DNA from: Candidatus Enterousia sp. | GTDB taxonomy: Bacteria > Pseudomonadota > Alphaproteobacteria > Rs-D84 | Assembly: GCA_045593065.1 (NCBI GenBank) | Contig: JAZNVZ010000007.1 | Coordinates: 89,724 to 153,723 of the forward strand | Reading direction: 5' to 3' | Length of the DNA: 64,000 nucleotides | Shown: positions 1 to 64,000 of the stretch, piece after piece | How the letters are laid out: every line of letters starts with the position of its first letter | How positions within the stretch are numbered: position 1 is the stretch's first letter | Notes under the pieces: generated by a model | Told to the model about the DNA's origin: nothing | The model's input: only the letters and a program-made list of their open reading frames with translations | Databases searched by the model: none | Position numbers and translations under genes: made by a program

Positions 1-364
1 TTCCTTTGTCGAACCGCATTTGTTGTGATTTTAGTTCCTTGCCCCTTTCCAGGGTTGGTTCTAAACAATTTCTGGCAAATATAGTTTTTCCATGTTTATC
101 CATAACGGTAATATCAACAATTTCAGGCAACTTGCTTGATACTTTGTCATTGATTTCGACTTTGCCATAGGCAGCATATTTGATAAAATCGTTATCGAGT
201 TCAAAAGACACGCGTATATCAAAATTGTCAAATTTAAACAAACGGCGTGATAAATATTTTGTTCTGGGCGCCTTGGACACAGACATTTCTTTTGATTTTT
301 TAATTTTATCAATTAACACATTGAATAATTCGCGTTCTTTGGCCAATTCGTTATCAACAACCAT
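1..364 (-). CDS. hypothetical protein, partial (runs off the window start)
   Basis: Open minus-strand frame from the ATG at 362-364 (GGGG RBS about 8 nt upstream) to the window edge: MVVDNELAKERELFNVLIDKIKK... It is absent from the ORF track because it is incomplete. The listed ORFs 61..312(-) and 180..425(+) are in other frames and look spurious. Confidence 0.4.
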   Translation of the reverse strand, partial: MVVDNELAKERELFNVLIDKIKKSKEMSVSKAPRTKYLSRRLFKFDNFDIRVSFELDNDFIKYAAYGKVEINDKVSSKLPEIVDITVMDKHGKTIFARNCLEPTLERGKELKSQQMRFDKG

Positions 365-474
365 ATATTTTTCCCCTTTTTACTGTATAATGTTACCACA
401 AATGTCAAAAAAACACAACTTTTGAAAAAAACACTTGAAATTATGAATAAAAAAATATAAGATGATTTCACATT

Positions 475-550
475 GCCAGTTTAGCTCAGCTGGTAGAGCA
501 TCTGATTTGTAATCAGAGGGTCGTTGGTTCAAGTCCGACAACTGGCACCA
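475..550 (+). tRNA. tRNA-Thr (anticodon TGT)
   Basis: 76-nt cloverleaf: GCCAGTT acceptor, GCTC/GAGC D-stem, TCTGA-TTTGTAA-TCAGA anticodon arm, GGTTCAAGTCC T-arm, 3' ACCA. Confidence 0.85.
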
Positions 551-557
551 GAAAATT

Positions 558-581
558 ACCGCCGTTTGGCGGTTTTTTTGT
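558..581 (+). terminator. rho-independent terminator after tRNA-Thr
   Basis: ACCGCCG-TTT-GGCGGT hairpin followed by a T7 run. Confidence 0.6.
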
Positions 582-603
582 TAATTTTCTGCACAAAATT
601 ACT

Positions 604-631
604 TGACAAAAATCGCTCGCCGTGTTAAATA
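604..631 (+). promoter_or_regulatory. candidate sigma70 promoter for the large hypothetical gene
   Basis: TTGACA (604-609), 16-nt spacer, TAAATA (626-631), about 30 nt upstream of the ATG at 660. Confidence 0.3.
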
Positions 632-659
632 TACTATTAATAAAAACCCGGGTAAAAAC

Positions 660-3278
660 ATGGATATAAAAAAACTTAATTTATTTGGAAACCCTGAACC
701 AATACAACCGCTATCCGAAGCGGAACTGTTCCGACAATTAGGCATGTCCCATTCTGAACTGGAGGCAAAAATTGCCGAACAGGCAAAAACAATGCCAAAA
801 AAAACAGCCGACACCAAAAAACAATTTATAAATATTTATTTTGACCCGGATGCAAACCCCCAAGATGCGACTGATGTGTTGTTATATTTGAACGCTTATG
901 TCATAGCCCCCAGCATTATGGAAACAGAAGTAAACGGCAATGTCACCGGCAATCGATACTCGTTTATAACAACTGTACACGATGTCAACAATTTGGATTT
1001 ACCCAATTTGCCTGATAATGTTTTTAAATTATTGTTGAGTTTGGTAGCAAAAGAAGATTTACCACAAATACTGCAATACAGACGAGATGAAAATATTGTT
1101 GCAATAATCCGCGAAGTTAAACACCAAGGGAAACCACTGATGCAGTCAGCCGACTTGACAGATACGGACAACCAAATTATGTTGAAAACACAGAATTCTA
1201 TTGCCGACAGCAGAAAAGCTATTTTGTCCCAAATATCAAATGCGCATGACGGAATAAACTTTTTATATTCTTGGTTTGATGACAACTGTCGCAACATTGG
1301 CTCTATTGAACCCCACAACGAAGAAATTTATAAATGTTTTCTCCGCAAAAACATTGAACTGATTTCGTCTATCACAAACCCTGATACCCAAAACAAAGTG
1401 TTTACTGTACTGATGAAACACTTGGTATTCATGCCTAACGAATTCACATATAAATTGAAACAGTTTCAAAATGTTTTGGGTGTATTAAAAAATTCTGAAT
1501 CTTTATCTATGCCCCTGGTTTTGGATGACGGGACACACACAGATTTGTTTAAACTGGACACAACAAAAATGCACGATGTTATGCATTCAATCAATGTGTC
1601 AAAAACCAGTGAATCAATCGATTTGTCTAATTTGAATATAAACGGCGATTTGATATGTTCCAAGGCCAAAGCCGCAATCGGTATGCCAAACAAAATTAAC
1701 GGCACATTAGATTGTTCTGGGTGCAAATGCAAAATTACCAAGATTCCATTTGGCACTGTCCGCGTCCAGGCCGCCCACACATTTAACAAAATCGCAGAAT
1801 TAAACACATTAGAATTTCCATCAACTGTGCGTGAAATTTTATTGGCACGATCTGTGATAAAAAACGCAACCACAGATTCCACTGAACTGGGGCATTTTAG
1901 ATTGTTTGCTGCGAAATACCCGAACATTGAAATTTTAGATGACAGAGGCGTATTATCTGTGCGCGATGCGTTGGAACAACAACTGGAAAAAATCGAACAG
2001 AAAAAGCAACCCGAAAAAGCAAAATCTGAAAAACCTGTGGCACAACCAAAACCCCAGATTCCAGAAAAAACAGCAGACCTTTTGTCGCGCAAAGAAATCG
2101 CAGAACTGTGCAAAAACGATGCAAGATTTATCGATACAGATATCGATAGATTGATAAAACGCGCAACACCAAAGTTTTCTAAACTGATAGAAAATAGAAT
2201 GTTTAATGGCACATCTGTGGTTTGCGTGCATCGTGATAATTTGGAAACACTTTTGAATAATATGGTGCAAATACTGCAAGAAGATTTGAAACGCGTTGCC
2301 ACAGAACAACCAGAAACAAATCAAATTGTCGCAGAAAAAATAGACGAAGCAAAACCCGCACCATCAACTGTGCAAAAACCAGAACCAGTTGCAATCGAAA
2401 AATATTTTTTAAAATCTGTTTGGAAAAGTATTGAAACATACTGTGGGGACAGTTCCCAAGTATTATATTCAGTATTGGAAACAGCAAACCAGGTAAATCA
2501 ACTGTATACAAATCAAAAATCTACCGAACCTGTTTTGTACTTGAATGAAAACTATATTTTACAACCAGTACCTGGAACATATGTTAAAACCGGCAAAGCT
2601 GCTGCTCAAAGAATTGGTAATGATAATGGAACGCGTATTGTGTGGACATTGAATCCAGATGATAAAATTATGGTCGCAATCGCATTTTATGATGACCACA
2701 CACCAGGAACGCGTCAAAAACAGTCTTATGATGATGTTGCCATTCCTGCTGCTGCACGTGGCTGTTTGTTGAACGGCAAAACCAAGGTTAATGCTGCGTT
2801 GGTTAAACAAGGAAACTATTTAAATATTCGCGATTTGATGGATGAATATAAACCAACACAAAAAGCTAAACCAGAACAAGAATCTAAACCCAAAAAAAGC
2901 GCAACAAAAGCGAAAATTGCACAACAAACTGTATCGACACCATCTGTGGATACAAAACCAGAATCAAAAACCACAAAACCAAAACCAGAACCTGTGGTTG
3001 CACCAGTATCGAAACCAGTCGTAATACCAGACAGTCAAAAAATCGATTTGAGTCAAATCGATAAAATGGCTCATGACCCGATGACACCACGCAGAAATTT
3101 TGTTGATGTAAAAACTGTCAGTGCTGAAATAGATGCTTTAGTCGCAACCATAGACAGAGATATAAACAACCTGGTACATGAATTGCAAGATGCACAAAAC
3201 AATCCTCAACAACAATTAGAGATTGCACGGCTGATTATTCATCATGTAAATAAAAAAATTACTTTGCTGGGTAAATAA
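660..3278 (+). CDS. large hypothetical protein (872 aa) with Lys/Pro/Glu-rich low-complexity segments; candidate secreted effector
   Basis: Long ORF. The track start at 603 is a TTG inside the promoter; the first ATG is at 660 (MDIKKLNLFGN...). It has no signal peptide and no P-loop. KPEP/KPKP low-complexity segments are present, and there is a C-terminal coiled-coil-like tail. An internal RIVWTLNPDDKIMVAIAFYDDH segment resembles a RelE/ParE C-terminus. Confidence 0.6.
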   Translation: MDIKKLNLFGNPEPIQPLSEAELFRQLGMSHSELEAKIAEQAKTMPKKTADTKKQFINIYFDPDANPQDATDVLLYLNAYVIAPSIMETEVNGNVTGNRYSFITTVHDVNNLDLPNLPDNVFKLLLSLVAKEDLPQILQYRRDENIVAIIREVKHQGKPLMQSADLTDTDNQIMLKTQNSIADSRKAILSQISNAHDGINFLYSWFDDNCRNIGSIEPHNEEIYKCFLRKNIELISSITNPDTQNKVFTVLMKHLVFMPNEFTYKLKQFQNVLGVLKNSESLSMPLVLDDGTHTDLFKLDTTKMHDVMHSINVSKTSESIDLSNLNINGDLICSKAKAAIGMPNKINGTLDCSGCKCKITKIPFGTVRVQAAHTFNKIAELNTLEFPSTVREILLARSVIKNATTDSTELGHFRLFAAKYPNIEILDDRGVLSVRDALEQQLEKIEQKKQPEKAKSEKPVAQPKPQIPEKTADLLSRKEIAELCKNDARFIDTDIDRLIKRATPKFSKLIENRMFNGTSVVCVHRDNLETLLNNMVQILQEDLKRVATEQPETNQIVAEKIDEAKPAPSTVQKPEPVAIEKYFLKSVWKSIETYCGDSSQVLYSVLETANQVNQLYTNQKSTEPVLYLNENYILQPVPGTYVKTGKAAAQRIGNDNGTRIVWTLNPDDKIMVAIAFYDDHTPGTRQKQSYDDVAIPAAARGCLLNGKTKVNAALVKQGNYLNIRDLMDEYKPTQKAKPEQESKPKKSATKAKIAQQTVSTPSVDTKPESKTTKPKPEPVVAPVSKPVVIPDSQKIDLSQIDKMAHDPMTPRRNFVDVKTVSAEIDALVATIDRDINNLVHELQDAQNNPQQQLEIARLIIHHVNKKITLLGK

Positions 3279-3281
3279 AGA

Positions 3282-3306
3282 ACCGCCCGATTGGGCGGTT
3301 TTTTGT
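3282..3306. terminator. bidirectional rho-independent terminator
   Basis: ACCGCCCGATTGGGCGGT hairpin with a T-run; A-rich on the other side. Confidence 0.6.
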
Positions 3307-3324
3307 TCGTGGCAAAACAAAACT

Positions 3325-3792
3325 TTATTTTTTCTTTTTATTTTTTGGTTTAGATTTTTTATTTTCGTCATCACCTAAATCCCAATTTTTGCTTTCTGGC
3401 AACATGTCATGCAATAAATTCTTTATCTTTGGATTTTTCGCCAAATAATAACGAATACCGTACAATGCCGCAACTGTCATGTAATGTTCAATGTCGGCGC
3501 GTGTCATGTGGTCTGCAACCTTTTCACGAACATTATCCAACATATCCATTGCGGCACCACGCGCACGCCGTAAAAATCTATAACGATACATACCTATAAT
3601 CGTTTCAACCCACATCCATATCAGCGATACCAATCCAGGAATTACGATGCACGCAACAAAATAACGAAACCAATCACTGCACGCTGTTTCCCCCAACATT
3701 GGTACGCACATGTGTTGACAATGCAACAACATCACTGCGAATATTTCATATACAAATAATACAGAAATATAAATTTTTGGTTTTAATAACAT
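3325..3792 (-). CDS. hypothetical membrane protein with poly-Lys tail
   Basis: ORF with 2-3 hydrophobic helices. The C-terminus is KKSKPKNKKKK. No recognisable family. Confidence 0.45.
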   Translation of the reverse strand: MLLKPKIYISVLFVYEIFAVMLLHCQHMCVPMLGETACSDWFRYFVACIVIPGLVSLIWMWVETIIGMYRYRFLRRARGAAMDMLDNVREKVADHMTRADIEHYMTVAALYGIRYYLAKNPKIKNLLHDMLPESKNWDLGDDENKKSKPKNKKKK

Positions 3793-3864
3793 TGTGTCAT
3801 CCTTTGTTTAATACAAACATAGTTTGACACAACACAATAAAACATTCATCAAGAACGAATGCCT

Positions 3865-3893
3865 AAGAAAAAACCCATGAAAAAATTCATGGG
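3865..3893 (-). terminator. rho-independent terminator downstream of cvpA
   Basis: CCCATGAA-AAAA-TTCATGGG 8-bp hairpin, followed on the minus strand by a T-run. Confidence 0.5.
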
Positions 3894-3900
3894 CAAATAT

Positions 3901-4692
3901 TTATTGATTGTTTCCAGAATTTCCTGCACGCGCAGATGTTTCAATTTGCAGCAACTGGTTTTCCAGTGCGGTGCGTTCCGAATGTTTATAACCTGTATCA
4001 GTGTCGGCCTTGACCGTGGCGGACGATTTGGTGTTGGTCTTGCCGTCTGTTTTTTTATTCGGTTTAGATTCCGCCGATTTGCGCGGTTCACCATTTTTGA
4101 TATCGTTCATTGTTGATATCGCAGGATTGATTAAATTTTTATAAATCTCGTCCGCTTGTTTAGTACCCTCGACATCACGCGCCAATAATTTGTTTGCGTC
4201 CCCCGGCACAAACCAAGAATCCAATTTCACAGCCGTTAATTGCATAACCGGTCGCGTACGCGCATTTTCAATCCATGACGGCATATGCGGAATGTCAGAA
4301 TAATACCACAATGCCACCCAATATACAATGCCCATAATAACAACACCACGAATGATACCAAATATAACCCCCAATGTATGGTCAGTAACATTCATCATAG
4401 ATTCTTGAATTTTGTCGCGCAGTTTTTGATTTATAAAACCAACAACCAATAAAATCACAAAAAACACAACAAAATATGATGCAACCAATGTAACAACCGT
4501 GGAATCATTTAATTTAAACCATGATTGCAAAACACCGTCCAGCCACGGGGATGCAAATCGCGCAGCAATCGCCGCCGCCACCCATGACAGAGTCGCGATT
4601 GTTTCATATACGCCACCACGAATTGTCGCCCATATCGTAGACGCCAACAACACAATAACATATACATAATCTAAACTGGTTAAATCAAACAT
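3901..4692 (-). CDS. cvpA: CvpA-family membrane protein (colicin V production protein-like)
   Basis: The N-terminal MFDLTSLDYVYVIVLLASTIWATIRGG, four TM helices and a Lys/Thr-rich tail fit the CvpA family pattern. Confidence 0.65.
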   Translation of the reverse strand: MFDLTSLDYVYVIVLLASTIWATIRGGVYETIATLSWVAAAIAARFASPWLDGVLQSWFKLNDSTVVTLVASYFVVFFVILLVVGFINQKLRDKIQESMMNVTDHTLGVIFGIIRGVVIMGIVYWVALWYYSDIPHMPSWIENARTRPVMQLTAVKLDSWFVPGDANKLLARDVEGTKQADEIYKNLINPAISTMNDIKNGEPRKSAESKPNKKTDGKTNTKSSATVKADTDTGYKHSERTALENQLLQIETSARAGNSGNNQ

Positions 4693-4710
4693 GGTTTATT
4701 TTTCCTGAAT

Positions 4711-5295
4711 TTATTTTTTTGATTTTCTGCGCGACACAGCAACACTGAACATCAACAACACAAACGCCAATATGGCAATCGTCCATGATGCAGTTTTATT
4801 GTCAGATGCACCCGCAACATTATCATCAACATTTTCATCATTCGCAGGAACGATATATTCTGTAACCGTTGCAGCATCGTTTGCATGCGCATTGCGATAT
4901 TTGTCGCCATCAGCCGCAATCGCCTTTTTAACACCAGCCGCCGCTTTTTTCGCATCGGCATCTAAATCAATTTCAATCGCCGCACGTAATTCATCCGCCA
5001 TGGATTCACCAAAACCTTGGAAACATTTTTCACCGATTTTAATCACAGGTACCCCACCAGATGAAAAATCGCATGATTTCAAAACATCCATAAACAATGC
5101 ACGATGTTCAGGCACAGTAACATCAACCGTTGTAACGCGCATCATTGGATATTCATAGATAAAATTATTGTTTGTAAAATCTTTGACATGATGACAATGT
5201 GGACATGTTGGCGAATAATAAATTGTCATGTCTGCGGCGGTTGCAACACCCATAAAACCAATTACAGCAAACAATGATAAAATTAATCTTTTCAT
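4711..5295 (-). CDS. thioredoxin/glutaredoxin-fold protein (CPHC) with N-terminal signal peptide and C-terminal TM anchor
   Basis: MKRLILSLFAVIGFMGVATA signal; IYYSPTCPHCHH active-site motif; GVPVIKIG cis-Pro motif; Ala-rich linker; C-terminal hydrophobic helix followed by RRKSKK. Confidence 0.6.
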   Translation of the reverse strand: MKRLILSLFAVIGFMGVATAADMTIYYSPTCPHCHHVKDFTNNNFIYEYPMMRVTTVDVTVPEHRALFMDVLKSCDFSSGGVPVIKIGEKCFQGFGESMADELRAAIEIDLDADAKKAAAGVKKAIAADGDKYRNAHANDAATVTEYIVPANDENVDDNVAGASDNKTASWTIAILAFVLLMFSVAVSRRKSKK

Positions 5296-5388
5296 ATCAA
5301 TCTCCTTTTGTGTTTTCCATATCGCATTGATTATAGAAAATATGATATAATTTAAGCAAGATGTTTTTATGAAAAAATTTATTAATTT

Positions 5389-5691
5389 TTATCGTGAATT
5401 CATTAATCGCACATCATCAAATTCTGGATGCCCAATCAATACACCCATTGCAGATGGACATATGGTTAAAATCTTGCGGTGTTGTGTCCGTGCCAAATCA
5501 ACCACACGCGCAACCAAATTAAATTCTATGGATGTTTTTGGATAATTGTCTGCAATAAATGTATGGTCAATCATCAGTTTATCTATACCGATTTTTACAA
5601 AGGTTATTTCGCCGATATTTTCACCATGAGATTTTGCACAAAAACCACATCCGTTTGGTAATATTTCGTATTCAATCATATCGCGTGTCAT
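5389..5691 (-). CDS. small GNAT-like N-acetyltransferase domain protein (~100 aa)
   Basis: GEITF...IDHTFIADNYPKTSIEF resembles the ~95-aa GNAT_2 family pattern (E..G.I.Y.....L.IDHT.V....RG.G.A..L). Confidence 0.45.
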   Translation of the reverse strand: MTRDMIEYEILPNGCGFCAKSHGENIGEITFVKIGIDKLMIDHTFIADNYPKTSIEFNLVARVVDLARTQHRKILTICPSAMGVLIGHPEFDDVRLMNSR

Positions 5692-5765
5692 AAAATATTT
5701 TCCTTGGTTGTATATGACACCACTATAAAAACAAAATTACACAGAATAAATACGATTAAAATCCA

Positions 5766-6689
5766 TTAAATATGATTATAATTTTTGCGAATGATACGCG
5801 CACTGGCGCGCAAAGCCGTGCTTTCTGTAGATGACAGTCGGGGCATAATCACATTTATCACGCCATTTGCACCAACAATGGACGGCAACGACATCGCCAG
5901 GTTTGTTTTCGGCGCGCATGTACTGACCGTCAAAATGCGTTTTTCGTCATTGATAATACAACGCAATAAATCATTTACTGCCGCCGCGATTCCGTCCCAT
6001 GTTGCACCACGACCCGTTATTATTTCGTATGCAGCCATGTGAACACGATGTTCTATGGTTTTACGGGTGGATAGCGGCAACGGCAATCTCATGACGCGGC
6101 AAAAATCATTTAATGGAATTGCACCAATGGTTGCAGATTCCCAATTAACAACCGATGCATCACCGTGTTCGCCCAATACATACGCATTTATTGACATAGG
6201 CGACACATCCAAATGTCGCGCCAGTATGGTACGCAGACGCGCAGAATCCAACATCGTCCCCGTGCCAATAACGCGCGCAGACGGCAACCCAGACAAATCA
6301 CGCGCCAACATTACCATAACATCCAATGGATTGGTAACGACAATTATTTTAACTTTTTTAGAATCAACATTTGCCATAACGCGCGGAATAATATCACGAA
6401 TAACATTTGCATTTGCCGCCAATAAATCTGTACGGGACTGACCGGGCTTTTGATTTGCGCCTGCCGCAATCACAACAATTTCAGAACCACGAATTTCACG
6501 ATACGAACTGGCCGCAGTTATTTTTACATCAAAAGAAAAAGCCGCTGCATGCCCCAGATCCGCCGCCGCCGCTTGGCTACGAACCGCATCGCGGTCAAAC
6601 AAAACCATTTCATGCACCAGTCCGGTATTTTTAATTGCAGTTGCAACCGCTGAACCAACCGAACCCAAACCGATAATCGCGACTTTCAT
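5766..6689 (-). CDS. ldh: L-lactate/malate dehydrogenase (LDH family, Gln at the substrate-specificity position suggests LDH)
   Basis: MKVAIIGLGSVG Rossmann motif; AGANQKPGQSRTDL; GEHGDS; TNPLDVM. Confidence 0.8.
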   Translation of the reverse strand: MKVAIIGLGSVGSAVATAIKNTGLVHEMVLFDRDAVRSQAAAADLGHAAAFSFDVKITAASSYREIRGSEIVVIAAGANQKPGQSRTDLLAANANVIRDIIPRVMANVDSKKVKIIVVTNPLDVMVMLARDLSGLPSARVIGTGTMLDSARLRTILARHLDVSPMSINAYVLGEHGDASVVNWESATIGAIPLNDFCRVMRLPLPLSTRKTIEHRVHMAAYEIITGRGATWDGIAAAVNDLLRCIINDEKRILTVSTCAPKTNLAMSLPSIVGANGVINVIMPRLSSTESTALRASARIIRKNYNHI

Positions 6690-6730
6690 ATCTCTCCCCT
6701 TTTTATTGGTTTTATTATATCAAATATCAG

Positions 6731-6764
6731 CAATAAAAAACAGGGATTTTCATCCCTGTTTTTT
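6731..6764. terminator. bidirectional terminator after proS
   Basis: ACAGGGAT-TTTC-ATCCCTGT hairpin flanked by A8 and T8 runs. Confidence 0.6.
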
Positions 6765-8045
6765 TTATTTATGACCTAATGTTTTAATTAAATCTTGAAT
6801 ATTTTCAACATAATTCTCCAAATCAATCTGTCCTGGTAAATTAGTTGTATCGTAATCATTCACACGATATTTGATTTCCAATTTGTTTTGTTCCAAATTC
6901 TTTTGCGACACAATTACACGAATTGGTGCAGCAATCAAATCTGCATCAGCAAATTTTTCACCAGCACGATTATCACGGTTATCCAATAAAACCTCTATAT
7001 CCGCCTTTTTCAAATCATTATAGATTTTTTCAGCCAATGGATATGTTTTATTGTCTTTGTCTGGTAACCCAATTACTTCTACTGCAAAAGGCGCGGTTTC
7101 CATATTCCACACAGGGCCATTATCATCCGCACTCTCTTCGATAATTGCCGCCATTGTACGACCAACCCCAATACCATAGCATCCCATAATTGGTGTTTTT
7201 TCACTGCCATCTGCGGCGGTGTATGTCATATGCATAGAATCTGTATAAAACTTACCCAACTGGAAAATATTACCGATTTCAATACCACGAATCTTTTTCA
7301 ATTCTTTTCCACATTTTGGGCATTTGGTTGTATCGGTATCTTCCAACTCTTTATTGGCGCGAAAACCACATTCACAGATGTACAAAGTGTCTTCACCCAT
7401 TTCGTTAATCAGTTGGAATTCATGAGCAAGTTTGCCACCCATATCACCAGTTGAAGACATAACATCGGTAAAGTTTTTCAATCCACAACGGCGAAAGATT
7501 CTGTAATATGCATCAAAACATTTTTTATAATATTGCTCTAAATCTTCTTGGGTTTCATGAAAAGAATACGCATCCTTCATAATGAATTCACGTGTCCTGA
7601 TTAACCCCGCGCGCACACGCAATTCATCACGGAACTTTGTTTGAATTTGATACAACATAAATGGTAATTGACGATACGATGTTAACACAGAACGCGCATA
7701 ATCGGTCACAACCTCTTCATGAGTTGGGCAAATTAGATAATCTGTCCCTGATGCACCTTTAAATTTAGCAATAACACTCATAGAATCATAACGACCTGTT
7801 TCGCGCCATAAATCAGCCGTACATACAACAGGCATTAAAATTTCTTGGCCATCAATTGCATTCATTTCATCACGAATAATATTTTCAATTTTATGAACAA
7901 CGGACCAACCAAGTGGTGTCAAAGTATAACCACCCTGAAAAGTTTGGTATATATATCCGCCTTTGACCGCGATTTTGTGTCCGCGTGTCGTTGCGCCCGC
8001 AACATCACCATATAATCTATTTACACATAATTGTTCTATTTTCAT
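6765..8045 (-). CDS. proS: prolyl-tRNA synthetase (short form lacking the editing domain)
   Basis: Class II aaRS motifs, GGYTLTPLGW, FRDELRVRAGLIRTREFIMKDAYSF, a zinc-binding Cys cluster, and a C-terminal anticodon-binding domain. Confidence 0.9.
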   Translation of the reverse strand: MKIEQLCVNRLYGDVAGATTRGHKIAVKGGYIYQTFQGGYTLTPLGWSVVHKIENIIRDEMNAIDGQEILMPVVCTADLWRETGRYDSMSVIAKFKGASGTDYLICPTHEEVVTDYARSVLTSYRQLPFMLYQIQTKFRDELRVRAGLIRTREFIMKDAYSFHETQEDLEQYYKKCFDAYYRIFRRCGLKNFTDVMSSTGDMGGKLAHEFQLINEMGEDTLYICECGFRANKELEDTDTTKCPKCGKELKKIRGIEIGNIFQLGKFYTDSMHMTYTAADGSEKTPIMGCYGIGVGRTMAAIIEESADDNGPVWNMETAPFAVEVIGLPDKDNKTYPLAEKIYNDLKKADIEVLLDNRDNRAGEKFADADLIAAPIRVIVSQKNLEQNKLEIKYRVNDYDTTNLPGQIDLENYVENIQDLIKTLGHK

Positions 8046-8884
8046 TTTTTTATCTCTTTATCTTTTAATTCCATATATTTATTTGATACGATTTCGTGCA
8101 ATTTTTTTGCGATTTCTTTTCTGTCCATACCCGAAACGGGCGCGGGGTCCAAAGCCGTGATATGTACCGTCATACCACCTAATTTTGCAACATGAAATAT
8201 TTGACCAAATGCACTGCGTTCCACCCTGCAACGGGGACCTGCGGTCTGTTTCGCGTTATCAAAATACGCGTATTCGTTTGCCAGAACCTGGTCATTGACG
8301 CATTTATTGCGATGCGTGCGATATGTTATAACCATCGGTTGAATCATTAAATCAGGCACCGCTTCGACCATGTTAAACATCGCAGATTTAAATTCGCGAA
8401 CATATGCGCCGTTTGTGGTGGTACCTTCGGGAAATATTACCACAGGATAACTGGCAGTGTTTAATTGTGCCGTCATATCTGCCAATGCTTCGACTGCGTG
8501 GGATGGGCGTCTATCAACAAATACGACACCAAATTTTTTCGCAATCCAACCAACCAATGGATACGATGCAATATCAATTTTACCCACAAAAGAACAACCA
8601 TATCCCACCGGCATAGACATTAATTCAAACACAGAAATATGATTACATATGCACAACAACGGTCTGTGTTTTGATAATTTGCCATGTGTACGAACACGAA
8701 CCCCAGTGGTTGCGCATAATGTCCACATAAAAAATCGCATGTATTTAACAGAAAAACGTCCACGCGGTATCAACATAATAATTGGAACCTGGGCAAATAC
8801 CACAGCAACAAACAATGTCGCACGAACAAATGCAAACACAGTTTCAAAAATATTTGATTTACATCTATCTGCCAACACTTTCAT
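8042..8884 (-). CDS. olsA: lysophospholipid acyltransferase (PlsC family), likely OlsA given its position
   Basis: HX4D motif CNHISVFE and the FPEGT motif. It lies immediately downstream of an OlsB-like gene. Confidence 0.7.
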   Translation of the reverse strand: MKVLADRCKSNIFETVFAFVRATLFVAVVFAQVPIIMLIPRGRFSVKYMRFFMWTLCATTGVRVRTHGKLSKHRPLLCICNHISVFELMSMPVGYGCSFVGKIDIASYPLVGWIAKKFGVVFVDRRPSHAVEALADMTAQLNTASYPVVIFPEGTTTNGAYVREFKSAMFNMVEAVPDLMIQPMVITYRTHRNKCVNDQVLANEYAYFDNAKQTAGPRCRVERSAFGQIFHVAKLGGMTVHITALDPAPVSGMDRKEIAKKLHEIVSNKYMELKDKEIKK

Positions 8885-8897
8885 TGTTCATACCTTT

Positions 8898-9860
8898 TTA
8901 TTCTTCGTATTCAGTTTTATCTGCATCATTGATGTATTCAGCATCCGCCGCATCTTCGCGCAATAAAAACGCAAATACAGAACGCGCAACCTGGACCGCG
9001 CCCTTGACAGGCGATGTTATGATTTTACCCAATGTTTGGATAAAACTGGTTGGTAATTCGAAATCTTGACCTTCGAATTTTTCATCTGTGCCAAAGAAAT
9101 GTTTTTTATACACCGCATCCATGTTTTTAGTTTGCAGCATAACAAACACATCATACGAATTAAACGGTTTATCAATAAACACACCACGACCAAATGTTGC
9201 ATTGATACGCAAATAGCCCTTGACCAATGGGGTCATTTGACGCATTGCCTCGGCCCGGTCAACAAACACGCGTGGCAATATATTCATACGGGTCAATTTT
9301 GGATTTACACCGTCAACCAATTTTGTTGTATCAACCGTTGCACGCAATGCCAATGGCGACAAATGATTGTAATACAAATAAGAAATCGCCTGGGCAGACA
9401 TAGCCGGGTTTGTGCCAGGCCACGATGCAACACCAAACACAATTCCAATTTTATTACGAACAATATAATCACCTAAACCAACCCACAACAATCGCATAAC
9501 CAATGAATTATCGCGATATTCTGGGGCAACGCACGCACGCGACATTTCGGCAATATTTGCACCAGATTTTTTAATTTTAGAAATATCAAATTCGCTTTCT
9601 GTGTAAAAACCACCCATTTTTTCCGCAGCATCACGATTTATAATTCGATATGTACCAACAACCGCCCCATTGTGAAACACCGCCAAATATTCGGCGAAAC
9701 GGTCATAAGAGTCATATTCTTCGCGTAATTGTTTTTGTTCTTCGGTGGCAGATGCGCCTTCTTCTTCGACAAAGCATTTATAACGCAATGCGCGCACCTG
9801 GCGGCGTTCTTCCTTGGTACGAGTCATACGAACCTCGAAATCGCGAACTTTTATAGTCAT
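8898..9860 (-). CDS. olsB: ornithine-acyl-ACP N-acyltransferase OlsB-like (GNAT/hemolysin-like)
   Basis: N-terminus FEVRMTRTKEERRQVRALRYKCFVEEEG matches the OlsB signature (LEVRLAR..AEI.AAQ.LRY.VFYEE.G). Its length is ~300 aa and the OlsA-like gene is adjacent. Confidence 0.65.
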   Translation of the reverse strand: MTIKVRDFEVRMTRTKEERRQVRALRYKCFVEEEGASATEEQKQLREEYDSYDRFAEYLAVFHNGAVVGTYRIINRDAAEKMGGFYTESEFDISKIKKSGANIAEMSRACVAPEYRDNSLVMRLLWVGLGDYIVRNKIGIVFGVASWPGTNPAMSAQAISYLYYNHLSPLALRATVDTTKLVDGVNPKLTRMNILPRVFVDRAEAMRQMTPLVKGYLRINATFGRGVFIDKPFNSYDVFVMLQTKNMDAVYKKHFFGTDEKFEGQDFELPTSFIQTLGKIITSPVKGAVQVARSVFAFLLREDAADAEYINDADKTEYEE

Positions 9861-9926
9861 TTCTTGTTTATCCTTTTATCAATATAGATTACAGATTAGC
9901 AAAGAAATGCCCACATAGCAACAGTT

Positions 9927-10958
9927 TTATTTTAATTTATTAGACAATTCTGCAATCGCGATTGCGTACCAATTTGAATTATTCCATTTTTTAATACGAT
10001 AGAAATTTGGGTATGTTAAATATGCAACCTTGTAAGATTGTGCATCAACATCGTTATCAGGCGATGACACCATATTAAATGCACCAGTATCATTATTATC
10101 TGCAACCAAACCAACCACAATATCTGTGCGATTTAACGGGGTGCCATCGGCGCGCACAACACCCATATCTGCCCATTTAGAATACGAATATTTTTTGTCG
10201 CCGTTTGTTAAACCTGTATCAAAATCCGCGGGAATCAAAACTTTTTGCACAATCGGTTCGTTTGCCGCCCAGCCCAATTTACCCAGATAATTGCCGGCAC
10301 TGAACATTGCGTCACTGACATTGTTTATAATATCAATTTTGCCGTCACCATTACCGTCTGTGCCGTATGCCGCAAGTGTTGTTGGAATAAATTGGAAATG
10401 CCCCATGGCACCTGCCCAACTGCCATGAATACTGTTTATATCCAACTGATTTGTATCGGCAATTTTCATCAATGCCAACAGTTGTTTTGTGAAAAATGTT
10501 TCACGCCGTCCATCATACATCAATGTAAAGAAAGCGTCTTTTAATCGATATGCAGATTTTACCGCGCCATAATTGGATTCCATTCCCCAAAACGCCAGAA
10601 TTACATTTTGTGGCACACCATATCTGGCAAAAGTTTTATTCAACAATGTTGGATATTTTTTTGCCATTGCACGACCAGAACGCACGCGTTCGGCACTGAC
10701 TGTGCGCCCCAGATAATCGTTTAATGTCAATTTGAATTCACTTTGGTTTTTGTCGTTATAAACGATTTTTGGAATAAAGACCGGCCCTTTTAATGTTGCA
10801 TCGATTGTTGCCGCAGAAATGTTATCGCGCTGTGCGGCTGTGCGAACAGAATCTTGCAATTCATTCCAACGGTCAAAATCAAAATCACCATTTGCCGATG
10901 CCACACCAGACATCATGGCAAACAACGCGCTATAAAACAATACGCCAAATTTTTTCAT
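9927..10958 (-). CDS. mltB: lytic murein transglycosylase (MltB family)
   Basis: Signal peptide; ILAFWGMESNYG catalytic Glu motif; AGAMGHFQFIPTT. The ORF may start at M1 (10970) or at MKKFGV. Confidence 0.7.
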   Translation of the reverse strand: MKKFGVLFYSALFAMMSGVASANGDFDFDRWNELQDSVRTAAQRDNISAATIDATLKGPVFIPKIVYNDKNQSEFKLTLNDYLGRTVSAERVRSGRAMAKKYPTLLNKTFARYGVPQNVILAFWGMESNYGAVKSAYRLKDAFFTLMYDGRRETFFTKQLLALMKIADTNQLDINSIHGSWAGAMGHFQFIPTTLAAYGTDGNGDGKIDIINNVSDAMFSAGNYLGKLGWAANEPIVQKVLIPADFDTGLTNGDKKYSYSKWADMGVVRADGTPLNRTDIVVGLVADNNDTGAFNMVSSPDNDVDAQSYKVAYLTYPNFYRIKKWNNSNWYAIAIAELSNKLK

Positions 10959-10980
10959 ATCATAAACCACCTATTTATTT

Positions 10981-12429
10981 CTAGAATGAATATTTTACAC
11001 CCAAATGCAAGCCAAAAGAACGCCAGGTCGCTTCTTTTAATGCGTCTGTTACGTGTTCTGTGGATGCGGGGTATCTTGTTGCAACAATATCATAATCATT
11101 GTTACCAACGGGCACCTCGGTATATTCGGTATATTCTGCCCAATAAATTTCGCCACCAATTTTTCCAACATGGAAATAATTTGTATCGGCCTTGATTGAT
11201 AAATGTAATCTGTCAGACAATTTCAAATCATATTCCATTTCCAATGAATATGCCAATGCACCGTTGTCGCCTTCGTCCAAGAAACTGGGGTTTTGTTGCC
11301 AATCTGTACGATTTGGCCATATACCTTCGGATGAATATTTCGGCATACTGATTTGACCATAGAAACGCAATTTATCGGTCAATGTCATTTGTTTTTCAAT
11401 TTCTAATCCAATATAAAATCCAGACCATGTTGTGTTATATTCATGCGTTTTCCCAGATACCAAAATTGGGCCATCACCACCAATTACAACACATTCGTCT
11501 GGGCCTACACCCCATGGCACATAAGGATTCGCCGCATCATACACATAATCAGACACGGTTAATGAATTATCAACATTTACATTTGCAACCTGAATTTGTT
11601 CGGGTGACACACAGACCTGGTAATAATTATCAACATAGTTTTCGGCCTGGTCCACAGGAATTGAATAATAAACACTCAAATCATTCGGGTCGCCAAACAC
11701 ATAATTTCCGTCTGCGGTCATTAATGGAATATAGACACCTTGGTTTGGATAATAATGATTACCCATTTCCAAATTATGTTTGAATATTTCGTATCCAATA
11801 ATTGGGGTCAATTTCCAACCAGCGATACTCCAAATATTTCGTGCACCAACACCAAAACGCATGTGATGACTTTCGCCACTTTGGTCGCCAACAGAAATTG
11901 TAAATATACCATCGTTTGGTCTGGAATCATCATACGGTCGCAAATCATAATCCATCGACAAACCCCCAGATGACATCTTGCCGTATGTATATTCGCCAAA
12001 TGCAGTTAAATCAAAATTACGCACAGTAAAATTATAACGACCACCAACCTGGAATTCGTTAAACATCATGTCGTCCCATTCCAGAACAGAATTAACACTG
12101 GTGGTAAATTCAAAATCTGCGAAACGGCGGTTATACCCACCATACACATAAAAACCGTTATTGGTCGCCGCCGGTTGTGCAATTCCGTTCGCCGTTACCA
12201 TACCCGCATAACCGGGAACACTTGTACCTTTTGGAACGCGGTAAGAGTATGTATTGGAAGAAACAACCTGTTTGTTGGTCGGCAAATAACTGGCTTGGGA
12301 CACATTTTGATAATTCGAACGCGCCACAGAACCGTAATTTTGATAATAAGGCGGCACCCCTTCGTTGCTGGCCAACGCGGGCGATACGGCGCAGATTCCC
12401 AATAAAAATGCAATACTATCCTTCCTCAT
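10981..12429 (-). CDS. outer membrane beta-barrel protein (Tyr/Gly-rich)
   Basis: Signal peptide MRKDSIAFLLGICAVSPALA. Alternating hydrophobic beta-strand pattern. C-terminus ...LGVKYSF ends in an aromatic residue. Confidence 0.55.
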   Translation of the reverse strand: MRKDSIAFLLGICAVSPALASNEGVPPYYQNYGSVARSNYQNVSQASYLPTNKQVVSSNTYSYRVPKGTSVPGYAGMVTANGIAQPAATNNGFYVYGGYNRRFADFEFTTSVNSVLEWDDMMFNEFQVGGRYNFTVRNFDLTAFGEYTYGKMSSGGLSMDYDLRPYDDSRPNDGIFTISVGDQSGESHHMRFGVGARNIWSIAGWKLTPIIGYEIFKHNLEMGNHYYPNQGVYIPLMTADGNYVFGDPNDLSVYYSIPVDQAENYVDNYYQVCVSPEQIQVANVNVDNSLTVSDYVYDAANPYVPWGVGPDECVVIGGDGPILVSGKTHEYNTTWSGFYIGLEIEKQMTLTDKLRFYGQISMPKYSSEGIWPNRTDWQQNPSFLDEGDNGALAYSLEMEYDLKLSDRLHLSIKADTNYFHVGKIGGEIYWAEYTEYTEVPVGNNDYDIVATRYPASTEHVTDALKEATWRSFGLHLGVKYSF

Positions 12430-12534
12430 ACACTCTTTCTATTATGTGATAATTATATCATAAAAAACACCCATAAAAAAGCATTTTATGATTTACTGGA
12501 TTTTTTTATTCTTTGGATTACCATACACATTACT

Positions 12535-13584
12535 ATGATTGCCCATAATATCTATATTCATGTGCCTTTTTGTGTTTCAAAATGCAATTATTGCGCGTTT
12601 TTTTCACGCGCAGTTGCCCCAGATTGGGAATCTTATCTGGGTGGCATTTGCCAAGAAATCGATTTTTGGGCAACAAAATTAGGGCAATTTTCTGTCCCAA
12701 CTGTATTTTTTGGTGGCGGCACCCCCAGTTTAATGCCAATCAATGTGTTTGATAAAATAATGCAACATTTGCGCAAAAATTTCGATTTATCTGGGTGCTG
12801 CGAAATTACATTAGAATCAAACCCAGGTACAATTACCCCGGAAAAACTGCGCGATTTTATTAGTTGCGGTATCACACGGTTGTCCATTGGAATACAATCA
12901 CTGAATGATGATGAATTGATTTTTCTGGGGCGGCGACATGATGTAAAAACAGCATTAAATTTGCTAGATGCGGCACAAAAAACAAATGTTGAAATCAGTG
13001 CAGATTTTATTTATGGAATGCCAAACCATGGCGTTAAAAACATCGTATCAATGTGCAATCAAATCAATAATTTGGGGTTAAATCATGTGTCTTTGTACGA
13101 ATTAACAATCGAAAAAAACACCCCGTTCGGGCATATGAATTTACGCATGCCAACAAATGAAGAAATGGCAGATATGTATATTGCTATTCAAAACAATTTA
13201 AATTTACCCAGGTACGAGGTTTCTAATTATGCCAAGCCCGGCCACGAATGCAAACACAACCAAAACATTTGGGATGGGGATGCGTATATTGGCATAGGAC
13301 ATGGGGCCATGGGACGCGTGTTTATGGATGACACATGGTACGAACAATCTGGGGGCGACATACAATATTCTGCAATTTCAAACGATGTGCGCGCCACAGA
13401 AAAAATTATTACTGGGTTGCGTACCACGCGTGGGGTTGCCATGACCCCAGACATACAAAATGTTCTTGATATAAATTTTATAAATTCACATAATTCATTG
13501 GTTCAAATTAAAAACAATCGACTGTGCGCAACAGACCAAGGGATGATGATACTGGACGATTTGTTGGTGAATATAACAAGGTAG
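12535..13584 (+). CDS. hemW: radical SAM heme chaperone HemW (HemN-like, oxygen-independent coproporphyrinogen oxidase family)
   Basis: IYIHVPFCVSKCNYCAF CxxxCxxC radical-SAM motif; GGGTPS; HemN C-terminal domain. Confidence 0.8.
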   Translation: MIAHNIYIHVPFCVSKCNYCAFFSRAVAPDWESYLGGICQEIDFWATKLGQFSVPTVFFGGGTPSLMPINVFDKIMQHLRKNFDLSGCCEITLESNPGTITPEKLRDFISCGITRLSIGIQSLNDDELIFLGRRHDVKTALNLLDAAQKTNVEISADFIYGMPNHGVKNIVSMCNQINNLGLNHVSLYELTIEKNTPFGHMNLRMPTNEEMADMYIAIQNNLNLPRYEVSNYAKPGHECKHNQNIWDGDAYIGIGHGAMGRVFMDDTWYEQSGGDIQYSAISNDVRATEKIITGLRTTRGVAMTPDIQNVLDINFINSHNSLVQIKNNRLCATDQGMMILDDLLVNITR

Positions 13585-13590
13585 ATAAAC

Positions 13591-15576
13591 ATGGAACATA
13601 AATGGATGAACATTATTGGAATTTGTGCGGTTGCACTCTGTTTAATTTTAAGTTTTTTTATTACACACAAGGAGAAAAAAATGCAAATTGGTATTGATTT
13701 GAAAAACATGGATTTGACCACAATCGCAGGTGATGATTTTTATGATTATGCAACGCGCGGTTGGCGTGATGCAAATCCGTTGCCAAATGATTATGTGCGT
13801 TATGGGTCTTTTGATGTTTTGGCAAATACTAATTTGGAACGCGTGCGCGAAATTGCAGAACAAGACAGTGGAAAAATTGGCAAACTGTATAAAATTGCAA
13901 TGGATGAAAAAAAATTAAATGCCGATGGGGTGGCACCTGTACAAAAATATATCGCCGAAATTGATGCGATAAAATCGCGCGATGAAATACCTGGGTTTCT
14001 TGGGAAATTTCACTCTTATTGCGGTGGTTTTTTTCATGATGGTGTCGGGTTAGACGAAAAAGACAGCGAACATTATTTATACAACATCGGTCAAGGCGGA
14101 ATTGGTCTGTCGCGTGATTATTATTTTGATACCGACAACAAATCAAAACAGGTTCGTGAAAAATATATCGAATACATAAACAAACAAATGGCGAATTTTG
14201 GTATCCCAGTTGACGCTAAAAAATTATATGCCCTGGAAGAACGCATGGCAAAATCTTTCTATAAAAAAGAAAAATTACGCGACCCGATTGCAAACTATCA
14301 CAAAATGAGTATTGATGAATTGCGCAAAACATTACCTGGATTTGATTGGAACGCATATTTTGCCGCGCGCGAAATTGCACCAAAATTTGTTAATGTAAAT
14401 CAAATCGAACCAATCGCAGAATCTATCAAAATTATAAATGACACAGATTTAGATTTGTTAAAAACATATCTAAAATTACGTTTGATAAATTCATCTGTGG
14501 GTGCATTAGATGACAAAACATACGACATTGCATTCGATTTCTTTAACAGAACAATGTCTGGTCAAGACCAGAAAAAACCACGGTGGAAACGCGCCGTGGG
14601 AATGTTAAACGGCAGTTTGGGCGAAGAAATTGGCCGTCTGTACACAAAAAAATATTTTCCCCAATCTGCAAAAAAACGCATGGAAAAATTGGTTAAAAAT
14701 TTGCAAGCAGCATTAAAAATGCGTATAGAAAACCTGGGGTGGATGTCAAACGAAACAAAACATCAAGCATTAGAAAAATTGAGCACATTCCGTGCAAAAA
14801 TCGGGTATCCTGATGTTTGGCGCGATTATTCTAAATTAGAAATTAAAAATGATTCTTTGTTTGAAAACATGGTGCGTGTTGATAAATTCGAAGACAGATT
14901 TTGGTTGGATAAAATCGAACAGAAAAAAGACCCAAACATTTGGTACATGAATGCGCACGAGGTTAATGCATATTATGACCCAACAACAAACGAAATTTGT
15001 TTTCCCGCAGGGATTTTACAATACCCGTTCTTTGATATGGCGGCAGACGATGCGTTTAATTACGGTGCAATCGGCAGTGTTATTGGACATGAAATGACAC
15101 ATGGATTTGATGACATGGGGCGACAATTTGATAAAAACGGAAATATGCGCGATTGGTGGACAGAAAATGATGCAAAATCTTTTACCGAGCGCGCAAATGT
15201 TATGCGGGATTTTTTCAACAACATTATTGTTGCGCCAAACACACATGCAAATGGTGAATTTACATTGGGTGAAAATTTGGCGGACTATGGTGGCATTACT
15301 GTTGCATACACGGCATTCACAAACTTTGGCACGCGCAGCGATATGGTTCACGATTTAACCGATACCCAGAGATTCTTTATCGCGTACGCCATGACCGAGG
15401 CCGGCAATATTCGGGACGAAGAAGTTTTGCGCCGCACAAAAACAGACGAACATTCTTTGTCGCGATGGCGCGTGAATGGGATATTACCACACATTGATGC
15501 ATGGTACGATGCGTTTGGGGTTAATGACAAAAACAAATTATATGTCGCCCCAGAAAAACGCGTCAAGATATGGTAA
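13591..15576 (+). CDS. pepO: M13 family zinc metallopeptidase (neprilysin/PepO-like), type II membrane anchored
   Basis: N-terminal TM; HEMTHGFDD (HExxH); GENLADYGG (ENxADxGG); NAYY. Confidence 0.85.
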   Translation: MEHKWMNIIGICAVALCLILSFFITHKEKKMQIGIDLKNMDLTTIAGDDFYDYATRGWRDANPLPNDYVRYGSFDVLANTNLERVREIAEQDSGKIGKLYKIAMDEKKLNADGVAPVQKYIAEIDAIKSRDEIPGFLGKFHSYCGGFFHDGVGLDEKDSEHYLYNIGQGGIGLSRDYYFDTDNKSKQVREKYIEYINKQMANFGIPVDAKKLYALEERMAKSFYKKEKLRDPIANYHKMSIDELRKTLPGFDWNAYFAAREIAPKFVNVNQIEPIAESIKIINDTDLDLLKTYLKLRLINSSVGALDDKTYDIAFDFFNRTMSGQDQKKPRWKRAVGMLNGSLGEEIGRLYTKKYFPQSAKKRMEKLVKNLQAALKMRIENLGWMSNETKHQALEKLSTFRAKIGYPDVWRDYSKLEIKNDSLFENMVRVDKFEDRFWLDKIEQKKDPNIWYMNAHEVNAYYDPTTNEICFPAGILQYPFFDMAADDAFNYGAIGSVIGHEMTHGFDDMGRQFDKNGNMRDWWTENDAKSFTERANVMRDFFNNIIVAPNTHANGEFTLGENLADYGGITVAYTAFTNFGTRSDMVHDLTDTQRFFIAYAMTEAGNIRDEEVLRRTKTDEHSLSRWRVNGILPHIDAWYDAFGVNDKNKLYVAPEKRVKIW

Positions 15577-15583
15577 AAAAAAC

Positions 15584-15610
15584 CTCGCATTTTAATGCGA
15601 GATTTTTTTA
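15584..15610. terminator. bidirectional terminator between pepO and HU gene
   Basis: CTCGCAT-TTTA-ATGCGAG hairpin flanked by A8 and T7 runs. Confidence 0.6.
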
Positions 15611-15895
15611 TTTATTTCCAACGCGTTCACGAAATTCTGTACTGGGGCGGAAAGATGCCACACGGCGCGCAGAAATCACAGCCGGCACACCTGTTTTTGG
15701 ATTGCGCCCGATACGCGCAGATTTTGTTAAAATCTTGAATGTGCCAAAACCAGAAAATTTGACATCTTCGCCATGCGCCAATGCGCCGCCGATTTCATCA
15801 AAAATTATATCTATCATTTTATAGGCATCTGTTGCAGTTAAACCAAATTTATCACGCAAAACATTTGCCAAATCATTACGAGTGATAGTTGCCAT
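15608..15895 (-). CDS. HU/IHF family DNA-binding protein
   Basis: GFGTFKI...RIGRNPKTG motif typical of the HU/IHF beta-arm; 95 aa. Confidence 0.8.
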   Translation of the reverse strand: MATITRNDLANVLRDKFGLTATDAYKMIDIIFDEIGGALAHGEDVKFSGFGTFKILTKSARIGRNPKTGVPAVISARRVASFRPSTEFRERVGNK

Positions 15896-16019
15896 TTTAA
15901 ATTTCCCTTTGTTTTTTCTTGATTATTATACAATGGCGCACATAAAAATCAACCTTTATTTGTTTTTAATGTGGGGGTATTGATTTTGTTTTTTTATTGG
16001 GTTAAAATATTGCCTGTCT

Positions 16020-16095
16020 GTCCCCATAGTTCAACTGGATAGAACGGGGGTTTCCTAAACCTCTGATGCAGGTTCGATTCCTGCTGGGGATACCA
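16020..16095 (+). tRNA. tRNA-Arg (anticodon CCT)
   Basis: 76 nt: GTCCCCA acceptor, GTTC-AACTGGATA-GAAC D-arm, GGGGT-TTCCTAA-ACCTC anticodon arm, GCAGG-TTCGATT-CCTGC T-arm, TGGGGAT-A-CCA. Track ORFs overlapping this on the minus strand are spurious. Confidence 0.8.
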
Positions 16096-16218
16096 TCCGC
16101 TTGTGCTTACGCCATGGCGAGATGTAATGAATGCAGTACACGAAAACGAACATCGTGAAGTTTGAGTGATAACAAGTGCCACGCAGGGTTTCGTGGCACA
16201 TTGAAAAAAGGAAACCGC

Positions 16219-16551
16219 ATGAAAAACAAAGCCGTTAAAATTGGAATTGTTGCAACTGTGTTGCCACACTTGTTTTGCTGTGTATTACCAATCATATTGT
16301 CAATCATCGGTTTATTTGCCCCAGAGGTTGCACACGATTCACACATATTGCCAGAATGGTTGGAACCATGGATTTTTGTTTTTTCAGCATTAATGTTGGG
16401 GTTGTCTTGGATTTTTGTTTTGCGCGATTGCCCATGCAAATGCGACCGTTGCCACCCAGAATCTAATCACAGACCACAAAAAATTATTTTAATGGTTATA
16501 ACTGTTTTATTCGTGATTAGTATTGCGCTGCATATAATGGCACACCATTAA
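16219..16551 (+). CDS. MerT-like three-TM metal transport protein (orphan)
   Basis: RBS AAAGGAAACC then ATG at 16219. TM1 carries a CC pair (LFCCVLPIIL) as in MerT. The TM2-TM3 loop carries a Cys cluster (DCPCKCDRCH). Three TM helices in about 110 aa. Confidence 0.5.
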   Translation: MKNKAVKIGIVATVLPHLFCCVLPIILSIIGLFAPEVAHDSHILPEWLEPWIFVFSALMLGLSWIFVLRDCPCKCDRCHPESNHRPQKIILMVITVLFVISIALHIMAHH

Positions 16552-16664
16552 ATAAACTGAACATGAATTTATATCAAAACAACGCGTTATTTTCGCGCTG
16601 TTTTTTTATTTGTTTTATGACCTAAAATATGATAAAATATTTATAAAAAGTAGGAGTGATATCG

Positions 16665-18980
16665 ATGAAAAGATTAGTTGTTGTTTTAAGCAGTTTGTTG
16701 GTTTTGCCCGCATTTGCAGAGGTTGCACCGTCTTTCTATGATGAAGAATTGGTGTTCGCTGATGCAGAATTCGGTGATGTTGACCCAGACATTGCAGACC
16801 AAGACCAAGAACCTGTGGCAAAACCCCAGGCCGCAAAAAAGCCCACGGTGGCAAACGCACGCAGCGCGACAAACACCCGCGCAACAACCGCGCGTACAAC
16901 AACAACCAGATCTGGGGTATCTGCACGCGTTCCAACAATACGCGCAAATACCACGACATCACGCGCAATATCTGGTCGTACATCATCTGCAACAACACCT
17001 GTACGCGCAACACCTGGGGTGTCTGCACGGCGTACGGGAACATATGGAAACACAAATGCACGCAGTGGCACCAAGGCACGTGCTGGGGTCGTTAACACAA
17101 CAACCAGATTATACAATGCAAACAATGCAACCGTGCAACAGCGCGGCAGTTCTGTTGGTGTCAGTGCCAGAAACAATACAATGCGTGCCGCGACATTAAC
17201 AACAACCACAACCGCAGACGATGTCATCGAAACAACAAATAATTTGGATACATTAAAATCTTTGACCGAATATTGCCAGACACAATACGCAACATGTATG
17301 GATAATTATTGCAATGTGTTGGACGATAACCAAGGACGTTGTTCTTGCTCTAAGAATTTATCAAATTATGAAAAGACCGAGGCCGCATTGCAATCTGCAA
17401 CCGAGGCATTACAAGATGTCGCACGCGCAATTCAATATATCGGTTTGACATCCGAACAAATTACAACACTGTTTGACGAAACCGAAGCCGAATTGACAAT
17501 GAAAAACCAAAAAGACAATTCCGCAATTCGTTCCGATTTGGACAAGGTTAAACGCATGATTGTTGATGTTAAATCTGGGACATCTACGGCATCTGTTGAC
17601 ACAGGTGGATTGAATCTGGATTTGTCTGGATTGTTAGATTTTACTATCGACAGTACCGGATTTGACCTATCTTCATTTATGACCAATACGACAAACACAA
17701 ACAGTATTTCAAATCAACGCGGCGAATCTTTGTTCAAAACCGCAACCGCGCGTTGCAAGGCATCTGTGTTGAATTCTTGCGTTGCCCAAGGGGTAGATGC
17801 CGCCATGATAACAAATTCTTATGATTTGGAAATTGACAAGTCATGTTTGGCATATGAACGCGCATTAAAAGATTCAAATACACAAATGACACAAACAGTT
17901 GCAAACGCAAAAGAAGTTTTGAAAAAAGCACGTTTGATGGTTGCACAAAATAAAAACGCATACGATTTACGCGGATGCGTCAGTGCATTGGAATCATGTA
18001 TGCAAGATGATTATGTATGCGGCAGTGATTACGAAAACTGTTTAGACCCAATCGGCCAATACATTGTAAACGGTGCCGTGGTCGTAGGTAGCATGCCAGG
18101 AAATAATACAGAAGGCGAAGACATCAGTTCAAGTTATTCCAATGATAATTTATTTAGGACATGGACTATCAATGCACAGAATCCTTGGGTTGCACAAACA
18201 AACTCCTCAAGTACTGATGCTAGTGATGATAATCCTAAATACAGCTCATTAGCAGATTATGTAGAAAGTAATGTGACTGCGGCGGCACCAAAGAAATCTT
18301 CTGACAAAATGATTAACTTTTTGCAGAACAAAATTGGTTGGCACGACAGCAAAAACAACAAAGATTATGGTATGTGTATGAGTGTATTAAATCAATGCCA
18401 AAAATACACATACGAAACCAAGGGCAATAAAACAACATACAATCCTGAAAATGATGTTATCAAGAATTTCTTGCAACGCGCATTGGTTCAAATCAAGGCA
18501 AAACAAGATGAATTATTGGCATCATACGGCGAAGATTGTATTAGCGATGTTCAAAGTTGTTTGTCCACAAACAATTACGATGAAAATTTGCCACAAAGCA
18601 CAAAAAGCCGTGCAGCAATCAATTCTTGCTATGCACAAATAAAAACATGTATGTCAATCAATGGCAATATCTATGGTTCGGTTACCCCGACCGAACTGCA
18701 AACATGGGTGACGGGCACATACAGTGCGATTGAATCAGTATCCACCCAGGCGGATTTAGATGCAGTGTGCGCTAACATCACTGACCCAGACACATGCAAT
18801 AACGCCAAAGTATATGTTGTTAGTTGCACTGGCAATACCAGTACATTAACACAAAATGTTTGTACATATAACGAGACATCTGGGTCATGTTCCAGAAAAG
18901 TTACTACTACTAATAGTATTCCGACACAATGTCCGGAGCCGACCACGGAGCCGACCACGGAGCCGACCACGGAACCGTAA
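16665..18980 (+). CDS. secreted cysteine-rich protein with Arg/Thr-rich low-complexity region and C-terminal (PEPTTE)n tail
   Basis: AGGAG RBS 8 nt upstream of the ATG at 16665 (the track start 16656 is GTG). Signal peptide MKRLVVVLSSLLVLPAFA. Residues ~60-190 are R/T/A/S-rich with three GVSAR motifs. About 30 Cys follow, and the protein ends with TEPTTEPTTEPTTEP. Confidence 0.6.
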   Translation: MKRLVVVLSSLLVLPAFAEVAPSFYDEELVFADAEFGDVDPDIADQDQEPVAKPQAAKKPTVANARSATNTRATTARTTTTRSGVSARVPTIRANTTTSRAISGRTSSATTPVRATPGVSARRTGTYGNTNARSGTKARAGVVNTTTRLYNANNATVQQRGSSVGVSARNNTMRAATLTTTTTADDVIETTNNLDTLKSLTEYCQTQYATCMDNYCNVLDDNQGRCSCSKNLSNYEKTEAALQSATEALQDVARAIQYIGLTSEQITTLFDETEAELTMKNQKDNSAIRSDLDKVKRMIVDVKSGTSTASVDTGGLNLDLSGLLDFTIDSTGFDLSSFMTNTTNTNSISNQRGESLFKTATARCKASVLNSCVAQGVDAAMITNSYDLEIDKSCLAYERALKDSNTQMTQTVANAKEVLKKARLMVAQNKNAYDLRGCVSALESCMQDDYVCGSDYENCLDPIGQYIVNGAVVVGSMPGNNTEGEDISSSYSNDNLFRTWTINAQNPWVAQTNSSSTDASDDNPKYSSLADYVESNVTAAAPKKSSDKMINFLQNKIGWHDSKNNKDYGMCMSVLNQCQKYTYETKGNKTTYNPENDVIKNFLQRALVQIKAKQDELLASYGEDCISDVQSCLSTNNYDENLPQSTKSRAAINSCYAQIKTCMSINGNIYGSVTPTELQTWVTGTYSAIESVSTQADLDAVCANITDPDTCNNAKVYVVSCTGNTSTLTQNVCTYNETSGSCSRKVTTTNSIPTQCPEPTTEPTTEPTTEP

Positions 18981-18985
18981 AAAAA

Positions 18986-19014
18986 CGCCCCCGCGAAAGC
19001 GGGGGTTTGTTTTG
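18986..19014. terminator. bidirectional rho-independent terminator (shared by the Cys-rich gene and mraZ)
   Basis: CCCCCGC-GAAA-GCGGGGG hairpin followed by TTTGTTTT; A-run upstream. Confidence 0.65.
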
Positions 19015-19036
19015 CTAATATTTTGGCATAAAATTT

Positions 19037-19480
19037 TTATATAATTAAATTTGGGCGGGCAGCGCGCAGGTTTTCCAGTGATTTTTCTTGCACGCGTTTG
19101 AATTCGTCCGCATTCCAGATTTGAAAACTGTTCCCACGGCCGACAAACAATGCCGTATCCACTATGCCGGCATGCGCCAGTAAATCATTCGGGATAACAA
19201 TTCGCCCAGTTACATCAAATGCCAGTGGACGCGCATCAGCAAATAACATTGCAGACAAATCATCGCGTGCACTGTCAAAAACGCCCATTTTATCGGTCGC
19301 CGCCGCCAAAGATTCCATACGCGACATCGACAGTCCTTCGATACATTTATGTGTGAAAGAACGATACAAAACAACACCTGCAAATCGTTCATCGTTTAAC
19401 GAATTGCGAAAGGAAGCCGGCACAGAAATACGGCCTTTGCTGTCCAAACGATTTTCATAAGACGAGAGAAACAATGACAT
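19037..19480 (-). CDS. mraZ: transcriptional regulator MraZ (orphan, not followed by rsmH/dcw genes)
   Basis: Two MraZ repeats: DSKGRISVPASFR in the first and TGRIVIPNDLLAHAGI...FQIWNADEF in the second. Confidence 0.8.
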   Translation of the reverse strand: MSLFLSSYENRLDSKGRISVPASFRNSLNDERFAGVVLYRSFTHKCIEGLSMSRMESLAAATDKMGVFDSARDDLSAMLFADARPLAFDVTGRIVIPNDLLAHAGIVDTALFVGRGNSFQIWNADEFKRVQEKSLENLRAARPNLII

Positions 19481-19847
19481 TGTTATTCCGTAATTTTGCT
19501 TTGTTAATTGGTTTCCTTGTCGCAGTCCAATGCCAATGTAGCAACATTTTTTTGAGTTGTCAATGACAATATATAATCAAATTATGGGATTTTATGGTCT
19601 AACAAGACAAATTAACAATATGAAAAATATTTTATAAATAATTATATTTTTTTCTTGACGGCCGATTCGTTTTTGTTCTAAGATTGTTGTATAGACAAAG
19701 GGAAAAAGATTCAAACCGCACGAAACCCCCGGGTTTCTGGCAAAAACAAATAAAAACAACCAAATGAATGCTCGCGATTTGTAAATACTAATGTAAATAC
19801 AGCACAGGCAGTCATTTAAAAGCCCAAATGAAAGGAGGGACAACACC

Positions 19848-20180
19848 ATGCAAAAAAACATCAAACAAATAATGATTGCCCTGGACCAAGTTTTAAACAC
19901 CACTGTTTGGGTAAATCAAGATAGACAAATCATATCCTTAAGTGATGAATTGCACATTGGACACAACAATGCGCCCCGCTCTATCGAAGATTTGCCACGC
20001 GCATCATTGGTCGGTGCATATGTGTCTTTGCAAATTAGAACCGATAATTTCGAAGTAGCCGCCGAAACATTGGAAACACATGATTTGGCATTAAAGGTTA
20101 AAGAAATGGTTTTTGCCGAGGCCAAAAAAATTATGGATAACGCCACAGACAACACAGAACGTCATGTCAAGGCCGCGTAA
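19848..20180 (+). CDS. hypothetical protein
   Basis: Strong RBS AAAGGAGGG 8 nt upstream of the ATG; 110 aa; no recognisable motif. A ~190-nt leader lies downstream of a TTGACG/TAAGAT promoter-like pair at 19655-19690. Confidence 0.45.
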   Translation: MQKNIKQIMIALDQVLNTTVWVNQDRQIISLSDELHIGHNNAPRSIEDLPRASLVGAYVSLQIRTDNFEVAAETLETHDLALKVKEMVFAEAKKIMDNATDNTERHVKAA

Positions 20181-20256
20181 AATCCAACACCAGTTTCCGG
20201 GAGACCGGAAGGAGAGGAGAAGCCGCCAGCAAGTAATTGCTGTTGTTTTTTTTCGT

Positions 20257-20424
20257 TTACCTGTCGTGATTACGCGGCAACATCGGTGTTTTTGTGTTTG
20301 GCGCCATGCCTGCGGCTTCTAATATTTTCATCAGTTTTGCCTGAGATTTTACCCAATGTTGCGCCTGATATTTTGCTTCGCGTTCTTTTTTGATGCTGCG
20401 TTTTGTTTTTTTTGTTTTTTCCAT
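20257..20424 (-). CDS. small basic hypothetical protein (55 aa)
   Basis: Internal ATG of the track ORF 20257..20511 with an AAGGA RBS 7 nt upstream: MEKTKKTKRSIKKEREAKYQ... Confidence 0.25.
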   Translation of the reverse strand: MEKTKKTKRSIKKEREAKYQAQHWVKSQAKLMKILEAAGMAPNTKTPMLPRNHDR

Positions 20425-20553
20425 ATCGTTATCCTTTGGTTGCATGCAAATTATAACCCGGTTTTTATAGATTTTGTATCGGGTTGTCAACCTAGGAATC
20501 CGTCTGTGCAAATCGCAGCCGCAATTTTTATAATTTTTGATAAATTGAATTAT

Positions 20554-21600
20554 TTACACCAATTCGTCACGAATTTTGGACATTTGTTCGGCACGCGTTT
20601 TTATAACATCGTTGAAATCCGCATTACTTAAATCCACCGCATATCGTATTGCATTCGCAAACGCCAGCGCATCGCTGTTGCCGTGCGTCTTGACCGAAAA
20701 CCCGTTTAATCCCAAAAATGTCGCCCCGGCATAAGAACGCGGGTCAATTTTATGCTTTAACCGCTTGAACACATGCACCAAGAAAAAAGCACCGATAATC
20801 GCCAGCACAGATTTCTTGAAATTATCCATTATAACGCGTTTTATTAACTTTGCGGTACCTTCGACCGTTTTTAACACAATATTGCCTGTAAAGCCGTCCG
20901 TAACGACAACCTGGACACGACCAGCACTGATATCGGTGGCCTCGACAAAACCGATGTATTCATATGGCAATTCATCACGGTGTTCAGTCAATACGCGATT
21001 TAATTCTTGCAATGTTTCATTGCCCTTGGTTTCTTCGGTACCAATATTCAAAATCCCCAGGCGCGGGCGCGGCATATGGCCAATAACATCAGCGTACACA
21101 GAACCCAATATCGCAAAATCAAATAAATTTTGCGCATCACATTGAACATTTGCCCCTAAATCCAGCACAACCACACGGGAATCACCGCCGCCCGATGGCA
21201 ACATCGTGGTAATTGCAGGACGCGATATACCATCAATCGTTTTCAATGCCAATTTAGACAATGACATTAAAACACCTGTGTTTCCAGCACTGACCACAGC
21301 GGAAGAATTACCCAACCGCACATCTTTGATTGCCATAAACATAGATGTTCCATCCGCATGACGGATAACATCGCGCACTTTGTCTGTGCCACGAATTACA
21401 TCAGGCGCATCGATAATCGTGCAATTACGCGCAACACGCGGAAATTTTTTCAACAGTTTCTGCAGTGTCCCAGATTTACCAAAAATACGGAAATGCACCT
21501 TGGATTCACCATATTGATACAAAAATTGGTTGATACCGCCCAAAACAACCTTTGGACCTTTGTCGCCACCAAACGCATCTATGGATATAACCTTGGTCAT
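20554..21600 (-). CDS. plsX: phosphate acyltransferase PlsX
   Basis: MTKVISIDAFGGDKGPKVVLGG and its position downstream of rpmF. Confidence 0.9.
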   Translation of the reverse strand: MTKVISIDAFGGDKGPKVVLGGINQFLYQYGESKVHFRIFGKSGTLQKLLKKFPRVARNCTIIDAPDVIRGTDKVRDVIRHADGTSMFMAIKDVRLGNSSAVVSAGNTGVLMSLSKLALKTIDGISRPAITTMLPSGGGDSRVVVLDLGANVQCDAQNLFDFAILGSVYADVIGHMPRPRLGILNIGTEETKGNETLQELNRVLTEHRDELPYEYIGFVEATDISAGRVQVVVTDGFTGNIVLKTVEGTAKLIKRVIMDNFKKSVLAIIGAFFLVHVFKRLKHKIDPRSYAGATFLGLNGFSVKTHGNSDALAFANAIRYAVDLSNADFNDVIKTRAEQMSKIRDELV

Positions 21601-21643
21601 TTTTTTTCCTTAATAAAAAAGGCAGATTTATAATCCTCTGGAA

Positions 21644-21654
21644 TTATACCACAA
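21644..21654 (-). promoter_or_regulatory. extended -10 element (TGTGGTATAAT) in the rpmF-plsX spacer
   Basis: Perfect TGnTATAAT on the minus strand about 45 nt upstream of the plsX ATG. It sits inside a GGCAGATTT...AAATCTGCC inverted repeat followed by a T-run. Confidence 0.3.
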
Positions 21655-21688
21655 GACCATCAAATCTGCCAGATTTAATTTTGATTTA

Positions 21689-21838
21689 TTATTTTGCGCC
21701 ACATGCAGGGCAAACATGATGTGGACGTTTCTTTTCACCGCATGATTTGCACACACCGACCGGCATAATTTTCAACGCATCATGAGATTGACGTTGTGCG
21801 CTGCGGGCTTTACTTGTTTTACTTCTTGGTGTTGCCAT
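21689..21838 (-). CDS. rpmF: 50S ribosomal protein L32
   Basis: 49-aa ORF below the track length cutoff: MATPRSKTSKARSAQRQSHDALKIMPVGVCKSCGEKKRPHHVCPACGAK. Canonical L32 N-terminus and CxxC...CxxC. Confidence 0.85.
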   Translation of the reverse strand: MATPRSKTSKARSAQRQSHDALKIMPVGVCKSCGEKKRPHHVCPACGAK

Positions 21839-21945
21839 TTTATAATCCTTTTTAATTCAACTTGTTATATTTTATTCCATTATTCATGTTTTGCAAGGAA
21901 AAGTTTGCCTGGGTCGGGGAATGCCCGACCCAACAATCTTTTTCT

Positions 21946-24900
21946 TTAAATGTCCAACAACTGCTGGTGTTCACCACCTTCGCGGGCAATCTTTTCAGCC
22001 CGTTCTTCTTGTTTGGCGATTTCACGCACACGGCGGACATACGCACCTGTTCCGATTGGAATCAAACGACCAACGATTAAGTTTTCGTTGATACCAACCA
22101 ATTTATCAGTTGAACCGTTTATTGCAGCATCAACCAAAACCTTGGTTGTCTGTTGGAACGATGCATTTGATATAAATGAACGCGATGTCAACGATGCACG
22201 GGTTAATCCAACCAAAACCTGGGATGCCTCGGCTGGACGGCCACCATCGTGTACAACACGGGCATTTTCTTCTTCAAAGTCAACACGGTCAACAACCGCA
22301 CCCATCAAGAACCCAGTGTCGCCAGGATTTGCAATTTCAACACGGCGTGTCATTTCACGAATCAAAATTTCAATGTGTTTGTCGTTGATTGTCACACCCT
22401 GCAAGCGATAAACCTGTTGAACTTGGTCAACCATAAATGTTGCCAATGCCTTTTGACCCAAAATACGCAAAATATCCTGGGGAACAGGTTCGCCATCGAC
22501 CAATTTTTCCGCCTTTTTGACGACATCGCCACTGCGAACCAATAAATTTGTTCCTTTTGGCACAGCATATTCCACAGGCGCAGTACCGTCTGTTGGTTCA
22601 ATACGGATGATGATTTTAGATTTTGCATCTTCTAATTCAACCGTACCGTCAACTTCGGCCAATAACGCAGGGTTTGCAGGACGGCGAACTTCTAATAATT
22701 CTTCGACACGTGGCAAACCACCGGTAATATCGCCCGTCTTTTTTGCTTGGACAGGGATACGCGCCAAAATATCACCCGCAGATACCTTGTCGCCATTTGC
22801 AACATTCAATACAGAATACACAGGCAACATGTATTGCGCTAATTTTTTACCGCCCAAAGATATTACTTCGCCTTTGTCATTTACCAAAGTAATAGATGGG
22901 TTTAACGCTTTCTTGGTATTTGTTTTCCAGTTAATAACCTTGCGCGATGTGATGCCAGTTGTGCCGTCAACTTCTTCTTGGAAAGAAACATTTTCAATCA
23001 AATCGTTAAAGCAAACTGTACCATCTTTTTCGGCAATGATATCGTTAGAATACGGATCCCATTCAGCAACCTTGGCACCCTTGTCGACAGTGTCGCCTTC
23101 GGCAACAATCAATTTAGATGCGTATGGCAATGCACAACTGAACAATTTATTGTCTTTGTCGTCAACCACGGCAATTTCACCGTTGCGCGACAAAACAATA
23201 ACACGGCCAGACGCATTTTTAATTGTGTTAACACCATACAATTTGATGCGACCAGCGACCGGCATTTCGATAAAGTGGCTTTCTGCACTACTTTCTGCAA
23301 TACCACCAATGTGGAAGGTTCGCAGAGTCAACTGCGTTCCAGGTTCACCAATGGATTGACCCGCGATAACACCCACAGGTTCGCCAACATGAACCAGCGC
23401 ATTGCGCGACAAATCCATACCATAACATTTTGCGCACAAACCATCACTCTGGCATGTTAACACACTGCGGACATCAACAGATGGCAACCCGGATTCATTG
23501 ATGGCCTTGGCCGCAGATTTTGTAACCAAATCGCCTTCTTTGACAATGACTTCTTTGGTCATTGGGTTAACAATATCGTGTGCCGCTGTACGACCCAATA
23601 CCACATCACCCAATGGCACAACCAAAGTAGAACCTTGGTACACTGGTTTTGCAGTAATAAATTCGTGCGTTCCACAATCATGTTCTGTGATAACTGTATT
23701 TTGCGCCAATTCGACCAAACGGCGTGTCAAATAACCAGCCGTAGCGGTTTTCAACGCCGTATCCGACATACCTTTACGCGCACCGTGGGTGGATGTAAAG
23801 TATTCAGACATGGTTAAACCTTCTTTAAAGTTCGAAATAATTGGAACTTCGATAATTGAACCGTCTGGTTTCTGCATCATACCACGCATACCCGCCAACT
23901 GTTGAATTTGACCTTTGGAACCACGGGCACCAGACAATGCCATCATATACACAGAATTCCAATTATCACCAGATGTTTTACCCAATGTCGCATATGCCAA
24001 ATCACCCAGTTTATCGGTTGTTTTCTGCCACAAATCAATCAGTTTATTGTGGCGTTCACCACCAGACAACAAACCGTTTTGATATTGTTCTTCGATTTCT
24101 TCGGCTGCGTGTTGAGCATTCGCAATCATGTCTTTCTTTTCTTCTGGAATCACGATATCGTTGAAACCAATAGAAATACCACTGCGTGCGGCCTGTTCAA
24201 AACCAGTATCTTTTAATGCGTCTGCCAACAAAATCATTGCCTTGTCGCCGCATGTTTCGTATGCGGTTGCCAACAATTTTTCGATGGCTTTTTTAGGCAT
24301 AACTTTGTTAACCAAATCAAATGGCATTTTGTCGGACTTTGGCAATAATTCACCCAAAATCATACGACCCGCAGTTGTCGCATATGTTTTGCCATTCACG
24401 CGGGCATAAATTGGTGTATGCAATGTAATAACCTTGTTTTCCAACGCCAATTTAACCTCGTCCATGTTGGCAAAACGCGGAGATTTCTTTTCATCGTGTT
24501 CGCCATTTATCAACGAAATATAATAAATACCCAACACCATGTCTTGTGATGGCACAGTCATAGGATCGCCACTGGCTGGGGACATAACATTGTTTGTTGA
24601 CAACATCAATGTACGCGCCTCTAATTGGGCCTCTAATGAAATTGGCACGTGAACAGACATCTGGTCGCCGTCAAAGTCAGCATTAAATCCTTTGCAGACC
24701 AATGGATGCAAACGAATTGCCTTGCCTTCGATTAACACTGGTTCAAACGCAATCAATGATAATCTGTGCAAAGATGGAGCACGATTTAACAACACAGGAT
24801 GTTGATAAATAACCTTTTCCAAAATTTCCCATACAATATCTTCACCATTTTCAACCATTTTACGCGCGGTTTTCAAAGTGTTTGCATAACCACCCGCCAA

Positions 24901-26058
24901 CAAACGCGCAAACACAAATGGTTTAAACAATTCCAAAGCCATTGTTTTTGGCAAACCAACCTGGTGCATACGGAGAGTTGGCCCCGGTGTAATTACTGAA
25001 CGACCAGAATAATCCACACGTTTACCCAACAAATTCATACGGAAACGACCAGATTTACCGCGCAAAGAATCCGATAAAGATTTCAATGGACGGCGATTTT
25101 GCGAAACCATTGGACGCGATTTATGTCCATTATCAAACAAAGAATCCACGGCTTCTTGCAACATGCGTTTTTCATTACGAATAATGATGTCAGGCGCATG
25201 CATTTCCATAAATCTTTTCAAACGATTATTACGAATAATAACACGGCGATACAAATCATTCAAATCAGATGCCGCAACATGACCCGCATCCAATGTTACC
25301 AATGGACGAATATCTGGTGGAATTACAGGCAAAATATCCGGCAACATCCACGCTGGTTCTGTTTTAGAATCCAAGAAAGATTCAACCAGTTTTAACTGTT
25401 TAATTAACAATTTGCGTTTTTGTTCAGATTTGGTTTCTGCCAATTCTGCGCGTAAACGCGTGCGTTCATCGCCCATATCCAGGTTTGCAATAATGCTGCG
25501 CACGCCTTCGGCACCAATACCAACACGGAACGCATCTGCACCAAATTCTTCAACCTTGGCCTGGTATTCATCTTCGCTGATGACATCATACAATTTCAAA
25601 CTGGTAAGTCCAGGTTCGATAACAATGTATGCATCATACGAAATAACCTGCTCTAATTTCTTTTGTGGTAAATTATTCAACAATACCGCAATTTTGCCTT
25701 CGCGTAAAAACCAAGTGTGCGCCACAGGCATTGCCAATTTGATATGTCCCATACGTTCACGGCGAACAGATGATGGTCCAACCTCTACATGGCATTTTTC
25801 ACAGATAACACCGCGGTTTTTGATGCGTTTATATTTTCCGCATGCACATTCAAAATCTTTGACAGGGCCAAAAATTTCTTGGCAGAACAATCCTTCGGGT
25901 TCTGGTTTCAAAGAATGATAGTTGATGGTTTCTGGTTTTTTAACCTCGCCATGAGACCAGGACAGAATTTCTTCTGGGCTGGCGATAGTGATACGCAAAG
26001 CATCAAACTGTTCTTTGGTTTCGATTTGTCCAAATATCTTTTGCAACATATTTGTCAT
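21946..26058 (-). CDS. rpoC: DNA-directed RNA polymerase subunit beta'
   Basis: 1370 aa; zinc-binding CxCxxxxCxxC near the N-terminus; NADFDGDQM catalytic motif. Confidence 0.95.
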   Translation of the reverse strand: MTNMLQKIFGQIETKEQFDALRITIASPEEILSWSHGEVKKPETINYHSLKPEPEGLFCQEIFGPVKDFECACGKYKRIKNRGVICEKCHVEVGPSSVRRERMGHIKLAMPVAHTWFLREGKIAVLLNNLPQKKLEQVISYDAYIVIEPGLTSLKLYDVISEDEYQAKVEEFGADAFRVGIGAEGVRSIIANLDMGDERTRLRAELAETKSEQKRKLLIKQLKLVESFLDSKTEPAWMLPDILPVIPPDIRPLVTLDAGHVAASDLNDLYRRVIIRNNRLKRFMEMHAPDIIIRNEKRMLQEAVDSLFDNGHKSRPMVSQNRRPLKSLSDSLRGKSGRFRMNLLGKRVDYSGRSVITPGPTLRMHQVGLPKTMALELFKPFVFARLLAGGYANTLKTARKMVENGEDIVWEILEKVIYQHPVLLNRAPSLHRLSLIAFEPVLIEGKAIRLHPLVCKGFNADFDGDQMSVHVPISLEAQLEARTLMLSTNNVMSPASGDPMTVPSQDMVLGIYYISLINGEHDEKKSPRFANMDEVKLALENKVITLHTPIYARVNGKTYATTAGRMILGELLPKSDKMPFDLVNKVMPKKAIEKLLATAYETCGDKAMILLADALKDTGFEQAARSGISIGFNDIVIPEEKKDMIANAQHAAEEIEEQYQNGLLSGGERHNKLIDLWQKTTDKLGDLAYATLGKTSGDNWNSVYMMALSGARGSKGQIQQLAGMRGMMQKPDGSIIEVPIISNFKEGLTMSEYFTSTHGARKGMSDTALKTATAGYLTRRLVELAQNTVITEHDCGTHEFITAKPVYQGSTLVVPLGDVVLGRTAAHDIVNPMTKEVIVKEGDLVTKSAAKAINESGLPSVDVRSVLTCQSDGLCAKCYGMDLSRNALVHVGEPVGVIAGQSIGEPGTQLTLRTFHIGGIAESSAESHFIEMPVAGRIKLYGVNTIKNASGRVIVLSRNGEIAVVDDKDNKLFSCALPYASKLIVAEGDTVDKGAKVAEWDPYSNDIIAEKDGTVCFNDLIENVSFQEEVDGTTGITSRKVINWKTNTKKALNPSITLVNDKGEVISLGGKKLAQYMLPVYSVLNVANGDKVSAGDILARIPVQAKKTGDITGGLPRVEELLEVRRPANPALLAEVDGTVELEDAKSKIIIRIEPTDGTAPVEYAVPKGTNLLVRSGDVVKKAEKLVDGEPVPQDILRILGQKALATFMVDQVQQVYRLQGVTINDKHIEILIREMTRRVEIANPGDTGFLMGAVVDRVDFEEENARVVHDGGRPAEASQVLVGLTRASLTSRSFISNASFQQTTKVLVDAAINGSTDKLVGINENLIVGRLIPIGTGAYVRRVREIAKQEERAEKIAREGGEHQQLLDI

Positions 26059-26143
26059 TTATTTTGCTCCTTTAAGTCGCTTTAAAGTGCTGTGGGTATG
26101 CGGTCATGGAATGAAAGCGATACATCCCATGCCGCATCCCCAA

Positions 26144-29100
26144 TTAATCTACTTTCTTTGGTGTCATTGCCAAACCCAAACCACGCAATTCGCGAACGAA
26201 TACGTTGAATGCTTCTGGCGTACCTGTTTGGATATCATTACTGCCGGAAATGATGGCCTCGTACATTTTGTTACGACCTACGATATCATCGGATTTAACC
26301 GTTAACATTTCGCGCAACAAGTGTGCGGCACCGTGTGCCTCGAGCGCCCAAACCTCCATTTCACCCAAACGCTGACCACCCATGTGGGCCTTACCAGACA
26401 ATGGCTGTTGTGTTACCAACGAATAATTGCCCACAGAACGTGCGTGAATCTTTTCATCCACAAAGTGATGCAATTTCATCATGTACATAACGCCAACGGT
26501 TACAGGACGGGCAAATTTTTCACCAGTCATACCGTCATACAGAGTAAACTGTCCGGTTTCTGGCAATTTTGCCAATTTCAACATTGCCTTGATGTCGTCT
26601 GGGCTGGCACCGTCAAATGTTGGTGTTGCCATTGGAACACCATCGCGCAACAATGCGGCCTCGGCACGAACATCTGTGTCTGTCATTTTTTCTAATTTTT
26701 CAGCCACATCTTTGCCGTAAATTTTGCCCATGATATTACGCAAATCATCGGTTACGGCGCGTTTTTGTTTAACCTCGTCCAGAACCGCACCAATTTGTTG
26801 TCCCAAAGAACGTGCAGCCATTCCTAGATGTGTTTCTAAAATCTGGCCGATATTCATACGCGATGGCACACCCAGAGGATTCAAAACAATATCCACAGGT
26901 GTCCCGTCTTCCATGTATGGCATATCTTCGATTGGAACGACACGGGATACGATACCCTTGTTTCCATGACGACCCGCCATTTTATCACCAGGTTGCAATT
27001 TCATTTTATGGGCGATATACACCTTGACTTCTTTCAAAACGCCAGCACTGAGTGAATTGCTTTCTGTAACCTTGGAAACCTCGGCATCGGCTTTTTCGTT
27101 TAATGCCGCCAATTTGATATTGTGTTGTTCGCACAGTTCTGCAATCTTGGATTGGATTTCTTTGTTTTTAACAACCAATTTTTTGAAATCGCATGCCTTG
27201 ATTGCATCAAACACTTCGTTGGTTAATTTTTTACCAACAAAAGGTTTCAAACTGCCTGTACCACCATCAATCGTTTCATTTTCCGCTAATTGGAAAATCT
27301 GGTCAGCAAAACCTTTTTCAATAATCGCGATTTCTTCACTGCGATCTTGATTGATTTTTGCAATTTTTTCCAATTCAATCATTTGTGTACGTTCGTCTTT
27401 TTTGACACCATGACGCGTCAAAACATTTACGCCGATAACTGTACCTTCTTCGTTTGGACCAACGCGCAAAGATGTATCTTTGACATTCAATGCTTTTTCG
27501 CCAAAGATATTACGCAACAACGCCTCTTCGGGGGTCAATAATGTTTCAGATTTTGGCGAAACACGACCAACCAAAATGTCGCCTTGTTTTACACGCGCAC
27601 CAACATAAATGATACCAGATTCGTCCAGGTTTTTCACGGCTTCTTCACTGACATTTGGAATATCGCGTGTGAAACTTTCTGGTCCCAGTTGTGTATCACG
27701 AACCTTGAATTCTTTTTCCACGATTTTGACAGATGTAAACGCGTCTTCGCGGGAAATGCGTTCAGAAATCACAATCGCGTCTTCATAGTTGTATCCACGC
27801 CATGGCACAAATGCAACCAACACATTGCGACCCAACGCCAATTCACCGTAATTCATCGAAGAACCGTCCGCAATGATGTCGCCCGCTGACACACGGTCGC
27901 CAACCTTGACCAACGGTTTTTGGTGAATAATTGTTTCACTGTTGGAACGTTCAAATTTTTCCAAATTATAAATATCAACGCCAGTCACAACATTACGCGA
28001 ATTCATACATTTAACCACGATACGATTTGCATCCACAGATTCAACAACACCACTGTGTTTTGCAACCTTACCTGTTCTGGAATCACGCGCCACTTCGCGT
28101 TCAATACCCGTACCAACCAATGGGGCCTGGACACGCAATAATGGAACGCCCTGACGTTGCATGTTTGAACCCATCAAAGCACGGTTAGCGTCATCGTTTT
28201 CAACGAACGGAATTAATCCTGTCGCAATAGACACCACCTGACGCGGTTCAACGTCAATCAAATCAATTTCGTCTTTTGGAACCATTGTAAATTCGCCGTC
28301 AACACGCGCAGTCACAACATCAATCGCCAATTTACCATCAGCATTTGTTGGCGTGTTTCCTTGGGCAATTTTGTGTCCCATTTCTTCATCAGCAGTCAAA
28401 TATACAATTTTGTTTGTAACCTTGCCATCTTTGACCTCGTAATACGGTGTTGTGATAAACCCATATTCATTAACACGCGCATAAGATGCCAAATGGTTAA
28501 TCAAACCAATATTTGCACCTTCGGGGGTATGAATTGGACACAAACGACCATAATGTGTTGGATGCACGTCACGGACATCAATACCCGCACGTTCGCGATT
28601 CAATCCACCAGGCCCCAATGCAGAAATACGGCGTTTGTGTTCCAATTCTGCCAATGGGTTATATGCATCCATAAATTGTGATAATTGTGATGTTCCCAAA
28701 AATTCTGCAACCAATGAAGACAATGGTTTTACATTAATAACATCTTGGGGTTGCATGTTTGCAATGTTTGGAGATGATAAACTTTCACGGACCAAACGTT
28801 CAATACGCAACATTCCAGTACGGAAAGTTTGTTCCAACAATTCACCAACCGCACGCACGCGGCGGTTAGACAAATTGTCGATATCATCAATAGTATCTTT
28901 GTGATCAATAATGTTTGTTAATGTTTTCAACACCGCCAAGAAATCGTTCTTGGTTAACAAACGTTCGTCTTCGGGGCGTTTGCCAGAATCAATCTTTAAC
29001 CGTTTGTTCATTTTGAAACGACCAACCGCAGACAAATCATAGTATGCAGCATCGAAACCTTGACGCAAGAATAAACTTAACGCGGCCTCGACCGTAGGAC

Positions 29101-30280
29101 GTTCGCCTGGTCTAATAACATTATAAATTTCAATCAATGCATCATCGCGCGTTGTAATTTTATCGGCAGCCAAAGTATTGCGCATGTGTGCAGTAATTGT
29201 TGTGTTATCAATCGCGATTAATGAAATCTTTTTAACACCCATTTTGTCTAAATCAGACAAAATTTCTTCGGTGATTTCTGTACCCGCAGGATATACAACA
29301 TCACCCGCAGATGTAATTGGTTCAAATAAATATTCGCCAATCAAAGATTCCGGTTTAATACCAAACTGTTTTGCAGATGCCGCCAATTTAGCATATTTTT
29401 TAGCGGACAATCTGTCGCCTTTGTTTGCTAATTCTTTGTCGCCTTTGACAGATAACAAATCATAATTCAAACGATATTTATCTAAACCTTCAAAACTGGA
29501 TGTGTCGCCGACCCAAACCTTGCCATCAAAAGACAATGGAATAGATTTATAGAACGCAGACAAAATTTCTGTATCAGACATTCCACGAATGTTTGCCTTG
29601 CGTGGGTCCGCAGCCCATTTCTTTTCGTCTTCGGCGCATGGCAAGCAACGCAACAATACTGTGGCTGGAATCTTGCGGCGGCGATCGATACGAACATAAA
29701 TAACGCCCTTGGATTCTTCAAAATCAATCCAAGAACCGTGTTCTGGGATGATACGCGCAGTGTATGTTGTTGGATTTCCTGCGACCTTGGCCTCTTTGGT
29801 TGTTGCAAAAACGACACCTTGGGCACGATGCATTTGCGAAACAATAACACGTTCCACACCCGCAGCGATAAAACTACCACGTTCTGTCATTAATGGTACT
29901 TCGCCCATAAATATTTCTTGATCTTTGATATCACGCAATGTTTTTTTGCCGTCTTCGGCGATATCCCACAAAACCAATCTCAGTTTTAATTTTAATCTGC
30001 GAGAATATGTTAAATTGCGCAACATACATTCTTTTACGTTATATACAGGTTTTTCCAGTGTATATTCAACAAATTCCAAGTCCGCGATTCCGGCATAATC
30101 TTTGATTGGAAACATAGATTTGAAAACGGCCTGCAACCCTTTGTTTTCGCGATTTTGCGGTTCGACATCGGCCTGCAAAAAATCTTTGTAAGAGTTGTAT
30201 TGAATTTCAACTAAATCGGGAAGTGGAGTTTGCAAAAAACTTTTGCCAAAAGATTTTCTAAATTTCTGGATGACTGCCAT
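26144..30280 (-). CDS. rpoB: DNA-directed RNA polymerase subunit beta
   Basis: 1378 aa; canonical N-terminus and conserved beta-subunit blocks; located upstream of rpoC. Confidence 0.95.
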   Translation of the reverse strand: MAVIQKFRKSFGKSFLQTPLPDLVEIQYNSYKDFLQADVEPQNRENKGLQAVFKSMFPIKDYAGIADLEFVEYTLEKPVYNVKECMLRNLTYSRRLKLKLRLVLWDIAEDGKKTLRDIKDQEIFMGEVPLMTERGSFIAAGVERVIVSQMHRAQGVVFATTKEAKVAGNPTTYTARIIPEHGSWIDFEESKGVIYVRIDRRRKIPATVLLRCLPCAEDEKKWAADPRKANIRGMSDTEILSAFYKSIPLSFDGKVWVGDTSSFEGLDKYRLNYDLLSVKGDKELANKGDRLSAKKYAKLAASAKQFGIKPESLIGEYLFEPITSAGDVVYPAGTEITEEILSDLDKMGVKKISLIAIDNTTITAHMRNTLAADKITTRDDALIEIYNVIRPGERPTVEAALSLFLRQGFDAAYYDLSAVGRFKMNKRLKIDSGKRPEDERLLTKNDFLAVLKTLTNIIDHKDTIDDIDNLSNRRVRAVGELLEQTFRTGMLRIERLVRESLSSPNIANMQPQDVINVKPLSSLVAEFLGTSQLSQFMDAYNPLAELEHKRRISALGPGGLNRERAGIDVRDVHPTHYGRLCPIHTPEGANIGLINHLASYARVNEYGFITTPYYEVKDGKVTNKIVYLTADEEMGHKIAQGNTPTNADGKLAIDVVTARVDGEFTMVPKDEIDLIDVEPRQVVSIATGLIPFVENDDANRALMGSNMQRQGVPLLRVQAPLVGTGIEREVARDSRTGKVAKHSGVVESVDANRIVVKCMNSRNVVTGVDIYNLEKFERSNSETIIHQKPLVKVGDRVSAGDIIADGSSMNYGELALGRNVLVAFVPWRGYNYEDAIVISERISREDAFTSVKIVEKEFKVRDTQLGPESFTRDIPNVSEEAVKNLDESGIIYVGARVKQGDILVGRVSPKSETLLTPEEALLRNIFGEKALNVKDTSLRVGPNEEGTVIGVNVLTRHGVKKDERTQMIELEKIAKINQDRSEEIAIIEKGFADQIFQLAENETIDGGTGSLKPFVGKKLTNEVFDAIKACDFKKLVVKNKEIQSKIAELCEQHNIKLAALNEKADAEVSKVTESNSLSAGVLKEVKVYIAHKMKLQPGDKMAGRHGNKGIVSRVVPIEDMPYMEDGTPVDIVLNPLGVPSRMNIGQILETHLGMAARSLGQQIGAVLDEVKQKRAVTDDLRNIMGKIYGKDVAEKLEKMTDTDVRAEAALLRDGVPMATPTFDGASPDDIKAMLKLAKLPETGQFTLYDGMTGEKFARPVTVGVMYMMKLHHFVDEKIHARSVGNYSLVTQQPLSGKAHMGGQRLGEMEVWALEAHGAAHLLREMLTVKSDDIVGRNKMYEAIISGSNDIQTGTPEAFNVFVRELRGLGLAMTPKKVD

Positions 30281-30348
30281 GGGTATAAATCCTTTTTTTC
30301 TGTGCGTTTTGCAAACAAAACTGTTTGTATCTTGTTTTTCGCCCTAAA

Positions 30349-30374
30349 CCCACCAGAATATTCATCCTGGTGGG
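30349..30374 (-). promoter_or_regulatory. stem-loop in rplL-rpoB spacer (attenuator/processing-site candidate)
   Basis: CCCACCAG-N9-CCTGGTGGG 8-9 bp inverted repeat with no T-run. This is the position of the known rplL-rpoB attenuator in other bacteria. Confidence 0.3.
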
Positions 30375-30421
30375 CATGGACTGGTAATCGCAAATCCGTG
30401 CGATTAGCGGTTTTGTAAAAA

Positions 30422-30787
30422 TTATTTCATTTCTACTTTTGCGCCAGCGGCTTCCAAAGTTGCTTTCATTTTTTCAGCATCTTCTTTGGCAACGCCTTCT
30501 TTGACGGCCTTTGGTGCAGATTCAACCAAAGCTTTTGCTTCGCCTAAACCCAAACCTGTAATGTCTTTCACTGCCTTGATAACAGCCAATTTGTTTGCAC
30601 CGGCATCAGCCAACACAACATCAAATTCTGTTTTTTCTTCAGCAGCCGCCGCCGCAGGACCCGCAGCAACAGCAACCGCAGCAGCAGCACTGACGCCCCA
30701 TGTTTCTTCTAATGCTTTGGATAATTCAACAGCTTCCAAAACAGTCAATTTTGACAATTCTTCAACTAATTTTTGAATGTCTGCCAT
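30422..30787 (-). CDS. rplL: 50S ribosomal protein L7/L12
   Basis: [22 protein letters not shown], Ala-rich hinge, C-terminal domain. Confidence 0.9.
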
Positions 30788-30814
30788 TTTTTTACTCCTT
30801 ACTTGAGTTTTATT

Positions 30815-31294
30815 TTAATTTTGTTTTTTTCCATACTCTGCTGAAACACGCGCCAAACGCGATGCAGGTTCGACCAAAATACGCGCGATTGTACCACGAA
30901 TTTCCAACAGGGAAGGAAGCTTGGATAATTGCACAATGTCATCTACTGCCAATACATCTGCATCCATTTTGCCGCCAACGATTGAAAAGTTTGGATGTTC
31001 ATCAGCAAACTTGGCCAATACTTTGGTAACCGCCAACGCGTCTGTTGCAATCGCAACCGCAGTTGGACGTTTCATCATGTCGGATACAGGTGCGAAATCG
31101 GTATCTTTTAATGCCAATTTCATCAAACGGTTTTTGACAACTTTGAACAATGAAACCAATGGACGTAATTCATTACGCAATGTTTCCATTTCTTGCACTG
31201 TCAAACCATGGTTTTCAATAACGAAAACACCGTTCGCAGATTTCAAGGATGACTGCAACGCTGAAATCAAATTTGATTTTTCTTCGCGTCTCAT
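30815..31294 (-). CDS. rplJ: 50S ribosomal protein L10
   Basis: 159 aa with an L10 pattern, lying between rplA and rplL. Confidence 0.9.
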   Translation of the reverse strand: MRREEKSNLISALQSSLKSANGVFVIENHGLTVQEMETLRNELRPLVSLFKVVKNRLMKLALKDTDFAPVSDMMKRPTAVAIATDALAVTKVLAKFADEHPNFSIVGGKMDADVLAVDDIVQLSKLPSLLEIRGTIARILVEPASRLARVSAEYGKKQN

Positions 31295-31502
31295 CTATCT
31301 ACCCTTACTTCTTCTTTTGTTTAACTTATCCATCCATGTTGCCATGGGTGGGGCTCTTTACTTCCTGCCCCAAAGAATTTTCTTTGTCTATGATGGAAAT
31401 TAAGTGTTGCCACACCATCAGTCATGGACAGAAATCTTGTTATCAAAGTTCAAAGTGCAAAGTCCAAAGTTCAAACTTTGCACATATAAACCTTGAAAAA
31501 TA
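31295..31502 (-). promoter_or_regulatory. rplJ leader region (candidate L10 autoregulatory leader / rplA terminator hairpin)
   Basis: 208-nt spacer between rplA and rplJ containing a GTGCAAAGT...ACTTTGCAC 9-bp inverted repeat and repeated CAAAGT motifs. Confidence 0.3.
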
Positions 31503-32177
31503 TTATTTTGCTTCAACCTTTAAGCCCGGGCCTTGGGTTGTTGCAACACTGCACCCCAAGATATATTGACCCTTGGACGATGCAGGTTTAACCTTTTTCA
31601 ACTGATCAATCAATGCATTTGCATTTTCAACCAATTTGTCTGTTGTAAAAGACATTTTGCCAATACCTGCGTGAATAATACCATTTTTATCCGCACGATA
31701 TTCAATTTGTCCTGCCTTGGCTGTTTTGACTGCTTCGGCAACATTTGTTGTAACCGTACCCAATTTTGGATTTGGCATCAAACCCTTGGGACCCAACACA
31801 CGCGCAACCTTGGACATTTTTGGCATCATATCAGGTGTCGCAATTACACGATCAAAATCAATATTGCCTTCTAAAACTTTGGCAATTAAATCTTCGCCGC
31901 CAACAACATCTGCGCCGGCCTTTTTGGCATCGTCTTGGCTGTTTTCAGTAAACACAGCAACACGGACGGTTTTGCCTGTGCCATTTGGCAAAGACAACAT
32001 ACCACGAATGTTTTGATCGTTTTTAGTAACATCAATACCCAAACGAATTGCGATTTCCAATGTTTCATCAAATTTTGCTGAACAATAAGGACGCAATGCA
32101 TCAATAGCATCAGCAATAGAATAAATTTTTTCTTTATCTAATGCTGTTAAAACTTTTTGTCTTTTTGTCTGTTTCAT
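31503..32177 (-). CDS. rplA: 50S ribosomal protein L1
   Basis: Start chosen at MKQTKRQKV (the track ORF extends 12 codons upstream into rplK). L1 pattern follows. Confidence 0.9.
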   Translation of the reverse strand: MKQTKRQKVLTALDKEKIYSIADAIDALRPYCSAKFDETLEIAIRLGIDVTKNDQNIRGMLSLPNGTGKTVRVAVFTENSQDDAKKAGADVVGGEDLIAKVLEGNIDFDRVIATPDMMPKMSKVARVLGPKGLMPNPKLGTVTTNVAEAVKTAKAGQIEYRADKNGIIHAGIGKMSFTTDKLVENANALIDQLKKVKPASSKGQYILGCSVATTQGPGLKVEAK

Positions 32178-32179
32178 GA

Positions 32180-32611
32180 TTAATCCTCCACCTTGACGCC
32201 CATAGAACGGCACTGACCCGCAACAATGTTCATTGCAGATTCAATGGTAGAGCAATTCAAATCAGGCATTTTGTTTTCAGCAATTTGTTTAACTTGATCA
32301 CGGGTAATGGTTCCAACGAATTCACGACCTGGTTTATGTGATCCTGATTTTAACTTTAATGCATCTTTGATAAAGTATGACACAGGTGGCAATTTCATAA
32401 TAAATTCGAAACTGCGGTCTGTATAAACAGTGATAATACATGGAATTGGCATTCCAGGTTTTTTGTCGGCTGTTTTGTCATTAAATTGTTTGCAGAATTC
32501 GGCGATATTAACACCCGCCGCACCCAAAGCCGGCCCGATTGGTGGCGCTGGGTTTGCTTGCTTTGCAGGGACGACTAATTTTACAATCCCTTTGACTTCT
32601 TTTTTTGCCAT
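32180..32611 (-). CDS. rplK: 50S ribosomal protein L11
   Basis: [30 protein letters not shown]. Confidence 0.9.
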
Positions 32612-32711
32612 TTTGTTTTACCTCTTTGTTATTTAAAGTAATTTCCGTGGTACGATATGGCCATCTGCCACGGGTTTAACACTTTCGTGTTTTCAGTTTG
32701 GAACACCCAAA

Positions 32712-33245
32712 CTAAACTCTTTCAACCTGACTGAAATCCAGTTCCATTCCTGTTTCACGGCCAAACACCAATACAGTCACATTCATTTTTTGTTTAACAT
32801 TATCAACATCAGAAATAATGCCGTTAAACCCAGAGAAAGGACCATCGATAACATGAACCTCTTGCCCAACCTCATACGTGATATCTTCGGGAACGACAGA
32901 ACCTTCTTCGACCTGTTTCAACAGGCGGCGGGCTTCTTCTTCGCTGACCGGGATTGGTTTATTTTTTGCGCCCAAGAACATAACAACCAACGGCATTAAT
33001 TTGATTAATGAAAATGTTTCATTATTCAAAACCATTTGCACAACGATATATCCTGGGAAAAACTTTTTTTCAGAAACAACGCGTTTGCCACCCTTGATTT
33101 CTGCAACCTCACGCGTGGGGACCAAAATTTCACCAAAATATGCATTCAAACGCCGTTTATCAATCTGTTCCCGTAATTGACGCGCGACCTTGTCTTCGCA
33201 TCCTGTATGAACATTCACAACGAACCATTGCATTTTTTCTTCCAT
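32712..33245 (-). CDS. nusG: transcription termination/antitermination factor NusG
   Basis: NGN domain WFVVNVHTGCEDKV; C-terminal KOW motif; AAAGGA RBS. Confidence 0.85.
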   Translation of the reverse strand: MEEKMQWFVVNVHTGCEDKVARQLREQIDKRRLNAYFGEILVPTREVAEIKGGKRVVSEKKFFPGYIVVQMVLNNETFSLIKLMPLVVMFLGAKNKPIPVSEEEARRLLKQVEEGSVVPEDITYEVGQEVHVIDGPFSGFNGIISDVDNVKQKMNVTVLVFGRETGMELDFSQVERV

Positions 33246-33271
33246 TTTATTACATCCTTTTGGTGTTTTGA

Positions 33272-33451
33272 TTAAAAAATCCAGTTCACAAGCGCGTTCA
33301 AAATACTGTCAACAACAAAGAAAAACAGTGCCGCAAGCCCAGAAACAATCAAAATCATAATAGTAGAACGAATGACCGTTTCGCGCGATGGCCAAACAAT
33401 TTTGAACCATTCTGCCCGCACAGATTTTATATAATCAAATACTTTTTTCAT
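33272..33451 (-). CDS. secE: preprotein translocase subunit SecE
   Basis: Likely start at MKKVFDYIKSVRAEWFKIVWPSRETV; the track ORF extends to 33499. Single C-terminal TM helix. Confidence 0.75.
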   Translation of the reverse strand: MKKVFDYIKSVRAEWFKIVWPSRETVIRSTIMILIVSGLAALFFFVVDSILNALVNWIF

Positions 33452-33529
33452 AAAGCATCCACTCTTTTTCAATGTTATAACCCGATTGTTTTTACGCATG
33501 TTTTTCGGGTCCGGACATCCACAATTTCG

Positions 33530-33603
33530 TGGCAGGGGCTAAAGGAATCGAACCCTTATCCGCGGTTTTGGAGACCGATATTCTACCGTTGAACTAAGCC
33601 CCT
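33530..33603 (-). tRNA. tRNA-Trp (anticodon CCA)
   Basis: The reverse complement folds as AGGGGCT acceptor, GTTC D-stem, CTCCAAA anticodon loop, GGTTCGATTCC T-arm and AGCCCCT-G-CCA. It sits in the canonical position upstream of secE. Confidence 0.85.
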
Positions 33604-33827
33604 ACAAACCCGTTTTATGCGCATAACACAACCGATATTCTGGCACAGGTTAGCACACGCCACATAAAAATCAAGTGAAAAATATTATAAAGATTTAATT
33701 ATTTTTTAGCAAGCAAAATCGTACCACCACGCCCCGGGACAAACACAAAAACACCCGATAAAAATTTATACAAACGATATATAAATTTTATTTTTTGTAA
33801 TTATATGCAAAATTATCACTTTTTTAC

Positions 33828-33857
33828 TTGCGCAACCATTATTATTTTGTCTACAAT
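33828..33857 (+). promoter_or_regulatory. candidate promoter of the virB8-9-10-like operon
   Basis: TTGCGC, 18-nt spacer, TACAAT, about 25 nt upstream of the GGGGAGGA RBS. Confidence 0.25.
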
Positions 33858-33868
33858 CCATTTGATAA

Positions 33869-34567
33869 ATGGGGAGGAAACCTTTGCAAGAACGCATAGA
33901 ACCGCCAATTTTAATGTCTCGATTAATGGCTTTTGTTATGGCAACGGCGGCGGTTGTGCTGGTTGTGTTGTTGATTACATTGGATAAAATGTTTCCATTA
34001 AATCGGCCACAGATATTCTTTTTAACAACCCAGGGTATTAATGACAAAGAAATAACTTTAACACAAATGCCCGAAGATTTAGATGGATATAAACGCCAGT
34101 TTATACGGGAATATATACGATATCGAAATGAAATTATCCCAAATATTTCCATTATGCGGGCCAGATGGGCGCCTACGCCAAATGGAATTATTAAATCTCG
34201 TTCAACTGATGCAATATTTGGTAATTTTGCCGATACTGAAATGGTCGCAATCATTCGTCAGGGCGATTTAGATGAACCGTTAACGATTTCTTGCGATGTT
34301 GAATTTCCTGCAAAAAACGCTGTCGTATCCAAGGTTGGCGAACCAAACACATATGTTGCTAGTTTTGATTATGTTTGCGAATATGGCGATTTGGCACCCC
34401 AGAAATATGTTCAAAAATACCAAATAATTGTAAAATTAGAATCAACAGAAAAAACGGCTATAAAATGGGCTGAACGCATGGAAAACCCATTGGGGTTCCG
34501 TGTGAGTGGATATACAGTGGCAAATGGACAAAGCGACCCTTTGAACTGGACCCAAAACGAAGAATAA
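33869..34567 (+). CDS. virB8: VirB8-like type IV secretion protein (bitopic, NTF2-like periplasmic domain)
   Basis: Size (~225 aa), a single N-proximal TM (LMAFVMATAAVVLVVLLITL), and a C-terminal NPLGFRVSGYTV motif matching the VirB8 NPLGFQVTSYR signature. The start is ambiguous: ATG at 33869, TTG at 33884 after GGAGGA, or ATG at 33914. Confidence 0.6.
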   Translation: MGRKPLQERIEPPILMSRLMAFVMATAAVVLVVLLITLDKMFPLNRPQIFFLTTQGINDKEITLTQMPEDLDGYKRQFIREYIRYRNEIIPNISIMRARWAPTPNGIIKSRSTDAIFGNFADTEMVAIIRQGDLDEPLTISCDVEFPAKNAVVSKVGEPNTYVASFDYVCEYGDLAPQKYVQKYQIIVKLESTEKTAIKWAERMENPLGFRVSGYTVANGQSDPLNWTQNEE

Positions 34568-34589
34568 AAATAAAAAAGGAAGGAAGAAA

Positions 34590-36101
34590 ATGTTAAAAGT
34601 GTTTAAATTTAGCGGTTTGATGTGCGCACTGATGTTTTCTGTGGTAAATATTGCGTTTGGCGCCCAAAAGGCATGGGAAAACCCAAATGCAAACATGACC
34701 GCGGGCAGTGTTAAACCTGGGTATGCACAGTTGGCGTGGGCCCCTGGAACCGTATTGCCATTAAAATTGCGTTCTGGGATGGTAACAATGGTGTCTTTAC
34801 CAAACGGTGAACAAATTGCTGATGCAGTTATTGGCGATACTAGCGCGTTTGACATCAATACTACCCAGGGCGATAGAATTTTATATATTACACCCGCTAG
34901 TGACAATACCGAAAACGACACAAATTTAATTGTGTTGGGACAATCTGGAAATAAATACATATTCTACTTAAAGAGCTCTGGGCTTGAAGATGATGAAATT
35001 GCATATTCCCAGGTTGATGTCGTTTTGGACAATGGCGCATCGTTGGCGGGCGCAAATATTGCATCTGGGGCCAGAACATCTGGGGGCATGAATTCAATAT
35101 TTAGAAAATCTGCATCAACCAGCAGTACCCTTGGCGTTGATGGCGAAGATTATGCCTGGATAAAATCTATGAAAATTGACCCGTCTGAATTTAGATTTGA
35201 TTTGGATATATTTGTTCCAAATCCAGACGATTATGTAATTGCGCCTGAACGCGTATGGCGCGACAAGATATTCACATATATCGATTTCGGCGATAAAGTT
35301 ATCGCGATGACACAACGCCCCGTGGTATCATTGATGGTCGAAGGTGGCGAATCCCCCGTGGGATTTCGTACAGATGGTCAAGACGGACGCTTATTAATTG
35401 TCGAGGCCGTTGGCGATATGGTTTTGCGCAGCGGTCAACGTATTGTTTGCATTAAAAAACGCGAAAAACCTTTCTTGATTGCAGATACGGCATCTGTAAT
35501 GGCATTGGCCGAGGCAAATGTAGCACAAAGTATGATGTCTGGGCAATCGTTGAACAATATTGCGTATAATGCGGATATGTCGGCGGTAAATGCATCTGTG
35601 ATGGATTACAGTGCGACACCAATGTATATGTCCAACACCCCAGATACAACAGGTACTGGTGTATATGTGCCTGCGGGTTATTCTATGACCCCAGATACGC
35701 AAATGTACGGTAATTCCGGGGCATATATGATTCCAACAAAACGCGAAACCGCCGGGTCATATTTGCCACAATCAAATATACCACTGATTACATCTAATCA
35801 ATCAGGGGTTGCAGTTGAATTAGCATCCGATACAAAAATGAAACCGTTGGATGATTATTGGTCTGAATTATTGGTGAAATTCAGTGGCGATGGTGGCAAT
35901 GGGTTGTTGACACCATATCAAAACAAGGTTTTCTTTGCCGTAGATTCCCAAGGTGTTGGGGATTTGGGCGCGACATCAACAACATCTAAATTGTATCGTT
36001 TGCGCATTGGACCAATCGCGGATGTGGATACTGCGCAAACATTGTGCGACAAACTGATGAAATTCCAGGTTTCAGGATGTCGTGTGGTTAGAATTCAGTA
36101 A
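34590..36101 (+). CDS. virB9: VirB9/CagX/TrbG-like protein with extra Ser/Thr/Met-rich region and C-terminal SPOR-like domain
   Basis: Signal peptide. Residues ~190-290 (KIFTYIDFGDKVIAMTQRPVVSLMVEGGESPVGFRTDGQDGRLLIVEAVGDMVLRSGQRIVCIKKR) match the VirB9 C-terminal (CagX-type) domain. The last ~70 aa (LYRLRIGPIADVDTAQTLCDKL...GCRVVRI) resemble a SPOR domain. Confidence 0.6.
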   Translation: MLKVFKFSGLMCALMFSVVNIAFGAQKAWENPNANMTAGSVKPGYAQLAWAPGTVLPLKLRSGMVTMVSLPNGEQIADAVIGDTSAFDINTTQGDRILYITPASDNTENDTNLIVLGQSGNKYIFYLKSSGLEDDEIAYSQVDVVLDNGASLAGANIASGARTSGGMNSIFRKSASTSSTLGVDGEDYAWIKSMKIDPSEFRFDLDIFVPNPDDYVIAPERVWRDKIFTYIDFGDKVIAMTQRPVVSLMVEGGESPVGFRTDGQDGRLLIVEAVGDMVLRSGQRIVCIKKREKPFLIADTASVMALAEANVAQSMMSGQSLNNIAYNADMSAVNASVMDYSATPMYMSNTPDTTGTGVYVPAGYSMTPDTQMYGNSGAYMIPTKRETAGSYLPQSNIPLITSNQSGVAVELASDTKMKPLDDYWSELLVKFSGDGGNGLLTPYQNKVFFAVDSQGVGDLGATSTTSKLYRLRIGPIADVDTAQTLCDKLMKFQVSGCRVVRIQ

Positions 36102-36134
36102 TATGTTATAAACAAAAACAATGGGTAAAGTGTT

Positions 36135-38582
36135 ATGGCAAACACAATAAAAGAAAAAATTAAAGAAACATTTTATGATACCCCTGTGGCAATTCGTTGG
36201 ATGCTGTTGGGTGCGGCTTTTATTGTCGTGTTGATATTAATATCACTGGTAATCAACAAACCAAAACACCAAAATAAAATCGTATCTGCTGATAAAAATG
36301 TTAATTTAATTATCAATCCAGATTCTGCTGAAATGTTGGCGATTCCTGTGGGCGGCAAAGAATCCAGGGTATTTAACATCAAATCAACTGATGCCGTTGT
36401 TATTGATTCTGTCAAAATCCAAGATTCTGTTGACGGTTTTTCTATATTAAACGCATGTCAAGGTGATGCAGGGTCGATTAATCAAAACATTGGATGTAAA
36501 ATAACCGCGGTGTTTGCACCCGCAAACGCAAACATTTCGGGGCAAGTCAAACTGATTATCACATGGCACGACAGCGAAGATTTAGGCGATTTAAACAAAC
36601 GCACAGACACAATAAATGTAAATGTGGGTGTCAAAGCCGACCCAGAACCAATTAATATACAACCGTCAAAACCGGCGGTATTACCTGAACCAGAACCGGA
36701 ACCCGAATTGGAACCGGAACCGGAATTTGAACCAGAACCCGAACCCGCACCGGTTGGAACGAAACCTGTTTTAGAAAAACCTGCGCCTGTAGAAAAATCT
36801 GCATCTGCGCGGAAACGCGTGGAAAGATGTTCCGATTTTGCTATGCCAGGATACAGTAATGCCGGCGCGCAAATTGGTTGGATAAAACCAAATGCGGGAC
36901 GTTATGAATTTCACCCTTTTTCCGACAAAGAATGCAATAAACCCACAGGAATTTACAATCCAAATACAGGTATAATTACCAGTATCGACAGCGGTAAAAA
37001 AATTGGAACAGACGCAGATCATGTGGCCAAAAATGTGGATTTGACGGTTGTACCAGCATTAACATCAAAACCAAAAACCACTGGGACAAGTGCATCGACC
37101 GGCACCCCACGCACAGTTGGAAAATCTCAAAATTTAAAAAACGAATTTGCCACAGAACCCGGAATGCACTTGATACAAAAAACAATAAAAGAAGAAACAT
37201 TAAAGGGTTCTGCAGATACGACAGAGGCGGTAATCAATTCACGCCCGTACGACAGAACATTTATATTGCGTCAATTTAAACCAATTCCTGCAACAATAGT
37301 GTCCGAGGTTCGCGCTGACCCATCTGTGTACGGATGTAATAACAAGGATGCCAATGGCAGTTGCGATGGTGGCAGTGGCATTCCTGTCCGCGCAACGGTC
37401 GACAGAAATGTTTATTCTGACAATGGACGCACAATTATCATTCCCACAGGCACATTGTTAATGGGGTATTTAACTGGGGATTTACCGGGACCATATAAAA
37501 CCATTGGTCGTATGCAAATCAAATGGTATCAATTTATTCGTCCAGATGGTGTGGAATTTAATTTTAGCAGTAATGACCAAGACCCGTATTCTGCCGATTC
37601 CCAAGGGCGCGTTGGGGTTCCCGGATATGGCAGTACGGATTATATTGAACAAATGGTTATGCCTTTGTTAACCGCGATGGTTCCTGCGGCCGTTAATATG
37701 ATTGCGCCAATCGCTGACACATTCGTTAATCAAATCGATTTAGATAACAATACTGTTGTGCAATCCGGCAAGGTGCGTTCATCAGAATTAGCCAAGAACG
37801 AGGTTATAACCGCGTGGAATCAGGTTGCACAAAAATTAATCGTTGATGCATTAGATAACACAGTGCCACCATTTTCAATCGCTGCGGGCACCCGTATTAC
37901 CGTATATTCGCCTGTGGATTTAATCGCCACATGCGACAAAACAGAAAACGCTGGCAAAAAATGTGCATTTGAAACTTATAACGCCAATCCACGCCGTCCT
38001 TGGAAAGGTTTAAAAGAGCAAGTAAAGGTGGATTGGAACGATTCATCATGGACAGGGCAAGTGCGTTCGTTTAATCTAGACCGGTTTTGTACAGGTGATG
38101 CCAGCAGCGGCAAAAGAACCGCAGATAACACCCAGGCAGCCGAAATTTCCGCCGCAGGGTATGATTACAGAACCGTATTGGCATATTGCCAATCCCAAAA
38201 TTATCAGGCAAAAAACCAGGCAAAATACGATGCGTATTATCAAAATCTGACCGCTAATGCCAAGAATACGAATAAGGTCGAAGTAAATGAAAATGATGGA
38301 AAACTTTCTGTCAAATATAACGACGAATTTAATAAAAATGTTCTGGGGTTGGAATACGAAACTGATGAAGAGGGAAATGAAACAGGTCTTATAAAGAATC
38401 CATTTGAAAAATCTTCGTCTGTGCCTGCAACAGAATCTGTGGGCAGTTTGGATTGCGATGGCACGGCACCTGATGCAAATGGATGTTGCCCTGGGGAAAC
38501 ATATACCGATATGGGCGACCAAGGATTTAACTGTTGCCCTGCGGGCGGCGGCGATTGTTTCCCACCGTTAAATGTAAATTAA
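36135..38582 (+). CDS. virB10: VirB10-like protein (815 aa) with (PE)n repeat and long Cys-rich C-terminal extension
   Basis: N-terminal cytoplasmic segment plus TM (WMLLGAAFIVVLILISLVI). Pro-rich PEPEPEPELEPEPEFEPEPEPAP. VirB10 barrel-domain motif GRTIIIPTGTLLMGYLTGDLPG. About 230 extra C-terminal residues end in DCDGTAPDANGCCPGETY...NCCPAGGGDCFPP. Confidence 0.65.
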   Translation: MANTIKEKIKETFYDTPVAIRWMLLGAAFIVVLILISLVINKPKHQNKIVSADKNVNLIINPDSAEMLAIPVGGKESRVFNIKSTDAVVIDSVKIQDSVDGFSILNACQGDAGSINQNIGCKITAVFAPANANISGQVKLIITWHDSEDLGDLNKRTDTINVNVGVKADPEPINIQPSKPAVLPEPEPEPELEPEPEFEPEPEPAPVGTKPVLEKPAPVEKSASARKRVERCSDFAMPGYSNAGAQIGWIKPNAGRYEFHPFSDKECNKPTGIYNPNTGIITSIDSGKKIGTDADHVAKNVDLTVVPALTSKPKTTGTSASTGTPRTVGKSQNLKNEFATEPGMHLIQKTIKEETLKGSADTTEAVINSRPYDRTFILRQFKPIPATIVSEVRADPSVYGCNNKDANGSCDGGSGIPVRATVDRNVYSDNGRTIIIPTGTLLMGYLTGDLPGPYKTIGRMQIKWYQFIRPDGVEFNFSSNDQDPYSADSQGRVGVPGYGSTDYIEQMVMPLLTAMVPAAVNMIAPIADTFVNQIDLDNNTVVQSGKVRSSELAKNEVITAWNQVAQKLIVDALDNTVPPFSIAAGTRITVYSPVDLIATCDKTENAGKKCAFETYNANPRRPWKGLKEQVKVDWNDSSWTGQVRSFNLDRFCTGDASSGKRTADNTQAAEISAAGYDYRTVLAYCQSQNYQAKNQAKYDAYYQNLTANAKNTNKVEVNENDGKLSVKYNDEFNKNVLGLEYETDEEGNETGLIKNPFEKSSSVPATESVGSLDCDGTAPDANGCCPGETYTDMGDQGFNCCPAGGGDCFPPLNVN

Positions 38583-38611
38583 AACGCGTGGAAAATAATA
38601 AAACCCAAAAA

Positions 38612-38640
38612 ACACACATCGAACGATGTGTGTTTTTTAT
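38612..38640 (+). terminator. rho-independent terminator after virB10-like
   Basis: ACACACATCG-AA-CGATGTGTGT hairpin followed by a T6 run. Confidence 0.6.
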
Positions 38641-38796
38641 TAAAATAAATCTATTTGTCGATTCGAATCGAATTAGGAAAATATTGCTAAAATGTCTGTT
38701 TTTCGATTCGAATTTCAACCATCGGTTGAAGTATTTGGCATATATATTTATTTTGTTATATAACAACAATGTATAAAAAACAAAAGGAGAATATCA

Positions 38797-39143
38797 TGAA
38801 CAAATTACAACAACAGACCCCCAGTAATATGGAAAAATTTCACAACGCAGAACAAATGTGGTTTTGGTTTTTATATTCTAAATCTGTACAATCCAGATTT
38901 TCAAATAATAAACCAAATGGGTCAAAACACATATGCGAACTGTTAGATGTTGAAACATTAATTACTAAATTATATTTATCAGGAAAATTAACAGCCGAAC
39001 AACTGCAAATCATGAAAAAATTCGGCGATCGGCGGCGCGCACCACACCAATACATCTGGGCAGAAAATCATGCCGCATATTTATGGGCCAGTGCCATGGA
39101 AACATTGGGCGATGCCGCACGCAAAAATGGTTGGATAGATTAA
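38797..39143 (+). CDS. hypothetical protein (115 aa)
   Basis: AAAAGGAGAAT RBS before the ATG at 38797 (the track ORF starts at 38769). No recognisable motif. Preceded by palindromic TCGATTCGAAT repeats. Confidence 0.45.
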
Positions 39144-39167
39144 AATAAATAAAAAGGCGATATAACA

Positions 39168-39521
39168 ATGACTATTATTGGGTTTGCAAAAAACACTTCG
39201 AAATGTTTACCACGCATATTGTGCGGTCAATTCAAACATTGTGCACTGATTACACAACACAACGATAAATTTGTTTTGCATCAATTTGTAAAACGAAAAT
39301 GTATTCGGCGTATTACAATTACAGAACGCGGACTGACCCAACTGGAATCGAATGGTTGGGTTTTTATTTATACAAAATTGCCGATACAATCATTTAATCA
39401 AAATGCATGGACATGTGTGAGTTATGTAAAACACGCAGTTGGAACGCATAATTTTTTAATTCAAACGCCAAATGGGTTATATAAATATTTACAAAAAAAT
39501 CTGCAAAAAAATCTGACATAA
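39168..39521 (+). CDS. hypothetical protein (117 aa), Cys/His-containing
   Basis: ORF downstream of the previous gene, terminated by a strong hairpin. A QNAWTC...H pattern is present but no family could be assigned. Confidence 0.4.
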   Translation: MTIIGFAKNTSKCLPRILCGQFKHCALITQHNDKFVLHQFVKRKCIRRITITERGLTQLESNGWVFIYTKLPIQSFNQNAWTCVSYVKHAVGTHNFLIQTPNGLYKYLQKNLQKNLT

Positions 39522-39540
39522 ATGTCAGATTTTTATTTTA
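39511..39540. terminator. bidirectional terminator (island 3' boundary / bamB-like end)
   Basis: ATCTGACAT-AA-ATGTCAGAT hairpin flanked by A- and T-runs. Confidence 0.6.
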
Positions 39541-40267
39541 TTTCTGTGCCTGTTTCTGCATTAAATTTTTTTCGCCCAACGGTTATAATTTTATTTTCGT
39601 ATTTTGGTGTTTTTGGTCGGTCAACATCAGTGCGCCAATATATCGCACCATCTGTTAATCGAATCGCGTACAGCGCATTATCCAACCCCATAACATACGC
39701 AACATTTTCTAATACAATAAACGGATGACGGGTTCCCACAGATGTACACCATTTTTTATTTCCGTTTGTTGTGCTGATTTTACAGAAAGCGTTCCCCATG
39801 CCGCCTGCATACATCCAATTTTTATCCAACACCAATGGCGCAACAATATCAACAGTTGTCGCACCACCCGTCATGTTCGATTCGCTGTACACATCAGCCA
39901 TCCATATAATATTGCGTGATTTCGATGCAATTTTTACAACATTGCCGGTATTTAATCCCGCATAAACATTATCGCCATCGCATAATGGTTTCGTTTCAAC
40001 ATCCACAGAATTTGGTGATGCAAAACCAACAAATATTTTACGCCCATTCGCATCACGAATCGTGTTTGTATTGTCGATAGTATATTCACATGCCGCCGCC
40101 GTTCGCGTTGGAACGGTATCCGGCAAATCAGGTACCGATTCGTTTATGATATTTTGATTTGTGTTTGGTGCAAATATCGCAGTTCGCACCCCGGGCAAAA
40201 TCGGGTCGTGTGTATCACACCCTGATACCAATACCGTCATCAAAATCAATAACGCATATTTTTGCAT
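39533..40267 (-). CDS. bamB: PQQ-repeat lipoprotein, short BamB-like
   Basis: Lipobox LVSGC. LYAIRLTDGAIYWRTDV-type PQQ/beta-propeller repeats. Located directly downstream of a YfgM-like gene, as in the yfgM-bamB arrangement. At 244 aa it is short for a BamB. Confidence 0.45.
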   Translation of the reverse strand: MQKYALLILMTVLVSGCDTHDPILPGVRTAIFAPNTNQNIINESVPDLPDTVPTRTAAACEYTIDNTNTIRDANGRKIFVGFASPNSVDVETKPLCDGDNVYAGLNTGNVVKIASKSRNIIWMADVYSESNMTGGATTVDIVAPLVLDKNWMYAGGMGNAFCKISTTNGNKKWCTSVGTRHPFIVLENVAYVMGLDNALYAIRLTDGAIYWRTDVDRPKTPKYENKIITVGRKKFNAETGTEIK

Positions 40268-40271
40268 TTTA

Positions 40272-40928
40272 TTATCTCAAAGTTTGGGCAACACCAGAAA
40301 TTTCAGCAGGACAACCATCATCACTGATGATTTTATCCAACCATTTATTCGCAGCATCAGGATTGTTTTCTGCCAAATATTTTTGGGCGATTGTTAACAT
40401 CGCGGTATAATAAAATGGCGATGATTTCGTATTTAATTCTGCCAAATATTTTTCAACATCTGCACCTGACATTTTATCACCATTTATACCAACAACATGC
40501 AAACGCGCCAAATCACGCAAATCACGCGTTTTACCGTTTTCAGCCAATTTTTCTAATTTTGCGACATCTGGGGCAATCATGTATGACTGGAACAGTGCCA
40601 AATCCGCATTTGCACCACGACCCGATTCGCCAATCGATGCCAACGCACGCGCATCCGCACGATCCAGCGCAGTTTCATAATTGACCGCCATCGCCATTTG
40701 ATTTGCACGATATGTACGCACGCCAATTTGATACCCAGCCACAATAATCAATAACGCCAACGCACCACCAATCATCTGTTTAGAATATTTTTTAAAAAAC
40801 GCGATGGTTTTTTCGTTGTTAACATCTTCCCAAACCTCGCGATAAAGGGCGTCTTGGGCGTAATCTTCGCGTGTTTTTTTAGGTTCTGCGGGTTTTAGGT
40901 TTTTTTTCCGCTGTAAAATACTTGCCAT
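40272..40928 (-). CDS. YfgM-like TPR membrane-anchored protein
   Basis: N-terminal cytoplasmic basic segment, single TM (GGALALLIIVAGYQIGV), and a helical Ala-rich periplasmic domain. Lies upstream of the bamB-like gene. Confidence 0.45.
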   Translation of the reverse strand: MASILQRKKNLKPAEPKKTREDYAQDALYREVWEDVNNEKTIAFFKKYSKQMIGGALALLIIVAGYQIGVRTYRANQMAMAVNYETALDRADARALASIGESGRGANADLALFQSYMIAPDVAKLEKLAENGKTRDLRDLARLHVVGINGDKMSGADVEKYLAELNTKSSPFYYTAMLTIAQKYLAENNPDAANKWLDKIISDDGCPAEISGVAQTLR

Positions 40929-40980
40929 TTTTTATCTCCTGTTCTTGATAATTTATAATTTATGATATACTATAAAAGTT

Positions 40981-41895
40981 ATGAAAAAGCAAATCAAGAA
41001 TACTTTACCAGCCACACAAAATACCAGCATTGTCGCCGCACGCGGTGTCAGTGATGAATCTGGGTTGGCACAATATATTCAAAGTATTCAAAAATACCCA
41101 ATACTTTCCGCCGAACAAGAATACGAATACGCAACACAATGGACCAAACACCACGATTCGATTGCCGCAGAAAAATTAGTGGCCAGTCATCTGCGATTGG
41201 TGGTGTCTGTGGCATACGATTTCAAAAACTATGGTATTCCGGTGGCTGATTTAATCGCATCGGGAAACATGGGATTGATGCAGGCATTACAAAAATTTGA
41301 CCCAGAACGCGGGTTTCGGTTTTCAACATATGCAATGTTCTGGATCAAGGCGGAAATTTACGAAACAATTTTAAATAATTGGTCTATTGTGAAAATCGGG
41401 ACTTCGGCAAATCAAAAACGCGTGTTTTTTAACCTGGCACGCGCAAAGCGCGCACTGGGGATTATGGACAACAATTTAAATGACGAACAAACAAAACAAA
41501 TTGCTGAATTTTTAAATGTGCCAGAAACCGATGTTTCTCGTATGTCCCAACGCATCGGTGCGCGCGATGTATCGTTGAATGCACCCGCACATAATGACCC
41601 AGATTCTCACGAAATTCTGGCCAATTTAACAGATGATAAAATCGGTATCGAAGAAAGTATCGAACAATTAGAATTCAAAAAAAAGGGTTATGAATTACTG
41701 CGTAAACATTTGGCCGAATTACCTGAACGCGACCGCGAAATTTTACGCGCACGGCGATTGGGCGACCCGGCTGAAACATTGGAATCTTTGTCGCAAAAAT
41801 ACGGGATTTCACGCGAACGGGTACGACAAATCGAAGAACGCGCATATAATAAACTGCGCGATGCAATATTAAATGAAACAGATGGGGGAAAATAA
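40981..41895 (+). CDS. rpoH: RNA polymerase sigma-32 factor RpoH
   Basis: Sigma70 regions 2 and 4 and an RpoH box-like QKRVFFNLARAKRAL; 304 aa. Confidence 0.8.
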   Translation: MKKQIKNTLPATQNTSIVAARGVSDESGLAQYIQSIQKYPILSAEQEYEYATQWTKHHDSIAAEKLVASHLRLVVSVAYDFKNYGIPVADLIASGNMGLMQALQKFDPERGFRFSTYAMFWIKAEIYETILNNWSIVKIGTSANQKRVFFNLARAKRALGIMDNNLNDEQTKQIAEFLNVPETDVSRMSQRIGARDVSLNAPAHNDPDSHEILANLTDDKIGIEESIEQLEFKKKGYELLRKHLAELPERDREILRARRLGDPAETLESLSQKYGISRERVRQIEERAYNKLRDAILNETDGGK

Positions 41896-42914
41896 TGCAC
41901 AAAATTGCTGTATTGGGGATTTTAACCGTGTTGGCAACCGCAAATTCCGCAAATGCCTTGCAATATTCAACAGGACGCAGCGCATTCCGTTTTAATGCAT
42001 CTGGCACAGCCGGCGTATTTGAACCAGATTTCAAAGATACTTTGTTTTTGGGCGATTTTGAATTGCGTGCCCAGTATAATTATGCCATTGCCGCAGGTCA
42101 AACATTCGGTTTGATTTATGAATGGGATGGCCACGCATTGGATGAACGCGATTGGGCGCACGATGCGTTCGCATTATGGGAATTTCGTGATGTCGGCCGA
42201 ATAGAGGTGGGTCTCACATCGTCTGTGGCACATAAATTAGGGGTTGGAATACCTGATGTTGGCGGATTGCGTGTAAATCATAAACCGTTGTTTTACAAAA
42301 AAATTCGCCCACAAGGAAATGTGATTCCTGATACAACAGTAACAACTGGGCATGATGCTGTGCGTGTGAATTTGGTAACTGTGCCAACTGCATTGGGGCA
42401 ATATGGTGTATCAGCGGCTGGATTTACCGATGAATTTGATTACGCGGTTGATGGCGGTATCAAATTCAGGTTTCCAAACGGCAAATTAAAATCGGCATTG
42501 TCGTTGGGCGGCTCGTTTATGGATAACCCACATAATTATAATTCAACATCATATACACCAGATATTACGGCTGATTGGCGCGCCCAGGGGTCAATCGGGC
42601 TGAATTTGCAATATAACAGTTGGATTGTTGGGACATCTGTGTTGGCAATATACGACAAAAACCCCGTGGGGACGGCTGGGGACGGCATTTCTGGCGGAAT
42701 CGGGGTCAGTTATGATTTGTTGAATTATTCGGCATCGCTGTCTTATATGTATTCAAAAACAGGTATTTGGCACAACGATATGCCTGATTATGATGACCAT
42801 ACGGTTATTTCGTCTGTGCGTTATAAATACAGTGAAAATCTGTCGATGTGGACATCAATAGGTTTAACCACAAAAACACCGTTTGTGTCCGCCGCAATTA
42901 AATTAGAATTTTAA
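41895..42914 (+). CDS. outer membrane beta-barrel protein (putative)
   Basis: Signal peptide MHKIAVLGILTVLATANSANA; amphipathic beta-strand pattern; C-terminal ...AAIKLEF. Start overlaps the rpoH stop (TAATG). Confidence 0.5.
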   Translation: MHKIAVLGILTVLATANSANALQYSTGRSAFRFNASGTAGVFEPDFKDTLFLGDFELRAQYNYAIAAGQTFGLIYEWDGHALDERDWAHDAFALWEFRDVGRIEVGLTSSVAHKLGVGIPDVGGLRVNHKPLFYKKIRPQGNVIPDTTVTTGHDAVRVNLVTVPTALGQYGVSAAGFTDEFDYAVDGGIKFRFPNGKLKSALSLGGSFMDNPHNYNSTSYTPDITADWRAQGSIGLNLQYNSWIVGTSVLAIYDKNPVGTAGDGISGGIGVSYDLLNYSASLSYMYSKTGIWHNDMPDYDDHTVISSVRYKYSENLSMWTSIGLTTKTPFVSAAIKLEF

Positions 42915-42975
42915 CAAAAAATGCCGGCAAATGCCGGCAAATTATTGGGATAAATACACACCACCAGGAGAGACC

Positions 42976-43140
42976 ATGAAATTTATAATTTTTGCCGGCA
43001 TTTTTTCTGTTTTGGCCGGATGCAGCAAAATAAACAACATTGCAACCAATCAAAAAATAAATACCACACAATCCAGCGATTCTGTGCATGACGAACAAAC
43101 CGAGATGCGGGTATTGGTTCCATGGTCGTTAGTTCTGTAA
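42976..43140 (+). CDS. small lipoprotein (54 aa)
   Basis: GGAGAG RBS; MKFIIFAGIFSVLAGC lipobox; followed by a terminator. Confidence 0.35.
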   Translation: MKFIIFAGIFSVLAGCSKINNIATNQKINTTQSSDSVHDEQTEMRVLVPWSLVL

Positions 43141-43153
43141 AAAATCAAAAAAA

Positions 43154-43179
43154 CACCGGCAAATGCCGGTGTTTTTTTA
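43154..43179. terminator. bidirectional terminator (lpxD end)
   Basis: CACCGGCA-AA-TGCCGGTG hairpin followed by a T7 run. Confidence 0.6.
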
Positions 43180-44223
43180 ATCTTTATTAATGTGTTTGCG
43201 TACCCATGCGTAATGACGGAAAAATTCAATCCCAGGCCCCGCCGGATAACCCATCGCCTTGGTATTAGCAGGGATATTTTTAAACACACCACTTTTTGCG
43301 CCGATTTCCACATCATCACCAATATGAATGCCGTTTGAAACACCAACCTGGCCGCCCAATAATACCCGGTCGCCAACCACCGTGCCGCCCGCTAATCCAA
43401 CGCCAGATGCCAAAAAACATTCTTTGCCGATAACCACACCATGCGCAATTTGGCACAAGTTGTCTATCTTGGTGCCTTCGCCAACAATAGTGTCTGTCAT
43501 GGCACCACGATCAATACAAGTGTTTGCGCCAACAGATACCCTGTCGCCCAGGACAACGCGTCCAACATGCGGAATAAACACATTGTGTCCGTTTTGACGC
43601 GTATAACCAAAACCATTTTTACCAATTACCGCGTTCGCGTTTATCACACAATCTGCGCCAACTGTGGCATTTTCAATATGTGCGCCACTCATCACGATGG
43701 TCCCTGGCCCCAATGTAACATTGCGCCCAATATATGCGCCAGCATAAATTTTTACGCCTGGTTCAATAACTGCGCCGCGTTCGATTGTTGCGAATTGCCC
43801 AACATAATTTGTTTTACGCGAACGAAAAAACACACCGCGTTCAACATGGGCATCTGCACTGATACCAAAACGCGGTTTTTCGCGATAAATTTCAGCCAGT
43901 ATTTTTACGATATTTCCACGCGGACTGTCTGTTATTAATAATGTTGCGCCATGTGGAGCATCCTGGATTTGTGCAGATTGTAATAAAATTACACTGGCGC
44001 GAGTATTACGCAAAACATCGATTGGTAAAATTTTAAACGCACTGCTGTTTTGTTCAGTAGAATAAAATGCCAGTTGACCAGGCCGCGCATCCGCAATCGG
44101 CGCAACCCCACTGACCACTGTGTCTGGGTTGCCCTGTAATTCCAGACCGAATTTTGTCGCCAATTCGCCCGCAGTCGTTTTAATACCACGTGGGCCAAAA
44201 ATCGCCTCTATAATTTTCAACAT
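43177..44223 (-). CDS. lpxD: UDP-3-O-acylglucosamine N-acyltransferase LpxD
   Basis: Left-handed beta-helix hexapeptide repeats; LpxD N-terminal domain. Start chosen at MLKIIEAIFG (AAGGA RBS); the track ORF extends to 44268. Confidence 0.8.
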   Translation of the reverse strand: MLKIIEAIFGPRGIKTTAGELATKFGLELQGNPDTVVSGVAPIADARPGQLAFYSTEQNSSAFKILPIDVLRNTRASVILLQSAQIQDAPHGATLLITDSPRGNIVKILAEIYREKPRFGISADAHVERGVFFRSRKTNYVGQFATIERGAVIEPGVKIYAGAYIGRNVTLGPGTIVMSGAHIENATVGADCVINANAVIGKNGFGYTRQNGHNVFIPHVGRVVLGDRVSVGANTCIDRGAMTDTIVGEGTKIDNLCQIAHGVVIGKECFLASGVGLAGGTVVGDRVLLGGQVGVSNGIHIGDDVEIGAKSGVFKNIPANTKAMGYPAGPGIEFFRHYAWVRKHINKD

Positions 44224-44243
44224 ATTTTGCATTCCTTTGTTTG

Positions 44244-45812
44244 TTATTTTGATTTGTGTTTTAACCACATCATTTGCCCAATACCAAATATATTAGATAC
44301 AGTCCAATACAACACCAATCCCGCAGGCATCCAAGCAAACATTATAGTAAACAAAATTGGCATCCATTTCATTGTCTTGGCTGTTTGTGCCGCGATGTCG
44401 TTTGGATTTGATGTATCTGGTTTATTCGATTGCAGGTATTGTTGCAACCACATTGTCGCACCCATCAAAATCGGCAATATAAAATACGGGTCCATTGTCG
44501 CCAAATCATGTATCCATAAAAAGTTCGCATTACGCATTTGCACAGAAATCAACAGCGCTTTATACAACGCAAAGAAAATAGGAATTTGAATCAACATTGG
44601 CAAACACCCAGACATCGGCGATGTTTTGTGCGTTTGATATATACGCATCATTTCCAGTTGCATCCGTTGTCTGTCGTTCGCATATAATTTTTGAATCTTT
44701 TGTAATTCTGGTTGCATTTTTTGCATTGCCAGCATCGACACATAAGATTTGCGGGTCAAAGGCCACATTAAAATACGAATCAATATTGTAAATATGATAA
44801 TCGCCAACCCATAATTCATAACAAAACCATGAATGGCATTAATGCACCACAACATCGGTTGCGCCAAAAACCAAAACCAACCATAATCCATTGTTTCAAC
44901 AATGCCATTAATTGTGGTATTTGCATTTTTCAAAACATTTGCATCACGCGGACCTGCAAAAATATTCGTTGTGATTTGTTGCGCATTACCCGCCGCAACA
45001 TTGACAGGTGCCGCAGCAGATACAACCTCGTACAAATCGCCCTGCTTTTTCATACGCATTGTTTGGTCTGGGGTATCCAGATTCGCGATTGTTTCCCAAT
45101 ACTGGTCAGCAAAACCAACAAATCCGTTTGTTGTTGTGTATGCAAATGATTTTTTATCCATTTTGCCCCAATCATTATGTTCCACATCATTATTTACATA
45201 CGCAATCGCACCGGTATAAACCGCCCCAGATGCGTTGGTATCTGCGGCGCGCAATAATTTTACATATGGCGCAAACGCATAATCGCGTTTAGAATTGTTT
45301 TTAATTGTATCTGTGATTTTTATTAAATAATTATCAATCATAATCGTGCGAGAAAATTCAATACCGTCCGCATTTTTCCACACCATATTATCCCCAGATT
45401 TTGTCCATTTTGTTGTCGCCGTTGGCACCGTGGTCCCAGATGCGTTCAATCCAACCTCTATAAAACCGTTACCGTTAATCAATGTAATTGGGGTATTGTC
45501 TTTTGTGCTTTTGGCAAAATTTTTCAAATCTATATTTGAAATACGCAAACCGCGAACATCCATACCAATCATATCGCCGTTCATTTTTTCCACAGGCACA
45601 TTTGACACATCAACCGTAATCGCCGCATCCGCAGGCGCAGCCACATGTTGTTCTGGTTTAGGACCAATAAACAGTCCAACAATCCACCACGCAACCAAGA
45701 ACAAAAATGTCCACCATAAAAATTTACCAAACCTGGATTGTTTTGGTGCGTTTTTATTTTGTGCCGCCATCCATGCATTAAAACCAGAATTATTATTCAA
45801 ATATTCAACCAT
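44244..45812 (-). CDS. yidC: membrane protein insertase YidC
   Basis: N-terminal TM, large periplasmic domain, and C-terminal 5-TM Oxa1 core (LPMLIQIPIFFALYK). Confidence 0.9.
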   Translation of the reverse strand: MVEYLNNNSGFNAWMAAQNKNAPKQSRFGKFLWWTFLFLVAWWIVGLFIGPKPEQHVAAPADAAITVDVSNVPVEKMNGDMIGMDVRGLRISNIDLKNFAKSTKDNTPITLINGNGFIEVGLNASGTTVPTATTKWTKSGDNMVWKNADGIEFSRTIMIDNYLIKITDTIKNNSKRDYAFAPYVKLLRAADTNASGAVYTGAIAYVNNDVEHNDWGKMDKKSFAYTTTNGFVGFADQYWETIANLDTPDQTMRMKKQGDLYEVVSAAAPVNVAAGNAQQITTNIFAGPRDANVLKNANTTINGIVETMDYGWFWFLAQPMLWCINAIHGFVMNYGLAIIIFTILIRILMWPLTRKSYVSMLAMQKMQPELQKIQKLYANDRQRMQLEMMRIYQTHKTSPMSGCLPMLIQIPIFFALYKALLISVQMRNANFLWIHDLATMDPYFILPILMGATMWLQQYLQSNKPDTSNPNDIAAQTAKTMKWMPILFTIMFAWMPAGLVLYWTVSNIFGIGQMMWLKHKSK

Positions 45813-46042
45813 TATTTTTCCTTTTTACTTTTCACCATATAAAACCAAAATATACCGCCTAGAACCACGATTGTGATGATTAAATGCGAAATCTTAAATT
45901 CATTATCAGGGTAATCAATTATATACCACAAAAAAAACACCAGTAAAATAAAACATACAAATATTTTTAATGGTCTGCGTTTATTTACCGTTAAAAAATT
46001 AGACAACCACCGAGAAAGCCATGTTTCGTTTTGTTGTACCAT
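45812..46042 (-). CDS. small membrane protein (76 aa), hypothetical
   Basis: Two predicted TM helices; overlaps the yidC start by 1 nt. No Cys residues, so it does not match YidD. Confidence 0.35.
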   Translation of the reverse strand: MVQQNETWLSRWLSNFLTVNKRRPLKIFVCFILLVFFLWYIIDYPDNEFKISHLIITIVVLGGIFWFYMVKSKKEK

Positions 46043-46054
46043 TGTTTTTACCTT

Positions 46055-46561
46055 TTACTTTTTACGAAATATAGAATTTATTATAAACAAACCGACACCG
46101 ATTACAATAAATATATCGGCAACATTAAATGCAGGCCAATGAATATCGCCCACATGAAAATCCAAGAAATCAATTACCGCACCGAAACGAATCCTGTCGA
46201 TTAAATTACCCAATGCACCACCGATGATAAATGCCAAAGGCAGTTTTTCGTGTGTGCCTGCGCGCCTGAACATGTAATAGAATAAAAAACCAATCAATGC
46301 AGCCGTTGCCACAATAATAATCAACGGATATAATTCCCCAAACGAACGAAACAACGAAAACGAAGCCCCAGGATTCCATGTAAACACAATATTAAACCAA
46401 TTTGTTATATGCGACATAATATACGGAAACCCAACCACAGACCACGCATTTCCATAAAACGGCACACCACCCGTTATGAGATATAACAACACAGATTTTG
46501 CGATTTGGTCCAATAACACAACCCCAAAAATCACAGATAAATATTTAAGTACATTTTTCAT
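46055..46561 (-). CDS. lspA: lipoprotein signal peptidase II
   Basis: Four TM helices; NPGASFSLF; FNVADIFIVIGVGLFI. Confidence 0.85.
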   Translation of the reverse strand: MKNVLKYLSVIFGVVLLDQIAKSVLLYLITGGVPFYGNAWSVVGFPYIMSHITNWFNIVFTWNPGASFSLFRSFGELYPLIIIVATAALIGFLFYYMFRRAGTHEKLPLAFIIGGALGNLIDRIRFGAVIDFLDFHVGDIHWPAFNVADIFIVIGVGLFIINSIFRKK

Positions 46562-46730
46562 ATTTTACCTTTTACATTACGCATTGGAAATATAGCAATA
46601 TGCAACAGTAAAATCAAATGAAAATACATAGACAAAAATTATGGTGGCGGACCAACGAAGTTGGTGGGGTAATTGTGAAATGCTCTAAACTGATACTGTG
46701 TGTAATTGAATGATGAATTATAAATTAAAC

Positions 46731-47100
46731 TGCCCCGTCATACCGCCACAGTTCGTATAGTCGTCATACCGCGGTTTCGGGCCCCGCCCTGCGGCGGGGT
46801 GACGATTCTGTGGGGATTAACAGTCCCGTCATACCGCGGGCGCGCGGTATCCAGTCCGCCATAGGCGGACTTGTGTAATAAGTGAGCAAGTTGGTGCGTT
46901 GCACCAACTGGATTCCGGCATGCGCCGGAATGACGATTGTGTGGGAATTAACAGTCCCGTCATACCGCCACAGTTCGTATATCGTCATACCGCCGTAGGG
47001 CGGTATCCAGTTTTGCGGAACGCAAAACTTGTGTCATTTTGCTTTATTACACAAGTTGGCGCATTGCGCCAACTGGGCCCCGCCCTGCGGCGGGGTGACG
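46731..47100. repeat. array of hairpin-forming intergenic repeat modules (REP/RPE-like), about two composite units
   Basis: Module R1 is a GC hairpin followed by TGACGATT(c/g)TGTGGG(g/a)ATTAACAGTCCCGTCATACCGC. Copies lie at 46781-46838 and 46913-46968, with a third truncated copy at 47077-47100. Module R2 is GGTATCCAG followed by a hairpin, TTGTGT and a second hairpin. Copies lie at 46849-46915 and 46999-47075. CCCGTCATACCGCCACAGTTCGTATA is repeated at 46734 and 46955. Confidence 0.7.
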
Positions 47101-47985
47101 TTATTGCATCAATCGCATGCAATGCGTGCCATTGCCATTACAGAATTTTGTAAATGCACCTATCTTGCATTGTCTTATACTGGTTGCGCCTGGCTCGCCC
47201 TGAAAGGTTGGGTCGTGTATTGCTGTTGACTCAGGCGTAGTAACAACTGTCAGCATGCCGGCGGGACACTTGGTACAACCCGCGTAAGGATCGCCATAGG
47301 TATTTCCCTTGCACACACATTCATTATTACCCCCGACAAAGGCGTAATCCCCGCACGAGCGACAGGTAACAACACCATTGGTGCCAATGGTTTTATACCT
47401 GCCACTGGGACACCCCACTGTTGCACTGGTTGCGCCAGCATTTTCACACCCGGTCCAATCATTGCCGCATGATTGACATGTAAATGTATTGTCGATTAAA
47501 CCACCATTTGCATTGGTTGTTTTATAATACCCTGATTGACATGTACAAGCATTAATATCGGTTGCACCTTGGGCACTGGTGGAATGTTCTGGACATTCGG
47601 TACATTCGCCGGCGCCGGTGTTTGCATCATACGAACTGCGGTAATAATTCATGGTGCATACCCACGGGCAATATGATAGACCAGTGGTATTATCGTCAGC
47701 AGGGTTAAAAACAGAGTTACCAGGGTGATCGGATGCGGTTTCTGCCCACGACCAAACACTATTATCATATGAACCACATTTTAGGCAGGAGCGTGAGTCG
47801 TTACCAGGGTTGTAGTAAAACGAAGCACATTGTGTACATTCTCCACCAAACATTGAACTGGATGCATTCCACTCCCACCCCGGACATACACAATCATTTT
47901 CGGGTGTGGACGACGTACACTCTGCATTTGCCATAAATGGCATAAATACCGCAATAATTAATAAAAATTTTAGTATTTTTTTCAT
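47101..47985 (-). CDS. secreted cysteine-rich repeat protein (GCC2_GCC3 / Giardia VSP-like CxxC repeats)
   Basis: Start at MKKILKFLLIIAVFMPFMANA with a GGGGAAGGGAA RBS (the track ORF starts 23 codons upstream). About 40 Cys arranged as repeated C-x2-C...G-x-Y(Y) units: GECTQCASFYY, CLKCGSYD, GECTECPEH, CTCQSGYY, TCQSCGNDW, TCRSCGDYAF, CTKCPAGM. Confidence 0.6.
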   Translation of the reverse strand: MKKILKFLLIIAVFMPFMANAECTSSTPENDCVCPGWEWNASSSMFGGECTQCASFYYNPGNDSRSCLKCGSYDNSVWSWAETASDHPGNSVFNPADDNTTGLSYCPWVCTMNYYRSSYDANTGAGECTECPEHSTSAQGATDINACTCQSGYYKTTNANGGLIDNTFTCQSCGNDWTGCENAGATSATVGCPSGRYKTIGTNGVVTCRSCGDYAFVGGNNECVCKGNTYGDPYAGCTKCPAGMLTVVTTPESTAIHDPTFQGEPGATSIRQCKIGAFTKFCNGNGTHCMRLMQ

Positions 47986-48103
47986 TTCCCTTCCCCTTTT
48001 TGACCTTGCCAAAACTTTACACCAAAAAAAAAAAACGCAAGATTTTTGTTGCAAAAAATATATTTTATGACAAAATGCAGGTATGTATATAAAGGAGCCC
48101 TAT

Positions 48104-48535
48104 ATGAAATTAAACACAACATACAATTTAAAACGCGGTGCACTGGTTGGATTATTGGCATTATTACCATTTGCCGCATGCAAAAAAGAACCTGTGGAGC
48201 CAGAACCAACACCAACACCGGTTACGCCCGCACAACCAACCACACCAAAGGTTTACACATTTGTGTATGATGGCGATGGGATTCCTGCGGATACGGCACG
48301 TGCACATTTAGATGTAGATACATTTTATGTTGTGCCAGTGCGCTCAACTTTATTTCAAACCATATCAAGCAATGGTATACATAATGCAAGAAATCATTTG
48401 CAAAGCATTATTGACATCAATCCAAAAACACGTGGCAAAGGCGATTTGATTACAATCTATGCCAGTGTTGAAGATTCCGCGTGGTTATCACAATTTGGTT
48501 ATAATGTAAAAAGGGAATACAGCAAATCCCGCTAA
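48104..48535 (+). CDS. lipoprotein with Pro/Thr/Glu-rich linker, hypothetical
   Basis: AAAGGAG RBS; MKLNTTYNLKRGALVGLLALLPFAAC lipobox; EPVEPEPTPTPVTPAQPTTP linker. Confidence 0.55.
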   Translation: MKLNTTYNLKRGALVGLLALLPFAACKKEPVEPEPTPTPVTPAQPTTPKVYTFVYDGDGIPADTARAHLDVDTFYVVPVRSTLFQTISSNGIHNARNHLQSIIDINPKTRGKGDLITIYASVEDSAWLSQFGYNVKREYSKSR

Positions 48536-48557
48536 AAAAAATATAAACTAATAAAAA

Positions 48558-48585
48558 TGCCCCAGACGGGGCATTTTTATTTTTC
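48558..48585. terminator. bidirectional terminator between lipoprotein gene and kefB
   Basis: TGCCCC-AGAC-GGGGCA hairpin followed by TTTTTATTTTT; A-run upstream. Confidence 0.65.
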
Positions 48586-50286
48586 ACCCAATGTTATATC
48601 GGCATCTAATTTTTCATAATTATTGGCACGCATTTCGTACAATAATTTTTCTATTTTCGTGTCGGCTATGCCTAAAAATTCTAATAGACCGTATCCCAAG
48701 AAAAACGATGATTCTATCGTTTCTGGGAATGCCTGGTATACCCCAGAACGCAATAAACTTTTTGAATCTGTTAAATTACGCGCACGCGCAAATATCTTGA
48801 CACGCGGCGCAATCGCATGCGCAGACATTATCGTTTTTCGCGCGGTTTCCGTGTTATCCAACGCAATAACCACCGCACGCGTTGTACGCGCATTTAACCC
48901 AAATCCACGCAATACAGATATGTTCGACACATCACCGTATACCGCGTTAAACCCTTTTTCGCGTCCTTCCATAATTGCGGAAACATTCATGCCGATTGCA
49001 ATATATGGAATATTTTGTTCGCGCAATAATTTTGCAATAATTTGTCCAACACGACCAAATCCACAAATCACAACCACAGGCGGTTTGCCACCGTGTTTCA
49101 CAGTTAAATTTTTCGAACTGATTTGAGAAATTTTTCCCAATTTGCGCAATCTGTCGTAAACCGCCAGCATTATAGGTGTTATCATAATAGACAACACAAT
49201 TATCGCTATTAAAATTTCTTGGTCCATAACAGGAATCGCATCAATCCCATTGTTGCGCATCATTTGCAGCATCAGCAATCCAAATTCGCCACCTTGGGCC
49301 AGCAATAATGATATAAACCCAGATTCTGGGACCGCATTTTTACGCACACGCGCAATCATAAATATCGCAAAGAATTTTACCGCAATCAATAATGCAACAC
49401 CGCCCAACACCAAATACCATTTTGCATACAACATGTCTAAATTCAAACCCATCCCCAACACAATAAAGAATATCGCCAAGAACAATGTCGTATACGGACT
49501 GATTTCGGCAGAAACCTGGTGGCGATAGATTGTCTCACTCATTAACATACCTGATAAAAATCCGCCCAGTCCTGATGGCAATCCCATAAAATCAAACAGC
49601 ACCGCCCACAAAATGATGTTTAACATTATGACCAATAACATCAATTCTTTGGATTTTAATTTCGCAACCATTTTCAGCATTGGATTCATAACAAAACGAC
49701 CAAGAATCACCACACCAAAAATTAACATCACAGACAAAACCAAAACATCAATCAATGTCGCACCCAGGTTAAATGATTTGCCAGACAATACCGGCAACAT
49801 CGCCAATAACGGAATCGACAATAAATCTTGGAATAATAAAACCGAGAAAATTTGACGACCAACATTTGAATTTAATTGATTTCTGTCGCCCAGTAATTGC
49901 AAATCTGTGGATGTAGACGACATTGCCAACAGCAACGATGCCATAATTGCGCCCATAACCGTCCAACCAGTAAATTCAAACAACACAGGGAATAACATTA
50001 CCGCAACCATTAAAACCTGGGCGGCACCAAAACCAAATATCGTATTGCGCATCGCCCACAGGCGCGAAAAGTTTATTTCCAACCCTATTGTGAACCATAA
50101 AAACAATATGCCTAAATCACCCAAAATTTGCCATGTGCCGGTCAATTCAAATAAATTTAACATGTATGGACCTGATAAAATACCTGCAAATAAAAACGCC
50201 ACCAATGCGCCAATCTTGGCAGAACGCAACAAAAACACCAACCCACATGTGATTGCGAAAAATGCTAAAACTTGTAAAGATATCAT
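48577..50286 (-). CDS. kefB: CPA2 family monovalent cation:proton antiporter with C-terminal RCK/TrkA-N domain (KefB/KefC-like)
   Basis: About 12 TM helices. Rossmann motif VVICGFGRVGQIIAKLL. Confidence 0.8.
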   Translation of the reverse strand: MISLQVLAFFAITCGLVFLLRSAKIGALVAFLFAGILSGPYMLNLFELTGTWQILGDLGILFLWFTIGLEINFSRLWAMRNTIFGFGAAQVLMVAVMLFPVLFEFTGWTVMGAIMASLLLAMSSTSTDLQLLGDRNQLNSNVGRQIFSVLLFQDLLSIPLLAMLPVLSGKSFNLGATLIDVLVLSVMLIFGVVILGRFVMNPMLKMVAKLKSKELMLLVIMLNIILWAVLFDFMGLPSGLGGFLSGMLMSETIYRHQVSAEISPYTTLFLAIFFIVLGMGLNLDMLYAKWYLVLGGVALLIAVKFFAIFMIARVRKNAVPESGFISLLLAQGGEFGLLMLQMMRNNGIDAIPVMDQEILIAIIVLSIMITPIMLAVYDRLRKLGKISQISSKNLTVKHGGKPPVVVICGFGRVGQIIAKLLREQNIPYIAIGMNVSAIMEGREKGFNAVYGDVSNISVLRGFGLNARTTRAVVIALDNTETARKTIMSAHAIAPRVKIFARARNLTDSKSLLRSGVYQAFPETIESSFFLGYGLLEFLGIADTKIEKLLYEMRANNYEKLDADITLGEK

Positions 50287-50342
50287 ATCAGGTCCCCCTC
50301 TCTCCTCTGGATTACGATATCAGTATACAAAATCATAAAAAG

Positions 50343-51170
50343 TTATATCAATACTTTTTTTGCAATTTCTAAAAATTTTTCAGGCGATAAATTTTCTGCG
50401 CGTTCTGTTCCCAATAAACCAAATTGCGACCAATCAATATTAGGCATAATTCCGCGTATCATTTTGCGGCGCGTTCCAAATAATTTCGCCGTTAATTTTT
50501 CAACCCGTGTAATATCACCTAATTTTTTAATCTTGTCTTTGTTTGGAATTATTTGAACAACACTGGACATGACCTTGGGCGCAGGCGTAAATGCAGTACG
50601 CGGCACATTAAATAAAATTTTTGCATCCGCAGTCAGTTGTACCAATACCGCCAAACGACCATACGCATCGGTATTTGGGTTTGCTGTGATGCGTTCGGCA
50701 ACCTCGCGCTGGAACATTAGGGTCATCGATTTTATGGGTTCACCATTCACAATTTTGTGTATCCATTGTATCAATAATTCTGTACCGACATTGTACGGTA
50801 AATTTGAACAAATCGCATATTCATCAAAACCAAATTTAGAAAAATCTGTCTTTAACGCATCACCATACACAACCGTCAAACGCCCATTAGACGCCGCCGC
50901 AACACGCGATAAAATCGGTTCAGTTGTTTTATCCATTTCAACCGCAACAACGCGCGCGGCCCCCGCCAACAACAACGCCCGCGTCAATCCAGCCGGCCCC
51001 GGCCCAACTTCGACCACGGGGGTTTTTGTTATGTTTGGAACAGCGCGTGCAATACGACCTGTTAAATTCAAATCAAACAAAAAATTTTGCCCAAATTGTT
51101 TTTTCGCAATCATAGAACATTCGCGCATCATTTGTGCAACTGGTGGTAAATTTGCAATTTCGTCTGTCAT
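50343..51170 (-). CDS. rsmA: 16S rRNA (adenine1518-N6/adenine1519-N6)-dimethyltransferase RsmA/KsgA
   Basis: QNFLFDLNLTGRIA; VVEVGPGPAGLT SAM motif; NLPYNVGT. Confidence 0.85.
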   Translation of the reverse strand: MTDEIANLPPVAQMMRECSMIAKKQFGQNFLFDLNLTGRIARAVPNITKTPVVEVGPGPAGLTRALLLAGAARVVAVEMDKTTEPILSRVAAASNGRLTVVYGDALKTDFSKFGFDEYAICSNLPYNVGTELLIQWIHKIVNGEPIKSMTLMFQREVAERITANPNTDAYGRLAVLVQLTADAKILFNVPRTAFTPAPKVMSSVVQIIPNKDKIKKLGDITRVEKLTAKLFGTRRKMIRGIMPNIDWSQFGLLGTERAENLSPEKFLEIAKKVLI

Positions 51171-51760
51171 AGTTTTTTACGCCCCCCGAATGCCAATGTC
51201 AATGTTCCATCATCTATGTAATCCAGTTCGCCACCCAATGGCACACCAGATGCCAGTTCTGTAAATGTAATATTTTTATCGTTCCCCAACGATGCCATTA
51301 TATAATTCGCAGTGGTTTTACCTTCAATCGTGTTAGGCAATGCAAATATAACCTCTGTTATTTTTTCGTTTTCAATTCGCCCAGGTAAATTTTTAACATT
51401 TAAATCCCCAGGCGTTATACCATTTACCCCAGACAACACACCACCAATTATATGATAAGAACCGTGAAACACACCAGATTTTTCAAATGTCCACACATCC
51501 GCCATATCGCGCACAATACACAATGTCCCATTTTTACGCGATGTATCCCGACAAAATTCACAAATTTCACCGTCTGTTAAAACACCACAATTTGGACATG
51601 GATGAATTTCATCTGCAACCTGATTCAGTGTTTCGGCTAATTGGGTCGCGCGCCCTGATTTATCCGCCAACAACGCCAGCACTATACGCGTTGCCGCACG
51701 ATTTCCAACACGTGGCAATCGTGCAAATTGTTTAATCAACTTTTCAATTTTTGGGTTCAT
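51167..51760 (-). CDS. recR: recombination protein RecR
   Basis: HhH motif LPRVGNRAATR; C4 zinc finger CPNCGVLTDGEICEFC; Toprim domain. Confidence 0.85.
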   Translation of the reverse strand: MNPKIEKLIKQFARLPRVGNRAATRIVLALLADKSGRATQLAETLNQVADEIHPCPNCGVLTDGEICEFCRDTSRKNGTLCIVRDMADVWTFEKSGVFHGSYHIIGGVLSGVNGITPGDLNVKNLPGRIENEKITEVIFALPNTIEGKTTANYIMASLGNDKNITFTELASGVPLGGELDYIDDGTLTLAFGGRKKL

Positions 51761-51781
51761 CAACCACACCCCATATTTTAT

Positions 51782-52942
51782 TTAATGAAATACAAAACTG
51801 TCAATCCCGGCATTCGTGGCCGCATTGCGCAATTTTTGCGCCGCAGTTTCCGCAATATTATTCACACGCACACGAAATAGACCGCCGGATGCCGTCTCGA
51901 TTGTTGCGGATACACCCAATGCCTGTTCCACATTTTTAACCTGGCGCATTGCCGCATCACGCGATGAAAATGCACCAAATTGAACCCCGGACATACCGCT
52001 TGCTAAATTATTATTTTTTGGTTTATCTGTTGTATATTTTGCCATTGGGTTATTTTCATTTATTGGTTTTGTCGCATATGTTGGTGCGTATGTTTGATTT
52101 GTTGTCGCCGCAGATGTTGGATTATGCACAACCACAGGTTCTGCACCATTTTCCAACATTTTGAATCCACGATTTAATAAACTGGTCGCAACAGTTGAAC
52201 GCACATCTTTGTTTTCTGCACCCAACACAACCGCAATCAAATGACGACCGCCCCGCGATGCCGTTGCCACCAAAGAATATTTTGATTTGTTTGTAAATCC
52301 TGTTTTCATGCCATCGCACCCATCATATGATGTCAGCAATCGATTTCCATTGGTATATGTTTGACCATTATAGTTCCAACTTTTAATACCAAAATATTTC
52401 CAATATTGTGGAAAATGTTTATATACCGCAACCGACAATAACGCAATATCACGCGCAGTCGATAAATGGTCATCATCCGGCAGACCAGACGAATTTTCAA
52501 AATTTGTTTGTTCCAATCCAATTTCCGTTGCAACCTGGGTCATGAGTGATGCAAAATTCCCTTCTTTGCCACCTTTTAAATTTTCAGCCAACACACGCGC
52601 AACATCATTCGCACTGTGCACCGCAACGGCCTTAATCGCATCTTCGACCTTGATTTTAGACCCGGCCGGCAGTCCCAATTTTACAGGTTCTGCATTTGCC
52701 GCCGCATTTGACACAATCAAATAATCATCCAAATGTAAACGCCCGTGTTCCAACGCATTAAATGTCAAATACAATGTCATGATTTTTGTTAAACTGGCCG
52801 GGTAATTTGGAACATTTGCATTTTCAGAATACAAAACACGACCAGAATCCATATCTGCAACCAATGCCGCACGATATGGCGCCGCATGCGCAAATCCGCA
52901 CATGAACAAAATCGGCAAAACAAGTAGGATTTTTCTCATCAT
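51782..52942 (-). CDS. dacA: D-alanyl-D-alanine carboxypeptidase (PBP5/6 family) with C-terminal SPOR domain
   Basis: Signal peptide MMRKILLVLPILFMCGFAHA; SLTK, SAN and KTG motifs; C-terminal GVQFGAFSSRDAAMRQ...FRVRVNNI SPOR-like domain. Confidence 0.75.
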   Translation of the reverse strand: MMRKILLVLPILFMCGFAHAAPYRAALVADMDSGRVLYSENANVPNYPASLTKIMTLYLTFNALEHGRLHLDDYLIVSNAAANAEPVKLGLPAGSKIKVEDAIKAVAVHSANDVARVLAENLKGGKEGNFASLMTQVATEIGLEQTNFENSSGLPDDDHLSTARDIALLSVAVYKHFPQYWKYFGIKSWNYNGQTYTNGNRLLTSYDGCDGMKTGFTNKSKYSLVATASRGGRHLIAVVLGAENKDVRSTVATSLLNRGFKMLENGAEPVVVHNPTSAATTNQTYAPTYATKPINENNPMAKYTTDKPKNNNLASGMSGVQFGAFSSRDAAMRQVKNVEQALGVSATIETASGGLFRVRVNNIAETAAQKLRNAATNAGIDSFVFH

Positions 52943-52985
52943 GATATTCATGTTAGTAAAAATTATTGCCATCGGTCAATTAATT

Positions 52986-54353
52986 TTATAAACCACGCAA
53001 ACTGATATTGCCGTCATCAACGACAACCACATTCCCAATGCGGATACCAAAAGATTTTGCCGCGGCAACATTGTCCCGGCGACCAAAAATTTCTTCATCA
53101 AATATTGTAAACACGCCACGATTTATACACAACTGATTTGCAACCGTTTCATCATTACACACTGCAACAATAGGCATATCTGGGCGGCGACAAGATATTT
53201 CAGTCGTGGCAACACCGTCCCTGTCGAATACGATAATCGCAGACGCATTATTCAAATGCGCCATAGATGCCACCGAACGCGACCAATTATTTTCTGGCAA
53301 ATGTTCTAATCGTCCCCAATCATTTGGATTTGCAATACCGTCAGCATCAGCATAAGATAAAATACGAGCCATCGTTTCAACCGCATGCACAGGATTTATA
53401 CCTATTGTGGTTTCTTCACTGGTCATTGCGGAATCTGCGCGCAAATATGCCGAATTTGCAACATCACTGATTTCTGCGCGGGTGGGGAATTCGCCATCCA
53501 CCAAAGAAGCCAACATTTGCGTTGCAACAATCACAGGTTTGTTCATTTGACGACATACGCGAATAATATGTCGCGAAATCGCCGGCACTTGTTCAAATGG
53601 CATTTCCACCGCCAAATCACCACGCGCAATCATTATCCCGTCTGCGGCAGATACGATATTATCAATATCGTGTACAGCGTGTGGACGTTCTATTTTCGCA
53701 ATAATTTTGATTTTATGTGCCGTACGCGCAGTTATAAAATCACGAACATATGCAATATCATCTGCACTCTGCACAAAAGATACCGCGACAAAATCTGGAT
53801 TTTTCGTAATTGCGTATTCTAAATCTGCACGGTCTTTATCAGTCAAAACATCCGTATCAACGAAAGTATCAGGCAAGTTAAATCCACGGCGCGACCATAT
53901 TTCATTTCCACGAACAACTGTGGCGATGATTTTTGTGGATTCTGCCCTGTCAACACGCATTTCGATTTTGCCGTCATTTAATAAAATCCTGTCGCCAGCA
54001 TGCAGAGACGCAATCACATCAGGATGTGGCAAACACACGCGCGAAGAATCACCAGGGGTTTCATCGCTGTCGAATACGAACCTTTGCCCGATGGTCAGTT
54101 TATATTTATCTGGGGTTGCAAAATTGCCAATGCGATGTTTGGGGCCTTGTAAATCAACCATTACCGCCACAGGCATTTTTAATTCACGCGCAACATCACG
54201 AATCGTATCAATCTTTTTACCCTGGGTGCTGCCTGTATCATGACTGAAATTTATGCGAAAAACATTTACGCCTGCACGCACCATTTTTGTTAAAATCGTG
54301 CGGCTTTCCGATTTAGGACCAACAGATGCTGTAATTTTCGTGTATTTGTGCAT
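52986..54353 (-). CDS. pyk: pyruvate kinase
   Basis: MHKYTKITASVGPKSESRTILTKMVRAGVNVFRINFSHD; MVARGDLAVE-type motif (MIARGDLAVE). Confidence 0.85.
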   Translation of the reverse strand: MHKYTKITASVGPKSESRTILTKMVRAGVNVFRINFSHDTGSTQGKKIDTIRDVARELKMPVAVMVDLQGPKHRIGNFATPDKYKLTIGQRFVFDSDETPGDSSRVCLPHPDVIASLHAGDRILLNDGKIEMRVDRAESTKIIATVVRGNEIWSRRGFNLPDTFVDTDVLTDKDRADLEYAITKNPDFVAVSFVQSADDIAYVRDFITARTAHKIKIIAKIERPHAVHDIDNIVSAADGIMIARGDLAVEMPFEQVPAISRHIIRVCRQMNKPVIVATQMLASLVDGEFPTRAEISDVANSAYLRADSAMTSEETTIGINPVHAVETMARILSYADADGIANPNDWGRLEHLPENNWSRSVASMAHLNNASAIIVFDRDGVATTEISCRRPDMPIVAVCNDETVANQLCINRGVFTIFDEEIFGRRDNVAAAKSFGIRIGNVVVVDDGNISLRGL

Positions 54354-54427
54354 TAAAATCTCTCCCCTTGATTTTTGTCATAAATAATATATTATATTAT
54401 TACAAATTAAACAAGGGGAAAACAAAC

Positions 54428-54676
54428 ATGAAAAATGCAAACCATGGCGCATTGGATAATCAACAATTATTGTCTATTATTGAACGCATTGAAAAATTAA
54501 ATGAAGATGCTGCAAATATCGCGGCTGATGTCAAAGAAATTTATAGCGAGGCAAAATCTGCCGGATATGACCCAAAATACATTCGCCAAATGATTCGTTT
54601 GCGAAAATTAGACCCAGATGAATTAGACGAAGCAGACGAACTGACCAAAATGTATCGTGATGCGTTGGGTATTTAA
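54428..54676 (+). CDS. gapR: DUF2312 / GapR-like nucleoid-associated protein
   Basis: LLSIIERIEKLNEDAANIAADVKEIYSEAKSAGYDPKYIRQMIRLRKLDPDELDEADELTKMYRDALGI matches the alphaproteobacterial DUF2312 pattern. Start at MKNANHG with a GGGG RBS. Confidence 0.7.
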   Translation: MKNANHGALDNQQLLSIIERIEKLNEDAANIAADVKEIYSEAKSAGYDPKYIRQMIRLRKLDPDELDEADELTKMYRDALGI

Positions 54677-54679
54677 TTT

Positions 54680-54997
54680 ATGAAACGGTTTACAAAATGT
54701 ATCCAAGATTTTAACTGCGCCCATTGTGGCGCACATGTTCAGGGCAATGGATATACCAACCATTGCCCTGAATGTTTGTGGTCCAAACATGTTGACAACA
54801 ATCCTGGCGACAGGCAAAGTGATTGTGGCGGCATGATGGAACCAATATCTGTTGAACAATCTGGGGGCAAATGGATTGTTGTGCATAAATGTGTCAAATG
54901 CGGCAAAATAATTCGGCAAAAGACCGCGGAAAATGACAATATTGATGCAATTATTGCCCTGGGGACGAATCCTGATTTTATATTCGGCAAACAATAA
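54680..54997 (+). CDS. RNHCP domain-containing protein
   Basis: FNCAHCG...TNHCPECLWSKH...CVKCG: the RNHCP zinc-ribbon signature. Confidence 0.6.
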   Translation: MKRFTKCIQDFNCAHCGAHVQGNGYTNHCPECLWSKHVDNNPGDRQSDCGGMMEPISVEQSGGKWIVVHKCVKCGKIIRQKTAENDNIDAIIALGTNPDFIFGKQ

Positions 54998-55009
54998 AAA
55001 TATATTTGC

Positions 55010-64000: not shown

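What the first reader, a model, noticed from the sequence alone, without database searches (positions are those of the whole stretch)
33604..39540. Orphan VirB8-VirB9-VirB10-like T4SS core module inserted beside tRNA-Trp/secE-nusG
Three consecutive genes on the plus strand encode a VirB8-like bitopic protein (NPLGF motif), a VirB9/CagX-like protein, and a VirB10-like protein. Their order, B8-B9-B10, is that of the type IV secretion core complex. They begin about 260 bp from the 3' end of tRNA-Trp, within an otherwise perfectly conserved ribosomal-protein/RNAP cluster, and end at a strong bidirectional terminator before yfgM/bamB. No VirB4, VirB11 or VirD4 ATPase, VirB2 pilin or VirB3 lies in or near the module. 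VirB10 is followed by two unknown small genes, not by virB11. Possible explanations are a scattered T4SS as in Rickettsiales, a degraded remnant, or a repurposed outer-membrane channel.
Basis: partly seen in the sequence, partly recalled or inferred. Interest (0 to 1): 0.7.

Follow-up and report, generated by a model that had tools for sequence, protein, structure and literature searches.

The report
Conserved VirB8-VirB9-VirB10 module in Enterousia
Three real type IV secretion genes (VirB8, VirB9, VirB10) sit at a fixed, inherited position beside secE in a tiny-genome gut bacterium (Candidatus Enterousia); they are under strong selection, and whether the motor ATPases lie elsewhere in the genome could not be tested.

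Summary
On the plus strand, 33869-38582 encodes a VirB8-like (232 aa), a VirB9-like (503 aa, with a C-terminal SPOR domain) and a VirB10-like protein (815 aa, with antenna helices and extra domains). Two small genes of unknown function follow. No other T4SS gene was found in the 64-kb window.

The word "inserted" is not supported. The window belongs to Candidatus Enterousia (order Rs-D84), gut alphaproteobacteria with genomes under 1 Mb. The order secE / B8-B9-B10-o4-o5 recurs in nearly all of the 80 species-representative genomes fetched. Composition matches the flanks, there is no att-like repeat, and selection is purifying (dN/dS about 0.01-0.25).

"Degraded remnant" is rejected.

The nearest relatives outside Enterousia (36-49% identity in VirB9) lie in complete, Rickettsiales-like clusters (VirB2-B3-B4-unknowns-B8-small ORF-B8-B9-giant B10-B11) or in split versions of them.

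My best reading (0.55) is that this is the envelope-spanning scaffold of a scattered, vertically inherited T4SS, with the ATPases elsewhere. The main rival (0.33) is a complex that works without ATPases. Local absence of the other parts in 83 Enterousia loci and a truncated VirB8 cytoplasmic tail favour it.

A genome-wide VirB4 search could not be run. It would decide between the two.

The parts
33604..33868 (+). Intergenic region between tRNA-Trp (minus strand, 5' end at 33603) and B8. It presumably holds the module's promoter. It contains no VirB7-like small ORF.
33869..34567 (+). VirB8-like bitopic protein, 232 aa. Very short cytoplasmic tail (hydrophobic segment from about residue 12), a transmembrane helix, then a periplasmic domain ending in the NPLGF motif.
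   Evidence: Pfam VirB8, 29.2 bits against a cut-off of 23.2. phmmer E about 1e-12 to VirB8 of complete clusters. Alignment A6. Tail length.
34590..36101 (+). VirB9-like protein, 503 aa. Signal peptide (by eye), then VirB9 N- and C-terminal domains (residues 47-290, nt 34728-35459), an invariant segment 293-326, a low-complexity linker, and a C-terminal SPOR domain (about residues 421-503, nt 35850-36098).
   Evidence: Pfam CagX 1.6e-22 and SPOR 1.8e-4. Alignment A1 shows residues about 182-326 almost invariant. dN/dS about 0.01 for residues 181-330. PDB sequence hits to VirB9 of X. citri and to TrwF.
36135..38582 (+). VirB10-like protein, 815 aa. Domains by residue:
- Transmembrane helix, 18-40.
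- ASH/PapD-like Ig domain, 58-166.
- Pro-rich spacer, 168-228.
- Small conserved beta domain, 232-292.
- VirB10 beta-barrel, 376-600, with two antenna helices at 501-533 and 550-575 (nt 37635-37859).
- C-terminal extension, 601-815, with a variable patch at 601-770 and an invariant Cys-rich tail at 773-812 (nt 38451-38570).
   Evidence: Pfam TrbI 6e-15. AlphaFold2 model, mean pLDDT 62.7. Foldseek hits to CagY, TrwE, X. citri VirB10, ComB10 and TraF, E 4e-9 to 7e-6. Conservation profile. Strain comparison.
38606..38639 (.). Perfect 15-bp hairpin flanked by A and T runs, right after B10. It is the likely terminator of the three-gene operon.
   Evidence: sequence
38796..39143 (+). o4: 115-aa helical, Trp-rich protein with no signal peptide and no known family. 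It keeps this position in 74 of 80 Enterousia species (median 66% identity). It is absent from relatives outside Enterousia. Whether it belongs to the system is uncertain.
39168..39521 (+). o5: 117-aa protein with invariant His24 and Cys83, among other invariant residues. No known family. It is present in 72 of 80 species. Whether it belongs to the system is uncertain.
   Evidence: The single-sequence AlphaFold2 model was unusable.
39507..39534 (.). A/T-rich 12-bp hairpin between the convergent o5 and bamB-like genes. It looks like a bidirectional terminator.

Best explanation
The three genes encode the envelope-spanning scaffold of a vertically inherited, Rickettsiales-like (rvh/Cag-like, P-type) type IV secretion system in Candidatus Enterousia, a gut alphaproteobacterium with a genome under 1 Mb that probably depends on a partner organism.

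Proposed roles of the parts:
- VirB10 is anchored in the inner membrane and crosses the periplasm. Its two antenna helices form the outer-membrane pore.
- VirB9 builds the outer-membrane core ring around VirB10. Its C-terminal SPOR domain, on a long flexible linker, ties the ring to peptidoglycan.
- VirB8 forms the periplasmic arches above the inner membrane.

The ancestral cluster looked like VirB2-B3-B4-(unidentified genes where VirB6-like genes would be expected)-B8-(small ORF in the VirB7 position)-B8-B9-B10-B11, as still seen in related gut alphaproteobacteria. It has been broken up. The energising and inner-membrane parts (VirB4, VirB3, VirB6, perhaps VirB11 and VirD4) are encoded elsewhere on the chromosome, as in Rickettsiales. 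The machine mediates contact-dependent transfer to or from a partner cell.

Shown: the homology, the domain anatomy, the fixed position, the strong purifying selection, and the complete clusters in relatives.
Inferred: the assembly, the pore function, the existence of the remaining genes elsewhere, and the substrate.
For: 1. Family matches for all three proteins.
2. The B10 model has the VirB10 barrel plus two long antenna helices. Its best structural matches are CagY, TrwE, X. citri VirB10, ComB10 and TraF.
3. The lineage is Ca. Enterousia / Rs-D84, with genomes under 1 Mb and a predicted symbiont or parasite lifestyle.
4. The same locus occurs in 80 of 80 fetched species genomes. Median identity to the window is B9 69%, against SecE 75% and YidC 60%.
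5. dN/dS is 0.01-0.25. The B9 C-terminal domain, the B10 barrel, and the antenna with its loop are nearly invariant. A working pore complex would explain this.
6. The nearest non-Enterousia VirB9 proteins (36-49% identity, also long, one with a faint SPOR hit) lie in complete clusters with VirB4 and VirB11 (L085; L086-88; L097-99). Others lie in split clusters: B2-B3-B4 plus unknown genes without B8-B10 (L089/90); small ORF-B8-B9-B10-B11 without B4 (L095); and the trio alone (L091/92). Fragmentation of one ancestral system among relatives is therefore documented.
7. Scattered T4SS genes are the rule in Rickettsiales, going by the abstracts of PMC2653234 (reduced rvh system) and PMC3518464 (two operons in Wolbachia) and by my own knowledge.
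8. VirB4 is the signature subunit of every T4SS described (PMC12857230). The prior for a conserved outer-membrane core without it is therefore low.
Against: 1. No VirB4, VirB11, VirD4, VirB2, VirB3, VirB5, VirB6 or VirB7 homologue was found in the 64-kb window or in 1.56 Mb of Enterousia loci, that is, within 10 kb of the module in 83 loci. The rest of any Enterousia genome could not be searched.
2. VirB11 does not follow VirB10 here. It does in L085, in L095, in the Erythrobacter plasmid, and (from my own knowledge) in Rickettsiales.
3. The VirB8 cytoplasmic tail is cut down. The transmembrane helix starts at residues 7-13 in the trio-only lineages (Enterousia, L091), against 32-45 in clusters that carry VirB4 or VirB11. 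In R388 the N-terminal VirB8 tails, which include this segment, bind VirB4 (PMC9259494).
4. The published genome analysis of Rs-D84, which includes two MAGs that carry this module (L055 and L081), mentions no secretion system. This is weak negative evidence.
Confidence: 0.55

Rival explanations
1. An ATPase-less, repurposed complex. Enterousia (and the L091-type sister lineage) has lost VirB4 and the rest of the T4SS. It kept only VirB8, VirB9 and VirB10 as a stand-alone trans-envelope structure: an outer-membrane pore or tether that links the inner membrane, peptidoglycan (through SPOR) and the outer membrane. Possible uses are passive or proton-motive-force-gated passage of large solutes, or attachment to a partner cell, in an organism that lacks standard transporters.
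For: - The trio is the only T4SS part found in the window and in all 83 Enterousia loci.
- No VirB11 follows B10, and there is no VirB7-like ORF.
- The VirB8 cytoplasmic tail, part of the N-terminal tails that bind VirB4 in R388, is truncated specifically in the trio-only lineages.
- B10 has gained extra domains: a PapD-like domain, a conserved beta domain, and a Cys-rich C-terminal extension that may stand in for VirB7 at the periphery.
- The Rs-D84 genome paper reports no standard transporters and no secretion system.
- Strong purifying selection shows that the trio has a function of its own.
Against: - No T4SS or T4SS-derived machine without VirB4 has been described (PMC12857230).
- Only about 7% of one genome, plus the same neighbourhood in other genomes, was examined.
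- Close relatives show that splitting the cluster into distant loci is common.
- B10 N-terminal tails are equally short in complete clusters.
- VirB8 tail length varies among T4SS families in general (my own knowledge).
Confidence: 0.33
2. A ComB-like DNA-uptake system. The trio is the outer part of a competence T4SS that passes DNA to ComEC, as in Helicobacter pylori, where comB6-10 form an operon without VirB11 or VirD4.
For: - B10 matches the NCBIfam ComB10 model (1e-11) and the ComB10 structure.
- ComEC is encoded at 55010-56998 in the window.
- In relative L095 the small ORF-B8-B9-B10-B11 block lies between ComM and ComEC.
- The absence of VirB11 and VirD4 next to B10 resembles comB.
Against: - ComB also needs ComB4 (VirB4), which was not found.
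- The VirB10 model scores higher than the ComB10 model, and CagY and TrwE are better structural matches.
- ComEC is widespread in alphaproteobacteria, and here its nearness reflects general conserved gene order.
- Relatives carry VirB11 and VirB2 pilins, which is typical of effector or conjugation systems.
Confidence: 0.08
3. A fragment of a mobile element (ICE or plasmid) recently integrated at tRNA-Trp and now decaying.
For: The module is next to a tRNA gene. The nearest cultured homologue is a plasmid conjugation system (Erythrobacter aureus, 37.5% identity in VirB9).
Against: - The same locus occurs in 80 of 80 species, with identities that track housekeeping genes.
- GC content is the same as in the flanks.
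- There is no att-like repeat.
- No integrase, relaxase or replication gene was seen.
- The module lies at the 5' end of the tRNA gene.
- All genes are intact and under purifying selection.
Confidence: 0.02

Closest known systems
Rickettsiales vir homolog (rvh) T4SS (Rickettsia, Wolbachia, Anaplasmataceae; PMC2653234)
   Same: An alphaproteobacterial, chromosomally fixed, vertically inherited P-type T4SS in reduced genomes. Its genes are split over several loci, and B8-B9-B10 are contiguous. The relatives of this module (L085, L086) show the rvh-like order B8-small ORF-B8-B9-B10-B11 and a B4 gene followed by several unidentified genes.
   Different: Here there is a single B8, no B7, and no B11-D4 after B10. 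B9 carries a SPOR domain, and B10 carries PapD-like and Cys-rich extensions. The presence of the B3/B4/B6 locus is unproven. The host is an extracellular gut lineage of unknown lifestyle, not a known intracellular bacterium.
T4SS clusters of related gut alphaproteobacterial MAGs
   Same: They are the closest sequence relatives: B9 36-49% identical, long, and one with a faint SPOR hit; B8 and B10 are homologous.
   Different: They carry VirB2, VirB3, VirB4, several unidentified genes, a small ORF in the VirB7 position, two B8 genes and VirB11. Their B10 is giant (1507-2717 aa). In L086-L090 and L097-L099 a type IVb pilus cluster lies upstream. Their B8 proteins have cytoplasmic tails of 32-45 residues.
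Helicobacter pylori Cag outer-membrane core (CagX, CagY)
   Same: The best structural match of the B10 barrel and antenna is CagY (6x6k, 6odi; E 4e-9 to 2e-8). As with CagX and CagY, the VirB9 and VirB10 homologues are extended by extra domains. One B10 segment varies between near-identical strains.
   Different: No CagT, CagM or Cag3 homologue was seen in the window's Pfam scans. The extension is C-terminal in B10, whereas it is N-terminal in CagY. Sequence identity is only 13-20%. Cag is on a pathogenicity island with its ATPases.
Canonical VirB/D4 conjugation outer-membrane core complexes (R388 TrwH/F/E, pKM101 TraN/O/F; Erythrobacter aureus plasmid NZ_CP031358)
   Same: The domain cores of VirB8, VirB9 and VirB10 and the gene order are the same. 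The antenna helices are present.
   Different: Those systems sit in one operon with VirB1-B7, B11, D4 and a relaxase. They have a VirB7 lipoprotein and no SPOR, PapD-like or Cys-rich additions.
H. pylori ComB competence T4SS
   Same: An operon with B8-B9-B10 and without B11 or D4. B10 matches ComB10. ComEC is present in the genome window.
   Different: ComB has ComB4, ComB2, ComB3, ComB6 and ComB7. None was found here.

Membership tests
P-type (VirB/D4-like) type IV secretion system | VirB8-family bitopic protein | tested here: met
   Pfam PF04335, 29.2 bits against a cut-off of 23.2. phmmer E about 1e-12 to VirB8 of complete clusters. Alignment A6 with an invariant N-P-x-G motif.
P-type (VirB/D4-like) type IV secretion system | VirB9-family outer-membrane core protein | tested here: met
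   Pfam PF03524, 80.8 bits against 34.2. TIGR02781 matches at 5e-15, below its equivalog cut-off. PDB sequence hits to VirB9 and TrwF.
P-type (VirB/D4-like) type IV secretion system | VirB10-family protein with an N-terminal transmembrane helix, a Pro-rich region, a beta-barrel and a two-helix antenna | tested here: met
   Pfam PF03743, 56 bits against 35. AlphaFold2 model with helices 501-533 and 550-575. Foldseek hits to CagY, TrwE, ComB10 and TraF.
P-type (VirB/D4-like) type IV secretion system | VirB4 ATPase, the signature subunit of all T4SS (PMC12857230) | tested here: inconclusive
   Absent from the 64-kb window and from within 10 kb of the module in 83 Enterousia loci.
P-type (VirB/D4-like) type IV secretion system | VirB7 lipoprotein encoded with B8/B9 | tested here: not met
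   No small lipoprotein ORF lies in the gaps 33604-33868 or 38583-38795. The 62-66-aa ORFs of relatives have no match.
P-type (VirB/D4-like) type IV secretion system | VirB11 and VirD4 ATPases; VirB2 pilin; VirB3, VirB5, VirB6 | tested here: inconclusive
   No match in the window or in the Enterousia loci with queries from the Erythrobacter plasmid and from the L085, L086, L093 and L095 clusters. Not testable genome-wide.
rvh-type (Rickettsiales) scattered T4SS | An operon B8-B7-B8-B9-B10-B11-D4, with duplicated B8, B9, B4 and B6 (defining features taken from my own knowledge of the rvh literature) | tested here: not met
   One B8 only, no B7, and a hairpin plus unrelated small genes after B10. 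Relatives L085 and L086 do show B8-small ORF-B8-B9.
rvh-type (Rickettsiales) scattered T4SS | The remaining genes present at other chromosomal loci | not testable with these tools
   Requires a whole Enterousia genome, for example OZ007020.1. Only about 21 kb of it (L063) could be read.
tRNA-associated genomic island / ICE | Patchy distribution, deviant composition, an integrase, and direct repeats that duplicate the tRNA 3' end | tested here: not met
   Present in 80 of 80 species. GC matches the flanks. No such repeats. No recombinase family appeared in the Pfam scans. The module lies at the tRNA's 5' end.
ComB-type DNA-uptake T4SS | ComB4 plus ComB2, ComB3 and ComB6-10, acting with ComEC | tested here: inconclusive
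   ComB10 model matches at 1e-11, below its cut-off and weaker than VirB10. ComEC is present. No ComB4, ComB2, ComB3 or ComB6 was found locally.

The most novel reading that the evidence does not exclude
Enterousia (and the L091-type sister lineage) keeps VirB8, SPOR-VirB9 and an extended VirB10 as a free-standing trans-envelope machine with no VirB4 or any other T4SS ATPase. It would be a secretion-system outer-membrane core turned into a constitutive pore or tether in a bacterium that has almost no conventional transporters. This would be the first T4SS-derived apparatus that works without the family's signature ATPase.
Probability: 0.33. Interest if true: 0.85.

Novelty: new variant of a known kind. 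Interest (0 to 1): 0.55.

Why it matters
Candidatus Enterousia is a widespread, uncultured gut lineage (human, rodent, ruminant, horse, bird). Its genomes are under 1 Mb, and it has no known way of obtaining metabolites or of interacting with a partner.

A T4SS core kept at a housekeeping locus across the genus, with parts almost as invariant as ribosomal proteins, is the first concrete candidate for its host- or partner-interaction machine. It also gives a marker locus for the clade.

If the ATPases are elsewhere, this extends the Rickettsiales-style scattered T4SS to an extracellular gut lineage, and it adds unusual parts (SPOR-VirB9; PapD-like and Cys-rich VirB10).

If the ATPases are absent, it would overturn the rule that every T4SS-type apparatus contains VirB4.

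One inexpensive genome-wide search decides between the two.

Tried and rejected
- **Exact look-up of the window's B9:** not on record.
- **Search for an Enterousia VirB4:** I queried the protein database with the VirB4 of relative L085. The 120 hits listed are all at least 71% identical to the query. The two I looked up lie in lineages of 35% and 52% GC that carry their own complete or split clusters. None of the listed VirB4 clusters shares a longest-contig length with any listed Enterousia B9 or B10 cluster. So no link could be made, and no exclusion either.
- **Viral-contig scan with the same alignment:** nothing found.
- **Cluster-member names:** only 'Alphaproteobacteria bacterium'.
- **Papers:** the 2023 Enterousia paper is not held. 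The 2025 paper has no supplementary files held as text. Literature searches for SPOR-VirB9, for Rs-D84 secretion systems and for incomplete T4SS found nothing relevant.
- **o4 and o5:** no Pfam, NCBIfam or PDB match, even with ortholog sets and profiles. No homologue in the relatives' loci.
- **Structure prediction for o5:** The single-sequence model was unusable (pLDDT 47), so the idea that o5 is a permuted papain-like (NlpC/LRAT-type) hydrolase rests only on the invariant His...Cys pair.
- **Unidentified genes of the relatives' clusters** (in the position where VirB6-like genes would be expected): no Pfam match and no homologue in Enterousia loci.
- **Genomic island hypothesis:** rejected.

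Full report
**What is there**

The plus strand between tRNA-Trp (33530-33603, minus strand) and the convergent bamB-like gene carries five ORFs:
- B8-like, 33869-34567, 232 aa.
- B9-like, 34590-36101, 503 aa.
- B10-like, 36135-38582, 815 aa.
- o4, 38796-39143, 115 aa. The start is set by an AAGGAG site.
- o5, 39168-39521, 117 aa.

A perfect 15-bp hairpin (38606-38639) follows B10. An A/T-rich 12-bp hairpin (39507-39534) lies between o5 and bamB.

Pfam places the three large proteins in VirB8 (29.2 bits, cut-off 23.2, C-terminal part only), CagX/VirB9 (80.8 bits) and TrbI/VirB10 (56 bits). It also finds a SPOR domain at the C-terminus of B9. NCBIfam agrees, below its equivalog cut-offs. B8 also aligns over its whole length with the VirB8 proteins of complete T4SS clusters.

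There is one correction: because the tRNA gene is on the minus strand, the module abuts its 5' end and is divergently transcribed.

**Anatomy of the proteins**

*B9.* It has a signal peptide (by eye), the two VirB9 domains (residues 47-290), a segment 293-326 that is invariant in 16 diverse homologues, a low-complexity linker, and a SPOR domain.

*B10.* I modelled it with a 40-sequence alignment (mean pLDDT 62.7, so only the domain level is reliable). The model shows:
- a transmembrane helix (18-40);
- a confident Ig-like domain (58-166), which Foldseek matches to ASH/PapD/MSP-like domains;
- a Pro-rich spacer;
- a small conserved beta domain (232-292);
- the VirB10 barrel with two long antenna helices (501-533 and 550-575);
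- a 215-residue C-terminal extension ending in a Cys-rich tail.

The barrel and antenna match CagY, TrwE (R388), X. citri VirB10, ComB10 and TraF, with E from 4e-9 to 7e-6.

Across 82 orthologues, the barrel, both antenna helices and the loop between them (NQIDLDNNTVVQSGKVRSS) are almost invariant. So is the Cys-rich tail.

*B8.* It has a very short cytoplasmic tail.

**Whose genome this is**

The B9 protein has more than 1400 close homologues in metagenomes. A scan of species-representative genomes found 255 matches. The best 80 are gut MAGs, many named Candidatus Enterousia. NCBI lists the genus as Alphaproteobacteria incertae sedis.

GTDB places Enterousia in the order Rs-D84. Its genomes are under 1 Mb, lack most biosynthesis, respiration and standard transporters, and point to an obligate symbiont or parasite (PMC12306168). 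One closed MAG chromosome is 958,618 bp (L063). Two MAGs from that paper (JBKSMY and JBKSMR) carry the module (L055 and L081).

**Not an insertion and not a remnant**

- In the 80 genomes, B8 is present in 79, B9 and B10 in 80, o4 in 74 and o5 in 72.
- They are always in the order secE / B8-B9-B10-o4-o5. Two exceptions show a local rearrangement upstream.
- Median identity to the window is 69% for B9, 66% for o4, 47% for B10 and 44% for B8. For comparison it is 88% for RpoB, 75% for SecE and 60% for YidC.
- GC content matches the flanks.
- No att-like repeat was found, and no integrase or relaxase.
- dN/dS against two other species is 0.01-0.25, and about 0.01 for the B9 C-terminal domain. Synonymous sites are near saturation, so these values are approximate.

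'Inserted island' and 'degraded remnant' are both rejected.

**Where the module comes from**

Among cluster representatives, only 470 match B9 at E of 0.001 or better. The nearest outside Enterousia are long VirB9 proteins at 36-49% identity. Their contexts form a series:
- **Complete clusters.** L085: VirB4, five unidentified genes, B8, a 66-aa ORF, B8, B9 (faint SPOR hit), a 2717-aa B10, then VirB11. L086-88 and L097-99 add VirB2 and VirB3 upstream, plus a divergent type IVb pilus cluster.
- **A split with only VirB2-B3-B4 and unknown genes** (L089/90).
- **A block of small ORF-B8-B9-B10(1507 aa)-VirB11** among housekeeping genes, without VirB4 (L095).
- **Unknown genes-B8-B9-(283 aa)-B10 followed by lspA** (L093).
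- **B9-B10 alone** (L084).
- **The trio alone after rpsB-tsf** (L091/92).

The order B8-small ORF-B8-B9-B10-B11 is that of the Rickettsiales rvh system, as I know it from the literature (PMC2653234 is the paper on that system). The nearest cultured relative is an ordinary conjugative VirB2-B11/D4/MobA system on an Erythrobacter aureus plasmid (37.5% identity in VirB9).

The Enterousia trio is thus a descendant of a complete P-type T4SS whose cluster has been broken up during genome reduction.

**Is it orphan?**

Locally, yes.
- Pfam scans of about 45 window ORFs found no T4SS ATPase, pilin or VirB6.
- tblastn and phmmer found only B8, B9 and B10. The queries were the cluster proteins of L085, L086, L093, L095 and the Erythrobacter plasmid, covering VirB2-B7, B11, D4 and MobA. 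The targets were the window plus 83 Enterousia loci (1.56 Mb).
- No VirB7-like ORF fits in the gaps.

Genome-wide, I could not tell.
- The metagenome scan failed.
- A protein search with a relative's VirB4 listed only hits at least 71% identical to the query; the two I checked lie in other lineages.

**Weighing the two live readings**

For a scattered but complete T4SS:
- VirB4 is the signature subunit of every T4SS described (PMC12857230).
- Split clusters occur in the closest relatives.
- Scattering is the norm in reduced alphaproteobacterial genomes.
- The pore-forming parts are under extreme constraint.

For an ATPase-less derivative:
- VirB11 and VirB7 are gone from the locus.
- The published Rs-D84 genome analysis reports no secretion system.
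- The VirB8 cytoplasmic tail is truncated. The transmembrane helix starts at residues 7-13 in Enterousia and L091, against 32-45 in clusters that have VirB4 or VirB11 next to them, and 24 in L093. In many Enterousia species an in-frame stop lies 12 codons or fewer upstream of the conserved RIEPP motif, so this is not a gene-calling artefact. In R388 the N-terminal VirB8 tails are what bind VirB4 (PMC9259494).

I put the scattered T4SS at 0.55 and the ATPase-less complex at 0.33. A ComB-like DNA-uptake role gets 0.08. ComEC lies at 55010-56998, and ComM and ComEC bracket the block in L095.

**Proposed mechanism (inferred from the families)**

- B10 spans from the inner membrane to the outer membrane, and a ring of its antenna helices forms the outer-membrane pore.
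- B9 forms the surrounding core ring. Its SPOR domain, on a linker of about 70-90 residues, reaches back to bind peptidoglycan.
- B8 forms the periplasmic arches.
- The B10 C-terminal extension may decorate the periphery of the ring, where VirB7 normally sits.

Between two strains whose B9 proteins are 99% identical, almost all B10 differences fall in residues 601-770. There dS is 0.26 and dN 0.16, against a background dS of 0.01-0.07. That is the signature of a recombined, variable segment.

**The two small genes**

o4 and o5 are specific to Enterousia, have no signal peptide and belong to no known family. A hairpin separates them from B10, and a locally repeated palindromic motif lies in front of o4. 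I cannot say whether they belong to the system.

**Novelty and verdict**

I found no paper that describes a T4SS in Enterousia or Rs-D84, or a SPOR-VirB9 fusion.

The finding is real and more interesting than a stray island. It is a genus-wide, highly constrained T4SS core in an uncultured lineage with a minimal genome. As it stands it is a new variant of a known kind.

It would become categorically new only if VirB4 proves absent. One profile search on the closed genome OZ007020.1 would settle that.

Noticed in passing
window 36135-38582 (B10 residues 601-770 = nt 37935-38444): Between the window and a strain whose B9 is 99% identical, about 45 of roughly 55 B10 amino-acid differences fall in the C-terminal extension. 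There dS is 0.26 and dN 0.16, against a background dS of 0.01-0.07. This looks like a recombined hypervariable segment inside an otherwise invariant protein. The Cys-rich tail just after it is invariant in 80 species.
   Followed up: partly
window 55010-56998 (+); locus L095 7164-21015: A ComEC competence channel gene lies 16 kb downstream of the module. In relative L095 the block of small ORF-B8-B9-B10-B11 is bracketed by ComM and ComEC. This may hint at a link to DNA uptake, or it may be coincidence.
   Followed up: partly
loci L086-L090 and L097-L099, positions 1-9000: In three related gut alphaproteobacterial lineages, a type IVb pilus cluster (TcpQ, secretin, PilO-like, T2SSE, T2SSF) lies directly upstream of the VirB2-VirB4 T4SS cluster and diverges from it. 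The arrangement is conserved as one large pilus-plus-T4SS region.
   Followed up: no
L085 11611-19764; L095 11563-16086: The relatives' VirB10 homologues are giant (2717 and 1507 aa), with the VirB10 domain at the C-terminus. This is reminiscent of CagY.
   Followed up: no
window 38650-38713: A 19-nt direct repeat (TCTnTTTnTCGATTCGAAT) containing the palindrome-like motif TCGATTCGAAT occurs twice between the B10 hairpin and o4. The motif occurs nowhere else in the window. It could be an operator for o4-o5.
   Followed up: partly
window 16656-18980 (+): A 774-aa secreted protein with a Ser/Thr/Arg-rich N-terminal region and many cysteines has no Pfam family. An orthologue is present in L007. 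It may be a surface or effector protein.
   Followed up: no
window 603-3278 (+): An 891-aa soluble protein with Lys/Pro-rich stretches has no Pfam family.
   Followed up: no
window 51782-52972 (-): A second SPOR-domain protein is encoded in the window: a DacC-like D-Ala-D-Ala carboxypeptidase (Peptidase_S11) with a C-terminal SPOR domain.
   Followed up: no
window 10981-12429 (-) and 9927-10970 (-): An outer-membrane protein matching Pfam 'Pom' (Protochlamydia outer membrane protein) lies next to an SLT_2 lytic transglycosylase.
   Followed up: no
locus L031 (CAVGNU010000001.1): A public record titled 'Bacteroides fragilis isolate ... cleanbin_000047' carries the full Enterousia rpoB...secE / B8-B9-B10-o4-o5-yidC locus (70% B9 identity). 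The bin appears to be taxonomically mislabelled.
   Followed up: no
window 39168-39521 (o5): o5 has invariant Cys19, His24, Gln39, Trp64, Cys83 and Thr100-Pro101. Cys83 sits inside a predicted helix (78-91) in a low-confidence model. A His...Cys order would fit a permuted papain-like (NlpC/LRAT-type) hydrolase, but no profile or structural support was obtained.
   Followed up: partly
   Followed up: no

What the first reader, a model, noticed from the sequence alone, without database searches (positions are those of the whole stretch)
34590..36101. VirB9-like protein fused to a low-complexity linker and a SPOR-like peptidoglycan-binding domain
The VirB9 C-terminal (CagX-type) domain ends near residue 290. 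The protein then continues for about 210 residues. A Ser/Thr/Met/Tyr-rich segment (MSGQSLNNIAYNADMSAVNASVMDYSATPMYMSNTPDTTGTGVYVPAGYSMTPDTQMYGNSGAYMIP) is followed by a terminal segment, LYRLRIGPIADVDTAQTLCDKLMKFQVSGCRVVRI, which follows the SPOR half-repeat pattern (LYRVRVGPF...A..L...G..VV). A SPOR domain on VirB9 would tether the outer-membrane core complex to denuded septal-type peptidoglycan. I am not aware of this being a standard architecture. The dacA homolog in this window also carries a SPOR domain, so the fold is in use in this organism.
Basis: inference. Interest (0 to 1): 0.65.

Follow-up and report, generated by a model that had tools for sequence, protein, structure and literature searches.

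The report
VirB9 with a divergent SPOR-like tail
The outer-membrane ring protein (VirB9) of this gut bacterium's type IV secretion machine really does carry a conserved extra C-terminal domain with the fold of a cell-wall-binding SPOR domain. The key sugar-binding glutamine of that fold is replaced by glutamate, so it probably anchors the machine to the cell wall in a non-standard way, or serves as a structural piece.

Summary
ORF 34590-36101 (+) is one intact 503-aa gene between virB8 and virB10. It has a Sec-type leader and a VirB9/CagX domain (res 47-290). After that come two highly conserved predicted helices (293-330), a variable low-complexity tether (331-381), a conserved motif (382-404) and a C-terminal domain (405-503).

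That C-terminal domain passes the Pfam SPOR threshold. AlphaFold2 folds it as beta-alpha-beta-beta-alpha-beta (pLDDT 84.5). Its best PDB fold matches are the RlpA and DedD SPOR domains.

It is not a frameshift. All 120 listed homologues (67-99% identity) cover at least 87% of the query, and 119 are 486-528 aa long. 255 GTDB species genomes (Ca. Enterousia, order Rs-D84) encode a relative. The same tail occurs in about 33-49% identical VirB9s, including megaplasmids of cultured Erythrobacter aureus and Sphingosinicella.

The Gln that canonical SPOR domains use to bind denuded glycan (FtsN Q251, RlpA Q270) is Glu in 121/121 close homologues. It is Glu or Asp in 30/33 distant ones. FtsN Q251E is a published binding-defective mutation. 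The Arg pair of the basic patch and two invariant Cys are kept.

The best reading is a wall-anchoring module with altered specificity. A purely structural, protein-binding role is a serious rival. I found no published description.

The parts
33869..34567 (+). virB8 homologue (232 aa), first gene of the virB8-virB9-virB10 unit
   Evidence: Pfam VirB8 PF04335, E 1e-06. Found directly upstream of virB9 in 79 of 80 Enterousia loci.
34590..36101 (+). virB9 homologue with C-terminal extension (503 aa plus stop), the finding itself
   Evidence: Single ORF. All 120 listed homologues cover at least 87% of it, and 119 are 486-528 aa long. 255 GTDB species genomes encode a relative.
34590..34661 (+). Sec-type signal peptide (res 1-24, MLKVFKFSGLMCALMFSVVNIAFG|AQ), implying export to the periplasm
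   Evidence: Read from the sequence: a basic n-region, a hydrophobic core and an A-F-G cleavage motif. No predictor was run. The N-terminus varies among homologues (column identity 0.47). No conserved lipobox Cys is seen (alignment).
34728..35459 (+). VirB9/CagX region (res 47-290), holding the N-terminal and C-terminal beta domains of the outer-membrane core complex subunit
   Evidence: PF03524, E 1.6e-22, profile positions 5-197 of 198. Residues 183-292 have 0.98 mean column identity.
35466..35579 (+). Conserved segment after the VirB9 domain (res 293-330, KPFLIADTASVMALAEANVAQSMMSGQSLNNIAYNAD), predicted as two helices, role unknown
   Evidence: Column identity 0.94 within Enterousia. Helices predicted at 301-317 and 323-334, but with low pLDDT. 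Only partly conserved in distant relatives.
35580..35732 (+). Variable low-complexity tether (res 331-381), rich in Thr, Ser, Met, Tyr, Ala and Gly
   Evidence: Column identity 0.56. The span between the flanking conserved motifs is 58-68 residues in 112 homologues. pLDDT is below 50. In distant relatives the segment ranges from about 50 to over 200 residues.
35733..35801 (+). Conserved pre-domain motif (res 382-404, PTKRETAGSYLPQSNIPLITSNQ)
   Evidence: Column identity 0.88. Recognisable as ..LP..[NH][IV]PL[IV].. in several distant relatives. Residues 399-400 form a short strand or bridge in the model.
35802..36098 (+). SPOR-like domain (res 405-503). Strands and helices: beta1 406-414, alpha1 417-432, beta2 447-453, beta3 467-476, alpha2 479-490, beta4 498-502. 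Key residues: Glu410 (35817-35819) at the canonical Gln position, Arg470 and Arg472 (35997-36005) as the basic patch, and the invariant pair Cys486 and Cys497 (36045-36047, 36078-36080).
   Evidence: Pfam SPOR above threshold (18 of 22 diverse members hit). AlphaFold2 pLDDT 84.5. Foldseek top hits are RlpA and DedD SPOR domains. hhalign to canonical SPOR, E 7e-6. Residue counts. The GAA codon for Glu410 was read.
36135..38582 (+). virB10 homologue (815 aa), the partner of VirB9 in the core complex
   Evidence: Pfam TrbI PF03743, residues 384-592, E 6e-15. Found downstream of virB9 in 80 of 80 loci.
38769..39521 (+). Two small conserved ORFs (124 and 117 aa) downstream of virB10, possibly accessory genes of the same unit
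   Evidence: No Pfam hit. Syntenic in 72-74 of 80 Enterousia loci. Their function was not examined.

Best explanation
Shown. This is the VirB9 (outer-membrane core complex) subunit of a chromosomal, vertically inherited type IV secretion system. The host is Candidatus Enterousia (order Rs-D84), a gut alphaproteobacterium with a genome under 1 Mb. The protein is exported by a Sec-type leader. After the normal VirB9 domains it carries a conserved tail: two conserved predicted helices, a variable tether whose flanking motifs lie 58-68 residues apart, and a roughly 100-residue SPOR-fold domain with two invariant cysteines.

Inferred.
- The two cysteines form a disulfide between helix alpha2 and strand beta4.
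- Each VirB9 copy in the ring hangs one such domain on a flexible tether just under the outer membrane. There are 14 copies in the solved VirB7/9/10-type complexes (from general knowledge, not tested here).
- The domains bind glycan strands of the sacculus around the hole the machine occupies. That would staple the outer-membrane ring to the cell wall with high avidity.
- The binding cleft keeps the Arg470/Arg472 basic patch but has Glu in place of the canonical Gln. The Phe cap is also lost. The ligand or affinity is therefore probably not that of septal SPOR domains. The domain should be called SPOR-like until binding is measured.
For: Architecture:
- Single ORF.
- CagX plus SPOR by Pfam.
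- virB8-virB9-virB10 gene order in 79-80 of 80 loci.

Fold:
- AlphaFold2 pLDDT 84.5 with beta-alpha-beta-beta-alpha-beta topology.
- Foldseek ranks 1-3 are RlpA and DedD SPOR domains.
- hhalign against FtsN, DamX, DedD, RlpA and DacA SPOR domains: probability 84%, E 7e-6, across the whole domain.
- Pfam SPOR hits 18 of 22 diverse members.

Selection:
- Mean column identity of the domain is 0.81, equal to the VirB9 N-terminal domain (0.80). The tether scores 0.56.
- The tail persists down to about 33% identity. It is found in 33 of the 149 best 50%-cluster representatives, including E. aureus and Sphingosinicella megaplasmid T4SSs.

Cleft residues (register):
- Arg470 is conserved in 120/121 close homologues and Arg472 in 121/121. 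They align with FtsN R285 and RlpA R309/R311, which bind the MurNAc lactyl carboxylate (PMC6895207).
- Cys486 and Cys497 are invariant in 154/154 sequences. This fits an oxidising, extracytoplasmic location and recalls the disulfide required in the FtsN SPOR domain.

The organism makes peptidoglycan and uses a canonical SPOR domain on DacA. It also encodes an MltB-type lytic transglycosylase.
Against: - Glu410 replaces the most conserved glycan-contacting residue, and the equivalent FtsN Q251E mutation weakens denuded-glycan binding.
- The Phe cap (RlpA F274) is absent.
- The first half of the domain is too divergent for the Pfam SPOR model. In the Erythrobacter, Sphingosinicella and Microvirga proteins Pfam does not detect SPOR at all.
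- There is a precedent for peptidoglycan-binding folds in a T4SS core complex that have lost key binding residues and are thought not to bind peptidoglycan: DotK and Lpg0657 (PMC7511231).
- No binding data exist.
- The full-length model is poor (pLDDT 48.5), so the position of the tail relative to the ring is unknown.
Confidence: 0.5

Rival explanations
1. Canonical SPOR function. The domain binds denuded, peptide-free glycan strands made by amidases at the septum. That would tether the core complex there and, after division, leave machines at new poles.
For: - SPOR fold and Pfam membership.
- The basic patch Arg470/Arg472 is conserved.
- SPOR-glycan recognition relies largely on main-chain contacts (PMC6895207), so one side-chain change need not abolish binding.
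- Fourteen-fold avidity could compensate for weak sites (inference).
- One distant relative (P0133) has Gln at the position.
Against: - Glu, not Gln, in 121/121 close homologues, and Glu or Asp in 30/33 distant ones.
- Q251E is the published binding-defective FtsN allele.
- A carboxylate would face the lactyl carboxylate of MurNAc(1) that Gln normally hydrogen-bonds.
- The Phe cap is lost.
- The DacA SPOR domain in the same genome keeps both residues, so the change is specific to VirB9 and is selected for.
Confidence: 0.18
2. Co-opted structural module. The SPOR fold no longer binds peptidoglycan. It is a protein-protein interaction domain that docks on another T4SS component, for example the enlarged VirB10, VirB8 or an unrecognised partner. 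Alternatively it forms an extra periplasmic ring.
For: - Loss of the hallmark Gln and Phe.
- Family-specific conserved features absent from canonical SPOR domains: the L420-E421-x-x-W424 motif in alpha1, insertions between alpha1 and beta2 and between beta2 and beta3, and the conserved pre-domain motif.
- The direct precedent of DotK and Lpg0657 in the Dot/Icm core complex (PMC7511231).
- VirB10 partners in this clade are unusually large: 815 aa here and 2717 aa in L081.
Against: - A variable, disordered tether of 60 to over 200 residues suits reaching a diffuse target such as the sacculus better than a fixed subunit interface.
- The conserved exposed residues lie on the canonical glycan-binding sheet face and include the Arg pair.
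- No co-varying partner was identified.
Confidence: 0.25
3. Surface-exposed tail. The two conserved helices after the VirB9 domain carry the chain through or alongside the outer-membrane pore. The tether and SPOR-like domain would then sit outside the cell and bind glycans of a partner or host cell.
For: - Rs-D84 bacteria are proposed to be obligate symbionts or parasites that depend on other cells (PMC12306168).
- Residues 293-330 are nearly invariant and of unknown role.
- Ser/Thr-rich tethers are common in surface proteins (general knowledge).
Against: - There is no evidence for a membrane-crossing segment. Two predicted helices would return the chain to the periplasm, and their pLDDT is about 28.
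- The helices are not conserved in the wider clade that keeps the domain.
- All characterised SPOR domains act in the periplasm.
Confidence: 0.05
4. Artefact. The extension is a separate downstream gene fused by a sequencing or assembly frameshift, or the SPOR match is due to chance.
For: The Pfam score is only just above threshold and covers half of the model. A single-sequence PDB search gave only spurious hits.
Against: - Collinear homologues, 119 of 120 of them 486-528 aa long, come from many independent assemblies (NCBI, ENA, JGI, Logan). They include closed genomes and RefSeq plasmids of cultured strains.
- Fold, profile-profile and per-member Pfam evidence all agree.
Confidence: 0.01

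Closest known systems
Canonical VirB9/TraO/TrbG outer-membrane core complex subunits (Pfam CagX PF03524; A. tumefaciens VirB9, pKM101 TraO)
   Same: - A Sec-exported protein with the VirB9 N- and C-terminal beta domains (PF03524 profile 5-197 of 198).
- Encoded between virB8 and virB10.
- It presumably forms the ring together with VirB10.
   Different: - About 210 extra C-terminal residues: helices, tether and SPOR-like domain.
- It scores far below the NCBIfam VirB9 equivalog cutoff (55.7 against 217.7 bits).
- It belongs to a divergent clade: only 470 50%-cluster representatives are detectable by phmmer.
- Other plasmid VirB9s matched only residues 26-292. The two checked in full, Paracaedimonas (318 aa) and Azospirillum (444 aa), lack the tail.
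SPOR domains of cell-division proteins (FtsN, DamX, DedD, RlpA; Pfam PF05036; PDB 6i09, 6i05, 6ztg)
   Same: - RNP-like beta-alpha-beta-beta-alpha-beta fold.
- The [YF]-R-[LV]-R-[IV]-G-P strand with a basic pair matching RlpA R309/R311 and FtsN R285.
- A periplasmic location with a structural disulfide that involves the beta4 cysteine aligned with FtsN C312.
   Different: - The Gln that contacts MurNAc(1) and GlcNAc(2) is replaced by Glu or Asp, and the Phe cap by Asp, Gly or Asn.
- The disulfide partner lies in alpha2, not beta1.
- The alpha1-beta2 and beta2-beta3 loops are longer, so the domain is about 100 rather than about 75 residues.
- It is attached to a secretion-machine subunit rather than a divisome or peptidoglycan-remodelling protein.
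- There is no detectable BLASTP similarity to the DacA SPOR domain of the same genome.
DotK and Lpg0657 of the Legionella Dot/Icm T4BSS core complex
   Same: These are peptidoglycan-binding-type folds built into a T4SS outer-membrane core complex. Several key peptidoglycan-binding residues are missing, and the authors suspect no direct peptidoglycan interaction (PMC7511231).
   Different: - They are separate proteins with a different peptidoglycan-binding fold (OmpA-like, from my own knowledge), not a SPOR domain.
- They are rigidly docked in the complex rather than hung on a long flexible tether fused to VirB9.
Peptidoglycan-binding modules fused to other trans-envelope machines: T6SS TssL/TagL OmpA-like extension, T2SS GspA/ExeA, AMIN domains of the T4P secretin PilQ, flagellar MotB (from my own knowledge, not tested here)
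   Same: The general logic is the same: a wall-binding domain fused or attached to an envelope-spanning machine fixes it in the sacculus.
   Different: The fold families differ (OmpA-like, PF01471, AMIN). To my knowledge and within the searched library, none uses a SPOR fold and none is on a T4SS VirB9.
VirB9 proteins of alphaproteobacterial megaplasmid T4SSs (Erythrobacter aureus YH-07 WP_115418090.1, 432 aa; Sphingosinicella sp. BN140058 WP_129392748.1, 430 aa)
   Same: - About 37% identity in the VirB9 part.
- A homologous C-terminal domain (family HMM E about 1e-19) with Asp at the Gln position, the R-L-R-V-G-P strand and both cysteines.
- At least the Erythrobacter gene sits in a full virB2-virB11/virD4 cluster.
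   Different: - The tether is shorter.
- Pfam SPOR is not detected.
- They are plasmid-borne in free-living, cultured bacteria, not chromosomal in a reduced genome.

Membership tests
VirB9/TrbG/CagX (Pfam PF03524) | Match to the family HMM above the gathering score over most of the model | tested here: met
   80.8 bits against a cutoff of 34.2, profile positions 5-197 of 198, residues 47-290.
VirB9/TrbG/CagX (Pfam PF03524) | Encoded with the other core-complex genes (virB8 upstream, virB10 downstream) | tested here: met
   VirB8 PF04335 at 33869-34567 and TrbI PF03743 at 36135-38582. The same order is found in 79-80 of 80 related loci and in L081, L082, L087, L092 and L093.
VirB9/TrbG/CagX (Pfam PF03524) | Equivalog-level identity with P-type VirB9 (NCBIfam TIGR02781) | tested here: not met
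   55.7 bits against a cutoff of 217.7. It is a divergent member of the superfamily, not an equivalog of Ti-plasmid VirB9.
VirB9/TrbG/CagX (Pfam PF03524) | Forms the outer-membrane core ring with VirB7 and VirB10 | not testable with these tools
   No VirB7-like small lipoprotein ORF lies next to virB8 in the window. Assembly can only be shown experimentally.
SPOR domain (Pfam PF05036) | Match to the family HMM above the gathering score | tested here: met
   22.2 bits (full protein) and 25.6-25.8 bits (C-terminus alone) against a cutoff of 21. Only profile positions 36-73 of 76 are matched. 18 of 22 diverse family members hit at E up to 0.01. The Erythrobacter, Sphingosinicella and Microvirga proteins do not hit.
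SPOR domain (Pfam PF05036) | RNP-like beta-alpha-beta-beta-alpha-beta fold with a four-stranded sheet | tested here: met
   AlphaFold2 model with pLDDT 84.5 and pTM 0.76. The Foldseek PDB top 3 are RlpA and DedD SPOR domains. hhalign against the canonical SPOR alignment covers the whole domain at E 7e-6.
SPOR domain (Pfam PF05036) | Conserved Gln in beta1 that hydrogen-bonds the MurNAc lactyl group and the GlcNAc N-acetyl group (FtsN Q251, RlpA Q270, DamX Q351) | tested here: not met
   Glu410 aligns with Q251. The position is Glu in 121/121 close homologues and Glu 23, Asp 7, Gln 1 in 33 distant representatives. The role of the Gln and the Q251E defect are documented.
SPOR domain (Pfam PF05036) | Aromatic cap (Phe at HMM position 12; RlpA F274) | tested here: not met
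   Asp414 here. Asp in 120/121 close homologues, and Gly, Asp or Asn in distant ones.
SPOR domain (Pfam PF05036) | Basic patch on the sheet that binds the free lactyl carboxylate (RlpA R302, R309, R311; FtsN R285) | tested here: met
   Arg470 is conserved in 120/121 close homologues and Arg472 in 121/121. In distant representatives Arg470 is Arg in 24/33 and Arg472 in 28/33. Both align with R285 and R309/R311.
SPOR domain (Pfam PF05036) | Binds denuded peptidoglycan glycan strands and localises to the septum | not testable with these tools
   This needs sacculus pull-down, ITC or localisation experiments.

The most novel reading that the evidence does not exclude
The Gln-to-Glu cleft is an adaptation, not decay. 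On this reading the VirB9 tail is a new specificity class of SPOR-derived domain that reads a non-canonical wall mark. One candidate is N-deacetylated glycan, which has a positively charged amine that canonical SPOR domains are predicted not to bind (simulations in PMC6895207). Another is glycan ends produced when the hole for the machine is cut. Such a mark would decide where T4SS machines are inserted. In the extreme version the tail is surface-exposed and docks onto the wall of a partner cell of these obligate symbionts.
Probability: 0.1. Interest if true: 0.75.

Novelty: new variant of a known kind. Interest (0 to 1): 0.5.

Why it matters
How type IV secretion machines are fixed in the peptidoglycan layer, and placed within it, is poorly understood. 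The classical model systems have a lytic transglycosylase (VirB1) but no dedicated wall-binding subunit.

Here a whole clade of alphaproteobacterial T4SSs has a wall-binding-type domain covalently fused to the core-ring protein, and the domain is conserved under selection. The clade includes the core chromosomal system of Ca. Enterousia/Rs-D84, which are abundant, uncultured gut bacteria with reduced genomes.

Two tractable questions follow.
- Does a T4SS core complex need a wall anchor?
- What does a SPOR fold bind when its hallmark Gln is Glu?

Cultured carriers (Erythrobacter aureus YH-07, Sphingosinicella sp. BN140058) make both questions experimentally accessible.

The finding also flags a T4SS that is not mentioned in the one metabolic description of Rs-D84 bacteria that I read. 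That paper proposes they depend on other cells.

Tried and rejected
- A single-sequence phmmer search of the C-terminal 123 aa against PDB sequences gave only spurious matches to designed Symfoil beta-trefoils. The profile search gave nothing significant and no SPOR chain. SPOR domains are too divergent for sequence-only PDB searches, so I used fold and profile-profile comparisons instead.
- The full-length AlphaFold2 model built from a shallow, closely related alignment was poor (pLDDT 48.5). Even the near-invariant VirB9 C-terminal domain scored about 25. It says nothing about how the tail sits relative to the ring.
- A family-specific HMM and a strict SPOR motif found no second copy of this domain type in the window. 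The DacA SPOR domain was found only by Pfam.
- I considered calling the system 'rvh-type' (Rickettsiales-like). The reasons were the scattered chromosomal virB8-9-10 unit, and locus L081, which has five unannotated genes between virB4 and a duplicated virB8. None of those genes hit Pfam, including the VirB6/TrbL family, so I do not make this claim.
- I did not test Rickettsiales VirB9 proteins.
- Promoter and terminator scans around the operon were no better than shuffled sequence.
- No VirB7-like lipoprotein ORF was found upstream of virB8.
- Frameshift or fusion artefact: rejected.
Full report
**1. Observation**

The ORF at 34590-36101 (+) is one uninterrupted frame of 503 codons. It lies 22 bases after a virB8 homologue (33869-34567, Pfam VirB8). 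It lies 33 bases before a virB10 homologue (36135-38582, Pfam TrbI). The unit is divergent from the tRNA-Trp/secE/nusG/rplKAJL/rpoBC cluster.

Pfam places the VirB9/CagX domain at residues 47-290 (E 1.6e-22). It places a SPOR match at residues 461-497, at 22.2 bits against a threshold of 21. The score is 25.8 bits when the last 103 residues are scanned alone. Only the second half of the SPOR model (positions 36-73 of 76) is matched.

The dacA homologue with a SPOR domain also exists, at 51782-52972 (-). It has Peptidase_S11 plus SPOR at 28.2 bits over profile positions 7-74 of 76.

**2. Not an artefact, and not unique to this genome**

A search of 5.8 billion proteins found at least 1468 relatives. 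The best 120 share 67-99% identity. All cover at least 87% of the query (most 95-100%), and 119 of them are 486-528 aa long. A 23-sequence alignment is collinear across the whole extension.

A scan of one genome per GTDB species found 255 genomes encoding a relative. The titles name Candidatus Enterousia and uncultured alphaproteobacteria from rumen, gut and faeces, including a closed 958,618-bp chromosome. Enterousia belongs to order Rs-D84. Its members have genomes under about 1 Mb, lack most biosynthesis, and are proposed to be obligate symbionts or parasites (PMC12306168). That paper does not mention secretion systems.

The block nusG-secE | virB8-virB9-virB10-orf124-orf117 is conserved in 72-80 of the 80 fetched loci. 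This is therefore a vertically inherited core system.

**3. Anatomy of the extension** (column identity in the 23-sequence alignment)

| Residues | Segment | Mean column identity |
|---|---|---|
| 25-150 | VirB9 N-terminal domain | 0.80 |
| 183-292 | VirB9 C-terminal domain | 0.98 |
| 293-330 | Post-domain segment, two helices predicted at low confidence | 0.94 |
| 331-381 | Variable tether rich in Thr, Ser, Met, Tyr, Ala and Gly | 0.56 |
| 382-404 | Conserved motif | 0.88 |
| 405-503 | Terminal domain | 0.81 |

The span between the motifs that flank the tether is 58-68 residues in 112 homologues. The terminal domain is thus as constrained as the VirB9 N-terminal domain.

**4. Fold of the terminal domain**

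I used an alignment that includes distant relatives (A2). With it, AlphaFold2 models residues 396-503 with mean pLDDT 84.5 and pTM 0.76. The order of elements is beta1, alpha1, a short helix, beta2, beta3, alpha2, beta4.

In a Foldseek search of the PDB, ranks 1-3 are SPOR domains:
- P. aeruginosa RlpA with bound denuded glycan (6i09; probability 1.00, target TM 0.73).
- Apo RlpA (6i05).
- DedD (6ztg).

Unrelated ferredoxin-like folds follow at lower probability.

A profile-profile comparison of A2 with an alignment of the SPOR domains of E. coli FtsN, DamX, DedD and RlpA and the window's DacA (A3) aligns 75 columns across the whole domain. The probability is 84% and E is 7e-6. Pfam SPOR hits 18 of the 22 members of A2 individually. 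The SPOR fold is therefore established as far as computation allows.

**5. The binding cleft is not canonical**

The hhalign register gives these equivalences. The RlpA equivalents of Gln and the basic patch are as stated in PMC6895207. F274 is placed by its position in the V-Q-x-G-A/S-F motif.

| This protein | FtsN | RlpA | Role in canonical SPOR |
|---|---|---|---|
| Glu410 | Q251 | Q270 | Glycan-contacting Gln |
| Asp414 | F255 | F274 | Aromatic cap |
| Arg470 | R285 | R309 | Basic patch |
| Arg472 | - | R311 | Basic patch |
| Cys497 | C312 | - | Disulfide |

According to the RlpA-glycan crystal structures, Q270 is the only side chain highly conserved among SPOR domains. It hydrogen-bonds the lactyl carboxylate of MurNAc(1) and the N-acetyl group of GlcNAc(2). 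F274 caps the site, and an Arg cluster binds the carboxylate freed by amidases (PMC6895207). FtsN Q251E reduces septal localisation and denuded-glycan binding of the isolated domain (bioRxiv 10.1101/2024.05.13.594014).

Counts for the VirB9 family:

| Position | 121 close sequences | 33 distant 50%-cluster representatives |
|---|---|---|
| Gln position (410) | Glu 121 | Glu 23, Asp 7, Gln 1 |
| Phe position (414) | Asp 120 | Gly, Asp or Asn most often |
| Arg470 | Arg 120 | Arg 24, His 6 |
| Arg472 | Arg 121 | Arg 28 |
| Cys486 and Cys497 | Cys 121 | Cys 33 |

The Glu codon is GAA, one base from Gln's CAA. The DacA SPOR domain of the same genome keeps 'VQFGAFS...LFRVRV'. The acidic residue is therefore a selected, family-specific feature.

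The hydrophobic-polar alternation of beta1 and beta3 places Glu410, Arg470 and Arg472 on the exposed sheet face, which is the canonical binding face. This is inferred from the sequence. I had no access to model coordinates.

**6. Breadth**

An exhaustive phmmer search of 1.84 billion 50%-identity cluster representatives found only 470 relatives at E up to 1e-3. This shows a divergent VirB9 clade.

An iterated family HMM finds the tail domain in 33 of the best 149 representatives, and in 22 of the 88 that are at least 380 aa long. It reaches down to about 33% identity.

Gene contexts of four such proteins:

| Locus | Context |
|---|---|
| L081 | virB4, five unannotated genes, virB8, a 66-aa ORF, virB8, virB9, a 2717-aa VirB10, virB11 |
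| L082 | virB9, virB10, virB11, virD4 |
| L092 | rpsB-tsf, then virB8, virB9 and a 733-aa protein |
| L093 | virB8, virB9, a 283-aa protein, virB10 |

In PLSDB the closest plasmid VirB9s (about 37% identity) are on megaplasmids of Erythrobacter aureus YH-07 and Sphingosinicella sp. BN140058. Both carry the homologous tail, with family HMM E about 1e-19. Their sequence reads '...YEVDLGS...VRLRVGPF...C...C...'. The Erythrobacter gene sits in a virB2-virB4-virB8-virB9-virB10-virB11-virD4 cluster. Pfam does not call SPOR in these proteins.

Microvirga has a marginal, probably degenerate version. The Azospirillum and Paracaedimonas plasmid VirB9s have none.

**7. Literature**

No paper in the held library contains both 'VirB9' and 'SPOR domain'. 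Two papers contain both words, VirB9 and SPOR, as whole-word matches. I judged these incidental from their titles and did not read them.

Papers holding both 'type IV secretion' and 'SPOR domain' did not look relevant from their titles. I opened one, and it was unrelated. A 2025 review of T4SS diversity never mentions SPOR.

Databases name these proteins only 'TrbG/VirB9 family'. The precomputed Pfam column shows SPOR in just 4 of the 120 closest homologues. That probably explains why the architecture has gone unnoticed.

**8. Mechanism**

Shown:
- An exported VirB9 carries a conserved tail made of a flexible tether and a SPOR-fold domain.
- The domain has two invariant cysteines.
- The basic patch is retained and the Gln position is acidic.

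Inferred:
- The domains hang from the periplasmic face of the O-layer, 14 per complex by analogy with solved VirB7/9/10 complexes.
- They bind the sacculus and anchor the ring.
- The specificity or affinity differs from that of septal SPOR domains.

I give this a probability of about 0.5.

The main rival (about 0.25) is that the fold has been co-opted as a protein-binding structural module. This is what has been proposed for the peptidoglycan-binding-like DotK and Lpg0657 in the Dot/Icm core complex, which lack key binding residues (PMC7511231). A surface-exposed adhesin gets about 0.05. An artefact gets about 0.01.

**9. Verdict**

The feature is a new variant of a known kind: a VirB9 core subunit fused to a divergent SPOR-like module. 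It is analogous in logic to the wall-binding extensions of T6SS, T2SS, T4P and flagellar stator components.

Interest is moderate (0.5). The architecture is real, widespread, undescribed and testable in cultured relatives. However, the function is inferred, and the idea of wall anchoring is not itself surprising.

Noticed in passing
window 36135-38582 (+); L081 11611-19764: The VirB10 homologue is unusually large at 815 aa. The TrbI domain covers only residues 384-592. It is preceded by a long N-terminal part with a (Pro-Glu)n linker. It is followed by an extension of about 220 aa that ends in a Cys-rich tail (…CDGTAPDANGCCPGETYTDMGDQGFNCCPAGGGDCFPP). In a distant relative the VirB10 homologue is 2717 aa, with 21 beta-flower repeats before the TrbI domain.
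   Followed up: partly
window 38769-39143 and 39168-39521 (+): Two small ORFs (124 and 117 aa) with no Pfam match are conserved directly downstream of virB10 in 72-74 of 80 Enterousia loci. They may be unrecognised accessory or regulatory genes of the T4SS unit.
   Followed up: partly
window 35466-35579 (+), VirB9 residues 293-330: A nearly invariant segment (0.94 column identity) lies right after the VirB9 C-terminal domain. It is predicted as two helices at low confidence and is only partly conserved outside the Enterousia group. Its role, and whether it affects the topology of the tail, is unknown.
   Followed up: partly
window 51782-52972 (-): The DacA-type D,D-carboxypeptidase (Peptidase_S11) has a canonical C-terminal SPOR domain (VQFGAFS…LFRVRV).
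   Followed up: yes
window 603-3278 (+), 16656-18980 (+), 61504-62820 (-): Three large ORFs (891, 774 and 437 aa) have no significant Pfam match. That is notable in a genome of under 1 Mb.
   Followed up: no
window 10981-12429 (-) and 9927-10970 (-): A 482-aa protein matches the Protochlamydia outer-membrane protein (Pom) family. Next to it is an MltB-type lytic transglycosylase (SLT_2, E 4e-86). The organism therefore remodels its peptidoglycan.
   Followed up: no
window 47101-48054 (-): A 317-aa protein has a Cys-rich Ephrin_rec_like repeat match. That family is mostly eukaryotic, so it could be a host- or partner-interaction protein.
   Followed up: no
window 55010-56998 (+): A ComEC-type competence channel (Competence plus DUF4131 domains) is retained in this reduced genome.
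   Followed up: no
window 33530-33603 (-): tRNA-Trp (CCA) lies between secE and the virB8 start. The virB unit is thus inserted at the boundary of the conserved tRNA-Trp/secE/nusG cluster.
   Followed up: yes

Follow-up and report, generated by a model that had tools for sequence, protein, structure and literature searches.

A VirB10-family protein of twice the canonical length from Candidatus Enterousia, with a strain-variable C-terminal extension and a terminal six-cysteine module

Among the subunits of the secretion machine only VirB10 reaches across both membranes, and the gating of the channel falls to it. In a 64-kb stretch of DNA (the window, meaning the whole stretch that was analysed) from Candidatus Enterousia, of the gut alphaproteobacterial lineage Rs-D84, a VirB10-like gene codes for a protein of about twice the usual size. 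Is this protein a genuine VirB10, where do its additional residues lie, and what might they do for the cell? The host lends the question its interest, as genomes of Rs-D84 are smaller than 1 Mb and devoid of biosynthesis and respiration, a partner-dependent lifestyle is presumed, and the lineage, an anaerobe without respiratory chains, does not synthesise nucleotides (PMC12306168). Secretion systems go unmentioned in that account of Rs-D84 biology (PMC12306168), and a literature search found no paper linking Rs-D84 to type IV secretion.

The locus contains the following features:
33869..34567, plus strand: virB8-like gene, 232 aa, with an N-terminal membrane helix (Pfam VirB8, E 1e-6, 29.2 bits against 23.2)
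34590..36101, plus strand: virB9/CagX-like gene, 503 aa (CagX at aa 47-290, 80.8 bits; SPOR at aa 461-497, 22.2 bits against 21)
36135..38582, plus strand: virB10-like gene, an uninterrupted open reading frame of 815 aa with an ATG start
38606..38639, strand not assigned: palindromic hairpin of 15 bp flanked by A/T runs, 24 nt past the stop (consensus scan)
38769..39521, plus strand: two small conserved ORFs of 124 and 117 aa, syntenic 3' of virB10 in related loci

The first-pass annotation had put the protein at nearly twice the length of a canonical VirB10, and the reading frame bears this out, an annotated Ensifer plasmid VirB10 being 403 aa long. It had also staked the identification on the central region aligning with VirB10/TrbI, which it does: Pfam TrbI (PF03743) is matched at aa 384-592 (profile positions 8-182 of 188) with 56 bits, above the gathering threshold of 35, and Ensifer VirB10 aligns to aa 373-596, the whole barrel, at 27% identity (E 1e-16). 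The NCBIfam equivalog model NF038091 (T4SS_VirB10) scores 59 bits against a cut-off of 220 and ComB10 44.6 bits, both so far under their cut-offs that they do not discriminate between the two. Judged by these scores, the protein is a divergent member of the VirB10/TrbI family and not an equivalog. A profile search of the PDB gave zero matches at E <= 0.01 for the whole protein and weak matches for the barrel, all of them to the VirB10 family (CagY, ComB10, TrwE and X. citri VirB10), with CagY as the best sequence match; tblastn finds the barrel in 385 plasmids.

The oversized architecture is real and ancient. Homologues number more than 120 and measure 772-855 aa, with a query coverage of 99-100% for most and 69-73% for about 12, and the layout is kept even in the distant family members P0140, P0143 and P0174. 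A frameshift fusion or a read-through, which had been named as what would undo the claim, is virtually ruled out, as is a chimeric assembly: the frame is uninterrupted, the >120 homologous clusters come from independent assemblies, 20 genomes share the gene order, an identical protein is recorded at NCBI, and nothing in support of an artefact was found. Moreover, 16 of 16 cysteines are conserved in 120 homologues, 14 of them invariantly, and the features of the oversized protein are therefore not a matter of chance.

The gene order is constant in the 20 species-level genomes of Ca. Enterousia and the order Rs-D84, and virB8 lies directly 5' of virB9 and virB10 in those related loci that reach that far. 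VirB9 is 64-77% identical across species; its aa 48-320 align with a canonical VirB9 of 270 aa over the full length of the latter, and the C-terminus is extended by ~185 aa that end in a peptidoglycan-binding SPOR domain. We conclude that virB8-virB9-virB10 is a chromosomal, vertically inherited core module, of which the 815-aa gene is the VirB10 subunit. The order is also that of canonical loci, which, unlike this one, continue with virB11 or virD4. No gene for VirB2-B6, VirB11 or VirD4 was found in the window, nor up to 10 kb away in the 20 related loci, so that a complete machine is an assumption, and no VirB7-like lipoprotein ORF occurs between tRNA-Trp/secE and virB8. Downstream, the hairpin is probably the terminator of the virB8-virB10 unit, by pattern match, and the 124- and 117-aa ORFs, 57-73% and 34-55% identical in related loci extending past virB10, have no Pfam or NCBIfam match. 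A ComEC gene is also present in the window at 55010-56998.

Up to and including the barrel, the protein is laid out as follows:
36135..36254, plus strand: cytoplasmic N-terminus (aa 1-17) and membrane helix (aa 18-40; AF2 helix, pLDDT 82-89; conservation 0.81)
36297..36638, plus strand: Ig-like (ASH/PapD-like) beta-sandwich, aa 55-168, with Cys108-Cys121 (AF2 pLDDT ~90)
36639..36818, plus strand: Pro/Glu-rich spacer, aa 169-228, counterpart of the VirB10 proline-rich region (disordered in AF2)
36819..37034, plus strand: small, beta-rich, conserved 'mid' domain, aa 229-300, with Cys232-Cys267 (AF2 pLDDT ~86; conservation 0.76-0.79)
37221..37928, plus strand: VirB10/TrbI barrel, aa 363-598 (Pfam TrbI; Ensifer VirB10 alignment)
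37635..37862, plus strand: antenna within the barrel, two helices (aa 501-533 and aa 550-576) with a loop of 16 residues between them, predicted to span the outer membrane (AF2 secondary structure)

Every canonical part is present, namely a short cytoplasmic N-terminus, a single membrane helix (hydropathy peak at aa 15-33) followed by a proline-rich spacer, and a barrel with an antenna of normal length, in a gene adjacent to virB8 and virB9. These parts, with an antenna of similar length, are shared with the canonical VirB10/TrbI proteins (A. tumefaciens VirB10, pKM101 TraF, R388 TrwE and the Ensifer protein), whereas the present protein is twice as long and carries three lineage-specific additions: the Ig-like domain by the inner membrane, the small mid domain that precedes the barrel, and an extension of ~215 aa that follows it at the C-terminus. 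Extra residues at both ends of VirB10 had been noted at first pass, and at both ends they prove to be real additional domains. The motifs quoted in support are present as well, IIIPTGTLLMGYLTGDLPG at aa 434, PEPEPEPELEPEPEFEPEPEP at aa 184 and the cysteine cluster at aa 773-815. Before the spacer, the N-terminal surplus stands, its size being ~130 structured residues (aa 41-168) instead of the ~150 claimed.

Foldseek matches the Ig-like domain to CEP192 ASH/PapD-like domains, central-pair Ig domains and Caf1M (E 9e-6 to 1e-3), and a weak Pfam match to Ig_CFAP65 was also seen; results for the full model are dominated by this domain. The spacer, with 28% Pro and 23% Asp+Glu, aligns weakly with the Ensifer proline-rich region, and its PE run is encoded by a 6-nt unit repeated in tandem (36683-36753; TRF: period 6, 11.8 copies), with a 6-nt indel at 36710 between the window and strain L027. 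The mid domain has no match in Pfam (E <= 5) or NCBIfam. Neither it nor the Ig-like domain is matched in 72,556 plasmids, and none of the accessory domains has a second copy within the window.

The barrel is on average 82% identical to its homologues. Its AF2 model is a single-chain model of low confidence (pLDDT 35-73), and the two-helix antenna is read from AF2 helices (pLDDT only 35-57) together with the near gap-free Ensifer alignment, in which the antenna is close in length to that of Ensifer; hydropathy peaks at aa 507-525. The loop between the helices, canonically the extracellular tip, has a conservation of ~0.92 across homologues and zero variation within species.

After the barrel, three further features make up most of the extension:
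37929..38230, plus strand: first part of the extension, aa 599-699, with the Cys600-Cys610 loop, a GQVRSF motif, Cys652-Cys685, the start of helix 678-712, and polymorphic loops A and B
38231..38402, plus strand: hypervariable cassette, aa ~700-756, replaced by recombination (DNA comparison with L027)
38445..38579, plus strand: six-Cys module, aa 771-815, C-x9-CC-x14-CC-x6-C-FPP, all six Cys invariant (AF2 pLDDT 91-94)

Ensifer VirB10 terminates 24 residues beyond the end of the alignment at aa 596, which sets the C-terminal surplus at ~195-219 aa; a surplus had been correctly noted and its size, ~230 residues, somewhat overstated. The tail had further been called helical and Lys-rich. The first term holds for aa 665-712, and the second is weak, with 7.4% Lys against 14.7% Asn/Gln. 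No match in sequence or fold was obtained for the extension: it has none in Pfam (E <= 5), NCBIfam or 72,556 plasmids, and Foldseek with the extension alone gave nothing below E = 1 in PDB or BFVD. An exact 28-mer of the tail linker gave no hit in JGI metagenome contigs. A literature search for VirB10 with a C-terminal Cys-rich extension likewise found none. The scaffold of the extension is invariant, consisting of two Cys pairs, the 35-residue polar helix, a beta-hairpin and the terminal six-Cys module, and AF2 of the extension alone models aa 648-687 at pLDDT 92-95. The first part is always accompanied by the VirB10 barrel. The mid domain, the pairs Cys600/610 and Cys652/685, the variation of the extension between strains and the neighbouring VirB9 of 503 aa with its SPOR tail had all been absent from the first-pass annotation.

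The six-Cys module, by comparison, is found in other proteins too. A search gave 277 representative clusters at E <= 1e-3, and 149 representative proteins examined hold 162 copies in three architectures: besides VirB10, the carriers are Sec-exported small proteins and TonB-like bitopic proteins with the module at the C-terminus, the latter having a cytoplasmic domain, one membrane helix and then a Pro/Glu-rich linker alone before the module. In 144 of 146 proteins the distance from the last cysteine to the C-terminus is 4-10 residues. As the module always lies downstream of a Sec signal or a membrane helix, it is extracytoplasmic. No Pfam (E <= 5) or NCBIfam model matches the scanned examples, nor do the small carrier proteins have any such match, and the module constitutes a separate, undescribed domain family. 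Proteins of ~700 aa that end in the module were considered as divergent VirB10s and rejected, having no TrbI domain and a different layout. VirB10 has classically been compared with TonB, and the bitopic carriers share with TonB an inner-membrane anchor, a Pro-rich spacer and a small C-terminal domain. The six-Cys module is nonetheless unrelated in sequence and fold to the TonB C-terminal domain, and a TonB-box partner is not known. In having ~45 residues, six cysteines with two CC doublets and a predicted beta-hairpin (aa 788-802 in AF2), the module also resembles granulin- and defensin-type modules. No significant fold or profile match to a granulin, knottin or defensin was obtained (best Foldseek E-values 4-9); the Foldseek hits to granulin A and beta-defensin 4 (E = 5-9) are non-significant noise and show no sequence relation.

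The conservation of the terminal CC pairs had been singled out as worth checking, and all six module cysteines proved invariant in homologues. Their even number, invariance and extracytoplasmic context suggest that they are probably held by three disulfides. Alternatively, the CC-CC cluster could be a site for Zn, Fe or Cu and form no disulfides, which would make it a redox- or metal-sensing tail. Paired cysteines together with conserved Asp, Glu and Gly are compatible with metal sites, and oxidative folding capacity is uncertain because the host is an anaerobe without respiratory chains. The module has no conserved His, however, AF2 folds it as a compact, ligand-free hairpin with pLDDT >90, and the ten cysteines outside it form obvious sequence-local pairs; with the even count and the position after a Sec signal or membrane helix, this makes metal binding very improbable.

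Comparison of strains reveals where the protein changes. The window and L027, the one truly conspecific pair for DNA comparison (P0012 and P0021, at only 75% identity, being uninformative), are 98.9% identical over 20.5 kb and fall to ~50% in one 172-nt tract only, the cassette, which holds ~80 of the gene's 130 mismatched columns; outside it, identity is 97-100% in nearly all 100-nt windows of the region. Among 120 homologues the cassette occurs as five discrete multi-member types that are discordant with barrel relatedness: types differ in 34 pairs whose barrels are >=93% identical, and are the same in 19 pairs whose barrels are <=82% identical. Loops A (~aa 600-635) and B (~aa 653-675) also come as discrete within-species alleles, and alleles of different loops assort independently. 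The three extension loops are recombination hot spots, with discrete alleles shuffled within species. Within species the extension is the most polymorphic part of VirB10: of 10 clusters formed at 90% identity, 7 have their most variable 30-aa block there.

On which side of the outer membrane does this variable tail lie? Surface exposure had been argued from a pore-forming C-terminus. In VirB10, however, it is not the extreme C-terminus that makes the outer-membrane pore but the two-helix antenna (aa 501-576 in this protein), which belongs to the barrel domain. Strand ...AGTRITVYSPVDL (aa 584-596) brings the chain back into the periplasmic barrel after the antenna, so that the extension would begin in the periplasm and exit the barrel on the periplasmic side, a placement drawn by analogy from canonical structures.

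With moderate confidence, we favour a reading in which the gene encodes the VirB10 of a virB8-B9-B10 module and the periplasm-side tail is a specificity or evasion module that combines a docking six-Cys domain with polymorphic loops. Given the usual 14-fold symmetry, 14 tails would decorate the outer-membrane core complex just beneath the outer membrane. The conserved six-Cys module would dock each tail to a conserved envelope partner, also reached by the other module-bearing proteins, and the polymorphic loops would face a variable, non-self partner, for which the target-cell surface, a phage or bacteriocin entering via the machine, and a kin or exclusion determinant are candidates. In this way the tail may serve the machine as its specificity or evasion module, and the SPOR tail of VirB9 may tie the complex to peptidoglycan, possibly in place of a VirB7 lipoprotein. 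In Rickettsiales, VirB7 is doubtful or absent (PMC12407924).

The tail may be displayed on the cell surface, where it would work as an adhesin or a head for host contact, much as the variable region of CagY does. This would explain why the extension is the most polymorphic part within species, in discrete recombining alleles, a pattern typical of exposed rather than periplasmic proteins. Small disulfide-rich modules are likewise typical of extracellular proteins, and contact with other cells is probably a necessity for the lineage. Yet the return of the chain to the periplasmic barrel and the antenna loop, the canonical extracellular tip, which varies neither within nor between species, tell against it. 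Moreover, no stretch of the extension is hydrophobic or amphipathic and so able to cross the outer membrane, helix 678-712 being polar, and the same module occurs on inner-membrane-anchored and Sec-exported proteins with no visible outer-membrane route. We keep this interpretation as a tentative one, on the unlikely side. Quite unlikely, in our judgement, is that the trio serves ComB-like DNA uptake with ComEC or is an envelope-spanning scaffold repurposed after genome reduction. The proposal draws on the clustering of three vir genes only, with no nearby gene for an ATPase or coupling protein in 20 genomes, on a ComB10 score not far under that of VirB10, on the ComEC gene in the window and on a lineage unable to make nucleotides. 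Scattered vir genes are, however, the rule in reduced alphaproteobacterial genomes such as those of Rickettsiales (PMC12407924), the two NCBIfam scores are non-discriminating, and a barrel so well conserved across the family points to a working pore.

How does this VirB10 compare with other elaborated members of its family? CagY of H. pylori is a VirB10 homologue that is likewise oversized and in which recombination varies one region. There, however, the extra mass and the variable repeats precede the VirB10 domain, and variation comes from in-frame rearrangement of the repeats, whereas the variable part here is C-terminal and is varied by discrete cassette replacement; TRF finds only the short PE run, and the N-terminal additions are globular domains. 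The CagY-style elaboration invoked at first pass is therefore a loose analogy. Legionella DotG is another large VirB10 homologue with a lineage-specific insertion, an N-terminal pentapeptide-repeat region, in contrast to which TRF detects the PE run alone and no pentapeptide-type repeats. RvhB10 of Rickettsiales (Wolbachia, Rickettsia and Orientia) is, like the present protein, chromosomal, vertically inherited and lineage-specifically elaborated, and it too belongs to a reduced alphaproteobacterial genome in which the vir genes are scattered. Its antenna is extended to ~127 residues from ~57 by helix bundles inserted in the loop (PMC12407924), as opposed to an antenna loop of 16 residues and additions outside the barrel in the present protein. 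Known elaborations of VirB10 are thus placed before the barrel (CagY, DotG) or in the antenna (Rickettsiales), and a third solution is seen here, where a structured domain that differs between strains follows the barrel.

A bolder reading, which we consider unlikely, is that the extension is a polymorphic recognition head which meets target cells or other foreign partners and owes its diversity to cassette exchange. The six-Cys module would then be a new docking tag at the C-terminus, bringing Sec-exported and membrane-anchored proteins together at one envelope site, possibly the secretion machine. If true, this would suggest that these obligate gut symbionts use either a periplasm-first delivery route like that of pertussis toxin or a contact organelle specific to the lineage. 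The variable loops provide a strain-typing marker and a candidate partner-recognition surface. In a widespread, uncultured gut lineage with genomes below 1 Mb, the VirB10 tail may bear on how other cells are exploited.

The virB10-like gene lies at window 36135..38582 on the + strand, where the first-pass annotation had placed it, and reads from an ATG start into 815 residues; the three motifs quoted from it were likewise recovered (barrel motif at aa 434, Pro/Glu run at aa 184, cysteine cluster at aa 773). The Pfam TrbI model matches aa 384-592 at 56 bits (gathering cut-off 35), and on the same barrel stretch the NCBIfam models for VirB10 and ComB10 score 59 and 44.6 bits, both far under their equivalog cut-offs. 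Among PDB sequences the barrel matches VirB10-family members only (CagY, ComB10, TrwE and Xanthomonas VirB10), and by tblastn it matches 385 plasmid records, every one below 60% identity. Further, aa 373-596 align with aa 180-379 of an annotated Ensifer VirB10 (403 aa, from a complete virB operon on a plasmid) at 27% identity (E 1e-16), the final barrel strand included. Since the Ensifer protein terminates 24 residues past the aligned stretch, the surplus amounts to ~190 residues before the barrel and ~195-219 after it. The analysis shows that the protein is a genuine VirB10, that its antenna is normal and that it carries three lineage-specific additions; the ordinary length of the antenna differs from that in the Rickettsiales, reduced alphaproteobacteria in which it is lengthened to ~127 residues (PMC12407924).

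The domain layout was taken from an AlphaFold2 model built from 63 sequences (mean pLDDT 64.5), with the C-terminal extension modelled separately (pLDDT 77).

Domain layout of the VirB10-like protein (815 aa, + strand)
aa 18-40: membrane helix (AlphaFold2 and hydropathy)
aa 58-166: Ig-like beta-sandwich (pLDDT ~90; grouped by Foldseek with ASH/PapD-like Ig domains, E down to 9e-6)
aa 170-228: disordered Pro/Glu spacer (AlphaFold2 and composition)
aa 230-295: compact beta domain (pLDDT ~86; no known relative)
aa 304-349: second disordered linker (AlphaFold2)
aa 365-598: barrel; its antenna consists of helices 501-533 and 550-576 joined by a 16-residue loop (modelled as a monomer, low confidence)
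aa 599-815: C-terminal extension (separate AlphaFold2 model)

Within the extension, aa 648-687 form a well-defined core (pLDDT 92-95), and a long polar helix then runs to aa 712. The loop that comes next is poorly defined and leads to one hairpin at aa 741-753 and to another in the terminal module (pLDDT 91-94). All 16 cysteines are conserved across 120 sequences, 14 of them invariantly; ten fall into local pairs (108/121, 232/267, 401/410, 600/610 and 652/685) and the remaining six are terminal, and we assume that the cysteines form disulfides. The extension has no match in Pfam or NCBIfam, even at E = 5, no fold match below E = 1 in PDB and BFVD, and no tblastn match in 72,556 plasmids, where the N-terminal additions were likewise without a match. 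At the DNA level the Pro/Glu run is a 6-nt tandem repeat (11.8 copies, window 36683-36753) that differs by one unit in the conspecific strain on contig L027 (6-nt indel at 36710), and the length of the spacer may vary by slippage.

More than 120 homologue clusters of 772-855 aa were found at 46-93% identity, most spanning 99-100% of the query, and the identical protein is recorded at NCBI on a 177-kb contig. The gene is present in 20 species-level genomes, titled 'uncultured Alphaproteobacteria', 'Candidatus Enterousia sp.' and, in one case, 'Rickettsiales', from sources that include the gut of sheep, goat and deer; gene order among them is constant as far as each contig reaches. The clusters and the constant order rule out an artefactual 815-aa frame. 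Ca. Enterousia, a member of the GTDB order Rs-D84, has genomes of ~0.75-1.0 Mb that encode neither respiration nor the synthesis of amino acids, nucleotides or lipids; an obligate symbiotic or parasitic lifestyle has been proposed, and secretion systems go unmentioned (PMC12306168). A literature search found no paper connecting Rs-D84 to type IV secretion.

In the related loci, one strand carries tRNA-Trp, secE, nusG and the rpl/rpoBC cluster; on the other, virB8, virB9 and virB10 are followed by two small conserved ORFs. Housekeeping genes, yidC among them, come next. The two genes upstream of virB10 are VirB8-like and then VirB9/CagX-like; the latter (window 34590-36101) also exceeds the usual length (503 aa against ~270), with a low-complexity C-terminal extension of ~185 aa ending in a SPOR peptidoglycan-binding domain, and is 64-77% identical across the order. 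The virB9 homologue is split into two gene calls of 392 and 84 aa in one related metagenome contig (L029 1048-2556), a split that may reflect a frameshift or sequencing error. The small ORFs that follow virB10 in related genomes (window 38769-39143, 124 aa; 39168-39521, 117 aa with five Cys) have no Pfam match, NCBIfam match or signal peptide, and may be set apart from the virB unit by a hairpin at 38606-38639. No further secretion-system genes were located in the 64-kb window or the 10-kb flanks of related loci. A gene for the ComEC competence channel lies at window 55010-56998 and could be relevant if the VirB proteins serve DNA uptake.

Elsewhere, the window encodes two secreted Cys-rich proteins: one (16656-18980; 774 aa) has 24 Cys and a tail of TEP repeats, and the other (47101-48054; 317 aa) has 28 Cys and matches Ephrin_rec_like weakly. 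Numerous cysteine-rich proteins seem to be employed in the envelope of this lineage, though respiratory chains are reportedly absent. It also holds a homologue of the Protochlamydia-type outer-membrane protein Pom (10981-12429) and an 891-aa ORF with a TTG start (603-3278) that lacks membrane segments and matches nothing in Pfam or NCBIfam.

Variation is concentrated in the extension. The closest relative, P0001 (93% identity), is 98-100% identical in all domains but two, the first part of the extension (82%) and the segment before the terminal module (58%). At the DNA level, the single conspecific pair available, the window and L027 (the contig of the P0001 strain), is 98.9% identical over 20.5 kb and drops with sharp edges to ~50% at 38231-38402; these 172 nt hold ~80 of the 130 mismatched columns of virB10, and the divergence is allelic replacement rather than local mutation. 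Among 120 homologues, aa 703-731 fall into five discrete multi-member types and three singletons. Different types accompany barrels at least 93% identical in 34 pairs, and a common type (at least 60% cassette identity) accompanies barrels at most 82% identical in 19. Discrete alleles occur at three loops (~aa 600-635, 653-675 and 700-756) and assort independently inside one cluster; the most variable 30-residue block lies within the extension in seven of ten clusters (90% identity). Because within-species polymorphism is far lower in the unconstrained Pro/Glu spacer and second linker than in the extension, relaxed constraint alone is insufficient to account for this pattern. Canonical machines expose the antenna loop outside the cell; in this family it is ~92% conserved overall and shows no variation within species. 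The tail is shown by these comparisons to combine an invariant cysteine-braced scaffold, a shared terminal module and recombining loops.

A profile of the extension, searched against 1.84 billion representative proteins, retrieved 277 clusters at E <= 1e-3. Its first two thirds occur always behind a VirB10 barrel and nowhere else; the last ~45 residues recur in two further contexts. One comprises Sec-signal proteins of 160-270 aa (P0137, P0148, P0150, P0160 and others; L024 8001-8753) with one to three module copies preceded by a two-Cys helical hairpin; for another such carrier, P0271, the gene closes an operon that also encodes a MacB/FtsX-type ABC transporter. The other is the extreme C-terminus of 680-850-aa proteins (P0165, P0186, P0241, P0179) laid out as a conserved cytoplasmic domain, coiled coil, single membrane helix, long Pro/Glu-rich spacer and module, with no TrbI domain in any of ten scanned. 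The gene for a bitopic carrier of ~700 aa (P0165/P0276; L021 10001-12241) is transcribed divergently from a cluster that includes a prepilin peptidase gene (Peptidase_A24) together with unannotated genes for products of 536 and 570 aa. The consensus of 162 copies is C-x-dG-x2-PD-x2-GCC-x-GE-x-y-t-D-m-G-x2-g-f-x-CCP-x2-ggdCFPP, and 144 of 146 proteins have their final Cys 4-10 residues from the C-terminus. The module constitutes a separate domain family, whose few named members are called 'hypothetical protein, Alphaproteobacteria bacterium'.

The first-pass annotation had suggested that the tail could be exposed on the cell surface, reasoning that VirB10 C-termini form the outer-membrane pore and that CagY is similarly elaborated. 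That premise is imprecise: the pore is made by the antenna, not the C-terminus, and the elaborations of CagY are N-terminal, unlike the tail here. The polymorphism of the extension keeps surface exposure in play, but we regard it as unlikely. The default location of the module is the periplasm, since its other carriers, whether inner-membrane-anchored or exported by Sec alone, have no evident outer-membrane route; by analogy with TonB, a rigid spacer would by default extend it in the direction of the outer membrane. We favour a periplasmic placement, in which the tail would decorate the periplasmic face of the outer-membrane core complex, the six-Cys module may dock to a conserved envelope partner, and the polymorphic loops would meet a variable foreign one.

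Follow-up and report, generated by a model that had tools for sequence, protein, structure and literature searches.

In the window analysed in this study (the whole stretch of 64,000 nucleotides, or 64 kb), an array of hairpins is bracketed by lspA (46055-46561, minus strand) and a gene for a secreted Cys-rich protein (47101-47985, minus strand), and it forms the immediate 3' flank of the Cys-rich gene on the minus strand. The host is an uncultured relative of Ca. Enterousia among the gut or rumen alphaproteobacteria, with genes for GapR and VirB8/9/10 present, and its LpxD shares 72% identity with the LpxD of a Ca. Enterousia MAG. ComEC is also encoded in the window.

The array and the Cys-rich gene lie in a strain-specific segment of ~1.95 kb, whose second gene is a lipoprotein-like ORF. 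In the sister strains (four contigs, L001-L004), lspA is ~100 bp from a Na+/H+ exchanger gene, and related strains have a 46-nt terminator-like spacer where the window has the ~1.95-kb segment. When the two genes of the segment were searched against PHROGs and Pfam, no mobile-element function was found, only the Ephrin_rec_like repeats in the Cys-rich protein. The lipoprotein-like ORF has no Pfam family and no homologue among the loci compared; a relationship with the 143-aa ORF beside a similar hairpin dimer in Ca. Enterousia onthequi (L065) was considered and rejected, the two ORFs being unrelated. The genes and sites around the array were as follows.

46589-46617, minus strand: promoter-like site of lspA (TTGATT-17-TATATT, with preceding TG), in DNA common to strains without the array
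46626-48576, no strand: strain-specific segment of ~1.95 kb holding the array, the Cys-rich gene and the lipoprotein-like ORF; its junctions were read
47101-47985, minus strand: gene for the secreted Cys-rich protein, 294 aa, with 26 Cys, a signal peptide and an Ephrin_rec_like repeat
48104-48535, plus strand: lipoprotein-like ORF, 143 aa, with a lipobox-like AAC within LLPFAACKK

Anatomy of the array

The first-pass annotation had read the array as about two copies of a composite ~180-bp unit made of two modules. Tandem Repeats Finder detected no tandem repeat at the array, and this reading was therefore dropped; the spacings were 91, 131, 156, 165 and 222 bp. Both modules straddle the real units. 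These are palindromic dimers, 109 and 118 bp long, together with spacers; module 1 corresponds to a right-hand hairpin, the spacer S and the head of the following unit. The array is instead a mosaic in which three dimers (one of them, E1, having lost its interior) are combined with two decayed single REPs and a 22-nt spacer. Its order is S0-A1-E1-S1-E2-S2-A2-E3, where E stands for a dimer, A for a decayed single REP and S for the 22-nt spacer ATTSTGTGGGRATTAACAGTCC, which is present at 46805-46826 and 46936-46957. The parts of the array, and a small hairpin that lies to its left, are listed below.

46640-46678, plus strand: small hairpin CCAAC-GAA-GTTGG (46651-46663), then the 13-mer GGGGTAATTGTGA (46666-46678)
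46722-46735, plus strand: S0, a partial copy of the spacer tail, AATTAAACTGCC, compare ATTAACAGTCC; from direct reading and repeat family D1
46736-46759, plus strand: A1, decayed single CGTC REP, CGTC-ATACCGCC-ACAG-TTCGTATA, in which the second arm is now unpaired
46762-46804, no strand: E1, internally deleted HH dimer, with the left REP half CGTCATACCGCGG fused to an intact right REP
46781-46804, minus strand: intact right REP of E1, CGTC-ACCCCGCC-GCAG-GGCGGGGC
46805-46826, plus strand: S1, 22-nt spacer ATTCTGTGGGGATTAACAGTCC, between the right REP tag and the next left REP tag
46827-46935, no strand: E2, complete HH dimer, 109 nt, covariance model score 115.5 bits
46827-46850, plus strand: left REP of E2 (REP-L)
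46853-46871: spacer hairpin a of E2
46869-46891: degenerate central hairpin of E2
46889-46909: spacer hairpin b of E2
46912-46935, minus strand: right REP of E2 (REP-R)
46936-46957, plus strand: S2, 22-nt spacer ATTGTGTGGGAATTAACAGTCC
46958-46981, plus strand: A2, second decayed single REP, again CGTC-ATACCGCC-ACAG-TTCGTATA, repeat family D1, 94% identity
46983-47100, no strand: E3, complete HH dimer, 118 nt, abutting the stop codon of the Cys-rich gene, covariance model score 130.8 bits
46983-47006, plus strand: left REP of E3 (REP-L)
47009-47029: spacer hairpin a of E3
47026-47057: central hairpin of E3
47054-47074: spacer hairpin b of E3
47077-47100, minus strand: right REP of E3 (REP-R)

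The two complete palindromic dimers, E2 (109 bp) and E3 (118 bp), carry their tags on the outside, and their spacers are 61 and 70 nt long. Their layout can be written as CGTC-AT-stem-loop-stem-AT-CCAGT / AGT-stem-loop-stem-ACT / ACTTGTGT...ACACAAGT / AGT-stem-loop-stem-ACT / ACTGG-AT-stem-loop-stem-AT-GACG. The spacer of an HH dimer is thus an AGT-stem-loop-ACT hairpin, then the central ACTTGTGT/ACACAAGT hairpin, then a second AGT-stem-loop-ACT hairpin. E3 is placed between the stop codon of the Cys-rich gene and A2.

The individual hairpins in the first-pass annotation proved to be real. CCCCGCC-CTGC-GGCGGGG is present at 46782-46799 and 47078-47095, and (A)TTCCGGC-ATGC-GCCGGAA(T) at 46912-46931. 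The spacer hairpins AGTCCGCC-ATA-GGCGGACT (46853-46871), AGTTGGTGC-GTT-GCACCAACT (46889-46909) and AGTTGGCGC-ATT-GCGCCAACT (47054-47074) were also found as described, the last with its paired T>C / A>G change. The AGTTTTGCG/CGCAAAACT hairpin exists at 47009-47029, but its loop is GAA, and the GAAC given for it was one base off. The motif that had been noticed near 46650, CCAACGAAGTTGG, is the small hairpin at 46651-46663.

Hairpins of this kind are concentrated at the array, much more strongly than chance would allow. Nine of the 19 distinct perfect GC-rich hairpins of at least 7 bp in the 64-kb window lie inside 46782-47095, and a design scan of the same window located five intact CGTC REP units, all within 46781-47100 and none elsewhere. 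The 11-mer CGTCATACCGC occurs exactly five times, always in the array; with one mismatch allowed, there were 6 matches against 0.85 expected. Compared with shuffles, the folding of a 391-nt stretch gave z = -8.9 as RNA and z = -10.5 as DNA.

Other copies and conservation of the stems

Other copies were searched with a covariance model (R1) built from four dimers. Within the 64-kb window, R1 found full-length dimers at the array locus only. Relatives with the full architecture were found in L033 (RUG14746), L065 (Ca. Enterousia onthequi) and L011 (RUG13256) and, after a metagenome scan, also in L126, L127 (three copies on one short contig), L128 and L130; R1 also matched L132/L133. Apart from the L133 copy, the full dimers in related rumen/gut alphaproteobacterial MAGs and metagenomes number eight. 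The exact 13-mer GGGGTAATTGTGA was found only at 46666 of the window, at 1341 of L033 and at 6311 of L065, each time 20-150 nt from a full dimer. A BLAST search of the array against plasmids gave no match.

The dimer at 19125-19233 of the metagenomic contig L133 differs from E2 by one loop base over 109 nt. This contig was reached via a paralogue of the Cys-rich protein and derives from the metagenome sample that also gave the sister-strain contig L001. The dimer locus lies between convergent genes and is flanked by S, A-like and E1-type modules, in an order unlike that of the array and with a switch at the shared head CGTCATACCGC. A third copy of spacer S adjoins the L133 dimer, and the left half of E1, CGTCATACCGCGGTTTCGGGCCCC, recurs at this second locus. 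In the sequence of this species covered here, two dimer-bearing loci and one isolated decayed REP were seen, and the remainder of the 64-kb window has none. Because there is a second locus in the same species and there are copies in other genomes and metagenomes, the repeat family is not locus-specific and appears to be dispersed, which answers the question, raised in the first-pass annotation, of whether the modules are unique to this place. The dispersed copies suggest that the elements are mobile.

A scan of a genome collection for one stem type matched at least 120 loci, among them many gut/rumen alphaproteobacterial MAGs with hairpin-ended palindromes. The pattern consisted of 17 bases with 5 gap lengths, and by our own estimate a few hundred chance matches are expected in 596 Gb, so that lone matches in unrelated phyla are no evidence. 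The six matches in Holdemania (L062) are in fact a CRISPR array. At the locus studied here, a CRISPR array was rejected: the units are inverted, unevenly spaced and divergent in sequence.

All ten dimers examined fold each of the five hairpins. In these ten dimers, the two spacer hairpins have more than 10 different stem sequences, which are always framed by AGT...ACT and have 3-nt loops. Across the 12 dimer loci, the stem sequences differ and Watson-Crick pairing is almost strictly kept. A model-fitted alignment of 23 rows (12 loci, both strands) was used for counting. The paired cells amounted to 96.7%, against 31-45% when the partners were slid, although the pairing counts are somewhat inflated because this alignment is fitted to the structure and includes both strands of palindromes. 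In the same structure-fitted alignment, 20 of the 42 pairs were changed on both sides, against 3-7 when slid. Because the 23-row alignment leans to the structure, a second test was run, anchored only on the tag and the AT ends and excluding the sequences used to fetch the loci. Here, 24 of the 45 REP hairpins, with 13 stem types, were fully paired, against 2.7 expected.

Between L033 and L128, a single clean compensatory double change, TCGCC...GGCGA vs TTGCC...GGCAA, separates the orthologous copies. The covariation that preserves the stems, on which the first-pass annotation had based its reading, holds once further copies are added. Single-sided changes of the G-U type were rare in the 23-row alignment (~14 of 931 cells) compared with 154 double changes. 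For this reason, we infer that complementarity is maintained at the DNA level, on both strands, and not in RNA alone.

Comparison with CGTC-tagged REPs

Studies have shown that the CGTC class of REPs occurs mainly in alphaproteobacteria and has a stem of 8-9 bp starting with AT and a loop of 4-5 nt (PMC3733652). Family CGTC-1 is defined by an unpaired CGTC (or TGTC/CCTC) tag, a stem that starts with AT, a 4-nt loop and a CCA tail (PMC3733652); its stem is 8 bp, and its loop is 4 nt, compared with 5 nt in families 2-4 (PMC3733652). CGTC REPs are mostly HH dimers with spacers of 20-100 bp, and often heterodimers; HH spacers with a stem-loop at each end have already been described (PMC3733652). 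The Neisseria dRS3 and the Rickettsia RPE-6 are CGTC-1 elements (Di Nocera, De Gregorio & Rocco 2013, PMC3733652).

The units of the array agree closely with this description. The CGTC tag is present in all five intact units, and three decayed units also start with CGTC. Three of the five stems are perfect 8-bp stems starting with AT, whereas the two CCCCGCC units start with AC, so that their stems have 7 bp and one mismatch, which on the other strand can be read as a G-T pair. The loops of the intact units are GGCG, GCAT, GTAG and, twice, GCAG. Four of the five units are followed by CCAG, and the unit in the deleted dimer E1 has CCGA. The array therefore shares with CGTC-1 (PMC3733652) the tag, the 8-bp stem, the 4-nt loop and the CCA tail, with the AT start in three of five units, as well as tag-outward HH dimers, conserved structured spacers and heterodimers whose partner stems differ. 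Both have an alphaproteobacterial host and no flanking transposase. The array is set apart by the following: its Enterousia-like host lineage is not described in PMC3733652; neither is the present spacer, with its two AGT...ACT hairpins and the ACTTGTGT/ACACAAGT hairpin; two of the five units start with AC (G-T on the other strand) and not with AT; and the elements are clustered, which is reportedly rare in the class outside Neisseria and Wolbachia. In our view, the hairpins are very probably CGTC-tagged REPs of family CGTC-1 that are clustered here as HH dimers with outward tags, an arrangement comparable to that of REPINs. A REP/RPE-like family of palindromic elements had been the leading candidate of the first-pass annotation, and the fit of the units to the published CGTC-1 definition bears it out. 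The array is real and structured, yet it is an ordinary example of its class.

One unit, ATTCCGGCATGCGCCGGAAT, nearly has the form of the Neisseria dRS3 (ATTCCC-N8-GGGAAT), itself a CGTC-1 REP. Rickettsia RPE-6 and RPE-4, which are CGTC REPs, share the tag and hairpin design with our units and likewise belong to alphaproteobacterial hosts with small genomes; however, many RPEs lie in frame within genes, whereas the array is intergenic, and the sequences are unrelated apart from the generic design. Like the REPINs of Pseudomonas and E. coli, which are mobilised by RAYT (Y1 HUH) transposases, the dimers are inverted REP doublets able to form one long hairpin, and they occur as dispersed near-identical copies with complementarity at the DNA level. 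Unlike REPINs, they carry the tag CGTC in place of GTAG, no RAYT was found, and the CGTC class has no known cognate enzyme. The CGTC-3 HH dimers of Agrobacterium tumefaciens also have a small stem-loop at each spacer end, with ~20-30 nt between them, but their stems are 9 bp, their loops 5 nt and their sequence different.

No dedicated transposase is known for the CGTC class (PMC3733652), and no update naming an enzyme for CGTC REPs was found in the later literature searched. In our data, Pfam hits over ~85 kb of the species included no transposase families; a RAYT or a GTAG-type tag was not encountered, the tag being CGTC and transposases being lacking among the Pfam hits over the same ~85 kb. 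The element family proposed in the first-pass annotation has been borne out, but the transposase it suggested looking for has not turned up in that ~85 kb. A 3.6-kb stretch of L057 bounded by two REPs was considered as a transposase carrier and rejected, as it holds core genes only (priA, transaldolase, xerC-like). A classical MITE was also considered. The dimers do end in inverted termini (CGTCAT...ATGACG), but no direct repeat is common to the sequences on either side of E1, E2, E3 and the copy in L133, and a parent IS was not found; the MITE reading was rejected because target-site duplications are lacking.

The array and the adjacent secreted-protein gene

Several other explanations of the array were weighed. 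That it is a purely local duplication of hairpin-rich intergenic sequence, with no element family behind it, would agree with the confinement of the motifs to the array locus within the 64-kb window and with the appearance of S0-A1-E1 and S2-A2-E3, which within the array resemble local duplications. This reading is refuted by another contig of the same species, on which the same modules flank a near-identical dimer, and the eight further full dimers in other genomes and metagenomes also speak against it; we give it practically no probability. A structured non-coding RNA gene (an sRNA or a cis-regulatory RNA whose fold is selected at the RNA level) could be argued from the strong fold (z = -8.9 as RNA) and the extensive covariation. 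However, the units are palindromic and both strands score, nearly all changes go from one Watson-Crick pair to another with few G-U intermediates, the copies occur at unrelated loci in varied module orders, and the conserved unpaired sequence consists of short tags only. An Rfam scan of 46000-47600 matched no family: its only hit was a microRNA model, mir-5132, with 23 bits against a gathering score of 100 (E = 0.8), a chance match. Because of the palindromy, the scoring of both strands, the varied loci and the Rfam result, a strand-specific RNA gene is extremely unlikely, and the ncRNA that the first-pass annotation had listed among its candidates is unsupported. The array might also be an attachment site, left when the 1.95-kb segment integrated site-specifically as a mobile island. 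It is near one edge of the strain-specific segment, and in Neisseria, dRS3 repeats are integration sites of filamentous prophages (PMC1797815). Nevertheless, there is no integrase, transposase or tRNA in or beside the segment, the other segment edge has no repeat, the array lies ~100 bp inside the segment edge, and the segment replaces 46 nt and is no clean insertion; a tRNA/tmRNA scan of 45-50 kb was negative. The junctions likewise show no exact insertion with REP halves at its ends. With integrase and tRNA genes absent and the far edge free of repeats, we judge an attachment site very improbable.

The remaining alternative concerns recombination, a recombination site having been the third candidate of the first-pass annotation. 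In Neisseria, NIME arrays, in which 20-bp dRS3 inverted repeats are separated by diverse RS units and dRS3 is targeted by a specific recombinase, have been proposed to promote exchange and variation of flanking surface-protein genes (PMC1797815). The array has a layout of the NIME type: 20-bp hairpins alternate with S, module A and dimer cores, and the modules are reshuffled between two loci. Both are mosaics of hairpins alternating with other short repeats, and the array adjoins a variable secreted-protein gene, as in Neisseria; it differs from the NIME arrays (PMC1797815) in being small (five intact units) and in another phylum, and no dRS3-targeting recombinase or prophage was seen. It may be that the array acts as a similar recombination substrate, through which the adjacent surface-protein gene is more readily gained, lost or exchanged, either by homologous recombination between arrays or by a recombinase recognising the REP hairpin. 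We regard such a role as possible but unlikely; it would be compatible with the elements also being REPs. In its favour, the array lies in a 1.95-kb segment that is missing from the sister strains. The Cys-rich protein is identical to P0001 and has the paralogues P0002 and P0003. The last 256 nt of its gene (47355-47100), which abut the array, share 92% identity with the end of the P0003 gene, whereas the rest has diverged and can be aligned only as protein (41% identity), nucleotide similarity being undetectable. Decayed REP module A follows both the window gene and the P0003 gene, and it is found 24 nt past the stop codon of the P0003 gene (L133 10780-10805) with 100% identity. Module order differs between the two loci, with switch points at CGTCATACCGC. 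Dimers adjoin genes for signal-peptide or Cys-rich proteins at five independent loci, although this is a raw count with no measured background rate. Between L033 and L128, the adjacent secreted protein is 58-62% identical, compared with ~80-90% for the flanking genes (read from translations). The presence of a ComEC gene in the window and the Neisseria dRS3/NIME precedent (PMC1797815) also agree with this reading. Against it, neither segment edge coincides with a REP: the first REP lies ~110 bp away from the left edge (46626), and there is none at the right edge. Nor does the empty site in L001 carry a REP; no recombinase is nearby, and P0004 (L136), a more distant homologue of the Cys-rich protein, has no REP downstream of its gene. 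A wider form of the idea is that CGTC-REP arrays, together with a conserved 3' gene end, serve as handles for the gain, loss or swap of cassettes outside Neisseria, the palindromy reflecting recognition of a DNA hairpin by the mobilising enzyme; this we hold to be distinctly doubtful.

The preferred reading, a cluster of CGTC-1 REPs, suggests the following mechanism. The elements would be DNA palindromes that are non-autonomous and largely selfish and that fold into hairpins when the DNA is single-stranded, and they would spread to new sites by means of a trans-acting enzyme. Arrays may then grow locally through duplication of a dimer plus spacer and through recombination at shared REP heads. 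An intrinsic terminator was rejected as an explanation of the array because T-runs are lacking: no GC hairpin followed by a T-run lies on the minus strand within it, and its sole terminator-like match is marginal and on the plus strand, at 47009. No canonical terminator was found between the Cys-rich gene and lspA; for this reason, the array is probably transcribed with the Cys-rich gene, as the 3' end of its mRNA. Other REPs have been reported to act as 3' hairpin barriers in transcripts (PMC3733652). By analogy with these, the hairpins, if transcribed, could be 3' barriers that stabilise the Cys-rich mRNA and damp read-through.

These results extend the known class of CGTC-tagged REPs, which includes dRS3 and RPE-6, to an uncultured alphaproteobacterial lineage of the animal gut, and the locus supplies a composite dimer that is cleanly delimited and in which the compensatory variation is unusually clear. 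Because no mobilising enzyme is known for the CGTC class, and the function of the class is not settled, this small-genome lineage could be a convenient place to search for that enzyme. It has dispersed copies that are nearly identical, modules that have been reshuffled, and arrays next to secreted-protein genes that vary between strains. The lineage could also be used to test the Neisseria idea that arrays promote exchange of adjacent surface-protein genes. If that idea held here, cassette exchange between loci and strains would yield surface-protein variation.

The strain-specific segment and its Cys-rich gene

A segment of ~1.95 kb (window 46626-48576), which carries the Cys-rich gene and a lipoprotein-like ORF along with the repeat array, is absent from four sister-strain contigs (L001-L004). 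In these contigs, lspA and the Na+/H+ exchanger gene are separated by only a 46-nt terminator-like spacer.

The product of the Cys-rich gene (P0001) belongs to a small family with two paralogues, P0002 and P0003. Over its final 256 nt (window 47100-47355), the gene shared 92% identity with the end of a paralogue from a different locus (L133 10502-10754, a second contig of the sample that gave L001), while the remainder was alignable with this paralogue only as protein, at 41%. The differences within the 92%-identical part were mostly amino-acid-changing. This pattern suggests recent gene conversion or cassette-like recombination within the P0001, P0002 and P0003 family.

A secreted Cys-rich protein also adjoins orthologous dimers in RUG14746 (L033 1436-3589) and in a locus from the metagenome scan (L128 1264-3687), and the two proteins shared just 58-62% identity. 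Between the same loci, the identity of the flanking MltA-like and RuvC genes was about 80-90% (judged by eye from printed translations), and that of the intergenic DNA was about 86-93%. This is reminiscent of the Neisseria NIME arrays, whose neighbouring genes are of lower identity.

Sequences accompanying or resembling the dimers

The 13-mer GGGGTAATTGTGA was found in the window and the collected comparison loci only within 20-150 nt of full-architecture dimers:
window 46666-46678, small hairpin on its 5' side
L033 1341-1353, small hairpin on its 5' side
L065 6311-6323 (Ca. Enterousia onthequi)
The L033 copy lies inside an 86-nt stretch that is absent from the orthologous L128 locus and has a GTAAT microrepeat at its bounds.

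A second small palindrome, about 40-50 nt in length and with the core CCCACAAAA...TTTTGYGGG, sits within the loop of a CGTC REP in related MAGs, and none was present in the window. It looks like a nested insertion targeting REP loops:
L127 766-808
L081 about 2090-2160
L112 7474-7591
L007, L026, L018 and L073, without coordinates

MAGs that carry the labels Barnesiella, Bacteroidales, Zetaproteobacteria and Alistipes also contained hairpins of the same design as those of the array (GTCAT-stem-loop-stem-ATCCAG), among them dimers reiterated in tandem at periods of about 115 and 84 bp:
L082 2755-3125
L044 5616-6017
L039 2575-2830
L006, L024, L029, L071 and L092, without coordinates
These labels may reflect a true cross-phylum spread of the class or contigs that were mis-binned. 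Six matches to the search pattern in Holdemania (L062 2270-2720) were rejected as a false positive of the scan, as they are repeat units (ATTTCAATCCACATACCGCTCGCGCGGTATGAC) of a CRISPR array with a period of about 66 bp, and their hairpin likeness is coincidental.

Reading frames and gene content

Two ORFs composed of REP sequence cross the array:
46764-46988, minus strand, 74 codons
46899-47153, plus strand, 84 codons
They are most likely not genes, and gene callers could annotate them. Elsewhere, the window encodes the following proteins:
55010-56998, ComEC (competence)
33869-38582, VirB8/VirB9/VirB10-type secretion proteins
10981-12429, Protochlamydia-type outer-membrane protein
These are traits of a host-associated, small-genome alphaproteobacterium.
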